Assembly (NCBI GenBank): GCA_002189035.1
Contig: NEEC01000014.1
Coordinates: 2,914,001 to 2,978,000, forward strand
Direction: 5' to 3'
DNA from: Utricularia gibba
Lineage: Eukaryota; Plantae; Magnoliophyta
Length of the DNA stretch: 64,000 nt
The notes under the pieces are model-generated. The model had not been told where the DNA came from. It made no database searches and worked only from the letters and a program-made list of their open reading frames with translations. Both the position numbers and the translations under genes were made by a program. Below are positions 1-64,000 of this stretch, in pieces (the first letter of the stretch is position 1; every line of letters starts with the position of its first letter).

Positions 1-294
1 TCTGGTATGAAAAGCAAGTAAGCAGACAACCGTTTTTCACACGACAATACTAATACACAAAGCAATCAAAATTACCGTTGTAACTCACGAAATGCTGATA
101 GATAGATGACGAACAACAATTTGGTAGAAGACGAATTGAAGATATTCAGGGGAAAGGGACTCTAGCAGTTATGCAATTAGGGATTTCAATCTCGGGGGTA
201 AATGTGCGATTGCCGTGCACTGCCACTCTGACAAGGAGATATTTCCAAAGATTAAATATTTAATAGCGGGCACTTATATCTAGGCTTATCGGTC

Positions 295-986
295 TTTGCG
301 AATATTTTTTTGAAAAACCAGTATATTGAAAGCACCACATTTGAATGTTGATGGTGCTCCTAGCAAGCACCGCCTAAGTACCATTCAGGTGCCATTGCAG
401 AACTTGCATTGTGTTATCAAAGAAGCACCTAATTCTACATAATGTGGTGCTTGCGATACACATTCCCTACAGCACTGGAATGAACATGTTGCAGTGCTTG
501 TGATATTGAATTCAAAAATTTTTAAATAATAAATAATGCACTCGATCCTCTTTTTTCTAAGGATCGAGTGCAATATTTTATAATAAATAATGCACTCTAT
601 CTTTAGGAACGATAAGTACCGAGTGCGTTATTTATTTTAAAGAAAAAATATTGCACTCGATCCTCCTTTTTTCTAAGGATCGAGTGCATCATTTTATAAT
701 AAAAAATGCACTCTATCTTTAGGAATGATAAGGATCGAGTGCGCTATTTATTTTTATAATGCTTTTTGAATTCAGTATCACAAGCACTACAACATGTTGA
801 TTCCAGTGCTGTAGGGAGTGTATATCGCAAGCACCAGATTATGTAGAATTAGGTGCTTCTTCGATAACACAATGCAAGCTCTGTGATGGCACCTGAATGG
901 TACTTCGGCGGTGCTTGCTAGGAGCACCATTAACAGTCAACGGGGGTGCTTTCAATATAATGGTTTTTCAAAGAAATATTGGCAAA
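295..986. repeat. Long inverted repeat (foldback/MITE-like), ~220 bp arms around a hairpin-repeat core
   Basis: Arm 295-518 (ctttgcgaatatttttttgaaaaacc...ttgaattcaaaaa) is the reverse complement, with scattered mismatches, of 763-986 (tttttgaattc...ggtttttcaaagaaatattggcaaac). No TSD identified. Confidence 0.85.
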
Positions 987-1200
987 CATATTTTTTATAA
1001 TAAAATGATGCATTCGATCCTTAGAAAACATAAGGATAGAGTGCATCATTTTTATCACAAGTAAATAATGCACTCGATCCTTATCGTTTCTAAAGATAGA
1101 GTATATTTTTTTATTTTACAATGATGCATTCGATCCTTACAAAACATAAGGATAGAGTGCATTATTTTTTTTAAATAAATAATGCACTCTATCCTAATGT
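535..1200. repeat. Array of ~8 short palindromic units (tgcactcgatcct-N10-aggatcgagtgca), ~57-60 bp period
   Basis: Units at about 537, 590, 652, 706, 1007, 1067, 1123 and 1180; 13-bp stem visible at 537-549/560-572. The array is interrupted by the right foldback arm. Confidence 0.85.
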
Positions 1201-1415
1201 ATATCCCTAATCGAATGTATTGCTTATTTAAATTACAAAATAAAATTGAAAATTTAATGTATTTATTTTCCGCCATGTGTGAATCTACCATTCTAAGCTA
1301 ACGACTTGAGAAGCAGGCTTAGGGTTTGTAAAATCAACGCCGGATTTGGGTAAACACAATGCACATCCAAAATACTAATTAACTCAGTAATCGCAAGAAC
1401 CATAATGGCACAACA

Positions 1416-2816
1416 TTACCTCCTTCTACGGCATGACACCCACTCCTCGTACATGTTGGCAGCGCATGCGTCACGAAATGGATTCCAAGAATGGGAGGAC
1501 CCAGTGGTTGAATTGTCATCTTCAACTTCACCCGTGTCTGCATCTACATTATGGAAATCTGGAGGCACTGCAGTCTCAAGAGGGTCTTCGGTCATTTCCT
1601 TGCTTATGAAATTGTGTAACAAGGTGCAGCCCACAACTATAAGGTTTTGAATATCTATTGGATAAAAACATGGACTACGTAGCACAGCCCATTTCATCTT
1701 CATGAGCCCCTAAACGCGTTCAATAACATTTCTAGCGGAAGAATGGTGCATATTGAAATACTCCTGTGCATTTTGGGGTGTTCGAGTTCCAACACCTCAT
1801 TCCTTCAAATGGTATCGAACCCCCCTATAAGGTGCTAAAAATCCTTCACAATTTGCGTATCCATTGTCACATAAATAATAAGTACCTATCACAAGAGATG
1901 GACATATTACAGCGCAAATTACGTGCATATAACTAATAATAGGAGGATTGCTATGTCAAAAAAAATACCTCTATTAACGCATAGCCTATTTTCTCATGTT
2001 AGTGCATCATTTAGTACCCTACTGTCGGCGGCGGAACCCTCCCATCAAGCAAGAATATAGATAAAACGCATATTCTCATCGCATACACCAAGCACATTGG
2101 TAGATATTTGGCCTTTGCGATTATGGTACCTGGGTTTCTCATCAGAGCTCACCCGCATGCCAATATATGTGTCATACAATGCTCCTACACAGTTCTACAA
2201 GAACAGAATGGAAATGCATGCATTATGGACACTACATTAATGCTAGAAATAAGAAATATCAAGCTAAATGTACTAGAATGTACCTGAAAGTACTTGAATC
2301 TACCCTCTGTGGACTGATTATTTTTAGGCCTTTCCAACAAAATATCATTGGGAGTGAGAAGTGCGTCCAAAACTTCTTTAAAATACCGAGATAATGTCTT
2401 TGTCGATCGCCTAAAAATATGTTTTGAACTCGCATTTTTTTGTGATGCGATAATATTCCCAAAAACATTGCAACCTTCTCATGAATGCTCACATACTTCC
2501 CTGATTGTAGATTTGCACGCACTTGCAAAATGTAACATAGCTTTCTGAACACATCTTTTGATAACCTTAGATTTTCTAACAATGCCGAATTAGAGTCTGT
2601 TAAAAGATTACTTAAATAGTCAACCTGTCTTTTCATCTTCGCCTTCATAGAATACTTGCATTTACGTTTTTGTCTTCCATAATAACGAGTCGAATAAAGA
2701 TAGACAATAAAATTCAGCCTAACTAGGTATTCTGCTAACACACATGTAATAGCAGCTAACACGGCCTCATTTTCAGACTCATAAGACCTTGCCATCATTT
2801 CACTACTCGAACCCAC
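1416..2816 (-). pseudogene. PIF/Harbinger DDE transposase, decayed
   Basis: Minus-strand motifs LLENLRLSKDVFRKLC and [82 protein letters not shown]. Contains in-frame stops and frameshifts. Probable right TIR near 3200-3214 (ataccaaacatatc). Confidence 0.9.
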
Positions 2817-3984
2817 TACTCACCATAAGATGGATTAAATTAGAGCATAAAAAATAGTTTAATAATAAATACAACCACACCCAACCGTCTGCTTGTAGAC
2901 AACAACCATGCGCACCTTACCCAAGATGTATTGTCGCAATTTTACAAAAGATTGGCCGTGTGGAAGACGGTGATTTGCGCAAATTAAGGAGCAGGGACAC
3001 CAACAGTAATTTTAGCAAAAACAAGGGCACGATTGGAAGTAAATAATAAGGAGAGGGCTAAAATTGGAAAACCCAGCATGGTTAAAGACGGGTATATTTA
3101 AACCCACCTCCCTAGATGGGTTTATATAAACCCATATGAGCGCGTTGCTGATAGGTTTAAGGAAACCTGCCGGGTAAATTTATACCCGATAGGAACCTAC
3201 ATACCAAACATATCTATTACGTTAAAACAACCTATAAACCTATCTAAACTCACGAAGCAAATGCGCCCTAAGGAGTATTCTGAAAAAAATTTGAATATTG
3301 TTTTTTATTTTAGAAAAATAAAAAATGAAAGTAGAAATTTTTTGAAAAAAATAAAAACAAAAATGCCATGTTTTGAAAAAATTGCAAAAATATATATTCG
3401 AGAATTATTAACAAAAATAGAAATAAAAATCGAAGTGAATGTTTTATTATTTGTAATTTTAACTCATTTTTAACTATACCCAAAAACTTATTTTTGTTAA
3501 AAATACAAATATAGAAAGTCTTTTGTACACATTTATTTTTGATAAATATAGAAATAAAAATAGCAACCAAAAAACATTATTTAACTCATGAACATCATAA
3601 ATGTATTGCTTGAGCAATTCTTAGAGTGGTTTGACCATGATGAATGACTTCTTGATAGGTATTTGCTTCCAAGGCATATCAATGTTCTAATAACCTTCTC
3701 TTCCCTCAACAAAGTTCAACTACTACTCTAATCAATTATATTTGAAGTTCAAAATGCTGGTGTTATGGAGAAGGAAAATATTTATGTAAAACTAAGGAGA
3801 TGACACTCCTACCTTTAGTGTAATCAAAATCTAAAAATCAAAACCTAATCGATGCACTAAGCAACAAATATCGAAGAAGAGTATGCCTTGCCCAACAAGT
3901 AGGTTAAGTTTTCATACACCTACTCAAAAGGTGTATGAAAAACCTAAGGTGACAAGAGCTAGTCTCATCACTAAATGATATGTG

Positions 3985-4513
3985 TGATAGGGGATTAATC
4001 GGACAAGGGTAACCGGTTCCTAAAAGGTTACCAAAAGAGAATCTGAGGGGATAATGTCAGTCGACAGATCAATATCTGTCAGAAATCTGACAGGTATGGA
4101 CATATGACACAGTCTGAAAAGCGGCCAAATTACGGCATAACAGGCGGCCTATATCTGAAAAGCGAGATCGCATAGCAGGAGCAGAAAGCAACTGATATTT
4201 GCAAACGTCAGAATTCGGTCAGAGTGAGCTCTCCTATAAATAGAAGGAATTATGACGAACACCAGGTTGAAAAAAAGAAGAGGATTCTTGAACTTATATT
4301 CCCCTCTTCACCATCTCCATCTAGTGGAAATCTTTCCCGGTGAGCTCCGGTAGCTCCGTGGTTTTTCCGCTTTTCGGGGGTTTCCACGTAAAAATCTTCG
4401 CTCACTTTTACTTCAATTGAACCAACCGTGAAAACGCGACTAAGTGTGGCATTCCCGATTGCACCTATCACCTTAAATCGGCCTCCCACCGGATACCGAT
4501 TTTACCCGTAACA
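3985..4513 (+). mobile_element. Solo LTR (Tat/Retand-like Gypsy), 529 bp
   Basis: TG...CA termini, perfect 5-bp TSD ATGTG (3980-3984 and 4514-4518), TATAAATA near 4235. The gctccgt..gttttt..gggttt..cacgtaaaaatc motif is shared with the Tat 3' LTR at 29.9 kb. Confidence 0.85.
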
Positions 4514-4665
4514 ATGTGCATCTTTATGTCCATTACCTCGTGGAGTTCTAAATTTATGTCTACTTATTCTAATGTAGTTGTCAAGATCAACTTTTTGTAA
4601 AATAGGAGAATATGTTTATGGTGGTAGAAATATGGACAAAAAAGTATAACAAAAAGGAGAAGTCC

Positions 4666-5442
4666 TGATAGTACACAAATTTTCATGTTTTAGGATAGGA
4701 AAAATCATAAATTTTTAATTATGTTTAAGTGTTAATTTTATAGTTTTAAGTATTTTTATTTGATTAGGGAAAATATTATTTTTGGTCTATAGATTTAGCC
4801 CATCCAATGTCTAACCCGATTTTGGAGTCTAACAGCAACCCAAATTGTCAAGGAAGGGAACAAGTAACTTCGCAACTAAGAAGCTTGATTTAGAGGTAGA
4901 CCAACAAATTAAGGCGGACGCAGTAGGTGTTAGTTCGGGGTAGAACCAATAGAACCAGGTATACCTAGTTCTATAAACTTTGTATGCGGGTAGACCGAAT
5001 TACAATGTTGGTGATGATATTGAAGACTAGTTTTGCCGAAAATCTTACAAATGACCTAGGTAGACTTGGGTTATTTGAAGTTGTGAGTATAGGGACATGG
5101 TAATTTAAGTTAGACATTTTAGCACCACACCACCTGCGGACCCTTAAAGCATCTTCGTATTATTCCGAGTTAGAACTAGTACTTTTTACCTTTCGCATTT
5201 AAACTTGATTTCGTTTACTGAACTTACTTGCTACTGCTAGCCCGATCTTAGACTAAAACCTACTGTTATTTTGAATTTTGCATCTGCTGAAACACCTAGC
5301 AAGTACAAGCTCCTTGTAATCGATCCCGAAATCCACTATACAAGTTTTTTTAAATTTGTATTTACTGTAAATTAGGGCTTATAAATATATTTGATACGAA
5401 ATTTCTATTTTTATAACGACATTAGAAAATTTTCGTTTATCA
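4666..5442 (+). mobile_element. Internally deleted solo LTR (Athila-like)
   Basis: Begins tgatag and ends tttatca; perfect TSD AGTCC (4661-4665 and 5443-5447). Reverse-complement match to both ends of the longer copy at 61607-63019. Confidence 0.85.
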
Positions 5443-7289
5443 AGTCCCATCTCGTTGCTCCTTTTATTTCACATATTTATACTTGTTGTAGACTATAATC
5501 GATGTCTTGAGGTAAATCTGATTTCTTGGTGCAAGTCCAAATTATGTATACATTTTAACGGTTAAGATATTATTTTTGACTAATGCATGAATCGATAAAA
5601 GAGGTCAAGGATTTTTTTTGTGGAAACTTTTGAAATGGAAAAACTATAGAATTGGAGGATCTCACCAGAAAAATGTCTTCACTAAGGAGGCGAAAAGGAG
5701 GGTTACAAGTAAAGCATAGAATATATAATGATTTTCTCTTTAGACGTTCCCTTATTTATAGGGGAAGCTCGGCCGACTGATTTCTTCAAATGTTAGCTAC
5801 TTTCTATGTTTGATAGGTATATTGGCCATACTTGTGGTCCCGATTTCATATATTTGCTACCTGCTCTTAATTCTTGCAAGTTGGTTGTTTTTTAGGTTCT
5901 ATTGAAATGCTTGAGACCTAACATTGTCTAGCTCCAATTCCCGCAAGCAAACACTTACGTTATCGGTTGTCAGAGTTCATTCCCTACTTCTAAATTGATT
6001 TCTCCTTGTTATAATTTGCTATCTTGTTATAATCGATTTTCCCATTTTTCAAGTCATAATTTGTTATCTTGTTACTTATTTTCTTAAATCTAACCTGAAA
6101 ATAATTTAATATTATGATTTCCTAATAACAACAATATAAACTCTTCAAATCCTAAAGCACCCATCGGCAGAATTGTAATTTTTGAATCACTATTCATTAT
6201 CTTTTTTTATGTAAGTACCCTTGATTTTTTTTTGTCGAGTTATTATATTGTTTTCCTTTTTATTCATTTCTAAAACCTTAAATCATATAATTTTATGTAA
6301 AATGAATTAAAAACACTAAACCACATAACACAAAAAAATTATATGAAATAAATAAAGAATTATTTTATTGATTTGTATCGGTTGAGTGGTTTGGATCCGT
6401 CAATAAAACGGGCAGTCAAATCATATCGGGTTATTCCTGCCGATGGCATGCACATCTAACCAGCATGCGTGGTTCACCGGCTCCACCGAAAACTCTCATC
6501 TGTCAAGGAGATGTTTTCGATTTACATTCTAGTCTCTTCAAAAGAGCTACTAAACTATCGGACCAGTCAGGTCATTTTCAAAACCTCCCACTGCAAAAAA
6601 ACTTAATTCCAAAACCACCCACTGTGTATACTATGTATATAAAACCACTCATGCTAACTTTTTCTTTTCTATTTTGAATTACTTTTATTCTTACATATCG
6701 TACACATTTAAATATAATAAATATATATATTTAAATAATATAATTTCTATTATAAATATGTCAAATTTTATTTAAAACACCATTTATGTCACTCAAACTA
6801 ACTAATTAATAAAATATTTTTAAAAAATTACTCATATTTTAAAAATAAAAAATACACATTTATATTTCTAATATTCCTCAAGATATTTACGTTTTTTTTT
6901 TAAATTACAAAAATAATACATATATATTATATGTATCATTATTTTTGAACATATAATAATAGAAATCATGTTTTCCAATATATTATAATTATATTTCGAT
7001 TAATGAAAACAAATTTTACATATCTTAATTTATATTGAAATTGATACCGACAATAAAAATTACAGTGCGAGATTTTCAAGCACCGTAATAATCTATTACA
7101 GTTACTAAAATATACAACAATTTTAAAATAATAACAAAATATAATATTTATATTTATAATATTCCACAAGATATTCGATTTTTTGAAAAAATTCAAAGAT
7201 ATATCTTATATGAATCATTATAATACATATATATCTATAATATATCGATTTTTTTTATAATACAATAATAGAATTCATGTTTTACTATA

Positions 7290-7800
7290 TACTAATTGTA
7301 TTTCAATTTTACATATGTTAATTTATATTGACCGATCACTACAATTCATCAATTACAGTTATTAGAAATGAAAGTAATATAAGTAATACGATAATTCTCT
7401 ATTTTTTACAGTTATCAGAAATAAAAGTAATATAAGCAAAACGAAAATTGTTTATTTTTTCCAATCCTCGTAATCATCAATTACAATTACCCAAAATGAA
7501 AGTAATATAAAGAAAATGACAATTACTTATTTATGACGATCACTATAATTCATCAATTACAGTTACTAGAAATGAAAGTAATATAAGCAAAACGAAAAAT
7601 GTTTATTTTTTCCAATCCATGTAATCATCAATTACAGTTACTAGAAATGAATGTAACCAAAACGAAAATTGTTTATTTTTGCCAATCCCTTTAATCATCA
7701 ATTACAGTTACCAAAAACAAAAGTAATATAACGGAAACGATAATTGCATAATTATGCCGATCACTGTAATTCATCAATTACAGTTGCCAGGCAAATAATA
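7290..7800. repeat. Tandem array in left MULE TIR (~60 bp units, atcatcaattacagttactagaaatgaaagtaatataa core)
   Basis: At least 8 degenerate units containing caattacagtta; inverted counterpart at 14150-14870. Confidence 0.85.
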
Positions 7801-7936
7801 TTTTACATATTGATAATATTTATCCTTATTTCATAAACGACTCAAAAAATTTACTCATAAGTGACTTCTACTTCCTAGGCTATTGAGTAGACGATCTAGG
7901 AAGATCAAACCTAGTGTTCATACCTTGAGGTTGTTC

Positions 7937-10561
7937 TTAAAGAGATGATCGTGGTTGTTGAGAAACACCTTCGAAATCACGGTGATATGGTACATCAATA
8001 GATAGCCGATGGCTCTGAGGTGGACTATGTGCAAGTGAAGTTGTATCTTGTGAAAATCTTGGTCTCCCACTATGTCCACTTCTCCTTCCTGTGCTCCTTC
8101 CCTTATCCATATTCATCCTATATCGCGAACTACGTGTACGACCATGTCTAGTCATCTTTTTGCGTGTAGGAACATGAATGAGAGGCATTGTTGCTGGCCA
8201 ATGTCTCTCTACTCGAAGTGGATGGAATTGGACCTTGTATGCTTTCATCAAATGTTGTTGTAAGTGTATGGGATCCACATATTGTCTTAAATCAACTCCA
8301 AGTCTATTGCACGCCTGAAATAAACACGTCTTTCATATTGAATAAATGAACATTATTAAATCATAGTCTAACCTGTTGTGCATGTGAGCATGGTATTCCA
8401 TAATTTTGCCATTTGCAGCAAGTGCATTTGCCCTCCTTGATGCGCACCACACAAATGTTATCTTTCCCATTTGCTTTCCTTTGGGTGATTACATGAACTA
8501 TCATTTCGTAGTGATCATAAATCTCTACTCTTAAATAAGGATGAGACTTGTCCCAATGATCAAACAATCGTTGTGCTTGTGTCGAAAGGACTTGATTCTT
8601 CCTTTGTGCCTCTAGTGCCAACTCCAAACCTTCGGAAATATACTTTTTGCATCGAGCAAATGTAGCCTGCATGTTATTACATTCAAAATTTTCGGTAAAT
8701 TTAAAACACAAAACACAAATTAATCATACCTGAGCCAATGGCGTAAGTGGGAGATGTCGTGCTCCTTTCAAATCACTATTCATTCCTTCAACTTGATTGG
8801 TAGTCATTGTTCCATATCTTCGACTACCATCGTGAGATATTGTCCAAGCCTCGGGAGGAACATTCATTAAGTAGTTCCAAGCCACGATATTTATCATTCT
8901 AAGCTCTTCCATATAATCATATAATTTCTCCACGTACCCGGTGAATGATGCTTTAAGTAACAACATTCGAACCGGCTCAGATTTAAATCTTTCAAAGAAA
9001 TTTGCTCGAAAATGGCGAAAGCAATAGCGATGACATCCTCCAAATTCTTCACTGAATGCTGTAACTCTGATTGCTACCTTTCAAATAGAGTCACATCTAT
9101 CAGAAATCAAGCACGTGGGTTTTCCTAATGCAATGTAAGTTCCCACTAGCTCTAGAAACCATAGCCAAGAAGCATCAGTTTCTTCATCTAAGGCGGTCAC
9201 CGCAATGAGCAAAGGCAAGCGGCAAAATCTTTCCACATTGAGAGATGGTCACCGCAATGAGCATTTTGTGCCTGTATGTCACATACAAGTGCGTTGCATC
9301 GACTGAAATAACCGGACGGGTGTGCTGGTAGGCATGTATACATGGTCCAAACGCCCAGAAGTAATAGTGCAATGTGACTCCATCTTCCTTATTCCTCCAT
9401 TGGATTACGGTGCCTGGATTTTGTAAGGCAACTTCATTTAAGAAAGCTGGAAGTTTCTTTACTGATTCCTCCCATGTGCCATACACCTTCTCAAAGGCCT
9501 TTCGTATTCCATACCATGCACGTTTGTACGGTACTTCATAACCAGTTGTATCCAACACAACTGCAATAATAGTTGACACTTTGGTCCAATGTTTGCTTCA
9601 ATATATGGCTTGGCAATCTGAGAGATATAATCATGATTGATGTTTCTGTGATAAAAGAATCCCGCCCCCTGCCGCTTGCATGTATGAGGCTCAATAAGCT
9701 TTGAGATCTTCCATTTTCCCAATCGTTTATAATGAGCTGCACGAATCCTCCAGTTACAGTTTTGAGTGTCACGTTGTTTGCAATACATCTCCAAGACTCT
9801 AAGCCTAATGTCATCAACATTGAACTCCTTTCCAATTTCAATGGAAAATTCTATAACTTGTCTTTGAAAATCTTCTTTATCTTCAAATAGATCACCTTCC
9901 TTAAATCTCGATTCATATTGATGTGTGTATACTCCATGATTACTTGATTCTTCCCCTATATCATTCCGAATCAAAACTTGTGTTTCCTTCAAGCACATTC
10001 TCTTCGCCTTCTGAGTTTTGAGGAGTATGATCAATATCAGGAACCTCATTTTCATTAGTGAATTGCATAAATGAATCGCCATCAATATTTTGGATTGGAC
10101 TGAAATCATAATCAGCATATTCATCTATAGAAAAATAGAATATCATAAAATTAAAAAAAAACATATACAATTTCGAAATTTACAAGAAAGAAATAGTCAT
10201 TACCGTTGTCTCCAATTTGTGAGTGAGATTCTTCTGAAAAAAATGGGTCATATTCCACAAATAAATCCACCGGAGCAATAACATGGTTAGGTTCATGAAG
10301 ATAATCTAGGTTGCTCTGTGTCTCTAAATTCAAATACCTCGTTTCTCTAGTCACAACATCAAAAAACTGGGCAGATAATTTAAGATTGAACCTCAAAGAA
10401 GAGAATTGAACAATCTCATATAACCTTGCTTTTAATTCTTCCAATGAAATATTGGCATCTGACTGAAAAAACTGGATTCCCACACTATAACTTACGTAAT
10501 TCCCGTAATAATAGATTTGACCTCCAAAGAAGACCTTGTATGAGATAGATTTGAAAGCCAT
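7937..10561 (-). pseudogene. MuDR/MULE transposase (spliced, frameshifted)
   Basis: N-terminal YKVFFGGQI; MuDR domain FKEGDLFEDKEDFQRQVIEFSI...CNWRIRA; catalytic core PVISVDATHL...ILPLAFA, SWLWFL, CLISDR; TTNQVEGMN; SWIM finger KCTCCKWQNYGIPCSHA. Split over several frames. Confidence 0.92.
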
Positions 10562-11150
10562 CCAAATAGAGAGATATGTAAGAATGAGGTTGCAAGAAGA
10601 TGAGGTTCTTGAGAAGGATGAAAGAATGGTTTTCAAAAGCATTTCAATTTGAACAATTCAGTCATGTGATTGGGGCATGTGAGTCCAAAACATGGGGACA
10701 CATGTCAGTAGACTTTATTGATCTTGGAACATGTAGCTGTCGGTGTTGTCGGCTGATAATAGAATATAGGCGGCACACCGCAATGGAGAAACCAGTGAGC
10801 AGCCAAAGATATAATCAAAATTACACAAATAATAAAGATTTAGTATGTTTAACATTCTAAAAACGTGTGATTAAGTGTATTGTATGATGCAATAGAGAGT
10901 AAGTGTATACTTGTTTTTAGAGTAAAAAAAGTCGAAATCGAAGAATTTTTCACAATGAAACCCATTCTCATTACTACATCTAAAACACTACATAATCGTA
11001 ATAAGTTGCAAATTTCACATTTTTTTGAATCTTATTCATGTATGTAAAAAAAATTGTAATAAGTTGCAAATGATATATAATTCATAACTATGTTCAATAT
11101 ATGATCATATTTTTTAATCCCGTCTTCAAAACATTAATCAGATGGATTTA

Positions 11151-11192
11151 TAGGGTTTAGGGTTTAGGGTAAACAGGTTTACCCTAAACCCC
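11151..11192. repeat. Telomere-repeat (TTTAGGG) hairpin
   Basis: tagggtttagggtttagggtaaa-cagg-tttaccctaaacccc: 14-bp perfect stem gggtttagggtaaa/tttaccctaaaccc. Confidence 0.8.
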
Positions 11193-11799
11193 AAATATGG
11201 TCACTGTATATTCAATTACGGTGACCATCCGTAAATCTTCTATTTTTACCAGAATCACGTCAAATTTTACTTCACACGCCTTCCACTTATCACGTGCTAC
11301 AGTATTTTTGACTGAAAAAGTATCATTCGGTTCCCGATAAAACAGACTGACAATTTTCCTGAATTTATTAAATTGGGTTTTCAAAAACAAATTAATTACT
11401 TTAAAAATTTATTTACACTATTCTTCTCTTCCTTCTTCAACCACTTTATCAATCTTCTTATTTCAAAGCTTTTTTCATGCAGAACAGGTATGCTTTATGT
11501 GTAATTTTTGTTTATGTTTTTTTATATCTTAATGGTCATAGTATTGGGTTCTCTATTTCACGAGGATCTGAAAGCATACAAGATTTGTTTTATCTGAAAA
11601 TTTTCGTCACTGTATTGATCAATGTTGTGAGTGAATCTAAAAAGGATTGATGGCTTTCTTTTTTTTTTTTTTGAAATTATCGTCACCATAATGCGTTTGT
11701 TACAATGCATTGCTTTGAAAGTATCCCCACTCTTTTTCATTTTGAAATTACGGTCATTATAATGTGCAAAGATCTCAAAGCATATGAAACGTTATTTTA

Positions 11800-12350
11800 C
11801 TCTCGTCACCGTATTGTGTGATAATTGCAGTGCGTGGCTCTGAAAGTATGCATATGTTTATTATATTTTGGATTTGTAGTCACCATAATTCGTTCATTGC
11901 AGTGCGTGGCTTTATGCAGATGTTTTTTTGTTTTATATTTTTTCTGACTGTAATGCGATAATCGCGCTGTGTGACTATGAAATTATGCGAAGTTTATTTT
12001 ATTGTGAAATTTTAGTCACTGTATCTCTTTTATTGTGGTGTGTGGCCATGAAATTATGTGAAGTTGATTTTATTCTGATATTTTAGTCATTGTATCTCTT
12101 TCATTGCGATGTGTGGATATGAAATTATGTGAAGTTTATTTTATTGTTAAATTTTAGTCATTGTAATGACTTCATTGCGGTGTGTGGCTATGAAATTATA
12201 CGAGGCTTATTTTATTATGAAATTTGAGTCACTGAAATGCTTTCATTGCAGTGTGTGGCTATGAAATTTTAGTCACTGTAATGCTTTCATTGCAATATGT
12301 GGCTATGAAATTATACGAAATTTATTTTATTACGAAATTTTAGTCAATGA
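11800..12350. repeat. Internal tandem array (~60 bp) upstream of the MULE second gene
   Basis: About 8-9 units of ttttagtcactgtaatgctttcattgcagtgtgtggctatgaaattat..gaagtttattttatt. Confidence 0.85.
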
Positions 12351-12411
12351 AATGCTTTCGTTACAATTTATGGATTTGAAAGTATCCATTTTCATTGTTC
12401 TTTATGCAGAG

Positions 12412-14109
12412 ATGAACACATTAGAAAAGTTGAGGCTTCGATTCAATATTCCTGCAGAATATCAATTGTGGGATAAGGAAGAGGATGAAGAGATCGTTGG
12501 TGATATTCCAGAACGTGTTGGTCATAGGGGTTTTGCTATCAGTACTGAGCACCTTATATGTGGCTTGCGTGTGCCAGTGGTACCATTTATGTTGCAAGTT
12601 TTTGACATGCCTTCAAATTCGATTTTCACATTTGACTCCTAAGTTAGTGGCATATATATTGGCATGGGTTTACATTGCTTGTGAGGAAAGCATTCCCCTA
12701 GAATTGCCTATTTTCTTTGCTGTGAGCATGTGTAGTAGAATAAAGGATTCACCAAATTATGTGATAAAGGGTAAGTCTACAATTAAATTAGTGAAAGGTC
12801 TACGAAGTGGCTATGATAGTTGGTGGACAAGTTTTGTATGGGTTTCTCCTCCTGAAGATTTACCAAATGATTTTCCACGCACACTTCCAAATTCTCATCT
12901 TATTGGAAAACCACAAGGTATTTTATGTGTTAAACAATTTTTTATACTATGTTCTTTTATGAGAATTGTTCTGATTTTATTGATCTAATTTACTTATGTT
13001 TACTATTAGGTGTTGAGATGTTACCAAGGGATGTTGTTGATGAATTCATTGATTTCTTTAAAGGACAGACTAGGTCATTGAATACAATCCTACCTCCCAT
13101 CTTTAGAATCCAAGGCACAACCATGTTTTGGTGTGAGAAAAAAAGGATTACAAAGAATGATGATGATGTGGATGATCAAAGTGGAAATGATGCTGATAAT
13201 TTACACGAAGATGTGGCGGTTGACAATGAAACAAATGATTTGGCAGCTGAAAATGAGGCATTGAAGCAACAACTAAAGTGGTATCAATCCAGATGGCCTT
13301 CTTTCTGTGAATCAAGTAGTCATATTCCAACGGTGCAGAAATTAGTAGTATTCGACGTCAATGGGCGTCCAGATAAGTGGATTTATGGGCAAGCATGTAT
13401 GGTATTTATTTAGTATTTCACACATTTGCAACATATAGTTAGTTGCTAATTTATTGACTTGACTTTATTGCATATGTTATATTTTCAGTGTTTCTAAGAC
13501 CAAATGCTAGGGAGTTTATGGAATGATGTATGCAACATTTTGATGTTGCACTATGGTCTTCACGTGGAGGGTAACATACAAAATATTATATTATCTTTTT
13601 TATATATGTTTTACATGTTATTCTTTTTATAATAGTGCACAACTAAACCAAGTCATTAATTGGATGTTTGACGAGAAGATGTCAAATTTGGCATTCATAT
13701 GGGATGGAACGAAATGCACCACCACAAACCTTCGAGTCCTCAAGAAGCCTTTCATGGCCGGTATACACATAGTAACACCTTGTTGGTAGATGATTCATCA
13801 TACAAGTTTACAACAAATCCGGTAATAATTTTAGTTAAAAATTTAATAAGTTAAATTTTATTTTTTTAGTTTAATTATACTCTACTGGTTCTCAAATAGG
13901 TTGACAATGCCATATTTCCATGCTCCTACAAGCACACGGATCATAAAAAAGATTCATCTTTTATGGAAGGGGGTGAGATGAAGACTTTTCTTGAAGGACT
14001 TATAGATGCATCTGATGTACCATCCTTTGTGCGTGATTTTCGTATTGGTCAAGCCCCAATGATTGAAGACCATCCAGACTGGGAGTATTACAAAGCATTA
14101 GTAGAATAA
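12412..14109 (+). pseudogene. MULE accessory gene: Transposase_28-like N-terminal domain + acidic/coiled-coil linker + FCP1/NIF-like (HAD) phosphatase domain
   Basis: Exons about 12412-12917, 13010-13396, 13489-13570, 13636-13821 and 13900-14109. Introns are GT-AG and the last three are phase-consistent. N-terminal LRLRFNIP...LICGLRVPVVPF...SHLTP...WWTSFVWVSPP; C-terminal KLVVFDVNG, LFLRPNAREFME*CMQHFDVALWSSR, AFIWDG, SNTLLVDDSSYK, NAIFP..Y, GGEMKTFLEGL..ASDVPSFV...IGQAPMIEDHPDWEYY. One TGA stop and about 2 frameshifts. Confidence 0.8.
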
Positions 14110-14149
14110 TTCTCATTTTCTATTTCATTATGCATATTAGGAGTACTTT

Positions 14150-14870
14150 TGCTTTATTATTATCTAGTAACTGTAACTGATGATTACGGTGATCGGCAGA
14201 AATAGGTAATCATCATTTTGCTTGGTAGAGTACTATAAGCATATTCTCTGAGAATTGTAATTGATGATTATGATTATCGGCAGAAATAGTTAATCATCGT
14301 TTTGCTTAATAAAGTATTATAAACATTTTCTCTAATAACTGTAATTGATGATTACGGTGATCCGTAGAAACAGGTTATCATTTCCTTATATTACTTTCAA
14401 TTCTGGTAACTGCAATTGGTAATTACGGTGACCGTAAAATTTAGAGATACAAACTATTACTCGAGTAATTCTTATTTTCTCTTTTATGCTTGTTCGGAAC
14501 ACTTTTGCTTAATAGACTACTATCACCATGTTTTCTAATCACTGTAATTGATGAATTATAGTGATCGACAGAAATAAACGATTATGATTTTTCTTATATT
14601 ACTTTTATTTGTGGTAACTATCATTGATGATTACAGTGATTGTTAGAAATAGGCAATTATTTTTTTTATATTAATTTTATTTCTAATAAGTGTAATTGAT
14701 GAATTGTAGTGATTGGAAGAAATATATAATTATCATTTTCTTTATATTAGTTTCCTTTCTAGTAACTGTAATTGATGAATTGTAGTGATCGACATAAATA
14801 TGTAATTGTTGTTTTCTTTATATATATATTTTTATTTCTGATAACTGTAATTAATGAATTACAGTGATCA
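14150..14870. repeat. Tandem array in right MULE TIR
   Basis: Units containing taactgtaattgatga; reverse complement of the 7290-7800 array. Confidence 0.85.
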
Positions 14871-15933
14871 ACATAAATAAAAAATATATGAAATGATATT
14901 TATGATTTTTTATTTCATTTATTATTTATAAAAGAATATATAATATAATTTGATTTTTCATTTTGTTTAAATTATTTATTTTTCTATTGTTTAATTGTAT
15001 ATATTTTTGAATATATAATAATTAAATAAAATATACATTATGAAAAATTTAATTTGATTTTTTTTTATTTATTATAATTTTTGAATTCTAAAAAAGATAT
15101 TTTAATAATATTTATTACAATATTTGCAAAACGAATGCAATATATTTTTATTTTTTTGTAAAAAAGATAATAGTATTAAAATATGTTGTCAAAAGGAAAT
15201 TCAAAAATGGAAAAAAAAATATGTAGGATGGGTGGTTTTGACACGCAGTATAGATGAGATGCACACAATAGGTGGTTTTGAAACTGAGTTTTTTTGCAGT
15301 TGGTGGATTTGGTAAAAACTCCGAACCAAGACACACAAAGGTAAGCTTTAATTCATGGGTTTTACATGTAAAATAATTAAAATTTATCCATGGTGCAATT
15401 TTGAGAATTAGAAAAAAGATAAATTTCTTCTTTATTTAATCACCATTCTCGCAAACCATTTACAAACCCAACTCATAGATCCCTTGGCACATAGTGTATC
15501 GCGCATCGTATCCCAAACCTACGTACTGCGTGTGCGTGGGTATGCGCACCTTGAGTTGCAGTTGGTTACCTCTCCCCTTGTTTTTTTGTTGAGATTTGGA
15601 TTTGGGATGGCACGGCACGTGGTCCACACGAACCGTGCCTTTTTCCAGCTTTTGATAAGCTTTTGCATTTTGGTCAGCTGCATTTATGCCTCTTGTTTCT
15701 TACCGGAATTTCTCTGTTACTGAAGCTTTTCAACCGCCCTCCTTTAATGTCCGCCTCCTTCATCCGCCGGTAATAAATTTAAAATTGAAAACCTCAACGC
15801 CTTACTGCTTTGACTTCTTCGCCTCACACCTTTTCCCATTTCCGTCTATAAATAGGCATAGTCTTTTGCAGATTTGTTTTCCATATAACCCACCCATCTG
15901 TGCTGTTAAAATACCTGAACGACAGGTACAAAT

Positions 15934-18108
15934 ATGATCAGGTTGGTCACCGGAATCCAGGGCCGAGCGGCTTCGGATCGGCTTCCCACGCGGAGGAGGT
16001 TACTCAGGGGATTGATGCTTCTCATCTAACCGCGATAATCACAGGTTCGACATTTTCGCTCTCTCATTTTAGTTATCCGTAACTTCGTTGGCTAGTGGAG
16101 TTTCTTCCATCACATTTGAATTCTTTCTTTGCGCATACACCTGGTTTTTCTTGAGTTTGTGACGGCGCTGGGCGAAGGACGTGTACCGTTCTGTACGCCG
16201 TCTCTCGTCCTCACCACCATCACAAAAAAATAAAAAACAGTAAACTCGAAAGAGCAACCCCAAAAAACCTGTTCCTGTTTTGTTTTCTTACCTCCCTCTT
16301 CTTCATGTCGTTTTCCTCTCCGGTCCCCCTACCCGTCCGTTTCGTCGCATGGGTGGCCATTACTACACCAACTTGTCGCTGGCTTTCCATAGAGCAGAGT
16401 AGGGTGTCCTCATTGCGAATCTTAGAACAAGAACAAACACACACACGCGCACTCATCTGTGAAATACAATTAGGTCAACCAGACTGCGTTAGAAGCGTCA
16501 CGCCATGTGAGCAGTCACAAAAGTGGGACATTTTTTCATTTTTTTTGTTTTTTTTTTTTTTTTTGTTGTGGGTGGGTGGTTGGAATTGAGAAAAATGGAC
16601 TCCCACCATGTGAGTTCACCGATGAGGAGAGCGAGTGAATAGGCCTTCAACTTAAATTCATTAATTTGCCACAGTCCCAAGCACCAGAACATTCATTAAG
16701 TATTTGGTCAACTAGGGACAAGCCAAGATGGTCACCCACCTCCATTATTGGACACGTAGCTTAATTCCTCCCCATCGTCAACTTCTTAGGGGTTTCAGTT
16801 TTTTACTGGATCATAATTTCCTCATAACGCGCTAGTCATTTTCTTTTAGGAGGTGCAAGTGGGATCGGGTTGGAGACAGCAAGAGTTCTGGCGCTGAGAA
16901 ATGCGCATGTTGTTATCGGGGCAAGGAACATTGAGGCTGCAAATGAAGCCAAGGAAAGGATCCTGAGTGAGAACCCCAGTGCTCGTGTCGATGTGCTGAA
17001 ACTGGACTTGAATTCACTGGACTCCGTTAAATCCTTCGCCGACAGCTTCATTGCTCTCGGTCTCCCTCTCAACATCCTGATGTGAGTGGGTTCGATCCTT
17101 CTGTATGTTATTCCAGAGGAACCAAGTAACCAATTGAACTGTGTCGGTTTTGTGTTTCAGAAACAATGCAGGGATCATGTTCTGCCCGTTTCAGCTCTCC
17201 GAAGATGGGATCGAAACTCAGTTCTCCACTAATCACCTAGGTAGAAAAAAGAAAAATATCCATCTTTTTCACTGGATCAGAATTGTCTCCCGTGAAGATT
17301 AGCATTCTTCCTGTGTGGGGGAGTTGTGATTTTGCAGGGCATTTCTACTTGACCAACCTTCTCATCGGTACGATGAAGGAAACGGCGAAGAGCTTCGGCG
17401 TGGAGGGTAGAATAGTAAATTTATCATCTGTAGCCCACATCTACACCTACCCTGGGGGGATCAATTTCGAGTTGATCAACGATGAAACCAGGTAGTTTCT
17501 CGGATTTACCCTTTTTCGGGACCGAAATTCCTCTTACAAGGACGCCGGTTCATGTTCAGGTACAACGAGAAAAAGGCGTACGGCCAGTCCAAATTAGCAA
17601 ACATCCTCCATACAAACGAGCTCTCCCGCAGATTCAAGGAAGAGGGTGTGAATATCACTGCTAACTCGGTGCACCCTGGGCTTATAATGACGAATCTGTT
17701 CAAGTACAAGGGCTGGCTGAGTAAGTTTCCAAATCCAACACAAGCAAAGCATTCCCTTTTTCTTGCTGTTGAAGTCTTAAGTCATAAAGGACTTTTCACT
17801 GCAGAAATCGTCAAGCTATTCAGCTTCTTCCTGTGGAAAAATGTACCTCAGGTAAATAAATACTTCCTTCTTTCAGATTGTGTTATCAGATTAAGTCATT
17901 CTATTTTTGGGAATGTCAGGGAGCTGCGACGACGTGCTACGTGGCGCTTCATCCTCAGTTGAAAGGGGTATCTGGAAAGTATTTTGCAGACTGCAACATG
18001 GCAAAGACGAGCTGGTTCGCAAGGGACCAAGTTCTGGGCAAGAAATTGTGGGATTTCAGCAACAAGCTCATCAACGCAGCTGAATCCACTTCTAAATCTC
18101 TTTTTTAG
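15934..18108 (+). CDS. Short-chain dehydrogenase/reductase, TIC32-like (7 exons; apparent 1-nt frameshift in exon 1)
   Basis: Exons 15934-16044, 16850-17081, 17161-17240, 17338-17491, 17560-17720, 17805-17851 and 17920-18108, all GT-AG. Motifs [27 protein letters not shown] (cofactor binding), INNAG, NLSS, YGQSK (YxxxK), SVHPG and [12 protein letters not shown]. Confidence 0.93.
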
Positions 18109-18419
18109 GTTCCTTATCGAAACTACGAATTCTTTTAACCTCCTCCCGGAGCTTGTGCCATTAAATTAAATCCATTCCCCACGTGTTAAAGTTTGAAGTC
18201 AAAACCCATGAGACTTGCAGTTGAGGAAACCAGCATAGATATTGTCTGCCACATAAAGATAGTCGTTGGAACAAAAGATGAGTAAGAAAAAATAACAACT
18301 ATGAACCATCTTTACTCTAGGTGGGCCCTCAACATCGTATTTAACACATTTTCTTCACCTAAAACCACACACATACAAAACTCTTATACTTGCCGTCGTT
18401 GCAAATTCGCCATGTGTTT

Positions 18420-19480
18420 TGAGTTCAACCATGAGTGCCATTGAATTATACATTTCTTGAAGATGCCATTGAACCTTCATAAGCCAAGGGTGTGGGAAAT
18501 TGATTGCAACCCACGAATTGCGTTTTTCCAATTGGCCAATTGTTAGTGCTATTTAAACTCATCAAAGACGATACAAACGTTTGACAGGTTGAGACTCTAA
18601 TTTATAATTCCCAAGATCTTATTCCTAAGGGACAAAGAGGCCATTGAGACCATCGATGGTGAGTTGCTACATTGAAACCTTTTCGTTGTGGTCTGAAATT
18701 GTTGTTGCCATCTTTTTTGGTTGAGTTACTGAATTGCTTGGATGTTCTGTTGTCTCAACTATTATCCAAATTGATTGCATATGTTCTAAAATTAATCTAT
18801 GTGTGTTTTGAAAAACATCTAGTACCTGCCATTCTAATATTTATAGCAGTTAATATATGTATGAAGAATTGGAAAACCAACTATTTCTCTCTAAAAGTAA
18901 AACAGGGTATAACATTGGTAAAAGAGATGTGAGGTAGATATGAAGACAAGTAGATCAACTTTGTGTGGGTGTCCCCTTAGGAGGATCTAGATTTTCTCAC
19001 TAAACTTGAGTCTTCATTGATTGTCGTAAAGGCAAAGAGTATGCTATTATCATCTTTATTTTGCACCACCCATTAAAATCTAATATACTTAATTTGATAC
19101 ATTTAGTGTAAGGTTTGAGAGTTTGCTCAAAGATGGAGTAAAACTTTTTTGTAATGAGAGTAGGTATTTGAGTGATATACTGCCATAATTTGTAAATGCT
19201 ATAGGGAAGTGACATTTCTAGTGTGGTCAAACTAAGGTGTCCCACAGATGCCGAAAAATACAAGCTGAGTTATTGAGCACGATGTTATAGAGGAATTCCT
19301 TAACAACACTTAAGTTCATTAAGAGACCCACAACATATGCATTAGTCATCTTATAGATAAGAATAGGACACTTCCTGTTAAATTCAAATGGTAGAAGAGT
19401 ATTTTGGCCTATAGTGGCACCTCAATGTTTGTTGTGAAACCACCTTACATGTTGATTGTATTTCATGTTCATGATGTGTA
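18420..19480. mobile_element. Highly degenerate Copia-like pol remnant
   Basis: Faint RT-like traces on + (LIPKG..ETF) and a KHIEVHY-like RNase H trace on - near 19420. The orientations are inconsistent, so the assignment is tentative. Confidence 0.3.
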
Positions 19481-20039
19481 GACCTCAGCATGGGTATGGG
19501 TCAACCCGGGTTAGCCAAGAGTTGACCTGTATAGAATGGATATGAACTACTCATACTTGTTAGTCAATATGGTGATTTTCGATTCAGTAAGTTACCCCAG
19601 TAACTCATAAAAAAATGAATGATTTATAGCTCAAATTGTTCCCAGTCCAATGATTGCACCAAGTCCAACGATTGTTTCTTAGTTACTAACATCACTTTTT
19701 TTTATTCAACATATATCTTCAAAGTTGACTCTTTGTACACTCACATTCTTCTTTCTTGAGAAATCTTGAAATTTAGCATTCTTCCATCCTTCATATTCCA
19801 TTCGATGTTCGAACGATTTTCTTCTCAAATCCATATTTAGTTCTCTTGCGGCAACACATTTCTCATATCTTAAATCTGTTTATTTCCCCTTTTTTCGAAA
19901 CTCTAGTTGAGAATCAAAGAGTTGTTCATATTTTATATTTTAAACTTTGATTTCACCTTTTCTCTTTGATTTAATGGCAAAGATTCATTGAATCAGTCGA
20001 TTGCGTCACTTTTATTGAAGTAGATGAATTTGAAATTCA

Positions 20040-22060
20040 TGGAGAAAGTCGGAAAGGTTCTACATCAGCCAAAAGAAACGGTAGCGGTGTGTAGCATGAG
20101 CATTTCGAGCATGATATGGTAAAAAAGGGTCATTTGTAAATATTGTCGTAAGGGTTATGAGCATAGTAAAGGTAGTTCACAATCTTAAGCAGTGTTCCGG
20201 AATATTTCTGGATACTATTTCTACTTTTGAAAAGTAGAAAATAATTTTTGCACGGAACACAATTAATTTCTACTTTTAATTATAGTAGAAATATTTCTAA
20301 AATCAAGTTATACGAACAGTAAAAATTAAAAGTAACAACATTCCTACTTCTATAAATTATTTCTATTTCTACTTTATATTTTTTGGGAAGTAGAAATAGT
20401 CCGGAGAAATATTCCGGAACACTACTTTAGACAAAATACTTTGAATGTTTTATGTGGTAATCATTGTCCTTCTATAAAGTTTTCTTTTGATTTGCATAAA
20501 ACTAAAATTGATTATATACTTACTTTAATTGCTAGTAAACATCCTTTTGTGAAGCAGAAAATCCAATCATGTAACATTTTTTTAAAACATGCATGTAGCC
20601 ATAGTATTTACCGTTTTCAAGAAGAAAAGCCATTTGAATTGCATTTCAATAATGTGAGGAAAAAAGAGCTTGTTTTATTTCTTTATTTCAGTCTTTAAAA
20701 TATAAATTTGGATTAACATCGATTTGTTGGAGTGGTGGGAATGGGGAGAATTATATGGTAGTTACGGCTAATTGGATTGATGATAAGTGGCTTATGCAAA
20801 AAAGAATTTTGACATTTAGAAAAATTGATATTCCTCATTCAGTTAGAATTGTTGAGTTAATTACAAATATTTACATAGAATATTGTATTTTTTATCGTAT
20901 TTTTTCAATAACTCTTGATAATGCTTCTAATAATTCTTCTACAATTTCGGCCATGGAAATGTCAATCAATCCCATTCTAAAAGGTTCTTTTTTCCATTCT
21001 CTTTGTGCTTTCCTTATATTGAATTTATGTGTTCAAGATGCTTTTACGGTAGATGATTTTAGTCATGTTCTTGGGACCTTTTGAAAGTTTGTTAAGCTAA
21101 TGAAAAAATGTAATCCTAAGAAAGCTATGTTTAAGCGAGTTTGTAAAGCTTGAAGTATTTCATATAAGACTTTAAAGTATAATTGCTCAACTATGTGGAA
21201 TTCTATACTTTGTATGATTAATTCTATGTTACCTCATACATATATTATTCCATCTTTTATATCGATGCATGTTGATCTTATGATTGAGTTAGATTCTATG
21301 ATTTTTACTAAACTTCAATGTTTATGTCATTTGTTATTTACCTTTGAAAATTACATATTTGCTTATGGATCATACTTACTACCACTCATTTAGTGTTTTC
21401 TGCTTTAATTAGTATTTATAGAGCTTTTAAAAAATACCTTAATATAAAATTTCTCAGAAAAGTTGTTAGTATTATGGTTGAAAAAATTGCAAAATATTTT
21501 CAAAATATTCTTATTTTATTTCTTATGTCTAGAATTCTTCATCCGAGGGTGAAGGCTTCCAATTTGCAAGTAGGTTTAAAAATTTATTGTGATTATCTTA
21601 TTTTTCTTAGAATATCAAATATTGAGTCTATTGCTTTGGTTATGTATGATTTAGCTATAAATGCTTTGAATCATTTACGTGATTTATTTGAGATTGAGTC
21701 TGGTAGCTCAAGCACTAGAGTAGAGATGAATGCCTGTACTTCGAGTGGGTCGAAGGACTTCTATGCCATGGTGTTTTTTTCTTCATGCACTGTTTCCAAA
21801 GGTAGTGAAGTTTCATTATATAATGCAATCCACCAGGAAAAGCCTAAAGGAGATGAATTCGATATATTAGGATGGTAGAAGAGTCAAATGTCTGCTTATC
21901 TTAGATCAGCTACATAGCTATAGTAGCATAAGCTATTTTTACACCACCAGGTTCCATTGTTGCCAATGAGAGTGCCTTCAGTTTAGGTGGCGACATCCTA
22001 ACTCTCCATTGTGAGCGCTTGGCCGATACCATCATGTAGTGTGGGCTCTTATCGGGAGTT
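20040..22060 (+). pseudogene. hAT-family transposase (BED finger + catalytic core + dimerization domain), decayed
   Basis: BED-like HF...ICKYC near 20100-20160; VTANWIDDKWLMQKRILTF; FSITLDNASNN; FFHSLCAFLILNLCVQD; TMWNS; FDILGW; ANESAFSLGG. Many stops. Confidence 0.88.
20188..20426. mobile_element. Tourist-like (PIF/Harbinger) MITE, 239 bp
   Basis: TIRs agcagtgttccggaatatttct / agaaatattccggaacactact with TTA TSD (20185-20187 and 20427-20429). Inserted at the end of the hAT BED-finger region. Confidence 0.88.
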
Positions 22061-22087
22061 GGTGTTACTCTTCATTACCTGATATGC

Positions 22088-23439
22088 AGATGCGTGTCGT
22101 TTCTATAACAAATTTTAATATTCTTAAAACTCGTAAAACATAAAAGCGTAGTATGGGTATCAAACACAAGGAGTTGTTTTTTGAGTGAAAGGTGAGGTAC
22201 ACCGAATACAACTGTCACGATTTGTAAACGGTTTTCGAGGTAAAAGATGCGAAAAACGTAGATGATGAAGCTTGATTAAGGGGATAAGACAGTTTTAAAC
22301 AAACAATAAAAATAAACGTAAGTGATGAACCTTAAATAAAATGAATGTTCCTAGGTTTGGAATCCTGTCCAGCTATGTTCATTGTATCTTCACTCTTCTC
22401 TGATCTTCTTGAGTACTCGGTTATAGGAGTAAGAAATTGTCTATCCTCTCTTACACTCTCTTGCAAGAAGGCACGAGAATAGCCCGATGTTGCTCCTCGT
22501 TGGACAAACGTTAGAATAAGAGGTCTTGTTAGCGTACCCTCACGATTGAATTGCGCGCGTGTGCCCAAGTATTGCCAATGATCCAATGAGTCCAGATACG
22601 ATGTCACTACTTGTCCATTGATCCTAAGATATGCCCACAGACAAAACGTTGTATTCCTCCAGCCAAAAGGGCATGAGTTGGTGCTCTCCACCTGACTCCT
22701 CTTCAAAACTCGCGGGTAGTGATCAGTTAACCATGAATCTGGAATAAGGAGACTATTACAGAAAGACTATAACATAGTCACGTGAAAACATACGAAACTT
22801 GTTCAAATTCAAAGAAGAGATGAAGATAAACTAACGAAATATAGATCTGGGGGTGTCCCAACTCAGAAACAAAAGTTTCTAGCCACGATGGTTATACAAA
22901 TTAAAGAAAATGAAGGCAAGGTTCTAGAGAGAAGCTATAGGAAAATCCTCTAGAGAGAGAAACAAAAGTCTAAACTAAACTAACTACAGCTTTTCCAACG
23001 TTTGAATAGAACTAAACTTCAATGAGAGTCTGAGCTTTCGTGTCCCTGTGGTTCTGCTAAACTTGGGGGGACTTGCAAGCAAACGTTTGCTCTGACACTG
23101 ATACGCTAATGATGTCGCCTGTTAGAGACTCCTGTGTTCCGCACGTCAAGGCTCATGATTATGCGTGTGCAGTCTTTCGGAAATTTAGGGAGTGTCAGCT
23201 CGGGAAAATCTATTTTGTCGCCATCTGCTGCTCTCTTTATCTCACTTCCTACCACGTGTACGCCTCTAGAAAAACTCAATTAAAACTAGCAAAATTATTA
23301 AATAAAATACAAGATTTAGGATAATTATCCTAAACTAGATAAAAACCTAAATCTCATATTATAGACTCCCAATTAGACATTTCTAATTACAATTAAGCAT
23401 AAAAAAACCTAAGAAATAGTGAGAAAATGACACTTAACA
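22088..23439 (-). mobile_element. Athila-like LTR copy A (~1.35 kb)
   Basis: Reverse complement of 28544-29890 along its length. Ends cttaaca; TG start mutated. Flanks are different elements (hAT left, Tat gag right); TSD degenerate or absent (tatgc/tacgt). Confidence 0.8.
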
Positions 23440-23489
23440 TACGTTGTCAACATCGAAACACCACCTTCAAAAGCAGCACAGTACTCTAT

Positions 23490-25575
23490 CCGGTACAACC
23501 ACCGAAAAGAGAGTCTAAGGAGGTTTATTGATCGATTCAATTGCCAAGCACAAGATGTCCAATCAGACCTTAAGGAGAGAGTGGAGATAACGAAGGAAAT
23601 TGATACCCGAAATTCCCCCCTAGGCAATCAGGAGGGCCATCATGCGCCGGCAGAAACACGAATCTTGAAGGGGGATGAGATAAACCGGATGGCTCAAGGG
23701 ATGCTAGCCAGGGATACCGGGGATTTGAAAGTCAAGTTTCCGACTCTAAGGGGCATTTGCACGCTGGATGTCGACCAACTAGCCACCCAATCTTGTTATG
23801 TATCTTCTTGCCGTGACCCATGCGCGAAGAAATCGAGAATAATGATGGTGGAAAGGGAACACAGGGAGCCTCCCAGACAAGCAATGGAATCGGTAGGATA
23901 CAAGCAATTGCAGTTGATACCGAGGGATATGCAGAAGACGACCCGCATTGGCACCAACCTAAATGCCAAATTCGAGAGAGGATTAGTGGAACTTCTGAAG
24001 AAGAATACCGATATCTTCGCCTGGACTGCTGCGGACTTTGTAGGTATCAGTCGAGCTGTCGCTGAACACCGTATTGATACCTATCCGGGAGCAAAGCGAT
24101 CCGACAGAAGCAACAACATTTCTCCGAGGAAAAGTGCTGGATTATCAAAGAAAAAAATGAGAGAGCTGCTAGAAGCCAGCTACGTAAAGGAGATTCAGTA
24201 CTTGGAATGGGTGGCCAACCCTATCGTTGTTCCGAAGCCAAGAGGAAAATGGAGAATGTGTCAATTTCACGGACCTCAAAGTTTGTTGTGAAAGGGATCT
24301 TTACCCCCTCCCGAATATTGACAAATTGATGGATGCCATCGCCGGATCTCGATTTCTGAGCACCATGGATGCATATTCCGGATATCACTAAATTTTTGTC
24401 ATAGAGAGGGTTCAGCCGAAAACCACCTTCTACACCAAGGATGGTGTCTACTGCTACGTTGTGATGCCCTTTAGTTTGAAGAATGCTTGGGCTACTTATC
24501 AGAGATTGGTGAACAAAATCTTCTCTTTTGAAATCGGTACCTCCATGGAGGTGTATGTGGACGATATGATCATGAAATCAATGAATGAAGAAGATCATTT
24601 GGCTTATTTGGATTCTTGTTTCTCTCTTTGTTGGTCATACGGGTTAAAACTCAAGCCGCTAAAGTTCTGATTTAGGGTGCAAAGTGGAAAAATCCTTTGA
24701 CATTACGTATCAGAGAGAAAAATTGAAGCCGACCCCGCAAAGATTAAAGCAATATGTGAAATGGAACCCCGAGAACAATTAAGGAGTATCAGAGTCTCAC
24801 AGGTGAATTGGCCACCCTTACTCGATTCATATCTTGATCGGCAGATAAGTTGGCATCTTTCTTCTAGGCTCTTCAAAAGGGAAACACTGTGGAATGGAAC
24901 GAGGATTGTCAAGTTGCCTTCGAAAAATTCAAGGAATATCTTTCATCGTCCCCACTGTTGGTGGCTCCGAAGGAAGGAGAACCCTTGGAGCTCTACTTAT
25001 TCATATTGCCTGTTGCGGTTAGTGCAGTCCGAACCACTATTTCAGAGGAAAAACACCTGCCGATATATTATGTGAGTAAGGTTCTTCTATCAACAGAAAC
25101 CCGATATACAGTAACTGAGAAGTTCATCTTGGCCTTGAAAATGGCCGCCACGAAACTGAAATCGTATTTCCAAGATCGGAATATCGTGGTATTCACCAAT
25201 CAACCGTTGAAGAATATTCTGTCTCAACTTGAAATCTCCGGAAGGGTAGCTAAATGGGTAGTTGAATTGAGCACAATGGATATCGAATTCAGATCAAGAA
25301 CGGCAATCAAGGCCCAGCCACTCCCCAATTTTGTGGCCGAGATGACCAGGCCAATTGATCGATTCGTGGAAACCAATGGCGTATGGGCCATGTATGTGGA
25401 CGGTTCGACATACAACAAGGCTGGAGGAGGAATCGACATCAGAACTCGGGATGGAGATCACATTTTTATCACGGTGAAATTCTCATTCCCTACCACTAAT
25501 AATACCATCGAGTATTAAGCCCTGATTGAAGGAATGAAGGTGGCCAAAGAGCTTGGAGTTGCACCAAGGAAGCCC
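23490..25575 (+). pseudogene. Gag-pol remnant (gag, RT, RNase H, additional RNase H)
   Basis: ORFs 23581-24291, 24461-24670 and 24889-25518 carry RT/RH motifs; frameshifts and stops between them. Confidence 0.9.
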
Positions 25576-25847
25576 TAAGTAAAGTTCTTACTACCGAATC
25601 TTGAGACAGTAATTGCACCCGAAGCAGATCCGACTATGCCCCGAAAGCATAAGATATCTGGCCAGTAATTGCTACCAAGATCTCAAAATGTACAAAAAAA
25701 CCCCGAATCGGGGGCCAAAAACATCACTCTCAGAAGAGAGAAATTAGGGTTCGGGAAGGGGATCAGTTGAGGGGCCAACATGTCCCTCTAGCCTCGCTCT
25801 CAGCTTAGACTCATTTTCCCGCTGGATCCTTGCCTGAATCAGCGCAA

Positions 25848-27741
25848 TCAGTCGCTCCCAACTACCTCAAATCCGAATTTCGGGGCTTGATACACGTCCA
25901 TGATGACATCCAGCATGTTATCATCCTTCGTCAAGGGGTTGATCCTTTTGAAGCGTGGATCAGTGATTGATACCCCGAATTCGTGGCTGAATAGGCGCCT
26001 CTGCCGATACAGGAGCAGCCTGATTAAGTCCCCAGCATAAATGTTGGACAGCTTGGAGAAGCAAGTCGAATTGATGAAATCATCCAGAAGTCGCCGTCGA
26101 GACGCTTCTTGATTAACCAACTCGGCCTCCAAAGCCAAGACGCGGTACTTAGCATGCTTGAATTCCGCTTCCGCCTCTTCGAACCTTACTTTGAAGCCCT
26201 CCTTTTTGGAGTTGGCATCGTCGATCGCCTTCCCCATCTCGTAGACCACATTCTGCAACTCTTCCTCCCAACGAGTACGCTTTTCGAGAACTGTCCTCAA
26301 CGAACTCCCTTCCTCTTCCAGCAACTTTATTTTGGTGCCTTGAGCCGCAGAGTGGGCTTGAAGCCGGGAAACCTCCTCCGATTGAGTCTTGATCTCCTTC
26401 GCCATCCCCTGCCGAAGGTTAAAGCCTGAAAAGAAATCACCAAGTAAGTAACTGATTACGTACAAGTCCATGAAAGGAAAAGGGGAATACCTTCCAGATC
26501 CCCTTAAATATAATGTTTGGCTGAACCCCCGAGAGACTCGGGGGTCACTTCCTCCAAGACTCTTCACAGTTCATGAGGAAATGAAGACGGGGGGGGGGGG
26601 GGGGGTATTTTATCCCCTTCTAAAAGCTGATCAGCGGCATCCAACTGAACTTATGGGGAACCAGCCGAGAAGAATTGGAAAGGGTCAGAATCGGAAATCT
26701 GTTACAACAGTTCATATAAACCGAACCTGAATGGGAGAGGCGACATCAGGTTCTTGCATCCTTTGCATCTCGACAAAGAAGTGGGCCATCACCGAATTTT
26801 CTAAAGCGGTTCTCTGGGCCATCTCTTCAGCTGCAGACGAAAACCGAGAGAAGAGTAAGATGCAGTGCAAATGTTGAAACTCAAGGAAACATAACCTAAC
26901 TACCTCTTTGCTTCTTAGAGGGTTTATAAGCTAGCGCCTTAACCCTCTTCTTTTTTCTGGGGGCCATGGGTTGAACATTTGAGGGAATTGGGGATGAGAC
27001 AGATGCCAGGGGGAGACTCGGAGAAGGATTAGAAGGAGGAATTTGTAGATCGGCACCTTCGGAAGGAACGATGTTGGGCTAGTGGCAGTCACAAGAACAA
27101 CCGATAATACCCGATCTTTTCAATGACTCCCCGAAAACATCAAAGCACGAGATTCGTATTGGGTAGACCCTTAGCTAAGCCTTTCAAATAGGACTTCGGG
27201 GATTTGGTAGATGGCCAATAAGTACCGAAGAGTTTTACTCTGAAGGGTGTGGGAGGATCAACTAGGAAGTTCCACCGAAAACCCAGAGGGGGTGCCACCC
27301 AGACAAAAGAAGACCACCAATCGTGGTGGGTATCAGGGGCTTTCACAATGAAGTTATAGCCGAATGAGATCGGTGAAACTGAAAATGAGATCGGCCAACC
27401 GTCGGAGACTTTGCTTTGCGAACAGCTACTAAAGTCATAGCCGAATCCATGCCAACCGAATAGAACAAGAAGGTAGTGAAGCAGAAGATGGAGTTGGGGG
27501 CAAGGCGGTAAAGCGGGATGGCGAAAGTGTGAAGAAAACGGACTATCAAAGGATGGAGGGGGAAAAGTAAACCGCTTTCGAAATAAGCGAGGGGAATCGG
27601 CAGGCTAAAGAGAAGAAGGGGACTTTCACCTAACCACAAGGGGATTTTGGTATCCCGAGCATGGGAGACGATGTATTCATGGGGGATAGAATATCCGATG
27701 CGAAGGGAATGGATATTCAATTTACTAAACCTCCTAACCAT
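25848..27741 (-). pseudogene. Antisense extra ORF of the Tat/Retand element: Transposase_28-like domain + coiled-coil
   Basis: LRIGYSIP...FESGLLFPLHPLIVRFL...LAPNS; WWSSFVWVAPP; heptad-rich region (EVSRLQAHSAAQGTKIKLLEEEGSSLRTVLEKR...) behind a cttttcag acceptor at ~26426. Confidence 0.75.
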
Positions 27742-28543
27742 TTTCAGAAGAGACAGAAGGAGACTAAAAGGGTAAGAGGAGCCCGGCTAAACCCTAAGAA
27801 ATCGAACGGGAAGACGAAGAACCGACAGGTACCTGAAAAGTCTACAGTTTTCGACGGGTATCACAGTGGCGAGGTACGACAGAGCATGAAAAGTTTTGGA
27901 ATCTCGCGAATAGAAGGAAGGAGCAAAAGGGAAGAAATGATTGAAGATGCGCATATTTTAGAGGAGGTATTTGGAATTCGAAACGACGCGCCGGTTCAGG
28001 TACCCAAAACTGGGCAAGAAGAAACGTGGAGCGCCCAGGGGATGACGCGTAGCATAGAGATTGATTTAACTCAGGTTGAGACCTAGCCACAGAAAATTGA
28101 CATGCGTGAGATCGGTAACAATTCTGATTTCCCGATTCTCCCAAGAGGTTGATATCGGCAAATCAGAGGGGTTAAATGATGGGGTCTAAATCAGACTGAG
28201 ATAATCGGCCTATGAAAAGTAGCCAAAAGGTGTCCTGACACCCTGGTGCAGGCCGACAGACCGATAATTGTTAGGGTTTGTCAGCGGTGGCCGTTTTGGA
28301 CAGACTAAAAAGTAGCTGAATTACGGCAACAGCAGGGCAGGCAGCGGTTATATGAATGTAGAACCAAAGTGTGTACAACAGGCACAGAAAGCAGCCGACA
28401 CATGCAGTGCTCAGAACTCGGTCAAGCTCAACTCACCTGTAAATGCAAGAAACATTATAGTGAGAGGGGCTGGACTTTAAGGACTTCAACTTGTACTCTC
28501 TCCCCACCTCCACCTAGTGAAGATAATTCCCGGCGAGATCTGA

Positions 28544-29890
28544 TGTTAAGTGTCATTTTCTTACTAATTGCTAGGTTGTTTTTATGCTTAATTATAATTA
28601 GGATTGTCTAATTAGGAGTCTATAATATGAGATTTAGGTTTTTATCTAGTTTAGGGTAATTATTCTAAATCTTGTATTTTATCTATTAATTTTACTAGTT
28701 TTAATTGAGTTTTTCTAGAGGCGCACACGTGGCAGGAAGTGAGTGAAAGAAGGCATCAGATGGCGACAAATTGGATCTTCCCGAGCTGACATTCCCTTGA
28801 TTTCCAGAAGACACACATATGCCTAATCATGAGCCTTGACGTGCGGAACACGGGAGTCTCTGACAGGCAGCATCATTAGCGTACCAGTGTCAGACGTTGC
28901 TTGCAAGTCATCCCAAGTTCAGCAGAATCACAAGGACACGAAATCTCAGACTCTCAATGAAGTTCAGTTCTGTTCAGACAAGCTGAGTTTACTTTCAGTT
29001 TAGTTTCCCTTTTGTTTCTCTCTCTAGAGGAATTTTCCTCTAGTTTCTCTCTAGAACCTTGTTTCGTTTTCTTTAGTTTGTATGGGCGTTCGCAGCTAGA
29101 AACTTCCGTTTCAGGGTTGGAACACCCCCAGATCTATGTATCGTTAGCTTATCTTCACATTTTCTCTGAATCCGAACAGGTTTCGTATGTCTTCGCGCGA
29201 CTATGTTGCAGTCTTTCTGTAACAGTCCCCTTATTCAAGGTTCATGGTTAGCTGATCACTACCCGCGGATTTTGGAGAGGAGCAAGGTGGAAAGCACCAA
29301 CTCGAGTCCTTTTGGCAGGAGGAAGACAACGTTTTGTCTGTGGCCATACCTCAGGATCAATGGACAGGTAGTGACCTCGTATTTGGACTCATTGGGTCAT
29401 TGGCAACACTCGAGCACACGCGCACAATTCGGCCGTGAGGGTACACTGGCAGGACCTCTTATTCTCACGTTGGTCCAAGGAGGAGCAACATCGGGCTATT
29501 CCCGTGCCTTCTTGCAAGAGAGTGTAAGGGAGGGTAGGCAATTCCTTACTCCTATAACCGAGTACTCGAGAGGACCAGAGAAGAGTGAAGACGTGACGAA
29601 CATAGCTGGACAGGATTCCAAACTCAGGAACATTTACTTTATTTAAGGTTCATCGCTTACGTTCATTTTAGTTGTTTGCTCAAAACCCCTCTCATTCCCT
29701 TACTCAAGCTTCATTATCAACGGTTCTCGCACCTTCCATCTTCAAAACCGTTTACAAATTGTGACAGTTGTATTCGGGGTACCTCACCTTTCACTCAAAA
29801 ACAACTCCTAGTGTTCAACACTCGTACTACACTTTAGTGTTTTACGAGTTTTAAAAGTATTAAAATTTGTTGTGGAAACGACACACATCA
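28544..29890 (+). mobile_element. Athila-like solo LTR copy B nested in the Tat 3' LTR
   Basis: tgttaag...cacacatca; perfect TSD TCTGA (28539-28543 and 29891-29895). Confidence 0.9.
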
Positions 29891-29974
29891 TCTGACAAGC
29901 TCCGTTGTTTTTCTGTTTTCTGAGGGTTTTCACGTAAAAATCCCTGACTCTTTTTATTTCTGTTCACCGCATCA

Positions 29975-31418
29975 CACTATGCATAACGCCTGAGCCTTAA
30001 TCGGATACATGAACAATTTGCCTAGCCTTCCGTGCTTGGTTGTAGCTTATGCAAACCTGCAATTTCCTGTTTACCTCATTTCTAAAACTGTCTATGTCCA
30101 GGTTTGGATTTTCACAGAACCTATACATGAACCTTTGAGCCAACCATGAAGCAGTGATCGTACCATTGGACAACACCTTCCCACAGTTAGATGCATGGTT
30201 GGGGTTAACTAACCTCTTAACTACCCATCCATTACCATCCTTGAGTTTACGAGCATAGACCACCCAGCCACAATCTGGTGTTGCACACTTAGTCTAAATG
30301 GAAAAAAATTGTTATCCAATGTAACAACAAAAAAAGAAAATAAAACAATGTAAAGTTAGATACTTTCAAACAGATTGAATCATTTTTTTTCCATTGAATC
30401 TCCTTTCCATTCTCAATTGCATGCCTAATAATGGCTTCTCGGGCATGTGCTTTTCCAAAAAAATGAAGCCCTTCCTTAAGTTCTACATACTTAAATCCAT
30501 GCTTAGGATTGTACACTGGTTTGTGGCTACCTTCCTGAATATACTCATTACCATCACCTACATTTACATCTAATTCATCATTTGAAGCTGCACAATTAGG
30601 ATCATTAACTTGTACTTCGTCTTCATCTTCTTCACTTACATTTTTCTGTTGTTCGTCACTGGGTTCGTCACTTACAATTAGGATCATTAACATGTAATAA
30701 TCATCTTCAAGAACTATCTCATCACTGTCCTTTTTAAGCTCATCATCCAAAGGTATATCTTGAAGACTAGTATCATTATCCTGTTCAAGCTCATAACATA
30801 TTGTATCCAAACCCCTTTTGATCACATCATAATTGAAATACTCCAAAAAAATACAAATACTAGCACGCCCCATAAACTTCCTTCTAACTATATCACAATC
30901 TGCCTCATTAGAAATAGTCTTCCAAATTGTATTCCTCCCTTCAATATACTTAACCCAAAAACGCATATGAGTAGGAATCGTAAACCCGAAAGGCCTTACC
31001 AAATTTAATAACATACTCACTGATATATCGAAACCCTTGGCATCACGCAGAGCTTCCAAACCTGTTCCTCGGTATTTTTGAGGTCCATCATATGCCATGA
31101 ACCCACTGTGACGCAAGAATACAGTTTTCCACCCCATTTTGCAACCCTACCCACAAGCAATTCCCAATTGCAATTGACAGAGGGAAAAGATGAAATCAGG
31201 AAACGAACCTCTGAAAACGGAACATATGATTTTCACAGCATAAATGTGTGAAATTACATGTTTAGCCTTCGATTTAACGGAGCCAGACGACACTTCACGT
31301 TGAGGGACGCACATGAAATCACATTTACCTAATGAGGATTAAATTGGTATCACTTTAAAAATGGGGACAAAATCATGGCAACATGGGAAGCACTAGGGAC
31401 CAAATCGGTTCTTTGGCC
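29975..31418 (-). mobile_element. 5' part of a second MULE (MuDR transposase N-terminal half + TIR)
   Basis: LKEGLHFFGKAHAREAIIRHAIENGKEIQWKKND; GCATPDCGWVVYA...NH; ITASWLAQRF. TIR-like sequence near 31330-31418 (..ctagggaccaaatcggttctttggcc). Cut off at the Tat LTR. Confidence 0.85.
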
Positions 31419-31759
31419 GGTTGTGCATGGGCTCCTTCATGACGGACCTTTGGTGATGGGATTGCCGACAGTTTTGGGTTTTTGAAAATGTGTACTAATA
31501 GAGGAAGTAGATTGGATTTTCATGGTGGAATATGATGATAGAGGTAGAGAGTGAAAAGTAGAGTAAAATGGAGTACCGAGCAATGGGTGGAATGTTTATC
31601 GAGAGAGTGGGGAAAGTGGATAATTAGTGATAATAGTGGTGAAAATGGGGATATGAGGAATTATGGTGGTTGAGGGGTCCAAAAATGAAAAAAAAAAAAG
31701 ATCTCACAATTTACCTTCCATGCATGATTCTTGAAAAGTTGAAAACAAGAGATCATATG

Positions 31760-32480
31760 TGGTTAGAAGTTCTTATAAAAGGGGTTCAACCTATCATCAT
31801 TAACCTTGATGCATTTTCCTGTATCCAAACAAACGTAAAACAACTGCATCATGAGGCAAAAATATGTAAAACTTCAAAAGGTCTCTACCAATTAGATTCA
31901 ATTTACTTGGGTAAAATTTCATAGTGATTTCGTATAAAAGAAATTTTTTACCAATCTAAATTTTTTTATCACATATCTTACTATCATTATAACATTTTAC
32001 CTTCTTCTTGTAGATGAGTTGGTCAAGAGTCCTTTTTCTCTAGCTTGATCATGGGTTATGTTGCTTGTTTTATTAGCTCAATAAGCTTTGTGATAAGTCT
32101 CCATAAGAAGATGGCAAGACATGACATAGATCATATGGAAATGGACATTGCAATGCGATTTTCATAGCTTATACCATAGGCCCCATGATGCATCATTCAA
32201 TTTAAGAATATAAACTCTTCTATTTGAATTCATTGGGCATTATAAAATGTATTTGATCTCTCGAGTTGAGTTTTTGACTAAAGATGTTTGGTTGTAGAAT
32301 AAAGATGATGAATGCTGCATTTTTCCACCACAACCCTTATGACATAACTCGCAAAATGGGTGCTTCGATCTAAAAGAACAACTTTGGGGTAACCAAACCT
32401 TGGAAATATAGGCATCACCACTCTCTCATTCAATGGCTTCTACCTACTTGGACACCAATCCAAGAATGATATAAATCTTT
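31760..32480 (-). mobile_element. Degenerate Copia integrase remnant
   Basis: Minus-strand traces resembling WHxRLGHP, CELC, SWGL (for DVWGP) and LFGYRKMHQG (for FLGYSRMQKG). Confidence 0.45.
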
Positions 32481-33308
32481 TCCATGGATGGAGATAAAGA
32501 TCCCATGAAGTGAATATCCCATGCGTGAAAAAAATTGACATATGAAAATAGGTTGAAGCAGAATTTTATCTTTAATCTCTAAAGGTTTGTTTATTTCCGA
32601 TTTTGCTTCAAATGAAGTGCTTTTAAAGCGATTTTTGTTGAAAACAGAAATAGCTTTTGATTTTTCGAAACAGAAATATTGAACTTCAATCAACTTTTGA
32701 AGCAGTTCAATTTTTTAAACTCAAAAATATCCCTCTTCTCTCATATTCTCACTCCACGAAATTTAAACCCTTCTCCCTTATGTCTTCTCTGCTAAGAAAA
32801 TGAGATCTCTCTACTCAATTAAAGTTTCATCAGTGCATACTCTAGATTCGTGACCAAGCGCTCATCCTGATTTGCTTTCTTTCAAATATGCTCATAACAA
32901 AATCGAAGCCCAAGGAAATTTGCAGGTTTTATGCTTTGTATTATTACAACTCTCTTCAAAATTCTTTCATTCTTATCAACGTTAACACTCTACTGAATGT
33001 AAACAATATAAGATCTGAGATTTTAGGACTTTAACCTTAACTATAAAAATGCTTCATTTATTTTTTTATAGCATAGATGCACAAAGGGTGGAAAATCGTG
33101 TGCTCACTTGAACACATTTCTGTGAAGAAAAACCTTTTCTAGGTTAGTTGAAGCTATTGTTGATGCTGAATAGTCAGCCTATTGCTATGAATTATGTATT
33201 AAATTTGATCTCCTCATTTGTTGTTGCTTGTACTATTTTTTTATGCCCTTAGTATGCTGTATAATAATTGTTGCCCCATAAATGCTTGTTCAATTTTTTT
33301 TTAGAATA

Positions 33309-34323
33309 TATGGATTAGGAAGATGCTGGGTTGACTGCAAAATGGGATGATGCAAGTACAGCAACCTTCGTAAAAGTGTGCACTGAAGAAGTGAGAGCCA
33401 AGAATAGGCCTAACAGCCATTTCAATAGAGTTGGTTGGGAGAATGTTGTCAAGAACTTTTCCAATCAAACATGCAAAAATTACTCTAGAGCACAACTAAA
33501 AAATAGGTGAGATAAATTGAAATTACTTTGTGACATTTGGATCAAACTTACAAAACAAATTGGGATTGGATTCAAACTCAATGGAGCAGTGGATATGCCC
33601 AACCAATGATGGAAGGACTATTTGAAGGTTTGAATACTTTATTTTTTGTGTTGTTTTCATTGATGAATGCTCAGATTTGGCTTGTTTCAGGTGAACAAAA
33701 GTGCTAAAATATATAGGAATGCCCCTCCAATGTTAGAAGAAGAACAAGAACTCATATTCAATGACATACTTGTTAAATATTCTACATCACAGAATTTCGC
33801 TGATTCAATTGAGCATGTGGATTTCAACATGGAAAATCTTGAAGTCACTTCTCCAACTCAAGAGACGGAACATATGGAAACACCTAGTGGATCAACCCCT
33901 ACCCTTGAAAGAGGAACAAATTTGCCAACTCCAGTCAAAAGATCAATTGCAAACTCAAAGAAAAGGGCCAGGGAAACAGAAAAAAATGTGATTGCTTTTG
34001 CTTTGGAGAAGATGGTTGAAGCGATTGGACCTTTACGTGAGAAGCGAGTGAAGGAAGATGTGATGTGCGAATTGGAAAAGTGCATGAATATACTTGATCA
34101 GTGCCTTACAATTGAACATGGTGGAGATCTATATGGTTATGAAATGCCAATGTTTGGAAATGAAACAAAACGCCATATTTGGATGTCTGCTAAAGATAAC
34201 ATAGCAAGACATGCTTTTCTACGCAATGAATATGATATTCATTGTTATAAGTTGAAGAAAAGCACACAAGGAAATAGCTTCCCTGATGATTTCCAAAAGA
34301 TGTTCTTTTATTTTCATTGTTAA
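33309..34323 (+). pseudogene. Harbinger Myb/SANT-like DNA-binding protein
   Basis: AKWDDASTATFVKVCTEEVRAKNRPNSHFNRVGWENVVKNF...YSRAQLKNR*DKLK...IGIGF...VDMP..WW-like; intron ~33629-33690; second exon FRNAPP-like YRNAPPMLEE. Stops present. Confidence 0.85.
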
Positions 34324-34524
34324 GTTTTTTATTATATATTTCTGTAAGAAAACTATTGCAGCAACTATTTTGTGATGGTTTTTATTATATGTTTCCTTAG
34401 TTAAACTATTGTGACAACATCAAAATTATACACCATTTTCAATTTTGGCATCAAAGTTTTAAAATTATTAATCATATCAAAATCGTTTGATTTTAAATGT
34501 AAGCATAAAAATGGATTTTTTTTA

Positions 34525-34725
34525 CATTCGATCCTTAGGTATTCATTGGATGGAGTGTGTATTTTTATTTTAATCATTTTAATTAGTATTCGATCCTTGG
34601 TTATTATTCGGATCGAGTGTATATTTTTTATTTTAATATTTTTATTAGCATTCGATCTTTAAGTATGATTAGGATCGAACGTATATTTTTTATTTTAGTA
34701 TTTTTATTAGCATTCGATTCTTAGG
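34525..34725. repeat. Four palindromic units (cattcgatcctt...ggatcgagtg) related to the 535-1200 array
   Basis: Direct sequence similarity; both translate to RIECI in the ORF track. Confidence 0.75.
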
Positions 34726-36494
34726 AGCAATTTAGATCATGTACACATGACAATGCCACACGGGTGTGGTTTATGTGTAAATCACGCCCGTGTGTATATG
34801 CAGCAGCACCACAAGGCCACAGAATTCAGTTGAATATCCACTATCATATGACATCTGAAAAATTGCAATATGTCTTACTAAAAACCAAAAATCAGAAATC
34901 GGAGGAAGCTATTAGAAAACTAAAATAATATGACTTTGAGTTAATGAATTTCAGAAAAGATTACAATGAATGAAAATGCTATGCTTTTTCTCAAGTTTAG
35001 AGATTTAATGAGATTGTAATAAATTATAGCAAAGAGTCATAAATGATAGAATTACTTCTATGAATGAGCATCAAATTACCAGCTAAAATTTATCACCTTG
35101 GTTTTATCATCATTTTTCTTAAATTCTCTATGAATAAAATGTACTTTCATTAGATATATTCATTGCAAAATCTGTACTTGCACACCCCAAACAATAATCA
35201 AAGCAATTCAAAAAATCCCAATGCAATAATAGAATGAAGAAAAGGGTTCCATCTCAATATAATCAAATACCAACATTGCAACAAAATAATGAAATGGGCT
35301 CTACCAAAAACTGTGAATAAAAAACAGCTACCTTGATCTGTATTCCAGTAGTTCTTTTTTGGATTTCACAGATTCAATCGGTTCACGCATAGCAGATCTA
35401 ATGTGAATGAGAAACTGATTGATTTTATATATTATAACGAAAAGGGTAAAAGAGTAATTTATTATAAAATAGAATCACTTTTTAGAAAGCACAATGAAAA
35501 CAATAGCTGCTTCAAAATGATTTAAATCAGTTTTGAAAACAATCTTTGCTACAACAAAAGCGATTCAATAAAATCACTTTTTTTGAAGCATTAATATTGA
35601 AGCAGAAATAAACAGGGCTTAAGTCTCCACTTTTTTGGAAATTGAGATAAGCTTTACAAATAAGGTATCCATTTTGTAAAAGTCTTAGATAATATAAACC
35701 AACTTTCAATATGTTATTAATAGTTACCTTTGGGGAAAATAACATTTCGTATCCATATTGTACACTTTATTTGCACAATATATCCATATCTTTTGAAATT
35801 ACACTAAATATCCATTAGAATAATCCTTATTGTATATTACACCATTTGCCCTAATTTTATCGAATTTTCTCGCCAACAACACGTGTACTCATGCATAGCA
35901 ATTTTCTTCACAACATATCCACCATATTTATAATATTTAATCAGGACCCATAAGAATTTTATTATACTTTATACTTATTTACTTTTTATTATAACAATAG
36001 ATATTCATATTAAGGTTCAAGAACTATTTTTTTAAGAATTTTTATTGATATTTGTTTTATGTTGAATATACTCACCATAGCACTTGATCTTAATTTATGT
36101 AAATAAAAAAACAACACTAAATTCAAATTGTCAATTAGCATCCAAAACAAAATATACTTATGAATTATTCATTAACATTAAAACAACTTTTTAATTTCAT
36201 TAACAAAATCTTCAATTTCTGCAACCGTGAATCAATCAGGTGTCATCTAAAACTCATCATTTGATAAAACTATCATATGCATCAATAATTCACCAATATG
36301 ATCATCATAATCAAAATTCGTGCAAAGGCCATCATGCCCCACGACTTTCACATATAAACCATCATCATGCTGCGCATAAACACGTAAGATATGATTCTCG
36401 AAAGCATCAATCATCAATCAAATTTCGTGCATCCTAGGGCAGCAAAACAATCCAACATAATCAGATTTCGTGCATCACATGCTACTATCATGAT

Positions 36495-36716
36495 CGCTGG
36501 CAAGGCAACATACGAGAACATCTCGCAAAATCACATGCTATTATGATGATCACCGGCAAGGCAACATACGAGGACATCTCGAAAAATCAGCAAGGATTAT
36601 AGCGTGTCACCGACAAGGCAACATATGAGAACATCTCATAAAATCAGCAAAGATTCTAATGTGTCACCGGCAAGGCAACATACGAGAACATCTCGTAAAA
36701 TCAGCAAAGATTCTAA
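36495..36716. repeat. Tandem repeat, 4 x ~57 bp
   Basis: Unit caccggcaaggcaacatacgagaacatctcg.aaaatcagcaaagattcta. Confidence 0.9.
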
Positions 36717-36740
36717 CGTATACACGTATTCTGTAACCTC

Positions 36741-36752
36741 GCTCTGATACCA
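36741..36752 (-). promoter_or_regulatory. Primer-binding site complementary to tRNA-iMet
   Basis: Minus strand reads ...cccaaca-g-tggtatcagagc, directly after the LTR end. Confidence 0.85.
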
Positions 36753-36753
36753 C

Positions 36754-38194
36754 TGTTGGGTTTCTCGTAGACATCGTATGTCTCAAAAGCAGCGGAATTT
36801 TAAAAATTTTGAGAAACCCCCAACGCAGATCTTGGAATACGGTATACATCAGACGGCCTCTATGGTATCCACACGTGGAGCACTCCATCGATAACCTTCT
36901 CAAGGCTCTTGAATGCTGGTCGAATTTCTCAGGTGCTAGTAGAGAAAAACGCCTCCTTGTGGATCAGTCTCTGAGAGCACGAAGACCTTCGAGGTAGATC
37001 TCAAGATCTAAATCTTTTGATAGATATATGGTAACATATCAAATCATATCTCCGTTAAGATCTTGTCTTGTGGAGATATGTATATGTTCCAAATCTTATC
37101 TATATATGATCTTTTATTTTGAGTTTAATCAATATTAATCTCAAAATAACTCTTAATTTAATTTATCCACTTTACCAATTACATCTTATGTAATTGTGTC
37201 ATTCTATTTTATATTGATGAGTGACTCCATTATTGTGTGTGACCCTATAGGCTTCTTCAATCAAGGTCGTAATAATAGATTTATTCATTAACTCTTAATT
37301 AATCAAATCCATCATTATCGATCATGAGTGATGTCTAGCAACATATCATGATCCCCAAGATGTAAGAATAATTAGGTGAACTGATTGAGTCTTTCCATGA
37401 CCAGTTACCATGCAATGAATAGCTTTCATCATACTTATATCTCATTCGATACTAGAACATGGGTGTGTGTCTTTCTGATGTATCAAACTTATAATTGCAT
37501 TCAAGCACTGACACTCAATGACCTACTCAAACAATTCGAGTGTCATTACCCTGAGCCCAGGACTTACTGTTAGGCTTTGATGCAATTACTTGAGATATGA
37601 TCTCATCGCTAACATGAGTGATGAATCCTTTATTGATCAATCAACTATCTCCAACCTTAAGGAGTCACATCCCTACTCATCCATACTAGGCAAGCCATGG
37701 TTAGGCTCCCATTAGTAATGAGCGAAAATGTGAGCTTAAGATCAAGATAACTTTGTTGACCTCAAGTCTAAGCTTACTTGCACGGCTGTCATATTCGAGA
37801 TCTTGCTACTAACACTTGGTTAGCTTCCCATAGTAGCATCTCGAAGATGAGTCATCCAGTGAATCGATTCTCTAATCGACACCCACACATAGGTTATAGT
37901 AATCTCATTACATCACTTGTGAGAACCATTGCCTAAACAATTTAGGGAACTCAATGTGTGCCAGCTTATCCATATTTGTGATATCCTCATTTCACAAATA
38001 CTCTAGCTAGAGAGTTTTTAACTTGATCATGAGTGCTTGAAGAATCTCACATTATGATCTCATCATAATTTCTATAGCACATAGATCAAGTAGAGGATTT
38101 TATCAATGATATAAATTTGATCACAATTCAAAGTAAATATCATAAGATAAGATTTGCCAATGAGTTGATTGTCTCTAGAACACATACACTAATA
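36754..38194 (-). mobile_element. 5' LTR (~1.44 kb) of an Angela-like Copia element
   Basis: Minus strand starts t(a)ttagtgtatgtgttctagagacaat and ends aaaattccgctgc...cccaaca + PBS. Homologous partial copy at 61020-61590. Confidence 0.75.
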
Positions 38195-38199
38195 GATCT

Positions 38200-40500
38200 C
38201 AACCAGAATGGAGTTTTCTTTAGTTGGAGCATCTGTCATGGGTTCTTGAATTTCATTCATCATGCTATCTTTGCTTTTTTATGTCTTGGAAATAACTTTT
38301 TTCTTGGAAAAAAAACATCACACAATAAATATTTTTAATATTTATAATAATAAGCATGCAAACACTAATCAATAAAGCAATTAATGTTCAATCTTAATTG
38401 GGAGAATTGGCTTCATGTGACTGTTGTTTTTGTTTTCAAGTTCGTGCATTATGGTCTGGCATTTTACAAGTAGTGCACAATATCACATGTGCCTCACTGA
38501 ATGATTTTTTCCTTCTATCAAGTCCTACGAGAGGTTCATCTGGTAATCTTTTTCTATTTTTGGATGGTCTACCAACTTTTTTCCTTGCTGGCAATGCTTC
38601 TAGAGATGGTTTATCAACACGAGGCTGATATTTAGATGAACGTATGCCAATAACAAAACTTTGGTAAGCAGCACGGTATTCTTCCATAGTGTAGTATTGA
38701 TCTATCCACCTATAGGAATCCTCCCTAGAGGCCCGTAGCGCACAAATAGCATGGCTACAAGGGATTCCAATAAGTTCCCATCTTCGGCATGAGCATGATT
38801 TCAATGCTAGATCAACACAAACTTGTTCAAGTTAACCTTACAGTAACTTGCCAAATAAGATCATTGCTAGGCTTTGGTGTATAATGCTTTGAATTTTCAA
38901 CAGATTTATCAAACAACTTGCAAATGTGAGGACAAATAGTTGTTGTCCATTTCTCTCCCATCTATCGACAATTGCACAGCCTAACCATCACAAGTTTTCA
39001 AATCAAGTCAAGTAGCTGAATAATTGATTTGTCTCTCACTTGTAAAATAAAAGAATTAAAACTTTTTGACATATTATTCAGCAGTGTGTCGCATTTGGTG
39101 TGCATATTAAAGAACACATTGCACCAACATTTAGCAGGTTTTCCTTCTAACCACTTTTAAGCATCAGAGTCAAGAGCTTTAAATTGTTGCATTGCGATGT
39201 CAAAAATTTCAGGAGTGGATGCTCTGACTGCTTTCCAAAATGATGTCTTCAATAAAGGTGAACTATATCCAGCATGCTTCATATTTGTATACTTATCTAG
39301 CATAGAATCGATTTTCAGCTTCAGGAAAAATAATATCAAATGCTAGAAGCAGTCCCTTGTCTTTATTAGATACAAAACAATATTTGTACATATTTGTTGC
39401 ATCGATTTCCAAGTCACTCCACAATAGGGTTAGAAACCATAGCCAACTTTCTTTATTCTCCCTTTCTACAATTGCCCATGCAATGAGCAAAATGTTATTA
39501 TTTGGATCCAATCCAACAGTTGCAAGAACTTGTCCTTGAAATAGACTCTTCAAGAAACATCCATCGACACCAATAATGAGTCTACATGCTTTTAGAAAAC
39601 CTTCCTTGCTTGCTTTAAAGCACATGTAAACCCTCTGAAATTTTTTGGAAGTTCCAAAACTTGGTAGAACATGAAATACACATCGTGTTTTTGAGTTAGA
39701 TTTCTTAACCCCAGCTGTTTAATTATACAACTTCTTAAACTGATCAATGTGATGACCATTGATGATTTTCATTGCCAACGCTTGTTCTCTATAAGCTTTC
39801 ATCAGGAAGATACAAACACTAAGTTTTGGGAAATCATATCTTTGAAGAGCCTTGGTGTGAGTTTTCTATTTTGCCGAAACTTCTTCAAATATGTTTTACC
39901 AAGACATGTAGAAGTAATACCCATATTTCGATGTTGATGTCCACATTCATCATGATGTTTATCTTGAAATTCTCTCAATGTCAATGAGCCATTATTACGA
40001 AATTTACTGATGCAAATCATCCACAGACAGCCTTCTTGTACACATTTCGCTTCTATACGCAAAGCCTTGTTTTTTGTAAACCTCACATTCTTTCCTTGAC
40101 AATAGCAATGTTGTTTAATAGCATCTCTTACTTCATCTTTAGAATGAAACTTCATGCACAAATTAAATTCAGGTATCTTCTTACACGTTTTAGGATTGAA
40201 GAAAGAGCTCTTGTCAAATTTGGCTTCATCTTCTGAGCAAGTCATGTCACTATCAATATCATCATCACTTAAGGTGCAACCAACATCATTTGCATCATTT
40301 ACAAACTCAGAATCTACAGCATCTATGCCACTGCTACATAAAGCACTTGCTTTCTTTAAATATTCATCATAATCATTGTCAATGTTAACATCTTTTTCTA
40401 TTTCATAATCCGAATCAATCAAACTTTCTAATTCATCATCAGAGCCAATGTATGCTTCGTTCTCCTCATAGTTTATATCCCCAAGTTCACTCATTCAGCC
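38200..40500 (-). pseudogene. MuDR/MULE transposase (third element), decayed
   Basis: FNLCMKFHSKDEVRDAIKQH; CLWMI; CRLIIGVDGCFLK...GLDPNNNILLIAWAIVERENKESWLWFL; SWIM SCSCRRWELIGIPCSHA; zinc knuckle CTTCKMPDHNART. Confidence 0.92.
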
Positions 40501-41149
40501 ACATAAACTATCAGCATGAAGAAAATAGCCATGGAAAAATCAAAACCAACATTATCAAATTAGTAAAAAAAACAATAAATATCAAAACTTCATCGATTAT
40601 CATCACTAAAAAAAACTTACTTGTAACAACTCAAAAAATATTACACTAAAGATAAAAAAATCTACTAAACCTTAAAAGTAACTATTCTTAAATGAAAAAA
40701 AGGCAAGGGCTTCATGAGTGAGCTACTTCTTGTTCGGTAGAAATAAGAGGTAGAAAGGAATATTAACAGAAGTATAAATGAAGCAATTTTCAAAGATGAT
40801 AAAGTAATTCTTACTCACCGGTGATGCAATGGAAAAAATTAAAGCCAAATATGAGTACAACCTTTTTGCTCCTAACGATCCATCACAGTAATATTCTTCG
40901 AGCTAAGGCTAGTGAGCTTTTGTGAGAACGGGTTAATTTTGGGGGTGTGTAGTGTTTACCGGCGCGTGGATGGTATGATATACAATAATGATTATAATAA
41001 TGGGTATGTAGTGTAATTTCAAAAGATATGGATATATTGTGCAAAAAAAGTATACAGTATGGGTACGAAATGCAATTTCCTCATTACCTTTGCAACAAAA
41101 TGGCCACCACAAGGTAATTTGTTTCAATGAGTAAGAATATAGGATTCAG

Positions 41150-41690
41150 CTCACCTTGATGAATGAATCATTAAAAAACTTGATCAGGTCCAACCTTCCA
41201 TAATTAGGGTCATCTCAAATATAATGCATACTAATTCTCCACAACTTGTTCTGCTGATGCTATTGGAATTCTCTAAGGGATTGTCTTGTAACTAGATAAT
41301 TCACAATATCCATGTATCGAGGATTTCATTCTTGAATCACGCACAAGTGCTCATCAAGGGAGTTGTCATCAATGGGGCTTTATGCTTCGTTAGAAGTGAT
41401 GTGACCAAATTCTCACATCCTCTTTTGTTTTTAAGGACTTCATTCTTGAACTCTTGTAGTAGTAGTAGTATCCATTTCATAGATGAGGTTTGGAATCCTT
41501 TTTATTGAGAAAATACTATTATCCTCTTTTTTGGAGTAAACACTGATTTTTGTTTGAAGCAAGTAGAGTCTAAATATCTACAATGTAAAAATGTCAACCA
41601 AAAGCTTCTTTTACATTGTGATGTAATTCCTTTGCACACCATTATGGCTCATTGATTCATAATGAATAACATGTAATGTCTTCTTCACTT
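41150..41690 (-). mobile_element. Athila-like Gypsy RNase H / linker remnant
   Basis: Minus strand resembles NYTTTEKELLAV, KKDSKP..WILLLQEF and IDDNFPDEHL...DIVNYLVT. Confidence 0.65.
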
Positions 41691-41749
41691 TTTGTTCTAG
41701 AATTGCTCCTAAAGCTACATTATTAGTATAACACATTAATTCAAATGGT

Positions 41750-43244
41750 AAATTCCATTATCGTGTTAAGGCAACATATGAGGCACAATTTAACAAGATA
41801 ATGGGTTGCTGTCAACAATTGGAAGCCATCAACCCAGGTTCAACTGTTAAATTAGATTTAGTTGATGATTCTATTGAACTAGGCCGCAAACGGTTCAAAA
41901 GGCTGTACATTTGCTTGGGTTCTTGTAAAAATGGTTTTAGGCTTGGTTGTATAAAAATTTTCGGCATAGATGGATGTTTTTTGATTGAAAATGTAGGGGG
42001 CGAGTTGCTTACTGCAGTAGGTCTAGATGCAAATAATAGAGTTTACCCAATAGCATATGCACTTGTCGAAGGAAAAAATAAAGAGGCTTGGAGCTGGTTT
42101 CTATCTATTTTAAAGGAGGATATTGGCATTACGGATGACAACATGCAGGAGTATGTGATCATGTCTGATCGAGATAAAGGATTGGAGTATGCTACCACAA
42201 TTATTCTTCCCAATATCAAGGTTTACATTTTTTACTTTGTTATGTTTTTTTCATTTTTTTGTCACATTAACATATGACTCTTGATTCCAGGTAAGGCATT
42301 GTGTTAGACATATGATCCAAAATTTAAAAGATAATGGCTATGGGGCTATGGCGATTCAAAGCATTGTATGGAGTGTTGTTCAAGCAGCAACTAAACAAGC
42401 GTTCGACCTTCACTTTTCTGAACTTGAGAAGGTTAGTGAAGGTACCTATGCTTACATGTGTAATATACCTTGGCATTTTTGGGCTAGCTACACATTTTCA
42501 GAGGGCACCACTAGTGATATTTTGCTAAATAACATGGCTGAAACCTTCAACTCAATGATTTTACTCGCAAGAAAGTTACCTCTGGTGCCAATGTTAGAGG
42601 GGATCAGAAAGAAACTTATGGAACGTTTTGCAAAAAATCTTTGTGCCTGCCTAAAATGGAAGACTTCAATCTGTCCTCGAATATGGAAAATTGTCCAACT
42701 GAATGAGGAAAAACAAGGCACTGGAAGAGTTATTCCATCTGATGGATGGAATTGGGAATGGACGGATGGCGAAGATCAGCACTGTGTGGATCTTGCAAGG
42801 AAAACATGCACTTGTCGCCGATTTCAACTAATAGGTACTGATATTAATAAGTGTAGCACATACTTTCTTTTTCTAATTTGTGTTTTTCTAGACATACCGT
42901 GCAAACATGCATTAGTAGCATTGAAGGCAAAGAAATAAGTCATCCACAATTTCATAAGTCCTCACTATAGTGTGAGTGCCTATGAAATGTGCTACAGCAT
43001 GCATATCCCACCTATGCTTGGCAACTTGTACTGGCCGTTACATGAGGGGGATCCACCTTTGCCACCATTGGTTCCTGTTAGGCGAAATGGCAGACCAAAG
43101 CAAAGTCGGCATCGACGAAAAGATGAACCGCGCAAAAGGTACACAAGCATCAGCACCTATAGATGCTCCATTTGCAAGGCCAAAGGGCACAACAAGAAGA
43201 ATTGTCCTCAAAAAGACACGCAGGTGGATTTACAGTCACAGTGA
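41750..43244 (+). pseudogene. MuDR/MULE transposase C-terminal half (fourth element)
   Basis: NPGSTV; FKRLYICL; FGIDGCFL...VGLDANNRVYPIAYALVEGKNKEAWSWFL; MSDRDKGL; LLNNMAETFN; CTCRRFQLIG/IPCKHA; CSICKAKGHNKKNC. Right TIR-like sequence near 44240-44343. Confidence 0.92.
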
Positions 43245-43709
43245 AGTGGCACTAAAAGGAAGAGGGGGAAGAAGAAGACATCAAAAGCGTAGGCACTTTT
43301 CAAGGCATATGTAGTAATGGCTTATTAAGGCGCTAGTTTTTGAAAATGTTGTAATGCCAAGCATATCTTTTGTAATTCGAAGTTACCTTGGCTTTTTGTG
43401 ATACTGCCTTGTTAAAGCAACAACAATTTGCATTTTAATAAAACCAAGTCCACTAAAACTAACAAACGTGTTCTTTAAAACACATTAATTGTACAACATA
43501 AACTACTTCAAAATAAAAAGCACGATACTAAGAACCCTCTTCAACATAAGCTTCCAATGCTAAGCACTTTTTTTTAGCCAATCAACCCTTTCGAGATGTT
43601 GCTGTAGACTAGCACGATACTGAAACAATTTTAGGAAATGATTAGACTTTACAAATCATAAATCATTCCATTCTAAGAATTAATCATATTCAATCTCAAA
43701 TATGTCAAG

Positions 43710-44129
43710 ACATTCCTACCTCCTCAACACGCATTTGTGCTTCACAGATTTTCTCCACAAGATCCATATTAACCTCTTCTAATGCCCGAATCTGGAATTA
43801 AAAAGACTGGTCTGTAATCACTCTTGGGAATCAATATGAACATCAATTTTAACCGAAAAAAACCTAACCTGCTGCTCCACTTTAGAGGGAGTCAAGGAAT
43901 TATTTTTTACCCCATCAGATGACTCCAAGCCCAACTCTTCCTTCAACTTCTTTACTGTTGACACGAGCTGATTGATAGTTTCATCGATAGTCCTGTTAGC
44001 ATTGGTCGTGGATGCTCTCTTCACTTGCGTCCATAGCTCTTCACCACCCACGTCTTTCCCGGCCTTCCTCTTTTTCGACTTCTTGCCAGATGCTGCACCG
44101 ATTTGAGACTTACCACTCGACATTCGCAA
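43710..44129 (-). CDS. Putative small MULE accessory (mudrB-position) protein, basic N-terminus + coiled coil
   Basis: GKKSKKRKAGK basic patch; LWTQVKR; after a probable intron, IRALEEVNMDLVEKICEAQMRVEE. Lies convergent to the transposase inside the TIR. Function unknown. Confidence 0.4.
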
Positions 44130-45168
44130 TTCTTCGACTAGGGTTCACCAATTTGGGGGCGGGGCAGTTATAACTGCATTAAAAGGTCAACAAATATCAT
44201 TTTTTGAGTCGGGTTTGTTAAAAGGGCCGGGTCAATCCATTAAAATACACGGTTTTGTAACAGAGAGGATCAAAGTATCACAAGAATAGACGAAAAAGGA
44301 TTCAATTGGATCCACACTAAAAAGGGGGACGAAATAAAATCCCTTACATGAAATTGAGGACCAATTTGATGATTTCTCCATGCACAACCCCTCACCTTCA
44401 CTGAGACGTCGAATACAATATTGAAAATAAAACTGAAAACTTCATAAATGTAGATAATCATTCAGCTTAACAAAGCATATGAGTGGGGATTTTAGTGACC
44501 AATGAGTTGAATCATAATAATATGATTATACAAAGATAAATGAATGATCATATATATAAGCTGGTAGATAAATATGAGATTAGAGTGAAAGTTGGGAGCA
44601 TACGTCACATGGTGTAAAGCAAATTTATTTCCAACAATAACTATTACAATTTTGGAAATGATTGCTTTAACTTCATTTAACATAGTAACTTAGTGGTCAT
44701 ATATTTAAAACTCCTATATCTAAAATCCAATAATCACGAATAAACATACTATACAACTTTTCAAAATCTCCTTTTTTTCTATAACTTACTTCATCGATTA
44801 CTAAATAATTATGACATTTGTTTTCCATTGTTTTGAACTAAAAAAGTTTTAATGTTAGAAGAATTTGGATTCATCGTACAGAATTCACGTTAACATGAAC
44901 ATCCGTCAGAGTTTTGACTCCATTATGCAAAGTCATAACTAAGGAATTTCTGCCACCCCTTGCTAAATTTCATATGTGAGCAACAAAACCCAAGTTCTCA
45001 TTTAAAGTAGCAACTGAAAAATCACGATAAGATGTTATTGTGGTCGACCCACAGACTTCATCCTCCAAGCGTAATCGACGCCAGGATGAAATCGGGTCTC
45101 GCTCTGTTCAGTAACGCCACGGGGAAGAAGGGCTGATACGGATAGCTAAGACAAACCGACCCTCTTTA

Positions 45169-45201
45169 TGGGGCCGGACTAAACATAATGGGCCTGACCC
45201 A
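45169..45201. promoter_or_regulatory. Site II-like motif(s) upstream of RabE1
   Basis: TGGGCC at 45189-45194 and ggggcc near 45171, ~270 bp upstream of the ATG. Confidence 0.35.
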
Positions 45202-45455
45202 AGTAATTTTTAATTTGTGTGGCTTGACGGTTGAATTTATTCAACGCCTGATGATGCTAATTCCCTCCTCTTTTGGATCATTTTCCATTTTAGTAGATCC
45301 ACGCTCTGGGATCTGGTAATCTCATTTGCAGTTTTCTGCATCATGAGCTGATGGGGCAAACGCGGGGATTTGATTGAATTGCTACTTTTTTTTTTCTAGT
45401 GTTATGGTTTAATTCATCAAGTAATGTCGATTTTTTCAGAAAGGGGACAAATCTG

Positions 45456-47165
<1,710 letters not shown>

Positions 47166-49277
47166 GGTTAAACAAAAGCAGTCTTTTATATCAGTTTAAC
47201 TCATTCCTGAAATTGCTTGGGTTATGCCCTACTTGTCTGAATTTTTGTACGCACCCTGTGGAGCTCCAAGCTTGTGGATTTGCTTTTGTAGTGTGTTGCA
47301 ATTCATAACTCGCACCCCTAGGGGGTGGGTACTTTGTGTCAAATATAATGAGCGCCATTAAATTTACCATTCGTTGGACTTTTTACCGTGTGTGGTGGTT
47401 ATTCTTCTGAGACACCATGCCTCCATTAATTGAGCTCCCACCAGTCGTTTCCCTGAACACCTTTATGTTTTCACCCTGAATTGAAACAAAAAGGGAATAA
47501 AGAATGCCTTTTTACCCTATCTGGTTGAATTACCGGGGCATGTGCACCAAATGATGGTGATTTTAGGTAACCACTCATTGGTGATGTAAAAAGAACTCCA
47601 TGCGCGCTGTAAGGTAAGAATTATGGACCATAGAAGGAAGATCTACCCATCATATCTGATATTATTTATTGGCATAGTTATAGTGTTGGTCTACAAGCAT
47701 ACTGCGGCAAGGGGTGCAATTATGTGGCGTAGTAGTACTACATTACTGTCATCTATCTTAATACTGACCGGCGACCGCTCTTGGATGAGCAAATCCGGTT
47801 TGGGGCAGTGGGGATACCTCATGTCCTTTCTTACCCTCTGGACCAAAACACACTTGTGCCCGGGGGCAAATCAAATATGAAAGGAGAAAAAAAATTGTCG
47901 GAGATTCTCTCTCTCTCTCTCACACACCTTAAAAGTGATGTGCGGAAGCGGTATGGATGTTGATCCCTTCTCAGCACCATGACTGGGTCCGTGTGTTGCT
48001 TCGATGCATAAAAATACCTGCGAGTGCGAGGCGACCTCATTTGGCACTTGCCTATACACACACAAATGCAAAGGAAGTCAAAAGACAAAGTTCGGGGGGT
48101 TGGAGCGAGGGCCCACATTCAATCATATTTTTGGACCACCACTTGGGGGTTCTCTCATTTCACATTAGGCATTAGCCCTCCCCTCCCCTCCAAGGCCGTA
48201 CCCAACCAGCGGTTGAAAACCGGGCAACCGGATGATAAGTACTAATGTGTTTCCCTCCTCGGTGAACCGGGTTGTTCTGTCATCCGTGTCTGGGCTCCTG
48301 GTGCCTCACTTATTACTACCCGAGTAAGCATTTATATTTTCCATTAACATACAGGTGAAAAAAAGGAAACAGTGGATAGGCATCTTGCAGCATGGACCGG
48401 ACATGGCCATGGACATGGACATGGTGAGCGTTGGGTACATGTCTCACTTTTACCCATGGCTTCTCATAAATGATCATATTGTGGCTTCCATAATGTGTGG
48501 CGTCATAAATACTCCTTTAAATGATAAATTAATTATTCTAAAATAATGCCGTAGAGTAGGTTGACCGATGCGTCACGCGGGACGGGACGTCCCCCTCATG
48601 CCCACGTGTTCACCAAACAACACATGACCCCGAGGCGACTATACCAAAAGGAAGACCATCCCCAATTTGATCTCACGGTGCGGGTGCACCAATTTATTTC
48701 AATCGCTCTACATGCGCCAGGTTTGCCCCCGGGAGTTTCATATTTTTTTTCAAAATTTGGTGGACGCGTGTGCAGGGGTCCCCACGATTTGCCCCAATTC
48801 TCACACTGCACCCGCCTGCAATCCTCTCGTATTTTTCAAACCCACACACAGGCACAGGTACCAGAGAGAAAGAAAAAGAAAGATAGAACTACTCGTTTTT
48901 TCCAACACACACATTGCTCGCTTCAGTTCCGTCATTAATGCACACCCCGAAGCTCTCCCTCACATGCTCTCCGTGTCTCCTTCTCCCTCAACACGTAATG
49001 ACGGTGGATGGATCATGAATGATCACCCTTACGAGTATTTCTCACTTCCTCCCTGCCTTGTCCTCTCTGCTCCATATTTTGCCTTCTGCTTTTATGGAGC
49101 TTCGGTGATGATTCCTTTTTATGCGTAATGCGCTGGAAGATCTGCTTCACATGATTGCTTTCTTTTCCGTTCGTGGTGAAATGCAGAGGTCGTGACAACA
49201 TGCGGAAAAATATCTGGATTGCGTCGAGTTTGGATCGCGCTATGTTTTTTTCTTCGATTTGAGTTGCAATTAACGAA

Positions 49278-52200
49278 ATGGAGAGATTGAGGATCACGAA
49301 ATCTACAAGTGCTTCGGGCGTTGAAGGTTATTTCTCTAGATAATTGTTTATCTGGTTTTGAATTGTTTACCGGAGAAATAGCTTTTTTTCTGTTTTGGCA
49401 ATCAGAAACAATTGGATGGTAATCTAAGGTTAAATATCTTCATATTACAAGTGTGTTCCGCAGTTTCTCTTGTTCTGCAGAAACATACACTTTTTTCCAT
49501 ACCTCAGAGTTTGATTCCTTATCTTGTCCTTGTTTATTCTGAAAGCCAGCAGGAACTGTTGCTAACATTCCGAGGATTGAAAAGGTTTGATAGAAAGGGG
49601 TGTCCGCTGGAAAGCCTCTTCTTAAGTTGCCTGCCATTTTGTTGCTCATTTTCGTCTTGATCTTGGATTTTTTTTCTTTTGAGACACCGCGTATCATGGC
49701 TTTACCTATTTAAAAGAGTGACAAGGTTTTTTTGACTCGCTTTCCCTTTTTTCTTATTTTCACATGAATTCAAACTCCATTTCCATCTTTTCCTCATGGG
49801 TTCCCTCGTGTTACCTTTGTGCCGTGTTATCTGATTCCGTACAAATTTCAAAACTTACTCCCACTCTTTTTGCTGTGAAATTGTCAGTTGTTTCATTCAA
49901 TGTTTCCTGTGATTGACAGAGTTCTCCATGAGTTTCATGTTGAAAATTTGAACATTCAACAGGACTGCAACAGATTTTAAAGCAGAAATCTTCTTCAAGC
50001 TTGTTTTCAGATTCTTTTCCATGTACTGATGGAAGCAAGGTAGGGGATGAATCGTAATAATATACTTTTGTTCACGATAAGCTTTAGGTTGATTGGTTTA
50101 TCATTTTAAGTGGATCTGAGAATATTTTGATCGGGTTTCTACAGATCATTTTTGAGCTGGGAAAGAGGTCTATGATGAAAAAGTCAACGACTGAGGAAAT
50201 GCCAGCAGAGGGTGAACCCAAGAAACGAGCTCCTAGTGTTATTGCTAGGTTAATGGGTGTTGAAGCATTGCCATCCCCGAAACATGCTCATAGACAACAA
50301 AGAAGCTCAGACATTTGCCAACAGAAGACTGCTGCTCATCCTAGTTCTCAAGTTCATGATGTTCGACGCCGGAGAAGTTCAATAGACCATCAGGATTTCA
50401 AGGATGTGTACGAGGATCTGGAAGCAGCACATGCTGTAAACCAACGATGTTTTTCAGGGTGGCATCCGAGACCAATTCTGGCAACACCGGATATGATTTC
50501 TACTCATCATAACTTTCGTGATGCTGAGCATCTACAATCTGATGAAATGGTTCAAAACTGGGATGGCGTGGATGATACGTTGGAGATGCTTGAGTTCCAC
50601 GAATGTGTAATGCCGAAGTTACACAAGCAGCCTGGTTCATTTGCTGTGAAGTATGGACCGCAGATAGCTTCTAAGAGTTCTTATGGTAGCCCTATAACAG
50701 TGTTGACACCTTTGAGTTCTGAGAAGTATGATACCAATGACGGATGCAGATCAGAGAAGCATAATTTTGACGAGCTCCATTGTATTTCTTCCCTGGCACG
50801 CAAAGACGGCCTTCTCCTTGAACACCATAATCCCAACAGAGCTCGTCTACTTCGGAGTTCTCATATGTCCCTGCTGGAAGAAGATAATGAGGAAGATATG
50901 CCTCTTAAAAGAACGTTTACCCTAAAACCAAAACAGGGGAAGATCAGGTTTTCAGGGCCATCTTGTACATTGGATCATCTGCCACGTGAATATCAGTGTA
51001 AGTATCACCCTTCAAAGGAATTTCGAAATACTGGAGGTGCTCAAGAGGGATCACGGACGAGGAAATCTCCATCTCATAAAATTGGTTTTCCACGGCCAAT
51101 TTCCAGAGAAGCTATGGAGATTGCTAGGAGAATTTCTATGAGAATAAGAGAAGGCTGGGATGAATACGTGGATGCCAACTCCACTGCTTTTGGGGGATAC
51201 ACTGGGGATGAGAGCTCGAATGAAAGTGATTCCGGAAGTGATTTGGAGCTTTTTCAATCTCCTTGTAGGAAATCATTCGCTGAAACTGACTTCTGTGGAT
51301 TCCCATCTTCTTCATATGTGTCATCATCTGTTAATAGGGAAGCCAAAAAGCAGATATGCGAGCGATGGAAAATGAATCAGAAATATCAAGGCCTGGAAAT
51401 GAATCGAAATGGAAGCACACTAGCTGAGATGCTTGCTTTGTCTGATCGAGAATCCACCCCAACTTATTCAGCCTCAAAGAGTTGCCTTGGTAGGGTTAAC
51501 AGTCAGTTTCATACCTACAACGTGGCTATGAATAACAATATTCCTCTAGGTATCAGTAGCAGAGATGGTTGGAAAGACGATGTGAACACAAGGCCATCTA
51601 GATCAAGATCACTCTCTGCGTCTTTTGGCAGTTCTGCAATGTGTCTTTATGCAGATGAATTGGCAAAAAATCTGCATGAGCGCAGTTTTACGGCATCCCA
51701 TGACAGAAAGAGAGAGAAGAAAGGAAATCTAAATAGCAAAGAAGAATATTATTTGCCTATTCGTTCAAGTTCCTCTTATGAAAAGCCTTACCACTGCCAG
51801 AAACTAAATGATAATGAGGCTTACTGTTTTGAAAAGGCCAGTTTCAAGTCTGAACCGAGTTTAGCTTCTTCAGATGTATCATGTGAACCATTGAGCTCCC
51901 AAGTTGTCGTGGATGGGGGCAATGAGGTAGCTTTGGTTCTAAATCCAGGGAGCATAATCATTTCTTCAGCGGCTTCTGATATAAACCATAAGAATTCGTC
52001 TGATGGTAGCATAAACTCCGTTGTCCAGGTACAAGTTTTAATTTCGTTGAACCATCTTTGAATATTCGTTCTTTGTAATGAACAACGATTACTTTTTTGA
52101 TGGTGATTCAGGAGGCACCAGCTCTCAGGAGTTCTCATCCTGAGCCAGAGTCATCGGAAAGCTCCAAGGAAGCTGATCATTCAAGTCCAATTTCAGTCCT

Positions 52201-52934
52201 CGAAGCTCCTTGCCGTGGCGATAAATCTTCCGATCAAAGGATTGAAGAAGCCAACAGTGAACTTCATGGTGCGATCTTCTATTTCAAATATCGCATCCTG
52301 TTCATTCATGTTCAATAATCAAGTGGTTGTTTGACTTTCTTCATCCTTCTTCCTAGAGCTGCGAAAGCAACCACAGCCGCGTGAAAAGGAGCATGATGCA
52401 AATGCTAACGTTACTCCTCGGACCGATCAAGAGACTCCCAGCTCAGTTTCTGAAAACTTCACTAGCCTAGCAACAGAATGCTGGCAAAATGCCTATGTTG
52501 TCGACTTGCTGATCCGATCCCTTCCCGAAGACTCCGACTTCGGAACCAACTGGGACTACCCGTTAGACCCAAAGCTTTTCGAAGATCTCGAAAAGAAGTA
52601 TAACAATGGAGTGACGGGATCAAAGTCAGAAAGGAGGCTGCTTTTTGACAGATTGAACTCAGTTCTGTTGGAGATTTTGGAGGAGCACGTCGACTCCTTC
52701 TCCTGGGTGATGCCGAAACTCGGAGGATTGTTTTCGAAATGGGAGAAAGAAGCAGTTGGTGATGCCATCGGCAGATTGATGAATGAAGATTTCTCGCAGT
52801 GGGATGAATCAGAAAGAGGCCTGGACAAGAAGATGCAGTGGTCGGATGCCAGGGGAGAAATCAACCTTGTGGGCGTTGAAATGGAGAGTTTGTTGATAGA
52901 TGAGATTATATGGGAGTGCTGTTTGGTTTGCTAG
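49278..52934 (+). CDS. TONNEAU1-recruiting-motif (TRM)-family protein with VARLMGL and DUF4378 domains (~899 aa)
   Basis: Exons 49278-49326, 49553-49584, 50145-52028, 52112-52268 and 52357-52934 join in frame (2700 nt). Motifs PSVIARLMG, PLGISSRDGW, SPISVLE and ERRLLFDRLN...EMESLLIDEII. The two small 5' exons are less certain. Confidence 0.9.
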
Positions 52935-53129
52935 TAACTGCTTCAGATGTGGGTCAATCAGTGTTACTGTATTTAAGTATGGGCCACAGTAAATGAATAT
53001 GCCCCTTTATTGGGGACGCGTGGTCCGGGTCCTATGAAGGTCAGGCTTAAGCCAAGCCGCCCAGGTCTGCCCGGCTCTCGGAAACATCAAGAAGCGTGTG
53101 TCCGCCCCGCCGCCGTCTTTATGTTTGGT

Positions 53130-53284
53130 TTACTGCCACAGTTCCGCATTCTTCACCATGGAAATCCTCGACACGACCTCCTCCGGCGTTAAGCTTCTCC
53201 TGACGGTCACGACAACCTTCTTCGTTGTGAAATCAATGTCAAATGACGTCACCTCTAGTCGAAAAGACACAACCTCATGGTTAG

Positions 53285-53320
<36 letters not shown>

Positions 53321-54046
53321 AGACAACACAAACTCTGCCGTGGGTTATTCGCTATGCTGCATCACCCTTATCTTTTGTTAGTTTCTCATTAAGAAAATGA
53401 AATAAAATTGCAATAAAATGTTTGATACCGACCTTTCATCTTTGAGATGTGCTTCCTGACTTGCTTCTCACATCCCTTGCAGTGTAATGATACTCTCAGA
53501 ACAACCACCTATGTGCACAAATTCCTTAGGTTAGCAGAGCGTATTGCCAATACAGTCCCTGAATTTTAGTCAACTGAAATTGTGCTACTCATTCGGAACC
53601 TGATGATGATCATCGGAGGAGGATTCCGCCGCTTTCTCATCGGAGAACAGTTCCTCCGGCACACTGGAATCGGAAGTCGTCCTGGCCAAAACCTTCTCAT
53701 CTAACAAATACCTCATGGAGCCAGGTGGACTCGAAAAGCCTCCCGATCTGATGCAGCTCAATCTCTTCCTCCATCCAAGATTAGATGTTTTTTCCCGGCA
53801 AGCTGTTTCATTTATTCTCCTTATTGTCCTCTCGTCGCCGGAGACAACTTCGGGATCGTTGTTCTTCGGTTCCGGGAACTCTTCCATATCTTTATGGTGA
53901 TGTGGAGATGATTTTTTTGGATCGGGAAGGAGGCCGATGGCGGCTCTGGTGGCGTCTCTGATTATCGGATTGCAGCGGTCGATGGCGGGGCCAAGGCTGA
54001 GCCCAGCGGCGGAGGAAGAAGGGGAGGAGGAGTTGAAGCCTTCCAT
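53130..54046 (-). CDS. Heavy-metal-associated (HMA) domain protein, NaKR (SODIUM POTASSIUM ROOT DEFECTIVE)-like (~215 aa)
   Basis: Exons 54046-53600, 53508-53433 and 53254-53130, GT-AG and in frame. VVVLRVSLHCKGCEKQVRKHISKM, VTSFDIDFTTKKV, VKNAELW; N-terminal SPPGSMRYLL. Confidence 0.92.
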
Positions 54047-55601
54047 GTTAACCGAAAAAAAAAAAAAAAAAACTTTAAGATTGTGATTTGGGGGAATTGC
54101 AAAATGGACATGCGGTTCTCTTTAAGTAAGCCCCTCAAATTTCACGAGCTACTGAAAAACGTTTTGAAATTTAAAATATCATTTTGTATATTTGTCTTCT
54201 TTTTTTCAATAAAAATACAAGACTTTTGATTCTGAATTTAGATGTCCATAGAGGTCAAGGTATCAATGTACCAATTACCTCATTACACAATAAATAAAAT
54301 GGCAGTTGAATTTGTTTAGTCGGTTACGAATCCAAAAATCAACGCGCAAATGCTTTACCACAACTTAGCACCTACCTCCATTTGTTTATACCTTGTATTT
54401 GGTAGGCTATAATTGTAGGCATTTAAGAAATTATAAATGAAATATCGTTTTTGGTATATGAATTAGAATTTGAAAATTATTTTTAATTTGAATTATTAAT
54501 ATGGGATTTGGTGATCCCACGCTCCTTCAAAATATCATGAAAAATAATGTGTGTTCCCCATATTTAGTGAACTACTAAAGTTTCATCTCCATTAAATAAT
54601 TTTCAATCAAATATATTATTTAAAAATAAAATTCTATTAATTTCATCCTGTTTTTTGTTTAGAACCAAACCAACCCTTTATCATCAATCCGAATAATTAC
54701 ATTTATTGTTAATTCTGCAACAATATATAAACTGTCAAAATATAAATAAAAATGATCTCGAATTAGAATTCATTCTTTGAGTTTTTTTAAAAAAACAAAA
54801 ATAGATATGGAATAATATAAAATAGTGATTTTGAATCAATGTTTTGTAAATACAAAAACTAATCCATATGTATGTGTATAAATTTCAAGAACTGGCTTGA
54901 TTATACAAGTTTTGAATGCATTATCCCAAAGTAATGTAACTCAATAATTATTATATCACCGCTTATTGCTTAATAGAATTATAAAATCAATCATATATTA
55001 AAATTATTTTAACTTCTATGAGAACTATGTTCATCCTAAATGTGATTCAACAATAATATGCAATTGAATCTTTCTTTTTAGAAACTTGAGATCAATTTTA
55101 AATTCCTTCACATGCATTACAAGAAAAACAGTGTGTAAAACAAAACAAAAATTAAATGTAAAAAAACATAAACATCAATATATGTAGGAATTTGCAAAAG
55201 TATAACTTTCTCATATATCTTTAGCAAGCAAGTGCTCAAGTATACATAATCAAATCTAAAACACATAAAAACATGAAAGGTAAATAAAATAGTAAAATGG
55301 AATACTTCAAAAATGTTAAAACGACTTTAAGATTTTGAAGTCTTCTAAAACTTATTGGTAATATATTTTTAAAGATTGAGCTTTCTTGATAGATTGATAT
55401 CAAATATTTTATCTAAATATTTAAAGATTTTTCTTCAAATATTCATAATTGTTTAGGATTTTAAATAAAATATTCATTTTTATCTTCTTTTGAACTTAAC
55501 TTGATCCACCTTTGTGTTCATCTAGTTTGAGATATAATTTTTCTCTATTTTTATGTTTTGTACCAATTCAATGTTTTTGAAGTAAAAGTATATTTAATGA
55601 T

Positions 55602-55900
55602 TTTTTAACACATTTAAATCACTATATATTCACTTCTGCAAACATATATTGTTGTGTTTAAGTAATGTTAAAGAATGTAACTGCATCAGCGTGATTATGA
55701 AATACCAATAAAAACAATGTAAATTCATTAAAAAAACAATAATTTAAGTGACACCCTCCCTAGGTTCCACTTTGTTTATTAATTTATTATTAGGATATTT
55801 TAACATATATTGAAATCACTATATATTCACTCCTGCAAAAATATATTGTTGAGTTTAGTAATGCTAAAAAATGTCACTGCATCAGCGTGATTATGAATAT
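55602..55900. repeat. ~105 bp direct repeat pair (55602-55705 and 55797-55900)
   Basis: Both copies contain aaatcactatatattcac..ctgcaaa.atatattgttg...actgcatcagcgtgattatgaa. Confidence 0.8.
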
Positions 55901-56407
55901 GTTAAGGTTGTTTTCTTAATTCTCAAAAGGAAACACCATTTTTAGAGTTTCATGTGTAGCCTGTTGAACTTGATAAAACAATTCTTTTCTCAATCCAGCG
56001 GCCGCTGCAAGTGCAGAGTACAGACACACGCCAGTTGGGACTGGGCCACAGCGTGGGCCTACCGCCGGAAACGGGCTTTAAATACTGGGCCTTTTTAACC
56101 TACCCGAGCGGCGCTTCAATGGGGCCTTCCTCACAATAACGAGGTTGAGTTTTTAGTTAAACAGGTTTCCATTTGGCTGAAGTTTTTGGTAGTGTGACAA
56201 CTTTAACTTAATTCAAAAAAATAAAAGAGAGAATTGTCAATCGAAATTTGAGATTTTTTGAAAGATTTATAATTAATGTTTATTAATGTTATATTTTTCT
56301 TAAAAAAAAAAACATAAACATGGTGTTGGTTGTAATGCGTTTATTGGTTTACACATCGAATCACAAACTGATGACTATAATACGATATGATATTGATACT
56401 GCACAAT

Positions 56408-57865
56408 TCAAGAGGGTGCATCGGCAGGGCGAGGTATGGATTGCCATCCGGTGGCATGCTGGAGGAAGCATCTGAGCTCCTCCGTTGGAGGTTCGACTGT
56501 GCAGTTTTGATAGTGTTTCCAGGGATAAAACACGCAGGATTCGTGTGGGGGACTCAAACCTGGCTCCGTTTCTCCTATGAATAAGTCGCCTTCGGATTTT
56601 ATGTATCCGCTGCATTCCTTGGACTTGTCTGCAGCCTATAAAACAGCTTCCAAATGGTAGAAATGAGAGAATGTAGTGTAGATTGTCAAGAACCTGAGCC
56701 TCTGAGCACAATTTTTCAAGTCCCGCAAAGCGGAAACTGATTTTTTTTTCTTCCTGAAGTAGAGCACAAGATCCTTGTGGAAGAGTAAAGCCAACAGCCA
56801 CCCAACTCAGTGGATACTCACTAGTGACCTCTGCGTTCAAATTTAGGGATAGGATTATTGTGTGAAAGTTTTACCTTTTCTGTGTTGTAGTTGAAGGTGA
56901 TCTTCTTCTCTCCAGCTTCATATATGTTGCTCTGAGAGTATATCTGCATAGATGAGACATTTGTTAATGAAGCAAGGGGCGTACTGAATGAACATCTTAA
57001 TCATATAAAGGATCTTAACCTTGGATTCCACACTTGCACAAACGCCATATACTCCCCAATTTCTGGTGTAATTGTTATACAGATGAACTGTTCCGAATCT
57101 CACGCGTGGATGCCTCTGTCGTGTTCCGTCGAAGAAGCAATGGTGAATCGTCACCCTCATGCATCTGTCACCAATGTGTGACGCATCACCTCCAATAAGA
57201 ATCGCCTTGTTGTGGTTTGAGAATCGGCAACTAAGAGGTAAGGCAAATACATCAACAAGAAGGAAGAAGGAATGATGATTATGATAACGATCATTGAAAG
57301 TAGAGAAGCTATGGCTGACCGAGAAATGGTAATATCTGTACTTTCACGGGTGATATCAATAAGCCCATCTGAGTAATCGCTGAAGCTACAACGATCGATC
57401 CAAATGTGCTTTGACATTGGTTTTATCTGAATCGCATCAGCATCAGGCCCTTCCCCAGCTTCAAAGATGAGATTGCAAAGGATCACATGTTCACATTCCT
57501 TCAACCTCAGACCTTTCTTGCTGATTTTGATCTTTTGTCCACGACCATCAATAGTTTTATGAGATGATACAGTGAGTTGAGATGAAAGCTTTATGGTTCC
57601 AGAAACATCAAATATGATCCACAGGGGTTCCTTCAATCGGCAGCCGTAACGGAGAGAACCCGGGCCATCATCTAGAAACCAAGTCTAGGATAAGAATACA
57701 AACCATCAAAGTGAGTTGTAGTAGTTTTCGCTTTACCGTTCAAGGTGGTGACAGTGAAAACAGCACCGTGTAGCCCCCGACAGCCGAATGACCGAATCCC
57801 TCTGCTCTCCCAGCCAGAGCCCTCAAGCGCTCATCCACTCGGTGATAAGGCAAGCGCAGTGCCAT
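56408..57865 (-). CDS. Pectate lyase-like protein (5 exons; apparent 1-nt frameshift in exon 1)
   Basis: Exons 57865-57737, 57671-57320, 57230-57020, 56943-56875 and 56635-56408. Motifs LAGRAEGFG, EPLWIIF, KTIDGRG, DAIQIK, HIWIDRCS, DGLIDI, RQRHPRVRFG and HLYNN. Confidence 0.93.
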
Positions 57866-58439
57866 GCTCAGATTCTCGAATGAGTCGATGTATCCACATT
57901 GGGGGGATTTTATCCTCGCAGCGCTTAGATAAAACGCCTATGGGGTATTTCGTCGAATAAATGTTGTGTGAACTGGAGAAACACATAACTGACGATGATG
58001 CATAACTGAAATGTTGGTTCTTTCCTTCATTCAAAGTGAGAGTAACAGCTATTTGGATTGGGTAATTGCTTCCGATTGGGCCCCATCACAGTCAAGCTTG
58101 CACTTAATATTTGTTTAGGGTTGGAGACTTTGTTTGTTGAATGATTATATATAGTTATTTTAAAATTTGATGGAGTAAAAAATTAGAAATATTTAAATTT
58201 AAGATAAATTATATTTTTCATTGATTATAATTATTATGAGACTAATGAAATTTTCATGGTGCATAGAAAGACTTGGGTGTGAGTAATGCCCAAACGAGAA
58301 AGCCTTTGAGAGGGAAGTGCCTCGGAAGATGATGTGCAAATGGGAATATTTAAACTAATAAGACACATGCACTGAATACTTGGGAAGAGAAACTACTAAG
58401 GGAAAAGTCTGGGTGGAGATGTGGTTGAATAACATTTTA

Positions 58440-61019
58440 TGTAAGAAGATTGATAGAAACGTATGTAATTCTTCCATGTTTCTTATTAGTCACAAGAGGC
58501 TATTTATACATTGAAAACAAATAAATCCACCATTTTAAACCTAAACTACATAAATAAATAGTGGTATAATACAAAAGTTTGTCAATAAAAATAAAATATT
58601 TAATTCCTTTATGTCTTTTCCAGTAGTAACTCAATTACTTTCTCAAACACACCCCCTCAGTTGGGATTGAGATGGAGATGATAATCTCATTTTATGTAAA
58701 CACAATTGGAAAGTTGGATATGGCAATGCTTTTGTGAATGAATCAGTTGGTTGTTTTGTAGATCCTATGTGATGAAGTTCAATGAAACCATATGTAATTC
58801 CGAGTAATATGACATTCTACTTCAATATGTTTCATACATTCATGAAAGATGGGATTTTGAGCAATGTGAATTGCAAGTTGACTCTCACATGCCATCTGGA
58901 TTGTAAATGTGATGGAACTTGCAAATGAGTAAGGAGATATAAGAGCTATTTTAATTTGCAGATTAACATCCCAAAGCTACTATATTCAGCTTTGGCTGAA
59001 GATACAATCAATTGCTTCTTAGTCTTGTATGAAATCAATGATGTTCCAAATAAGACACAATTGTTAGATAAAAACCTCTAGTATCGGGACAAGTTGCCCA
59101 AGCAATATCTCCAAAATCTTTGATTTGACAATCAAATTCTAATGGAAATTAGAGACCCTTCATTTTTGTTCTCGTAAAATATTCAACATGCTTTACAGTC
59201 ACTCAATAAGTAAAGGGGAATCCAAATGTTGACTTAGTTGTTGAGTAGCATGGATAATGTACAGCTATGTAAAACCAAGATATAAAAGACATCCTACTAG
59301 TTGTTGACACTTACTAGGATCATCTAAAAGTGGATCTTCAGTTATAGATGATGCTAGTTTCAAACTTGGTGGAAAAGGAGTGGTTACTTGTTTTCTAGTG
59401 TATAGATTGAGATCTTGAATGACATTTTTGATATATTTTTGTTGGCTATAGAAAATTCTTATGGGGGAATGAATTAACTCAATACCAATATAGTAGGTGG
59501 ATTTGGGGGAAAGCATTGACCACATCAAGTTCTTGCATGCAAGATCCAACTAAAAGAATATCATCTACATAAAACAAGGTGTTACAAAGAAGTCTTGTGC
59601 CTTTAGTGAATGAGAAGTGATCAAACTCAGATCGTTTGAATAACAGGGAATTAGGAATTGAATAGAGGGATCACAGAATTGAGCATTGAGAAGATAGAGG
59701 CTATTCCAAACTAGTGCAATAACTAATATCTTTGAGTTACTATGATCTTGGAAAATGCAATGAATATTTGAAAAATAGCAAAAAATTTGAGCAGTTGCTA
59801 CAAGCATTTGGAATAATAAAAGATTAAACTTTAGATAAGTGCAAACAGGATATTACTAAGAACAAAATTTGAGGACAAGATGATAATGGCTGTGTTGGAT
59901 TGAAAAATAGCACCCTTAGCAAGAGAAATGGGATGAGGAGTAGGTAAGGTCCAGACATTTTTTAAGAGTTTTGTTTGCATGCATATATGTCTAGTAGCAC
60001 CTGAATCCACAATCCAAGTACCAAAAATATCATCTAAAGTAAGTGAAGAAATCATATTAGCAAAATCAATTATATTGAGATTTACTATAGAGTTGTTTCA
60101 ATTTCTCTTGTAAAGTTTGAAAAATATGAGAAAAATAACACTTTTGAACTATTTGATGGAGCAGTTTTAGATGTCATAGTATATGCTAAATTAATAGAGG
60201 TCTTGAAAGGAGATTTTTCTTCGAAAGCTAGGAACTCCTTATACTAATAGGATATGGGTATTCCATGAATTTAGAAATATATGTCTATAGTGTGACTAAG
60301 TTTACAACATTTTTTACACTATAGATCCCCTTATTTTAATTCTTTTTCTATCTTTCCTTTATTATCATACTTAATGTCCTTTGTACATGAGTTAATGACA
60401 GCTAACCCAATACCTTGCACTTTCAATATAAGTTACTTGCACTTTTCTTTATTGCTCCAATCTACTTATCATAGGATAGACTTTGTTAAGAGAAGGAAGA
60501 GATTCCATGAACAAGATATGATTTCTTATAGCATCATATATGTTATTAAATCCATTTAGTAAACTCTTCCCTTTCCCTAAGCTACTTTTTAAGTTCACAC
60601 TTGCAAAGAGTAGCAATGTTGCATTTGCAGGTGGCTAGTGGAGAGAGACGTTCTATCCTCCCATAGTTGACATAGTTTGCTACAGTGTGCGGAAACAGTT
60701 AAATCATTCAAAACCAAAGTGCAAACATCTCATCAAAGTTAATAAAACAGAGTCCCATTAACCTCACTAAACCCTTCTTCCAAATCTTTTCATAAATGAA
60801 GGGCATGTGAAATATAAAGAAAGGTTTAATCTAATATTGGGCATGATAGAGTTCAACAACCATGCGCATACATTGCAATCAATACAACTTCCCAAAGCAT
60901 ACAACTCATCTTAGACATTAAGCCTTTTGATTTCCTTAATACCAAACCTTAGCTTCATGTGAGTCTATAAAGCCATTTTCATAGATTGTATCCAAATATG
61001 ATACTTTATCACATTCCAC
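58440..61019 (-). mobile_element. Decayed, internally deleted Ty1/Copia element with 3' LTR
   Basis: Gag traces (YHIWIQSMKMAL..KLRF; CNVCAWLLNS) at 60.8-61.0 kb; protease WIVDSGATRHIC; RT YIGIE..FYSQQKY..LVGCLLYL; RNase [14 protein letters not shown]; PPT gagggggtg followed by LTR 58649-58440 (tgtttgag...cttaca, TATAAATA). Confidence 0.85.
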
Positions 61020-61590
61020 TATTGGGTTTCTTGTAGACATCGTATGTCATAAAAGCAGCGGAATTTTAAAAATTTTGAGAAACCCCAAACGCAGATCTTG
61101 GAATATTGTATACATCAGACAAAGGGATGCTAAAAATACCTTTCAGATGACTTTGTTGTTCACCAACCGCCAATAGCAGACGGCCTCTATGGTATCCACA
61201 CGTGGAGCACTCCGTCGATAACCTTCTCAAGGCTGTTGAATGCTGGTCGAATTCCTCAGGTGCTAGTCGAGAAAAACGCCCCCTTGTGGATCAATCTTAG
61301 AGAGCACCAAGACCTCAAAGCTTATCTGTAGATCTTAATCTTTTGATAGATATTTGGTGACATATCAAATGAAATCTCCACAAAGATCTCATCTTGTGGA
61401 GATATGTATATGTTCTAAATCTTATCTATACAAGATCTTTTATTTTGAGGTTAATCAATATTAATCTCAAAATAACTCTGTATTTAATTTATCCACTTTA
61501 CCAATTACATCTCATGTAATTGTGTCATTCTATTTTATATCGATGAGTGACTCCACTATTGTGTATGACCCTATAGGCTTCTTCAATCAA
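61020..61590 (-). mobile_element. Truncated Angela-like LTR fragment
   Basis: Homologous to 36754-37263. Confidence 0.85.
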
Positions 61591-61606
61591 AGTCTATCAT
61601 TATCGC

Positions 61607-63019
61607 TAATAAAACGGAAATTTTAGCATGTCGTTGCAATAAAACCAAATTTCCGTATCAAATAAATTTATAGTCCCTAATCCTCAAAAAATACAAATTT
61701 AGAAAACTTGTATAGTGGATTTCAGGGTTGATCACAATGAGCTTGTGCTTGTTAGGTGTTTCAGCAGATGCAAAATTCGGAATAACAGTAGATCTTAATC
61801 TAAGCTCGGGCTAGCAGTGGCAAGTAAGTTCAGTAAACGAAATTAGGTTTAAATGTGAAAGGTAAAAAGTACTAGTTCTAACTCGGAATAATACGAAAAT
61901 GCCTTAAAAGTCTGCAGGTGGTGTGGTGCTAAAATGTCTAACTTAAATTAGCATGTCCCTACACTCACAACTTCAAATAACCTAAGTCTATCAAGGTCAT
62001 TTGTAATATTTTCGGCTAAGCTAGTCTCCAATATTATCACCAACATTGCAATTAGGTCTACCCACATGCAAAGTATATAGAACTAGGTCTACCCAGTCTA
62101 CTGGTTCTACCCCGGACTAACACCTACTACGCATGCCTTGATTTGTTGGTCTACCTCTAAACCAAGCTTCTTAGTCGTGAAGTTATTTGTTCCCCTCCTT
62201 AGGTCTACCCATGGAATGATAGAAACAAGAACTAAGAAACAATGATGAATTTTACTAAGAATCCTAGACCCACACCACCATGCTTCACCTTAAGACATCC
62301 CTAGGGTTCTAGCTACTTATACTTTGAAGGTTAAGCATGATAGCATTAACATAAAACAATGAAAATGTCAAGAACATTGTGAAAGAGTTGCGTGCAGAAA
62401 CTGAAAACATCAACAAACTAAAATAAAGCAGTAAGAGTTCAGTTTTCCGTTTGCTACTGTTCCCTGACCAGAACAGTAGCGCTGGACTGGGTTCTGATGC
62501 TGTTTTTGAGGGTGAAGTCCTTCTTCTCCCCTGGTTTGTGTTCTTTGTATTGGAGTTGGAGGTTGGGGGAGAAACCCCCTCGTCCCCCATTCAAGGTTGC
62601 TCGAGTTGGAGGGAAAACCTCCGTGTGTATTCTAAAAAACGCGTTGTCCCCTTACGATTCTCTCTCCTCTGCCTTTCTCTCACCTCCCACTGCCCAAGGC
62701 AAGTACATTCTCTAATAGTTCTGCTGCTCCTGCCCCTGACTTGCAGACTGCTGTCGAGACAGTGTATTCATTGCCTCATGCAATGCAGTAACTTACACGA
62801 AATCCTTTACTTTTCCATGATTTTCGGGTAGCTGCTGGACTCAATATTGGGTTAGAACATGGGTGGGTTAAATCAAGTGATTTAGCCCACTAAAACACCG
62901 AAAATCACATTTTCCAAAATTATATATAAAAATACTTAAAACTAGAAAATAAACAACTAAACATAATTAAAAACTCATGATTTTCATATCTAAAAAACAT
63001 GAAAATTTGTGTGCTATCA
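61607..63019 (-). mobile_element. Athila-like LTR (~1.4 kb), longer copy of the 4666-5442 family
   Basis: Both ends are reverse-complement matches to the 4.7-5.4 kb solo LTR; ends gtgctatca; no TSD found. Confidence 0.8.
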
Positions 63020-63955
63020 CCGACCTTTGTAATCATTTTGCTAAATGTGGAACATTGATAGATGTGTACGTGACCTCCAGACCTGGAAAGAACGGGAAAA
63101 GATTTGGGTTTCTATGCTTTAGACATCAAGGGAATGTCCAACATTTGGAAGTTGTGGTTCGTGATAAGGCAAGAACGGGAGAAAATCCATTGATAGTCTG
63201 ATGCTACTAGTATGACAATGATACTCAAATAATGATGCCACAAAGCTTCCAAGAGGAGGGAATTCTCAAAAAACCAAAACAATGATAGCTAAAAATCGAT
63301 CACGTTAGAACCCTTAGAAGAATCTCAAAATTGTACAGGTAGGTGTGTGATTCGAGATACTAAATGCTGTTGGGAGGTCTTCACTCTAAAAATCATGCTC
63401 AATGAAGCAAGATTTAGAGGGATAAAAATACTCAACCTTGAGGGTCCTCGGTTTCTATTGGAGTTAAAGAATTTTTCTAAGATGCAAGATGTGGTAGTAG
63501 GCAAGAATCCCTTGTTCAAAGAACACTTTCATTGGGTTCACAGTTCGGAGGTTTTTGACATGACTCGTAATCGATACACTTGGCAGCGTATCAAGGGAGT
63601 GCCTATAGAAGCTTGGACGTAGAATAATTTTCAAAGAATTGTGGTGGATGGGGTACTATTATGGCAGCAAGTGACACCATGATAAAGCGTAACCAGGTTG
63701 ATAGCGGATGGGTGTTGATTTGAACAAAATTAATGGGGGGCATAAGTAGATTTCGATGGATAGAATGGAAAGAAACAACTAGAAAAGTATGGGTTTCTGA
63801 AGCAAAAGGTTCAAATCGGTTTGATGAACTGATGGTCACAGGAAATTCCGTTGCTGAGTGGAGTATGGTTGGCGAATGTAGCTTTGATGGGACACTGATT
63901 ATGAAAACAATGGAGGAACAAAGAATGACTCAAATTATAAGGATCTTATTTTAAA
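63020..63955 (+). pseudogene. L1-type LINE ORF1 remnant (RRM + DUF4283-like)
   Basis: FAKCGTLIDVY..RPGKNGKRFGFLCF (RNP1-like); FLLEL; YTWQRIKGVPIEAW. Stops and frameshifts. Confidence 0.75.
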
Positions 63956-64000
63956 GTGAAGTAATTTGGAGATAAAGAGGAAATAACTTTTAACTCGAAG

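Follow-up and report, generated by a model that had tools for sequence, protein, structure and literature searches.

Does the second gene enclosed by the Mutator-like element (MULE) at this locus of Utricularia gibba belong to the transposon family as a whole, and from what was it built? The initial annotation of the window (that is, the whole 64,000-nt stretch of DNA analyzed here) had placed a transposase gene and a divergent gene within a single pair of terminal inverted repeats (TIRs). The element is 8.75 kb long, encloses these two genes and carries at both ends the long TIRs that are characteristic of MULEs: the left TIR (6570-6700, plus strand; approximately 130 bp) and the right TIR (15190-15321, minus strand) align when one of them is reverse-complemented. 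Over the 176 columns of this alignment, of which the inverted repeat makes up about 130 bp and flanking bases the remainder, the mean column identity is 78%. A 49-nt core of the left TIR is 84% complementary to the right end, and within the window the 19-mer core of the TIR occurs at the two ends only (chance expectation, 0.01). Two subterminal repeat arrays are mirrored (inverted) with respect to each other, each lying just outboard of one gene, with tandem repeats of 53-75 bp in the left array (7320-7820) and of 76-84 bp in the right one (14150-14890). Together, the TIRs and the mirrored arrays show that one TIR pair bounds both genes, and the coordinates first assigned to the element are correct within a few bases. 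Target-site duplications of MULEs are 9-11 bp long; the candidate duplication found here (CGGACCAGTCA versus CGAACCAAGACA) is approximate, 8 of the 11-12 aligned positions being equal, with one indel.

The minus strand between 7937 and 10642 holds a decayed MuDR-type transposase gene, whose ORF pieces are spread across several frames. Its domains follow the usual MuDR order, with Pfam matches to DBD_Tnp_Mut (9462-10124, E 0.0017), MULE (9084-9579, E 0.017 and 0.051) and SWIM (8364-8711, 25.5 bits versus a cut-off of 19.6). The DBD_Tnp_Mut and MULE matches remain under their own cut-offs, as is expected because the gene is decayed and cut into pieces. The transposase is broken in this copy.

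On the plus strand, divergent from the transposase, the accessory gene extends over five exons from 12412 to 14109. An array of about nine 71-bp repeat units (11570-12390, plus strand; repeat families D1-D5), for which many covering contigs were present in the DNA runs, lies directly upstream of the accessory ATG and is possibly its promoter region. Exon 1 (12412-12917) encodes a retrotransposon-type N-terminal domain, and exon 2 (13010-13396) encodes an acidic linker, a short coiled-coil-like stretch and motif I of a NIF domain (KLVVFDVNG). The motif II region (FLRPNAREFME, VALWSS) is found in exon 3 (13489-13570), followed by exon 4 (13636-13821), which runs from FIWDGTKC to SNTLLVDDSSYKFTTNP, and by exon 5 (13900-14109), which completes the NIF-like domain on its C-terminal side (AIFP, GQ, HPDWEYY) and contains the stop codon. 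All four introns are of the GT-AG type, and their phases agree with the frames that homology demands. The five-exon structure with coherent splice phases that had been predicted for this gene is thus confirmed, and every one of the HAD/NIF motifs listed at that time was found in the translation. The earlier view that the copy is decayed also holds, as one in-frame stop (TGA at 13524-13526, in exon 3) and two frameshifts, namely a 1-base frameshift near 12599-12616 (an insertion near 12599 in exon 1) and another near 13717-13720 in exon 4, leave the accessory gene dead in this copy. A nested element as the origin of the gene was considered and rejected, since the gene is not flanked by a bounding repeat pair of its own within the MULE.

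The C-terminal half of the protein had been described as FCP1/NIF-like from its motifs alone. Searched separately, the exon pieces of the accessory gene gave no Pfam match. When the C-terminal half was X-joined and compared with an HMM of ten PF03031-verified proteins, it scored 32.8 bits (E 2.9e-9), whereas every one of the unrelated ORF pieces of the window scored at most 4.5 bits against the same HMM. Moreover, tblastn detected similarity to 69 host-type plant and algal loci with E-values down to 7e-25 (36-51% identity for exon 5), and all six of those loci that were put to Pfam were assigned to PF03031 with 58-145 bits. These homologies support the earlier description, and the C-terminal half is a NIF/FCP1-type HAD domain. 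Other searches were less productive. Exon 2 had no relatives among 1.84 billion representative proteins in a phmmer search, which returned only two spurious acidic FG-GAP matches; exon 5 retrieved nothing in word-index protein searches and no confirmed relative in a metagenome scan; PDB sequence searches with pieces of the accessory gene yielded nothing relevant; ESM Atlas queries added no information; and a hybrid alignment of giant-virus NIF proteins and accessory-gene pieces retrieved giant-virus NIFs only.

Relatives of this domain are found in a plant and algal branch of PF03031 whose motif I reads DxNG. The full length of the domain, KLVVFDVNG through HPDWEYY, aligns collinearly with them, and the two sides have in common the motifs, three introns and, where motif I would have its second aspartate, an asparagine. 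The host genes differ in having short, unrelated N-termini without the retrotransposon-type domain, and none of the sampled host genes is more than 47% identical to the accessory NIF domain. In the tree, it falls on the plant-like side of the split (SH-aLRT 98%) at the end of a long branch (1.16 changes per site). Three of the four accessory-gene introns coincide with those of plant host genes in both position and phase: the two introns flanking exon 3 are placed and phased as in the host genes L143 and L087, and the intron after NP is in phase 0, as it is in the host genes. Exon 4 matches two exons of the host genes, the intron that these have after LLFCW being absent from the accessory gene. 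Because three introns are common to both, the NIF part was captured as genomic DNA. Motif I of the accessory gene aligns with LDLDETL of viral NIF proteins and corresponds to LDxNG of the host genes. It reads FDVNG, in which the first aspartate is retained and the second is replaced by asparagine, and it therefore departs from DxDx(T/V). Since the host relatives carry LDLNG, LDVNG or LDING, and in some copies MNLNG, DVNG is native to the plant NIF subgroup, as the initial annotation had stated, and not a transposon-specific change.

For the N-terminal half, which had been called Transposase_28-like, the picture is mixed. In Pfam searches at E up to 1, no match to PF04195 was obtained with the exon-1 pieces, the exon-1 frameshift splitting the region covered by the model in this copy, and an uninterrupted related fragment at 18672-18929 likewise gave no PF04195 match. 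Word-index protein searches with the exon-1 region also returned nothing. Exon 1 aligns with the fragment at 18571-19037 (Smith-Waterman score 171) and with the extra ORF that a gypsy element carries elsewhere in the window (27741-27143, minus strand; score 80), the latter score being reached by none of 2000 shuffles (31 +/- 5). This gypsy extra ORF, which lies downstream of and antisense to the RT-RNaseH ORF, itself comes near the PF04195 threshold (E 5.5e-5, 23.7 bits; cut-off 26.2 bits). The N-terminal half is thus significantly similar to, and probably homologous with, the gypsy extra ORF; the domain name first proposed lacks a direct PF04195 match and is less firmly based than had been stated, as the link passes through this relative and its below-threshold score. 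According to Neumann et al. 2019 (PMC6317226), 23% of Retand elements carry Transposase_28 in their extra ORFs. With the extra ORF in the window, which is of this Retand/Tat Ty3-gypsy kind, the accessory N-terminal half shares an IPxEY start and a WWxSFVWVxPP motif, but the identity is only about 25%, and the gypsy extra ORF runs on into a coiled coil, whereas the accessory gene runs on into the NIF domain.

Whether the fusion is peculiar to this copy was examined in four DNA runs. The window holds only one copy of this MULE family, which would suit a nested insertion, or a single event of Pack-MULE-like capture, confined to this copy; other MuDR-like remnants in the window were rejected as kin, being only distantly similar and without the accessory gene. 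The DNA runs argue strongly against such an event. At a likeness of at least 80%, they contained 262 to 5113 contig pieces per run. Such depth does not measure copy number, contigs this short do not place every gene copy beside this transposase, and accessory-gene copies in other transposons could add to the cover. The accessory gene itself is matched by hundreds to thousands of contig pieces at 80-99% likeness, and in run X13 about 10-17 variant contigs per site were observed in the transposase and the accessory gene alike. The transposase, the spacer and the accessory gene are covered to a similar extent in all four runs, and contig depth falls in the bin that includes the right flank (15250-15449). 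In addition, no repeat pair surrounds the gene within the element, and the element possesses its own transposase, unlike a Pack-MULE. A one-off capture is therefore largely refuted and must be regarded as very improbable. Because contigs cover the transposase, the spacer and the accessory gene alike, and because this cover falls only in the flank, the data support what the initial annotation had suggested, namely that the accessory gene is a family-level feature of a multi-copy MULE.

The same coverage bears on a further possibility, in which the gene is native to another mobile unit (for example, a Harbinger family) or constitutes an independent gene family, and was only secondarily acquired by the MULE lineage. 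The occurrence of the N-terminal domain in gypsy extra ORFs is in keeping with this proposal, but the spacer and the transposase show cover similar to that of the gene, and the whole MULE family thus appears to carry it; we consider such an origin rather unlikely.

The structural account that we favor, and consider likely, is that the locus represents one dead member of an autonomous-type MULE family with many copies, and that this family carries a chimeric second gene. Exon 1 provides a domain of the kind present in Retand/Tat Ty3-gypsy extra ORFs, and the source of exons 2-5 is a host gene of plants that belongs to the DxNG branch of NIF/FCP1 HAD proteins, its introns having been taken along. 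The present data bear out both of these origins as well as the multi-copy status.

What the gene does for the element, if anything, is harder to judge. It may be a selfish passenger that was captured once, was spread by the amplification of its carrier and has decayed neutrally since, without any role in transposition. This copy is broken in three places, the gene was not found in any of the RNA runs listed, and the host-type introns fit a Pack-MULE-style capture route, by which plant transposons commonly take up host DNA together with its introns. Two observations speak for some constraint instead. Despite the branch of 1.16 changes per site, 36 of the 44 columns conserved among host genes are retained, versus 29 of the 101 variable columns, although part of this excess could come from an unsampled source paralog. 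Furthermore, the base at 12599 is missing from most or all other copies represented in the DNA-run contigs, and these copies are consequently free of at least the exon-1 frameshift. We consider a mere passenger less likely than not.

Supposing that the protein does act, its biochemistry may differ from that of the SCP1/FCP1 CTD phosphatases. They belong to the same Pfam family (NIF) and share the order of HAD motifs I-IV, but motif I of the accessory protein is DVNG instead of DxDx(T/V), and the protein is without a BRCT or other CTD-targeting module. SCP1/FCP1 chemistry cannot be assumed for it because the general acid/base aspartate is missing. The host DxNG subfamily as a whole likewise keeps the nucleophile aspartate, while asparagine occupies the position of the general acid/base aspartate; because the subgroup lacks the latter residue, ordinary CTD-phosphatase activity is doubtful. 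Judging from these substitutions, a slow phosphatase or a phosphoprotein-binding module seems more likely than a normal CTD phosphatase. The chromatin- or polymerase-directed anti-silencing function first suggested is hypothetical. In a tentative scheme, which is our best guess although an unlikely one, the TE-type domain would bring the NIF module to the chromatin or nucleic acid of the element itself, and the element would profit from the binding or dephosphorylation of some phosphoprotein of the host by this module, a silencing factor or a polymerase CTD being examples. A stronger version appears more doubtful still: the fusion would be a functional accessory protein that is maintained by selection, is exchanged between unrelated transposon superfamilies and acts on a host phosphoprotein to favor expression of the element. 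If true, such a selected and exchanged fusion would represent a new class of transposon counter-defense or host-manipulation factor.

Under the structural account, the gene is of interest in its own right: a whole transposon family carries a gene that was assembled in mobile DNA, one domain being of retrotransposon type and the other a complete host domain with its introns. This host domain stems from an uncharacterized NIF branch in which the catalytic acid/base residue is missing. Should an intact copy be active, it would offer a route to the role of this host subfamily and to the recruitment of host phospho-signaling modules by transposons; if inactive, the gene would provide a clear and datable case of exon shuffling via transposon capture.

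To our knowledge, few plant DNA transposons have dedicated second genes, and literature searches yielded no description of a transposon-borne NIF gene or of a MULE with such a fusion. The accessory genes known from plant MULEs are mudrB of MuDR, VANC of VANDAL elements and the ULP1-like protease genes of KAONASHI-type MULEs; mudrA and mudrB are arranged as convergent or divergent partners, and VANC and mudrB have shown how elements escape silencing. We know of no sequence relationship between any of these genes and the one described here. Compared with Pack-MULEs, the host part was similarly taken as genomic DNA, with three introns retained in position and phase, but Pack-MULEs are non-autonomous and transposase-less, whereas this element has its own transposase and bears a complete captured domain with family-conserved residues across a multi-copy family. 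Like mudrB, VANC and the ULP1-like genes, the accessory gene is a second gene located between the TIRs of a MULE that also bears a transposase, and it is common to its family; it differs from them in being chimeric, with a NIF-like domain of host origin fused to a domain of retrotransposon type.

The Mutator-like element (MULE) at 6570-15321 is a single transposon whose ends are inverted repeats of ~130 bp, with 78% mean column identity between the two ends (176-column alignment, flanks included) and 84% complementarity over the 49-nt core of the terminal inverted repeat. A 19-base core of this repeat occurs in the 64-kb window only at the two element ends (0.01 matches expected by chance). 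Two subterminal arrays of 53-84-bp repeats, at 7320-7820 on the left and 14150-14890 on the right, are inverted relative to each other, and the transposase and the accessory gene occupy the space between them. Thus, the proposal in the initial annotation that one element bounded by terminal inverted repeats encloses both genes is borne out. The left flank (CGGACCAGTCA) and the right flank (CGAACCAAGACA) form an imperfect ~11-bp duplication, as expected for an old insertion whose terminal repeats have diverged by ~20%. No repeat pair bracketing the plus-strand gene was found inside the element; a nested insertion is therefore not suggested, and this origin of the gene was rejected. According to Pfam, the transposase ORF pieces (10642-7937, minus strand) contain the three domains of MuDR, arranged as usual: DBD_Tnp_Mut (E 0.0017), MULE (E 0.017 and 0.051) and SWIM (25.5 bits, cut-off 19.6). 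Since the pieces lie in several overlapping frames, the transposase gene is broken. No second copy of this MULE family was found in the window. Other MuDR-like remnants near 30 kb and 39-40 kb (30292-31137 and 38700-40494, both on the minus strand with DBD_Tnp_Mut matches) show distant similarity only; they represent other, distantly related MULE families, and no NIF-like gene was found near either.

The divergent accessory gene (12412-14109, plus strand) consists of five exons (12412-12917, 13010-13396, 13489-13570, 13636-13821 and 13900-14109), as had been proposed from the DNA. All four introns (92, 92, 65 and 78 bp) are of the GT-AG type, and the splice-junction phases are consistent with the frames required by homology. 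The decay described for this copy (a TGA at ~13527 and about two frameshifts) was also observed: exon 1 has a 1-base frameshift, exon 3 contains a TGA at 13524-13526, and exon 4 has a frameshift near 13717-13720. None of the RNA runs listed carried the gene. An array of ~nine 71-bp repeats (11570-12390), whose unit includes TAGTCACTGTAAT and ATTGCAGTGTGTGGCTATGAAATTAT, ends 20 bp upstream of the ATG. The spacer between the divergent genes also holds a near-perfect palindrome of plant telomere-type repeats (TTTAGGGTTTAGGGTAAAC / GTTTACCCTAAACCC) at 11146-11198, which may serve as a promoter element similar to a telo box.

Logan contigs from four DNA runs, three labelled with the species of the window and one labelled 'plant metagenome', were aligned on 9450-15449 at ≥80% likeness, giving 262-5113 contig pieces per run. 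Contig depth, which does not equal copy number and comes from contigs too short to tie each gene copy to a transposase, was similar in order of magnitude across transposase part, spacer, 71-bp array (kept in many contigs), accessory gene and subterminal repeats. In the final bin, which contains the flank, depth drops clearly in runs X10, X13 and X11; in X8 the drop is not clear. In X13, 10-17 distinct variant contigs lie behind the listed differences, in transposase and accessory gene alike. One base at position 12599 is missing in all aligned depth of X8 and X11 and in about half of that of X10 and X13, so most, if not all, other copies lack the exon-1 frameshift. In X10, C>T and G>A changes are strongly overrepresented and loose ends are AT-rich; its DNA was probably bisulfite-converted, and the run was therefore given less weight, its joints and depths not being taken as structural variants. 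The accessory gene is not confined to this copy and belongs to a multi-copy MULE context, which excludes a gene present here only and agrees with the earlier suggestion of a family-level rather than one-off gene.

For the C-terminal half, the separate gene pieces, which are too short, matched nothing in Pfam, nor did they match the protein databases searched, and reference proteins were therefore obtained by degenerate DNA patterns. A pattern for LDLDETL[IV]H retrieved ORFs from giant-virus contigs, and all ten tested in Pfam were PF03031 (62-174 bits). When a profile of these ten was run against the X-joined C-terminal half (a conceptual translation with X at breaks) and the window's complete set of 1153 ORF pieces, the former scored 32.8 bits (E 2.9e-9), followed by the gene's own exon-4 piece at 9.9 bits and all others at ≤4.5 bits. 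The alignment spans the RPxxxxF motif, WSS, NTLLVDDS and NPxxN, and thus the anticipated NIF identity held for the reconstructed protein. One giant-virus NIF clade (L005, L014, L016, L024, L032 and L041) has IDDR instead of the usual DNSP in motif IV, plus VWSAG; of the viral references, its members match the transposon domain best as single sequences.

A second pattern, NTLLxDDxPYK, yielded 120 metagenome loci, 69 of which were matched by the conceptual protein in its C-terminal half only (best E 7e-25, residues 274-457 of the 458 in the X-joined sequence); exon 1 and the linker matched none of the 120. All six relatives checked in Pfam were PF03031 (58-145 bits). Motif I of these host relatives reads LDLNG, LDVNG or LDING, or MNLNG in some tandem plant copies, so that DVNG is the normal state of the subfamily, in line with the initial annotation, which attributed it to a plant NIF subgroup. 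The host exon plan is visible in low-GC, intron-bearing genomic loci (e.g. L143, L087, L159 and L042), and three of the four accessory-gene introns lie at the same sites and in the same phases as introns of the host genes, namely phase 1 in the codon preceding [FY]xRP, phase 2 two codons past WSSR, and phase 0 directly after NP. Of two more host introns missing from the transposon gene, one is likewise missing from at least one host paralog (L088). This intron pattern indicates that the NIF part was captured from a host gene as genomic DNA rather than by retroposition. Two plant-like genomic contigs, L042 (1-8331) and L120 (1-8239), contain three tandem small host-type NIF genes ~3.3 kb apart, whose motif I (MNLNG or MNING) has also lost the first aspartate, and which for this reason look like pseudophosphatases. 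Another locus (L058:1977-3758, minus strand) holds one 594-residue ORF with two tandem DxNG NIF domains (LDVNG and LDING).

A split with 98% SH-aLRT support puts the transposon domain on the plant-like side of the maximum-likelihood tree, where its branch is long (1.16 changes per site); its highest identity to the sampled genes is 47%. Host consensus is retained at 36 of 44 strongly conserved and 29 of 101 variable columns, and the former exceeds the ~53% expected under uniform decay (binomial 5.7e-5), which suggests that the domain was long under constraint. Part of this excess could stem from a source paralog outside the sample. The main rival explanation, that the accessory gene is a passenger without any role, is considered rather unlikely.

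The N-terminal half had been proposed as Transposase_28-like. Neither the exon-1 pieces nor the uninterrupted related fragment at 18672-18929 matched PF04195 directly. A Ty3/gypsy remnant (24889-27741) contains an RT-RNaseH ORF (24889-25515, plus strand) and, downstream of and antisense to it, an extra ORF (27741-25848, minus strand) with a C-terminal coiled coil, whose N-terminus scores 23.7 bits against PF04195 (E 5.5e-5), just below the 26.2 cut-off. The X-joined exon-1 protein is collinear with this extra ORF (local score 80; 31 ± 5 for 2000 shuffles, none of which reached 80). It is closer to a fragment at 18571-19037 (score 171, 35-44% identity). This plus-strand fragment is an isolated, stop-ridden piece of exon-1-type domain with no NIF part behind it, and just upstream (17283-18108) lies what is presumably a short-chain-dehydrogenase host gene. 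By this two-step chain of similarity, the Transposase_28-like label seems reasonable, while a direct PF04195 match did not materialize. The gypsy remnant is of the Retand/Tat type of Neumann et al. 2019 (PMC6317226), who report that 23% of Retand elements have Transposase_28 in their extra ORFs.

The analysis confirms that the accessory gene has a multi-copy MULE context, that its NIF part originated from a host gene and that its N-terminal domain is of retrotransposon type. No published account of a transposon-borne NIF gene was found in the literature searched. An anti-silencing or transcription-promoting role of the accessory protein is a guess, and a doubtful one. The DxNG subfamily keeps the nucleophile aspartate and lacks the acid/base aspartate of HAD phosphatases, so the accessory protein would be expected to be either an enzyme with slow turnover or a module that binds phosphoproteins, with the transposon-type domain as its tether. 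In this respect the subfamily differs from HAD phosphatases such as SCP1/FCP1, which possess this motif-I aspartate and in which its acid/base role is established.
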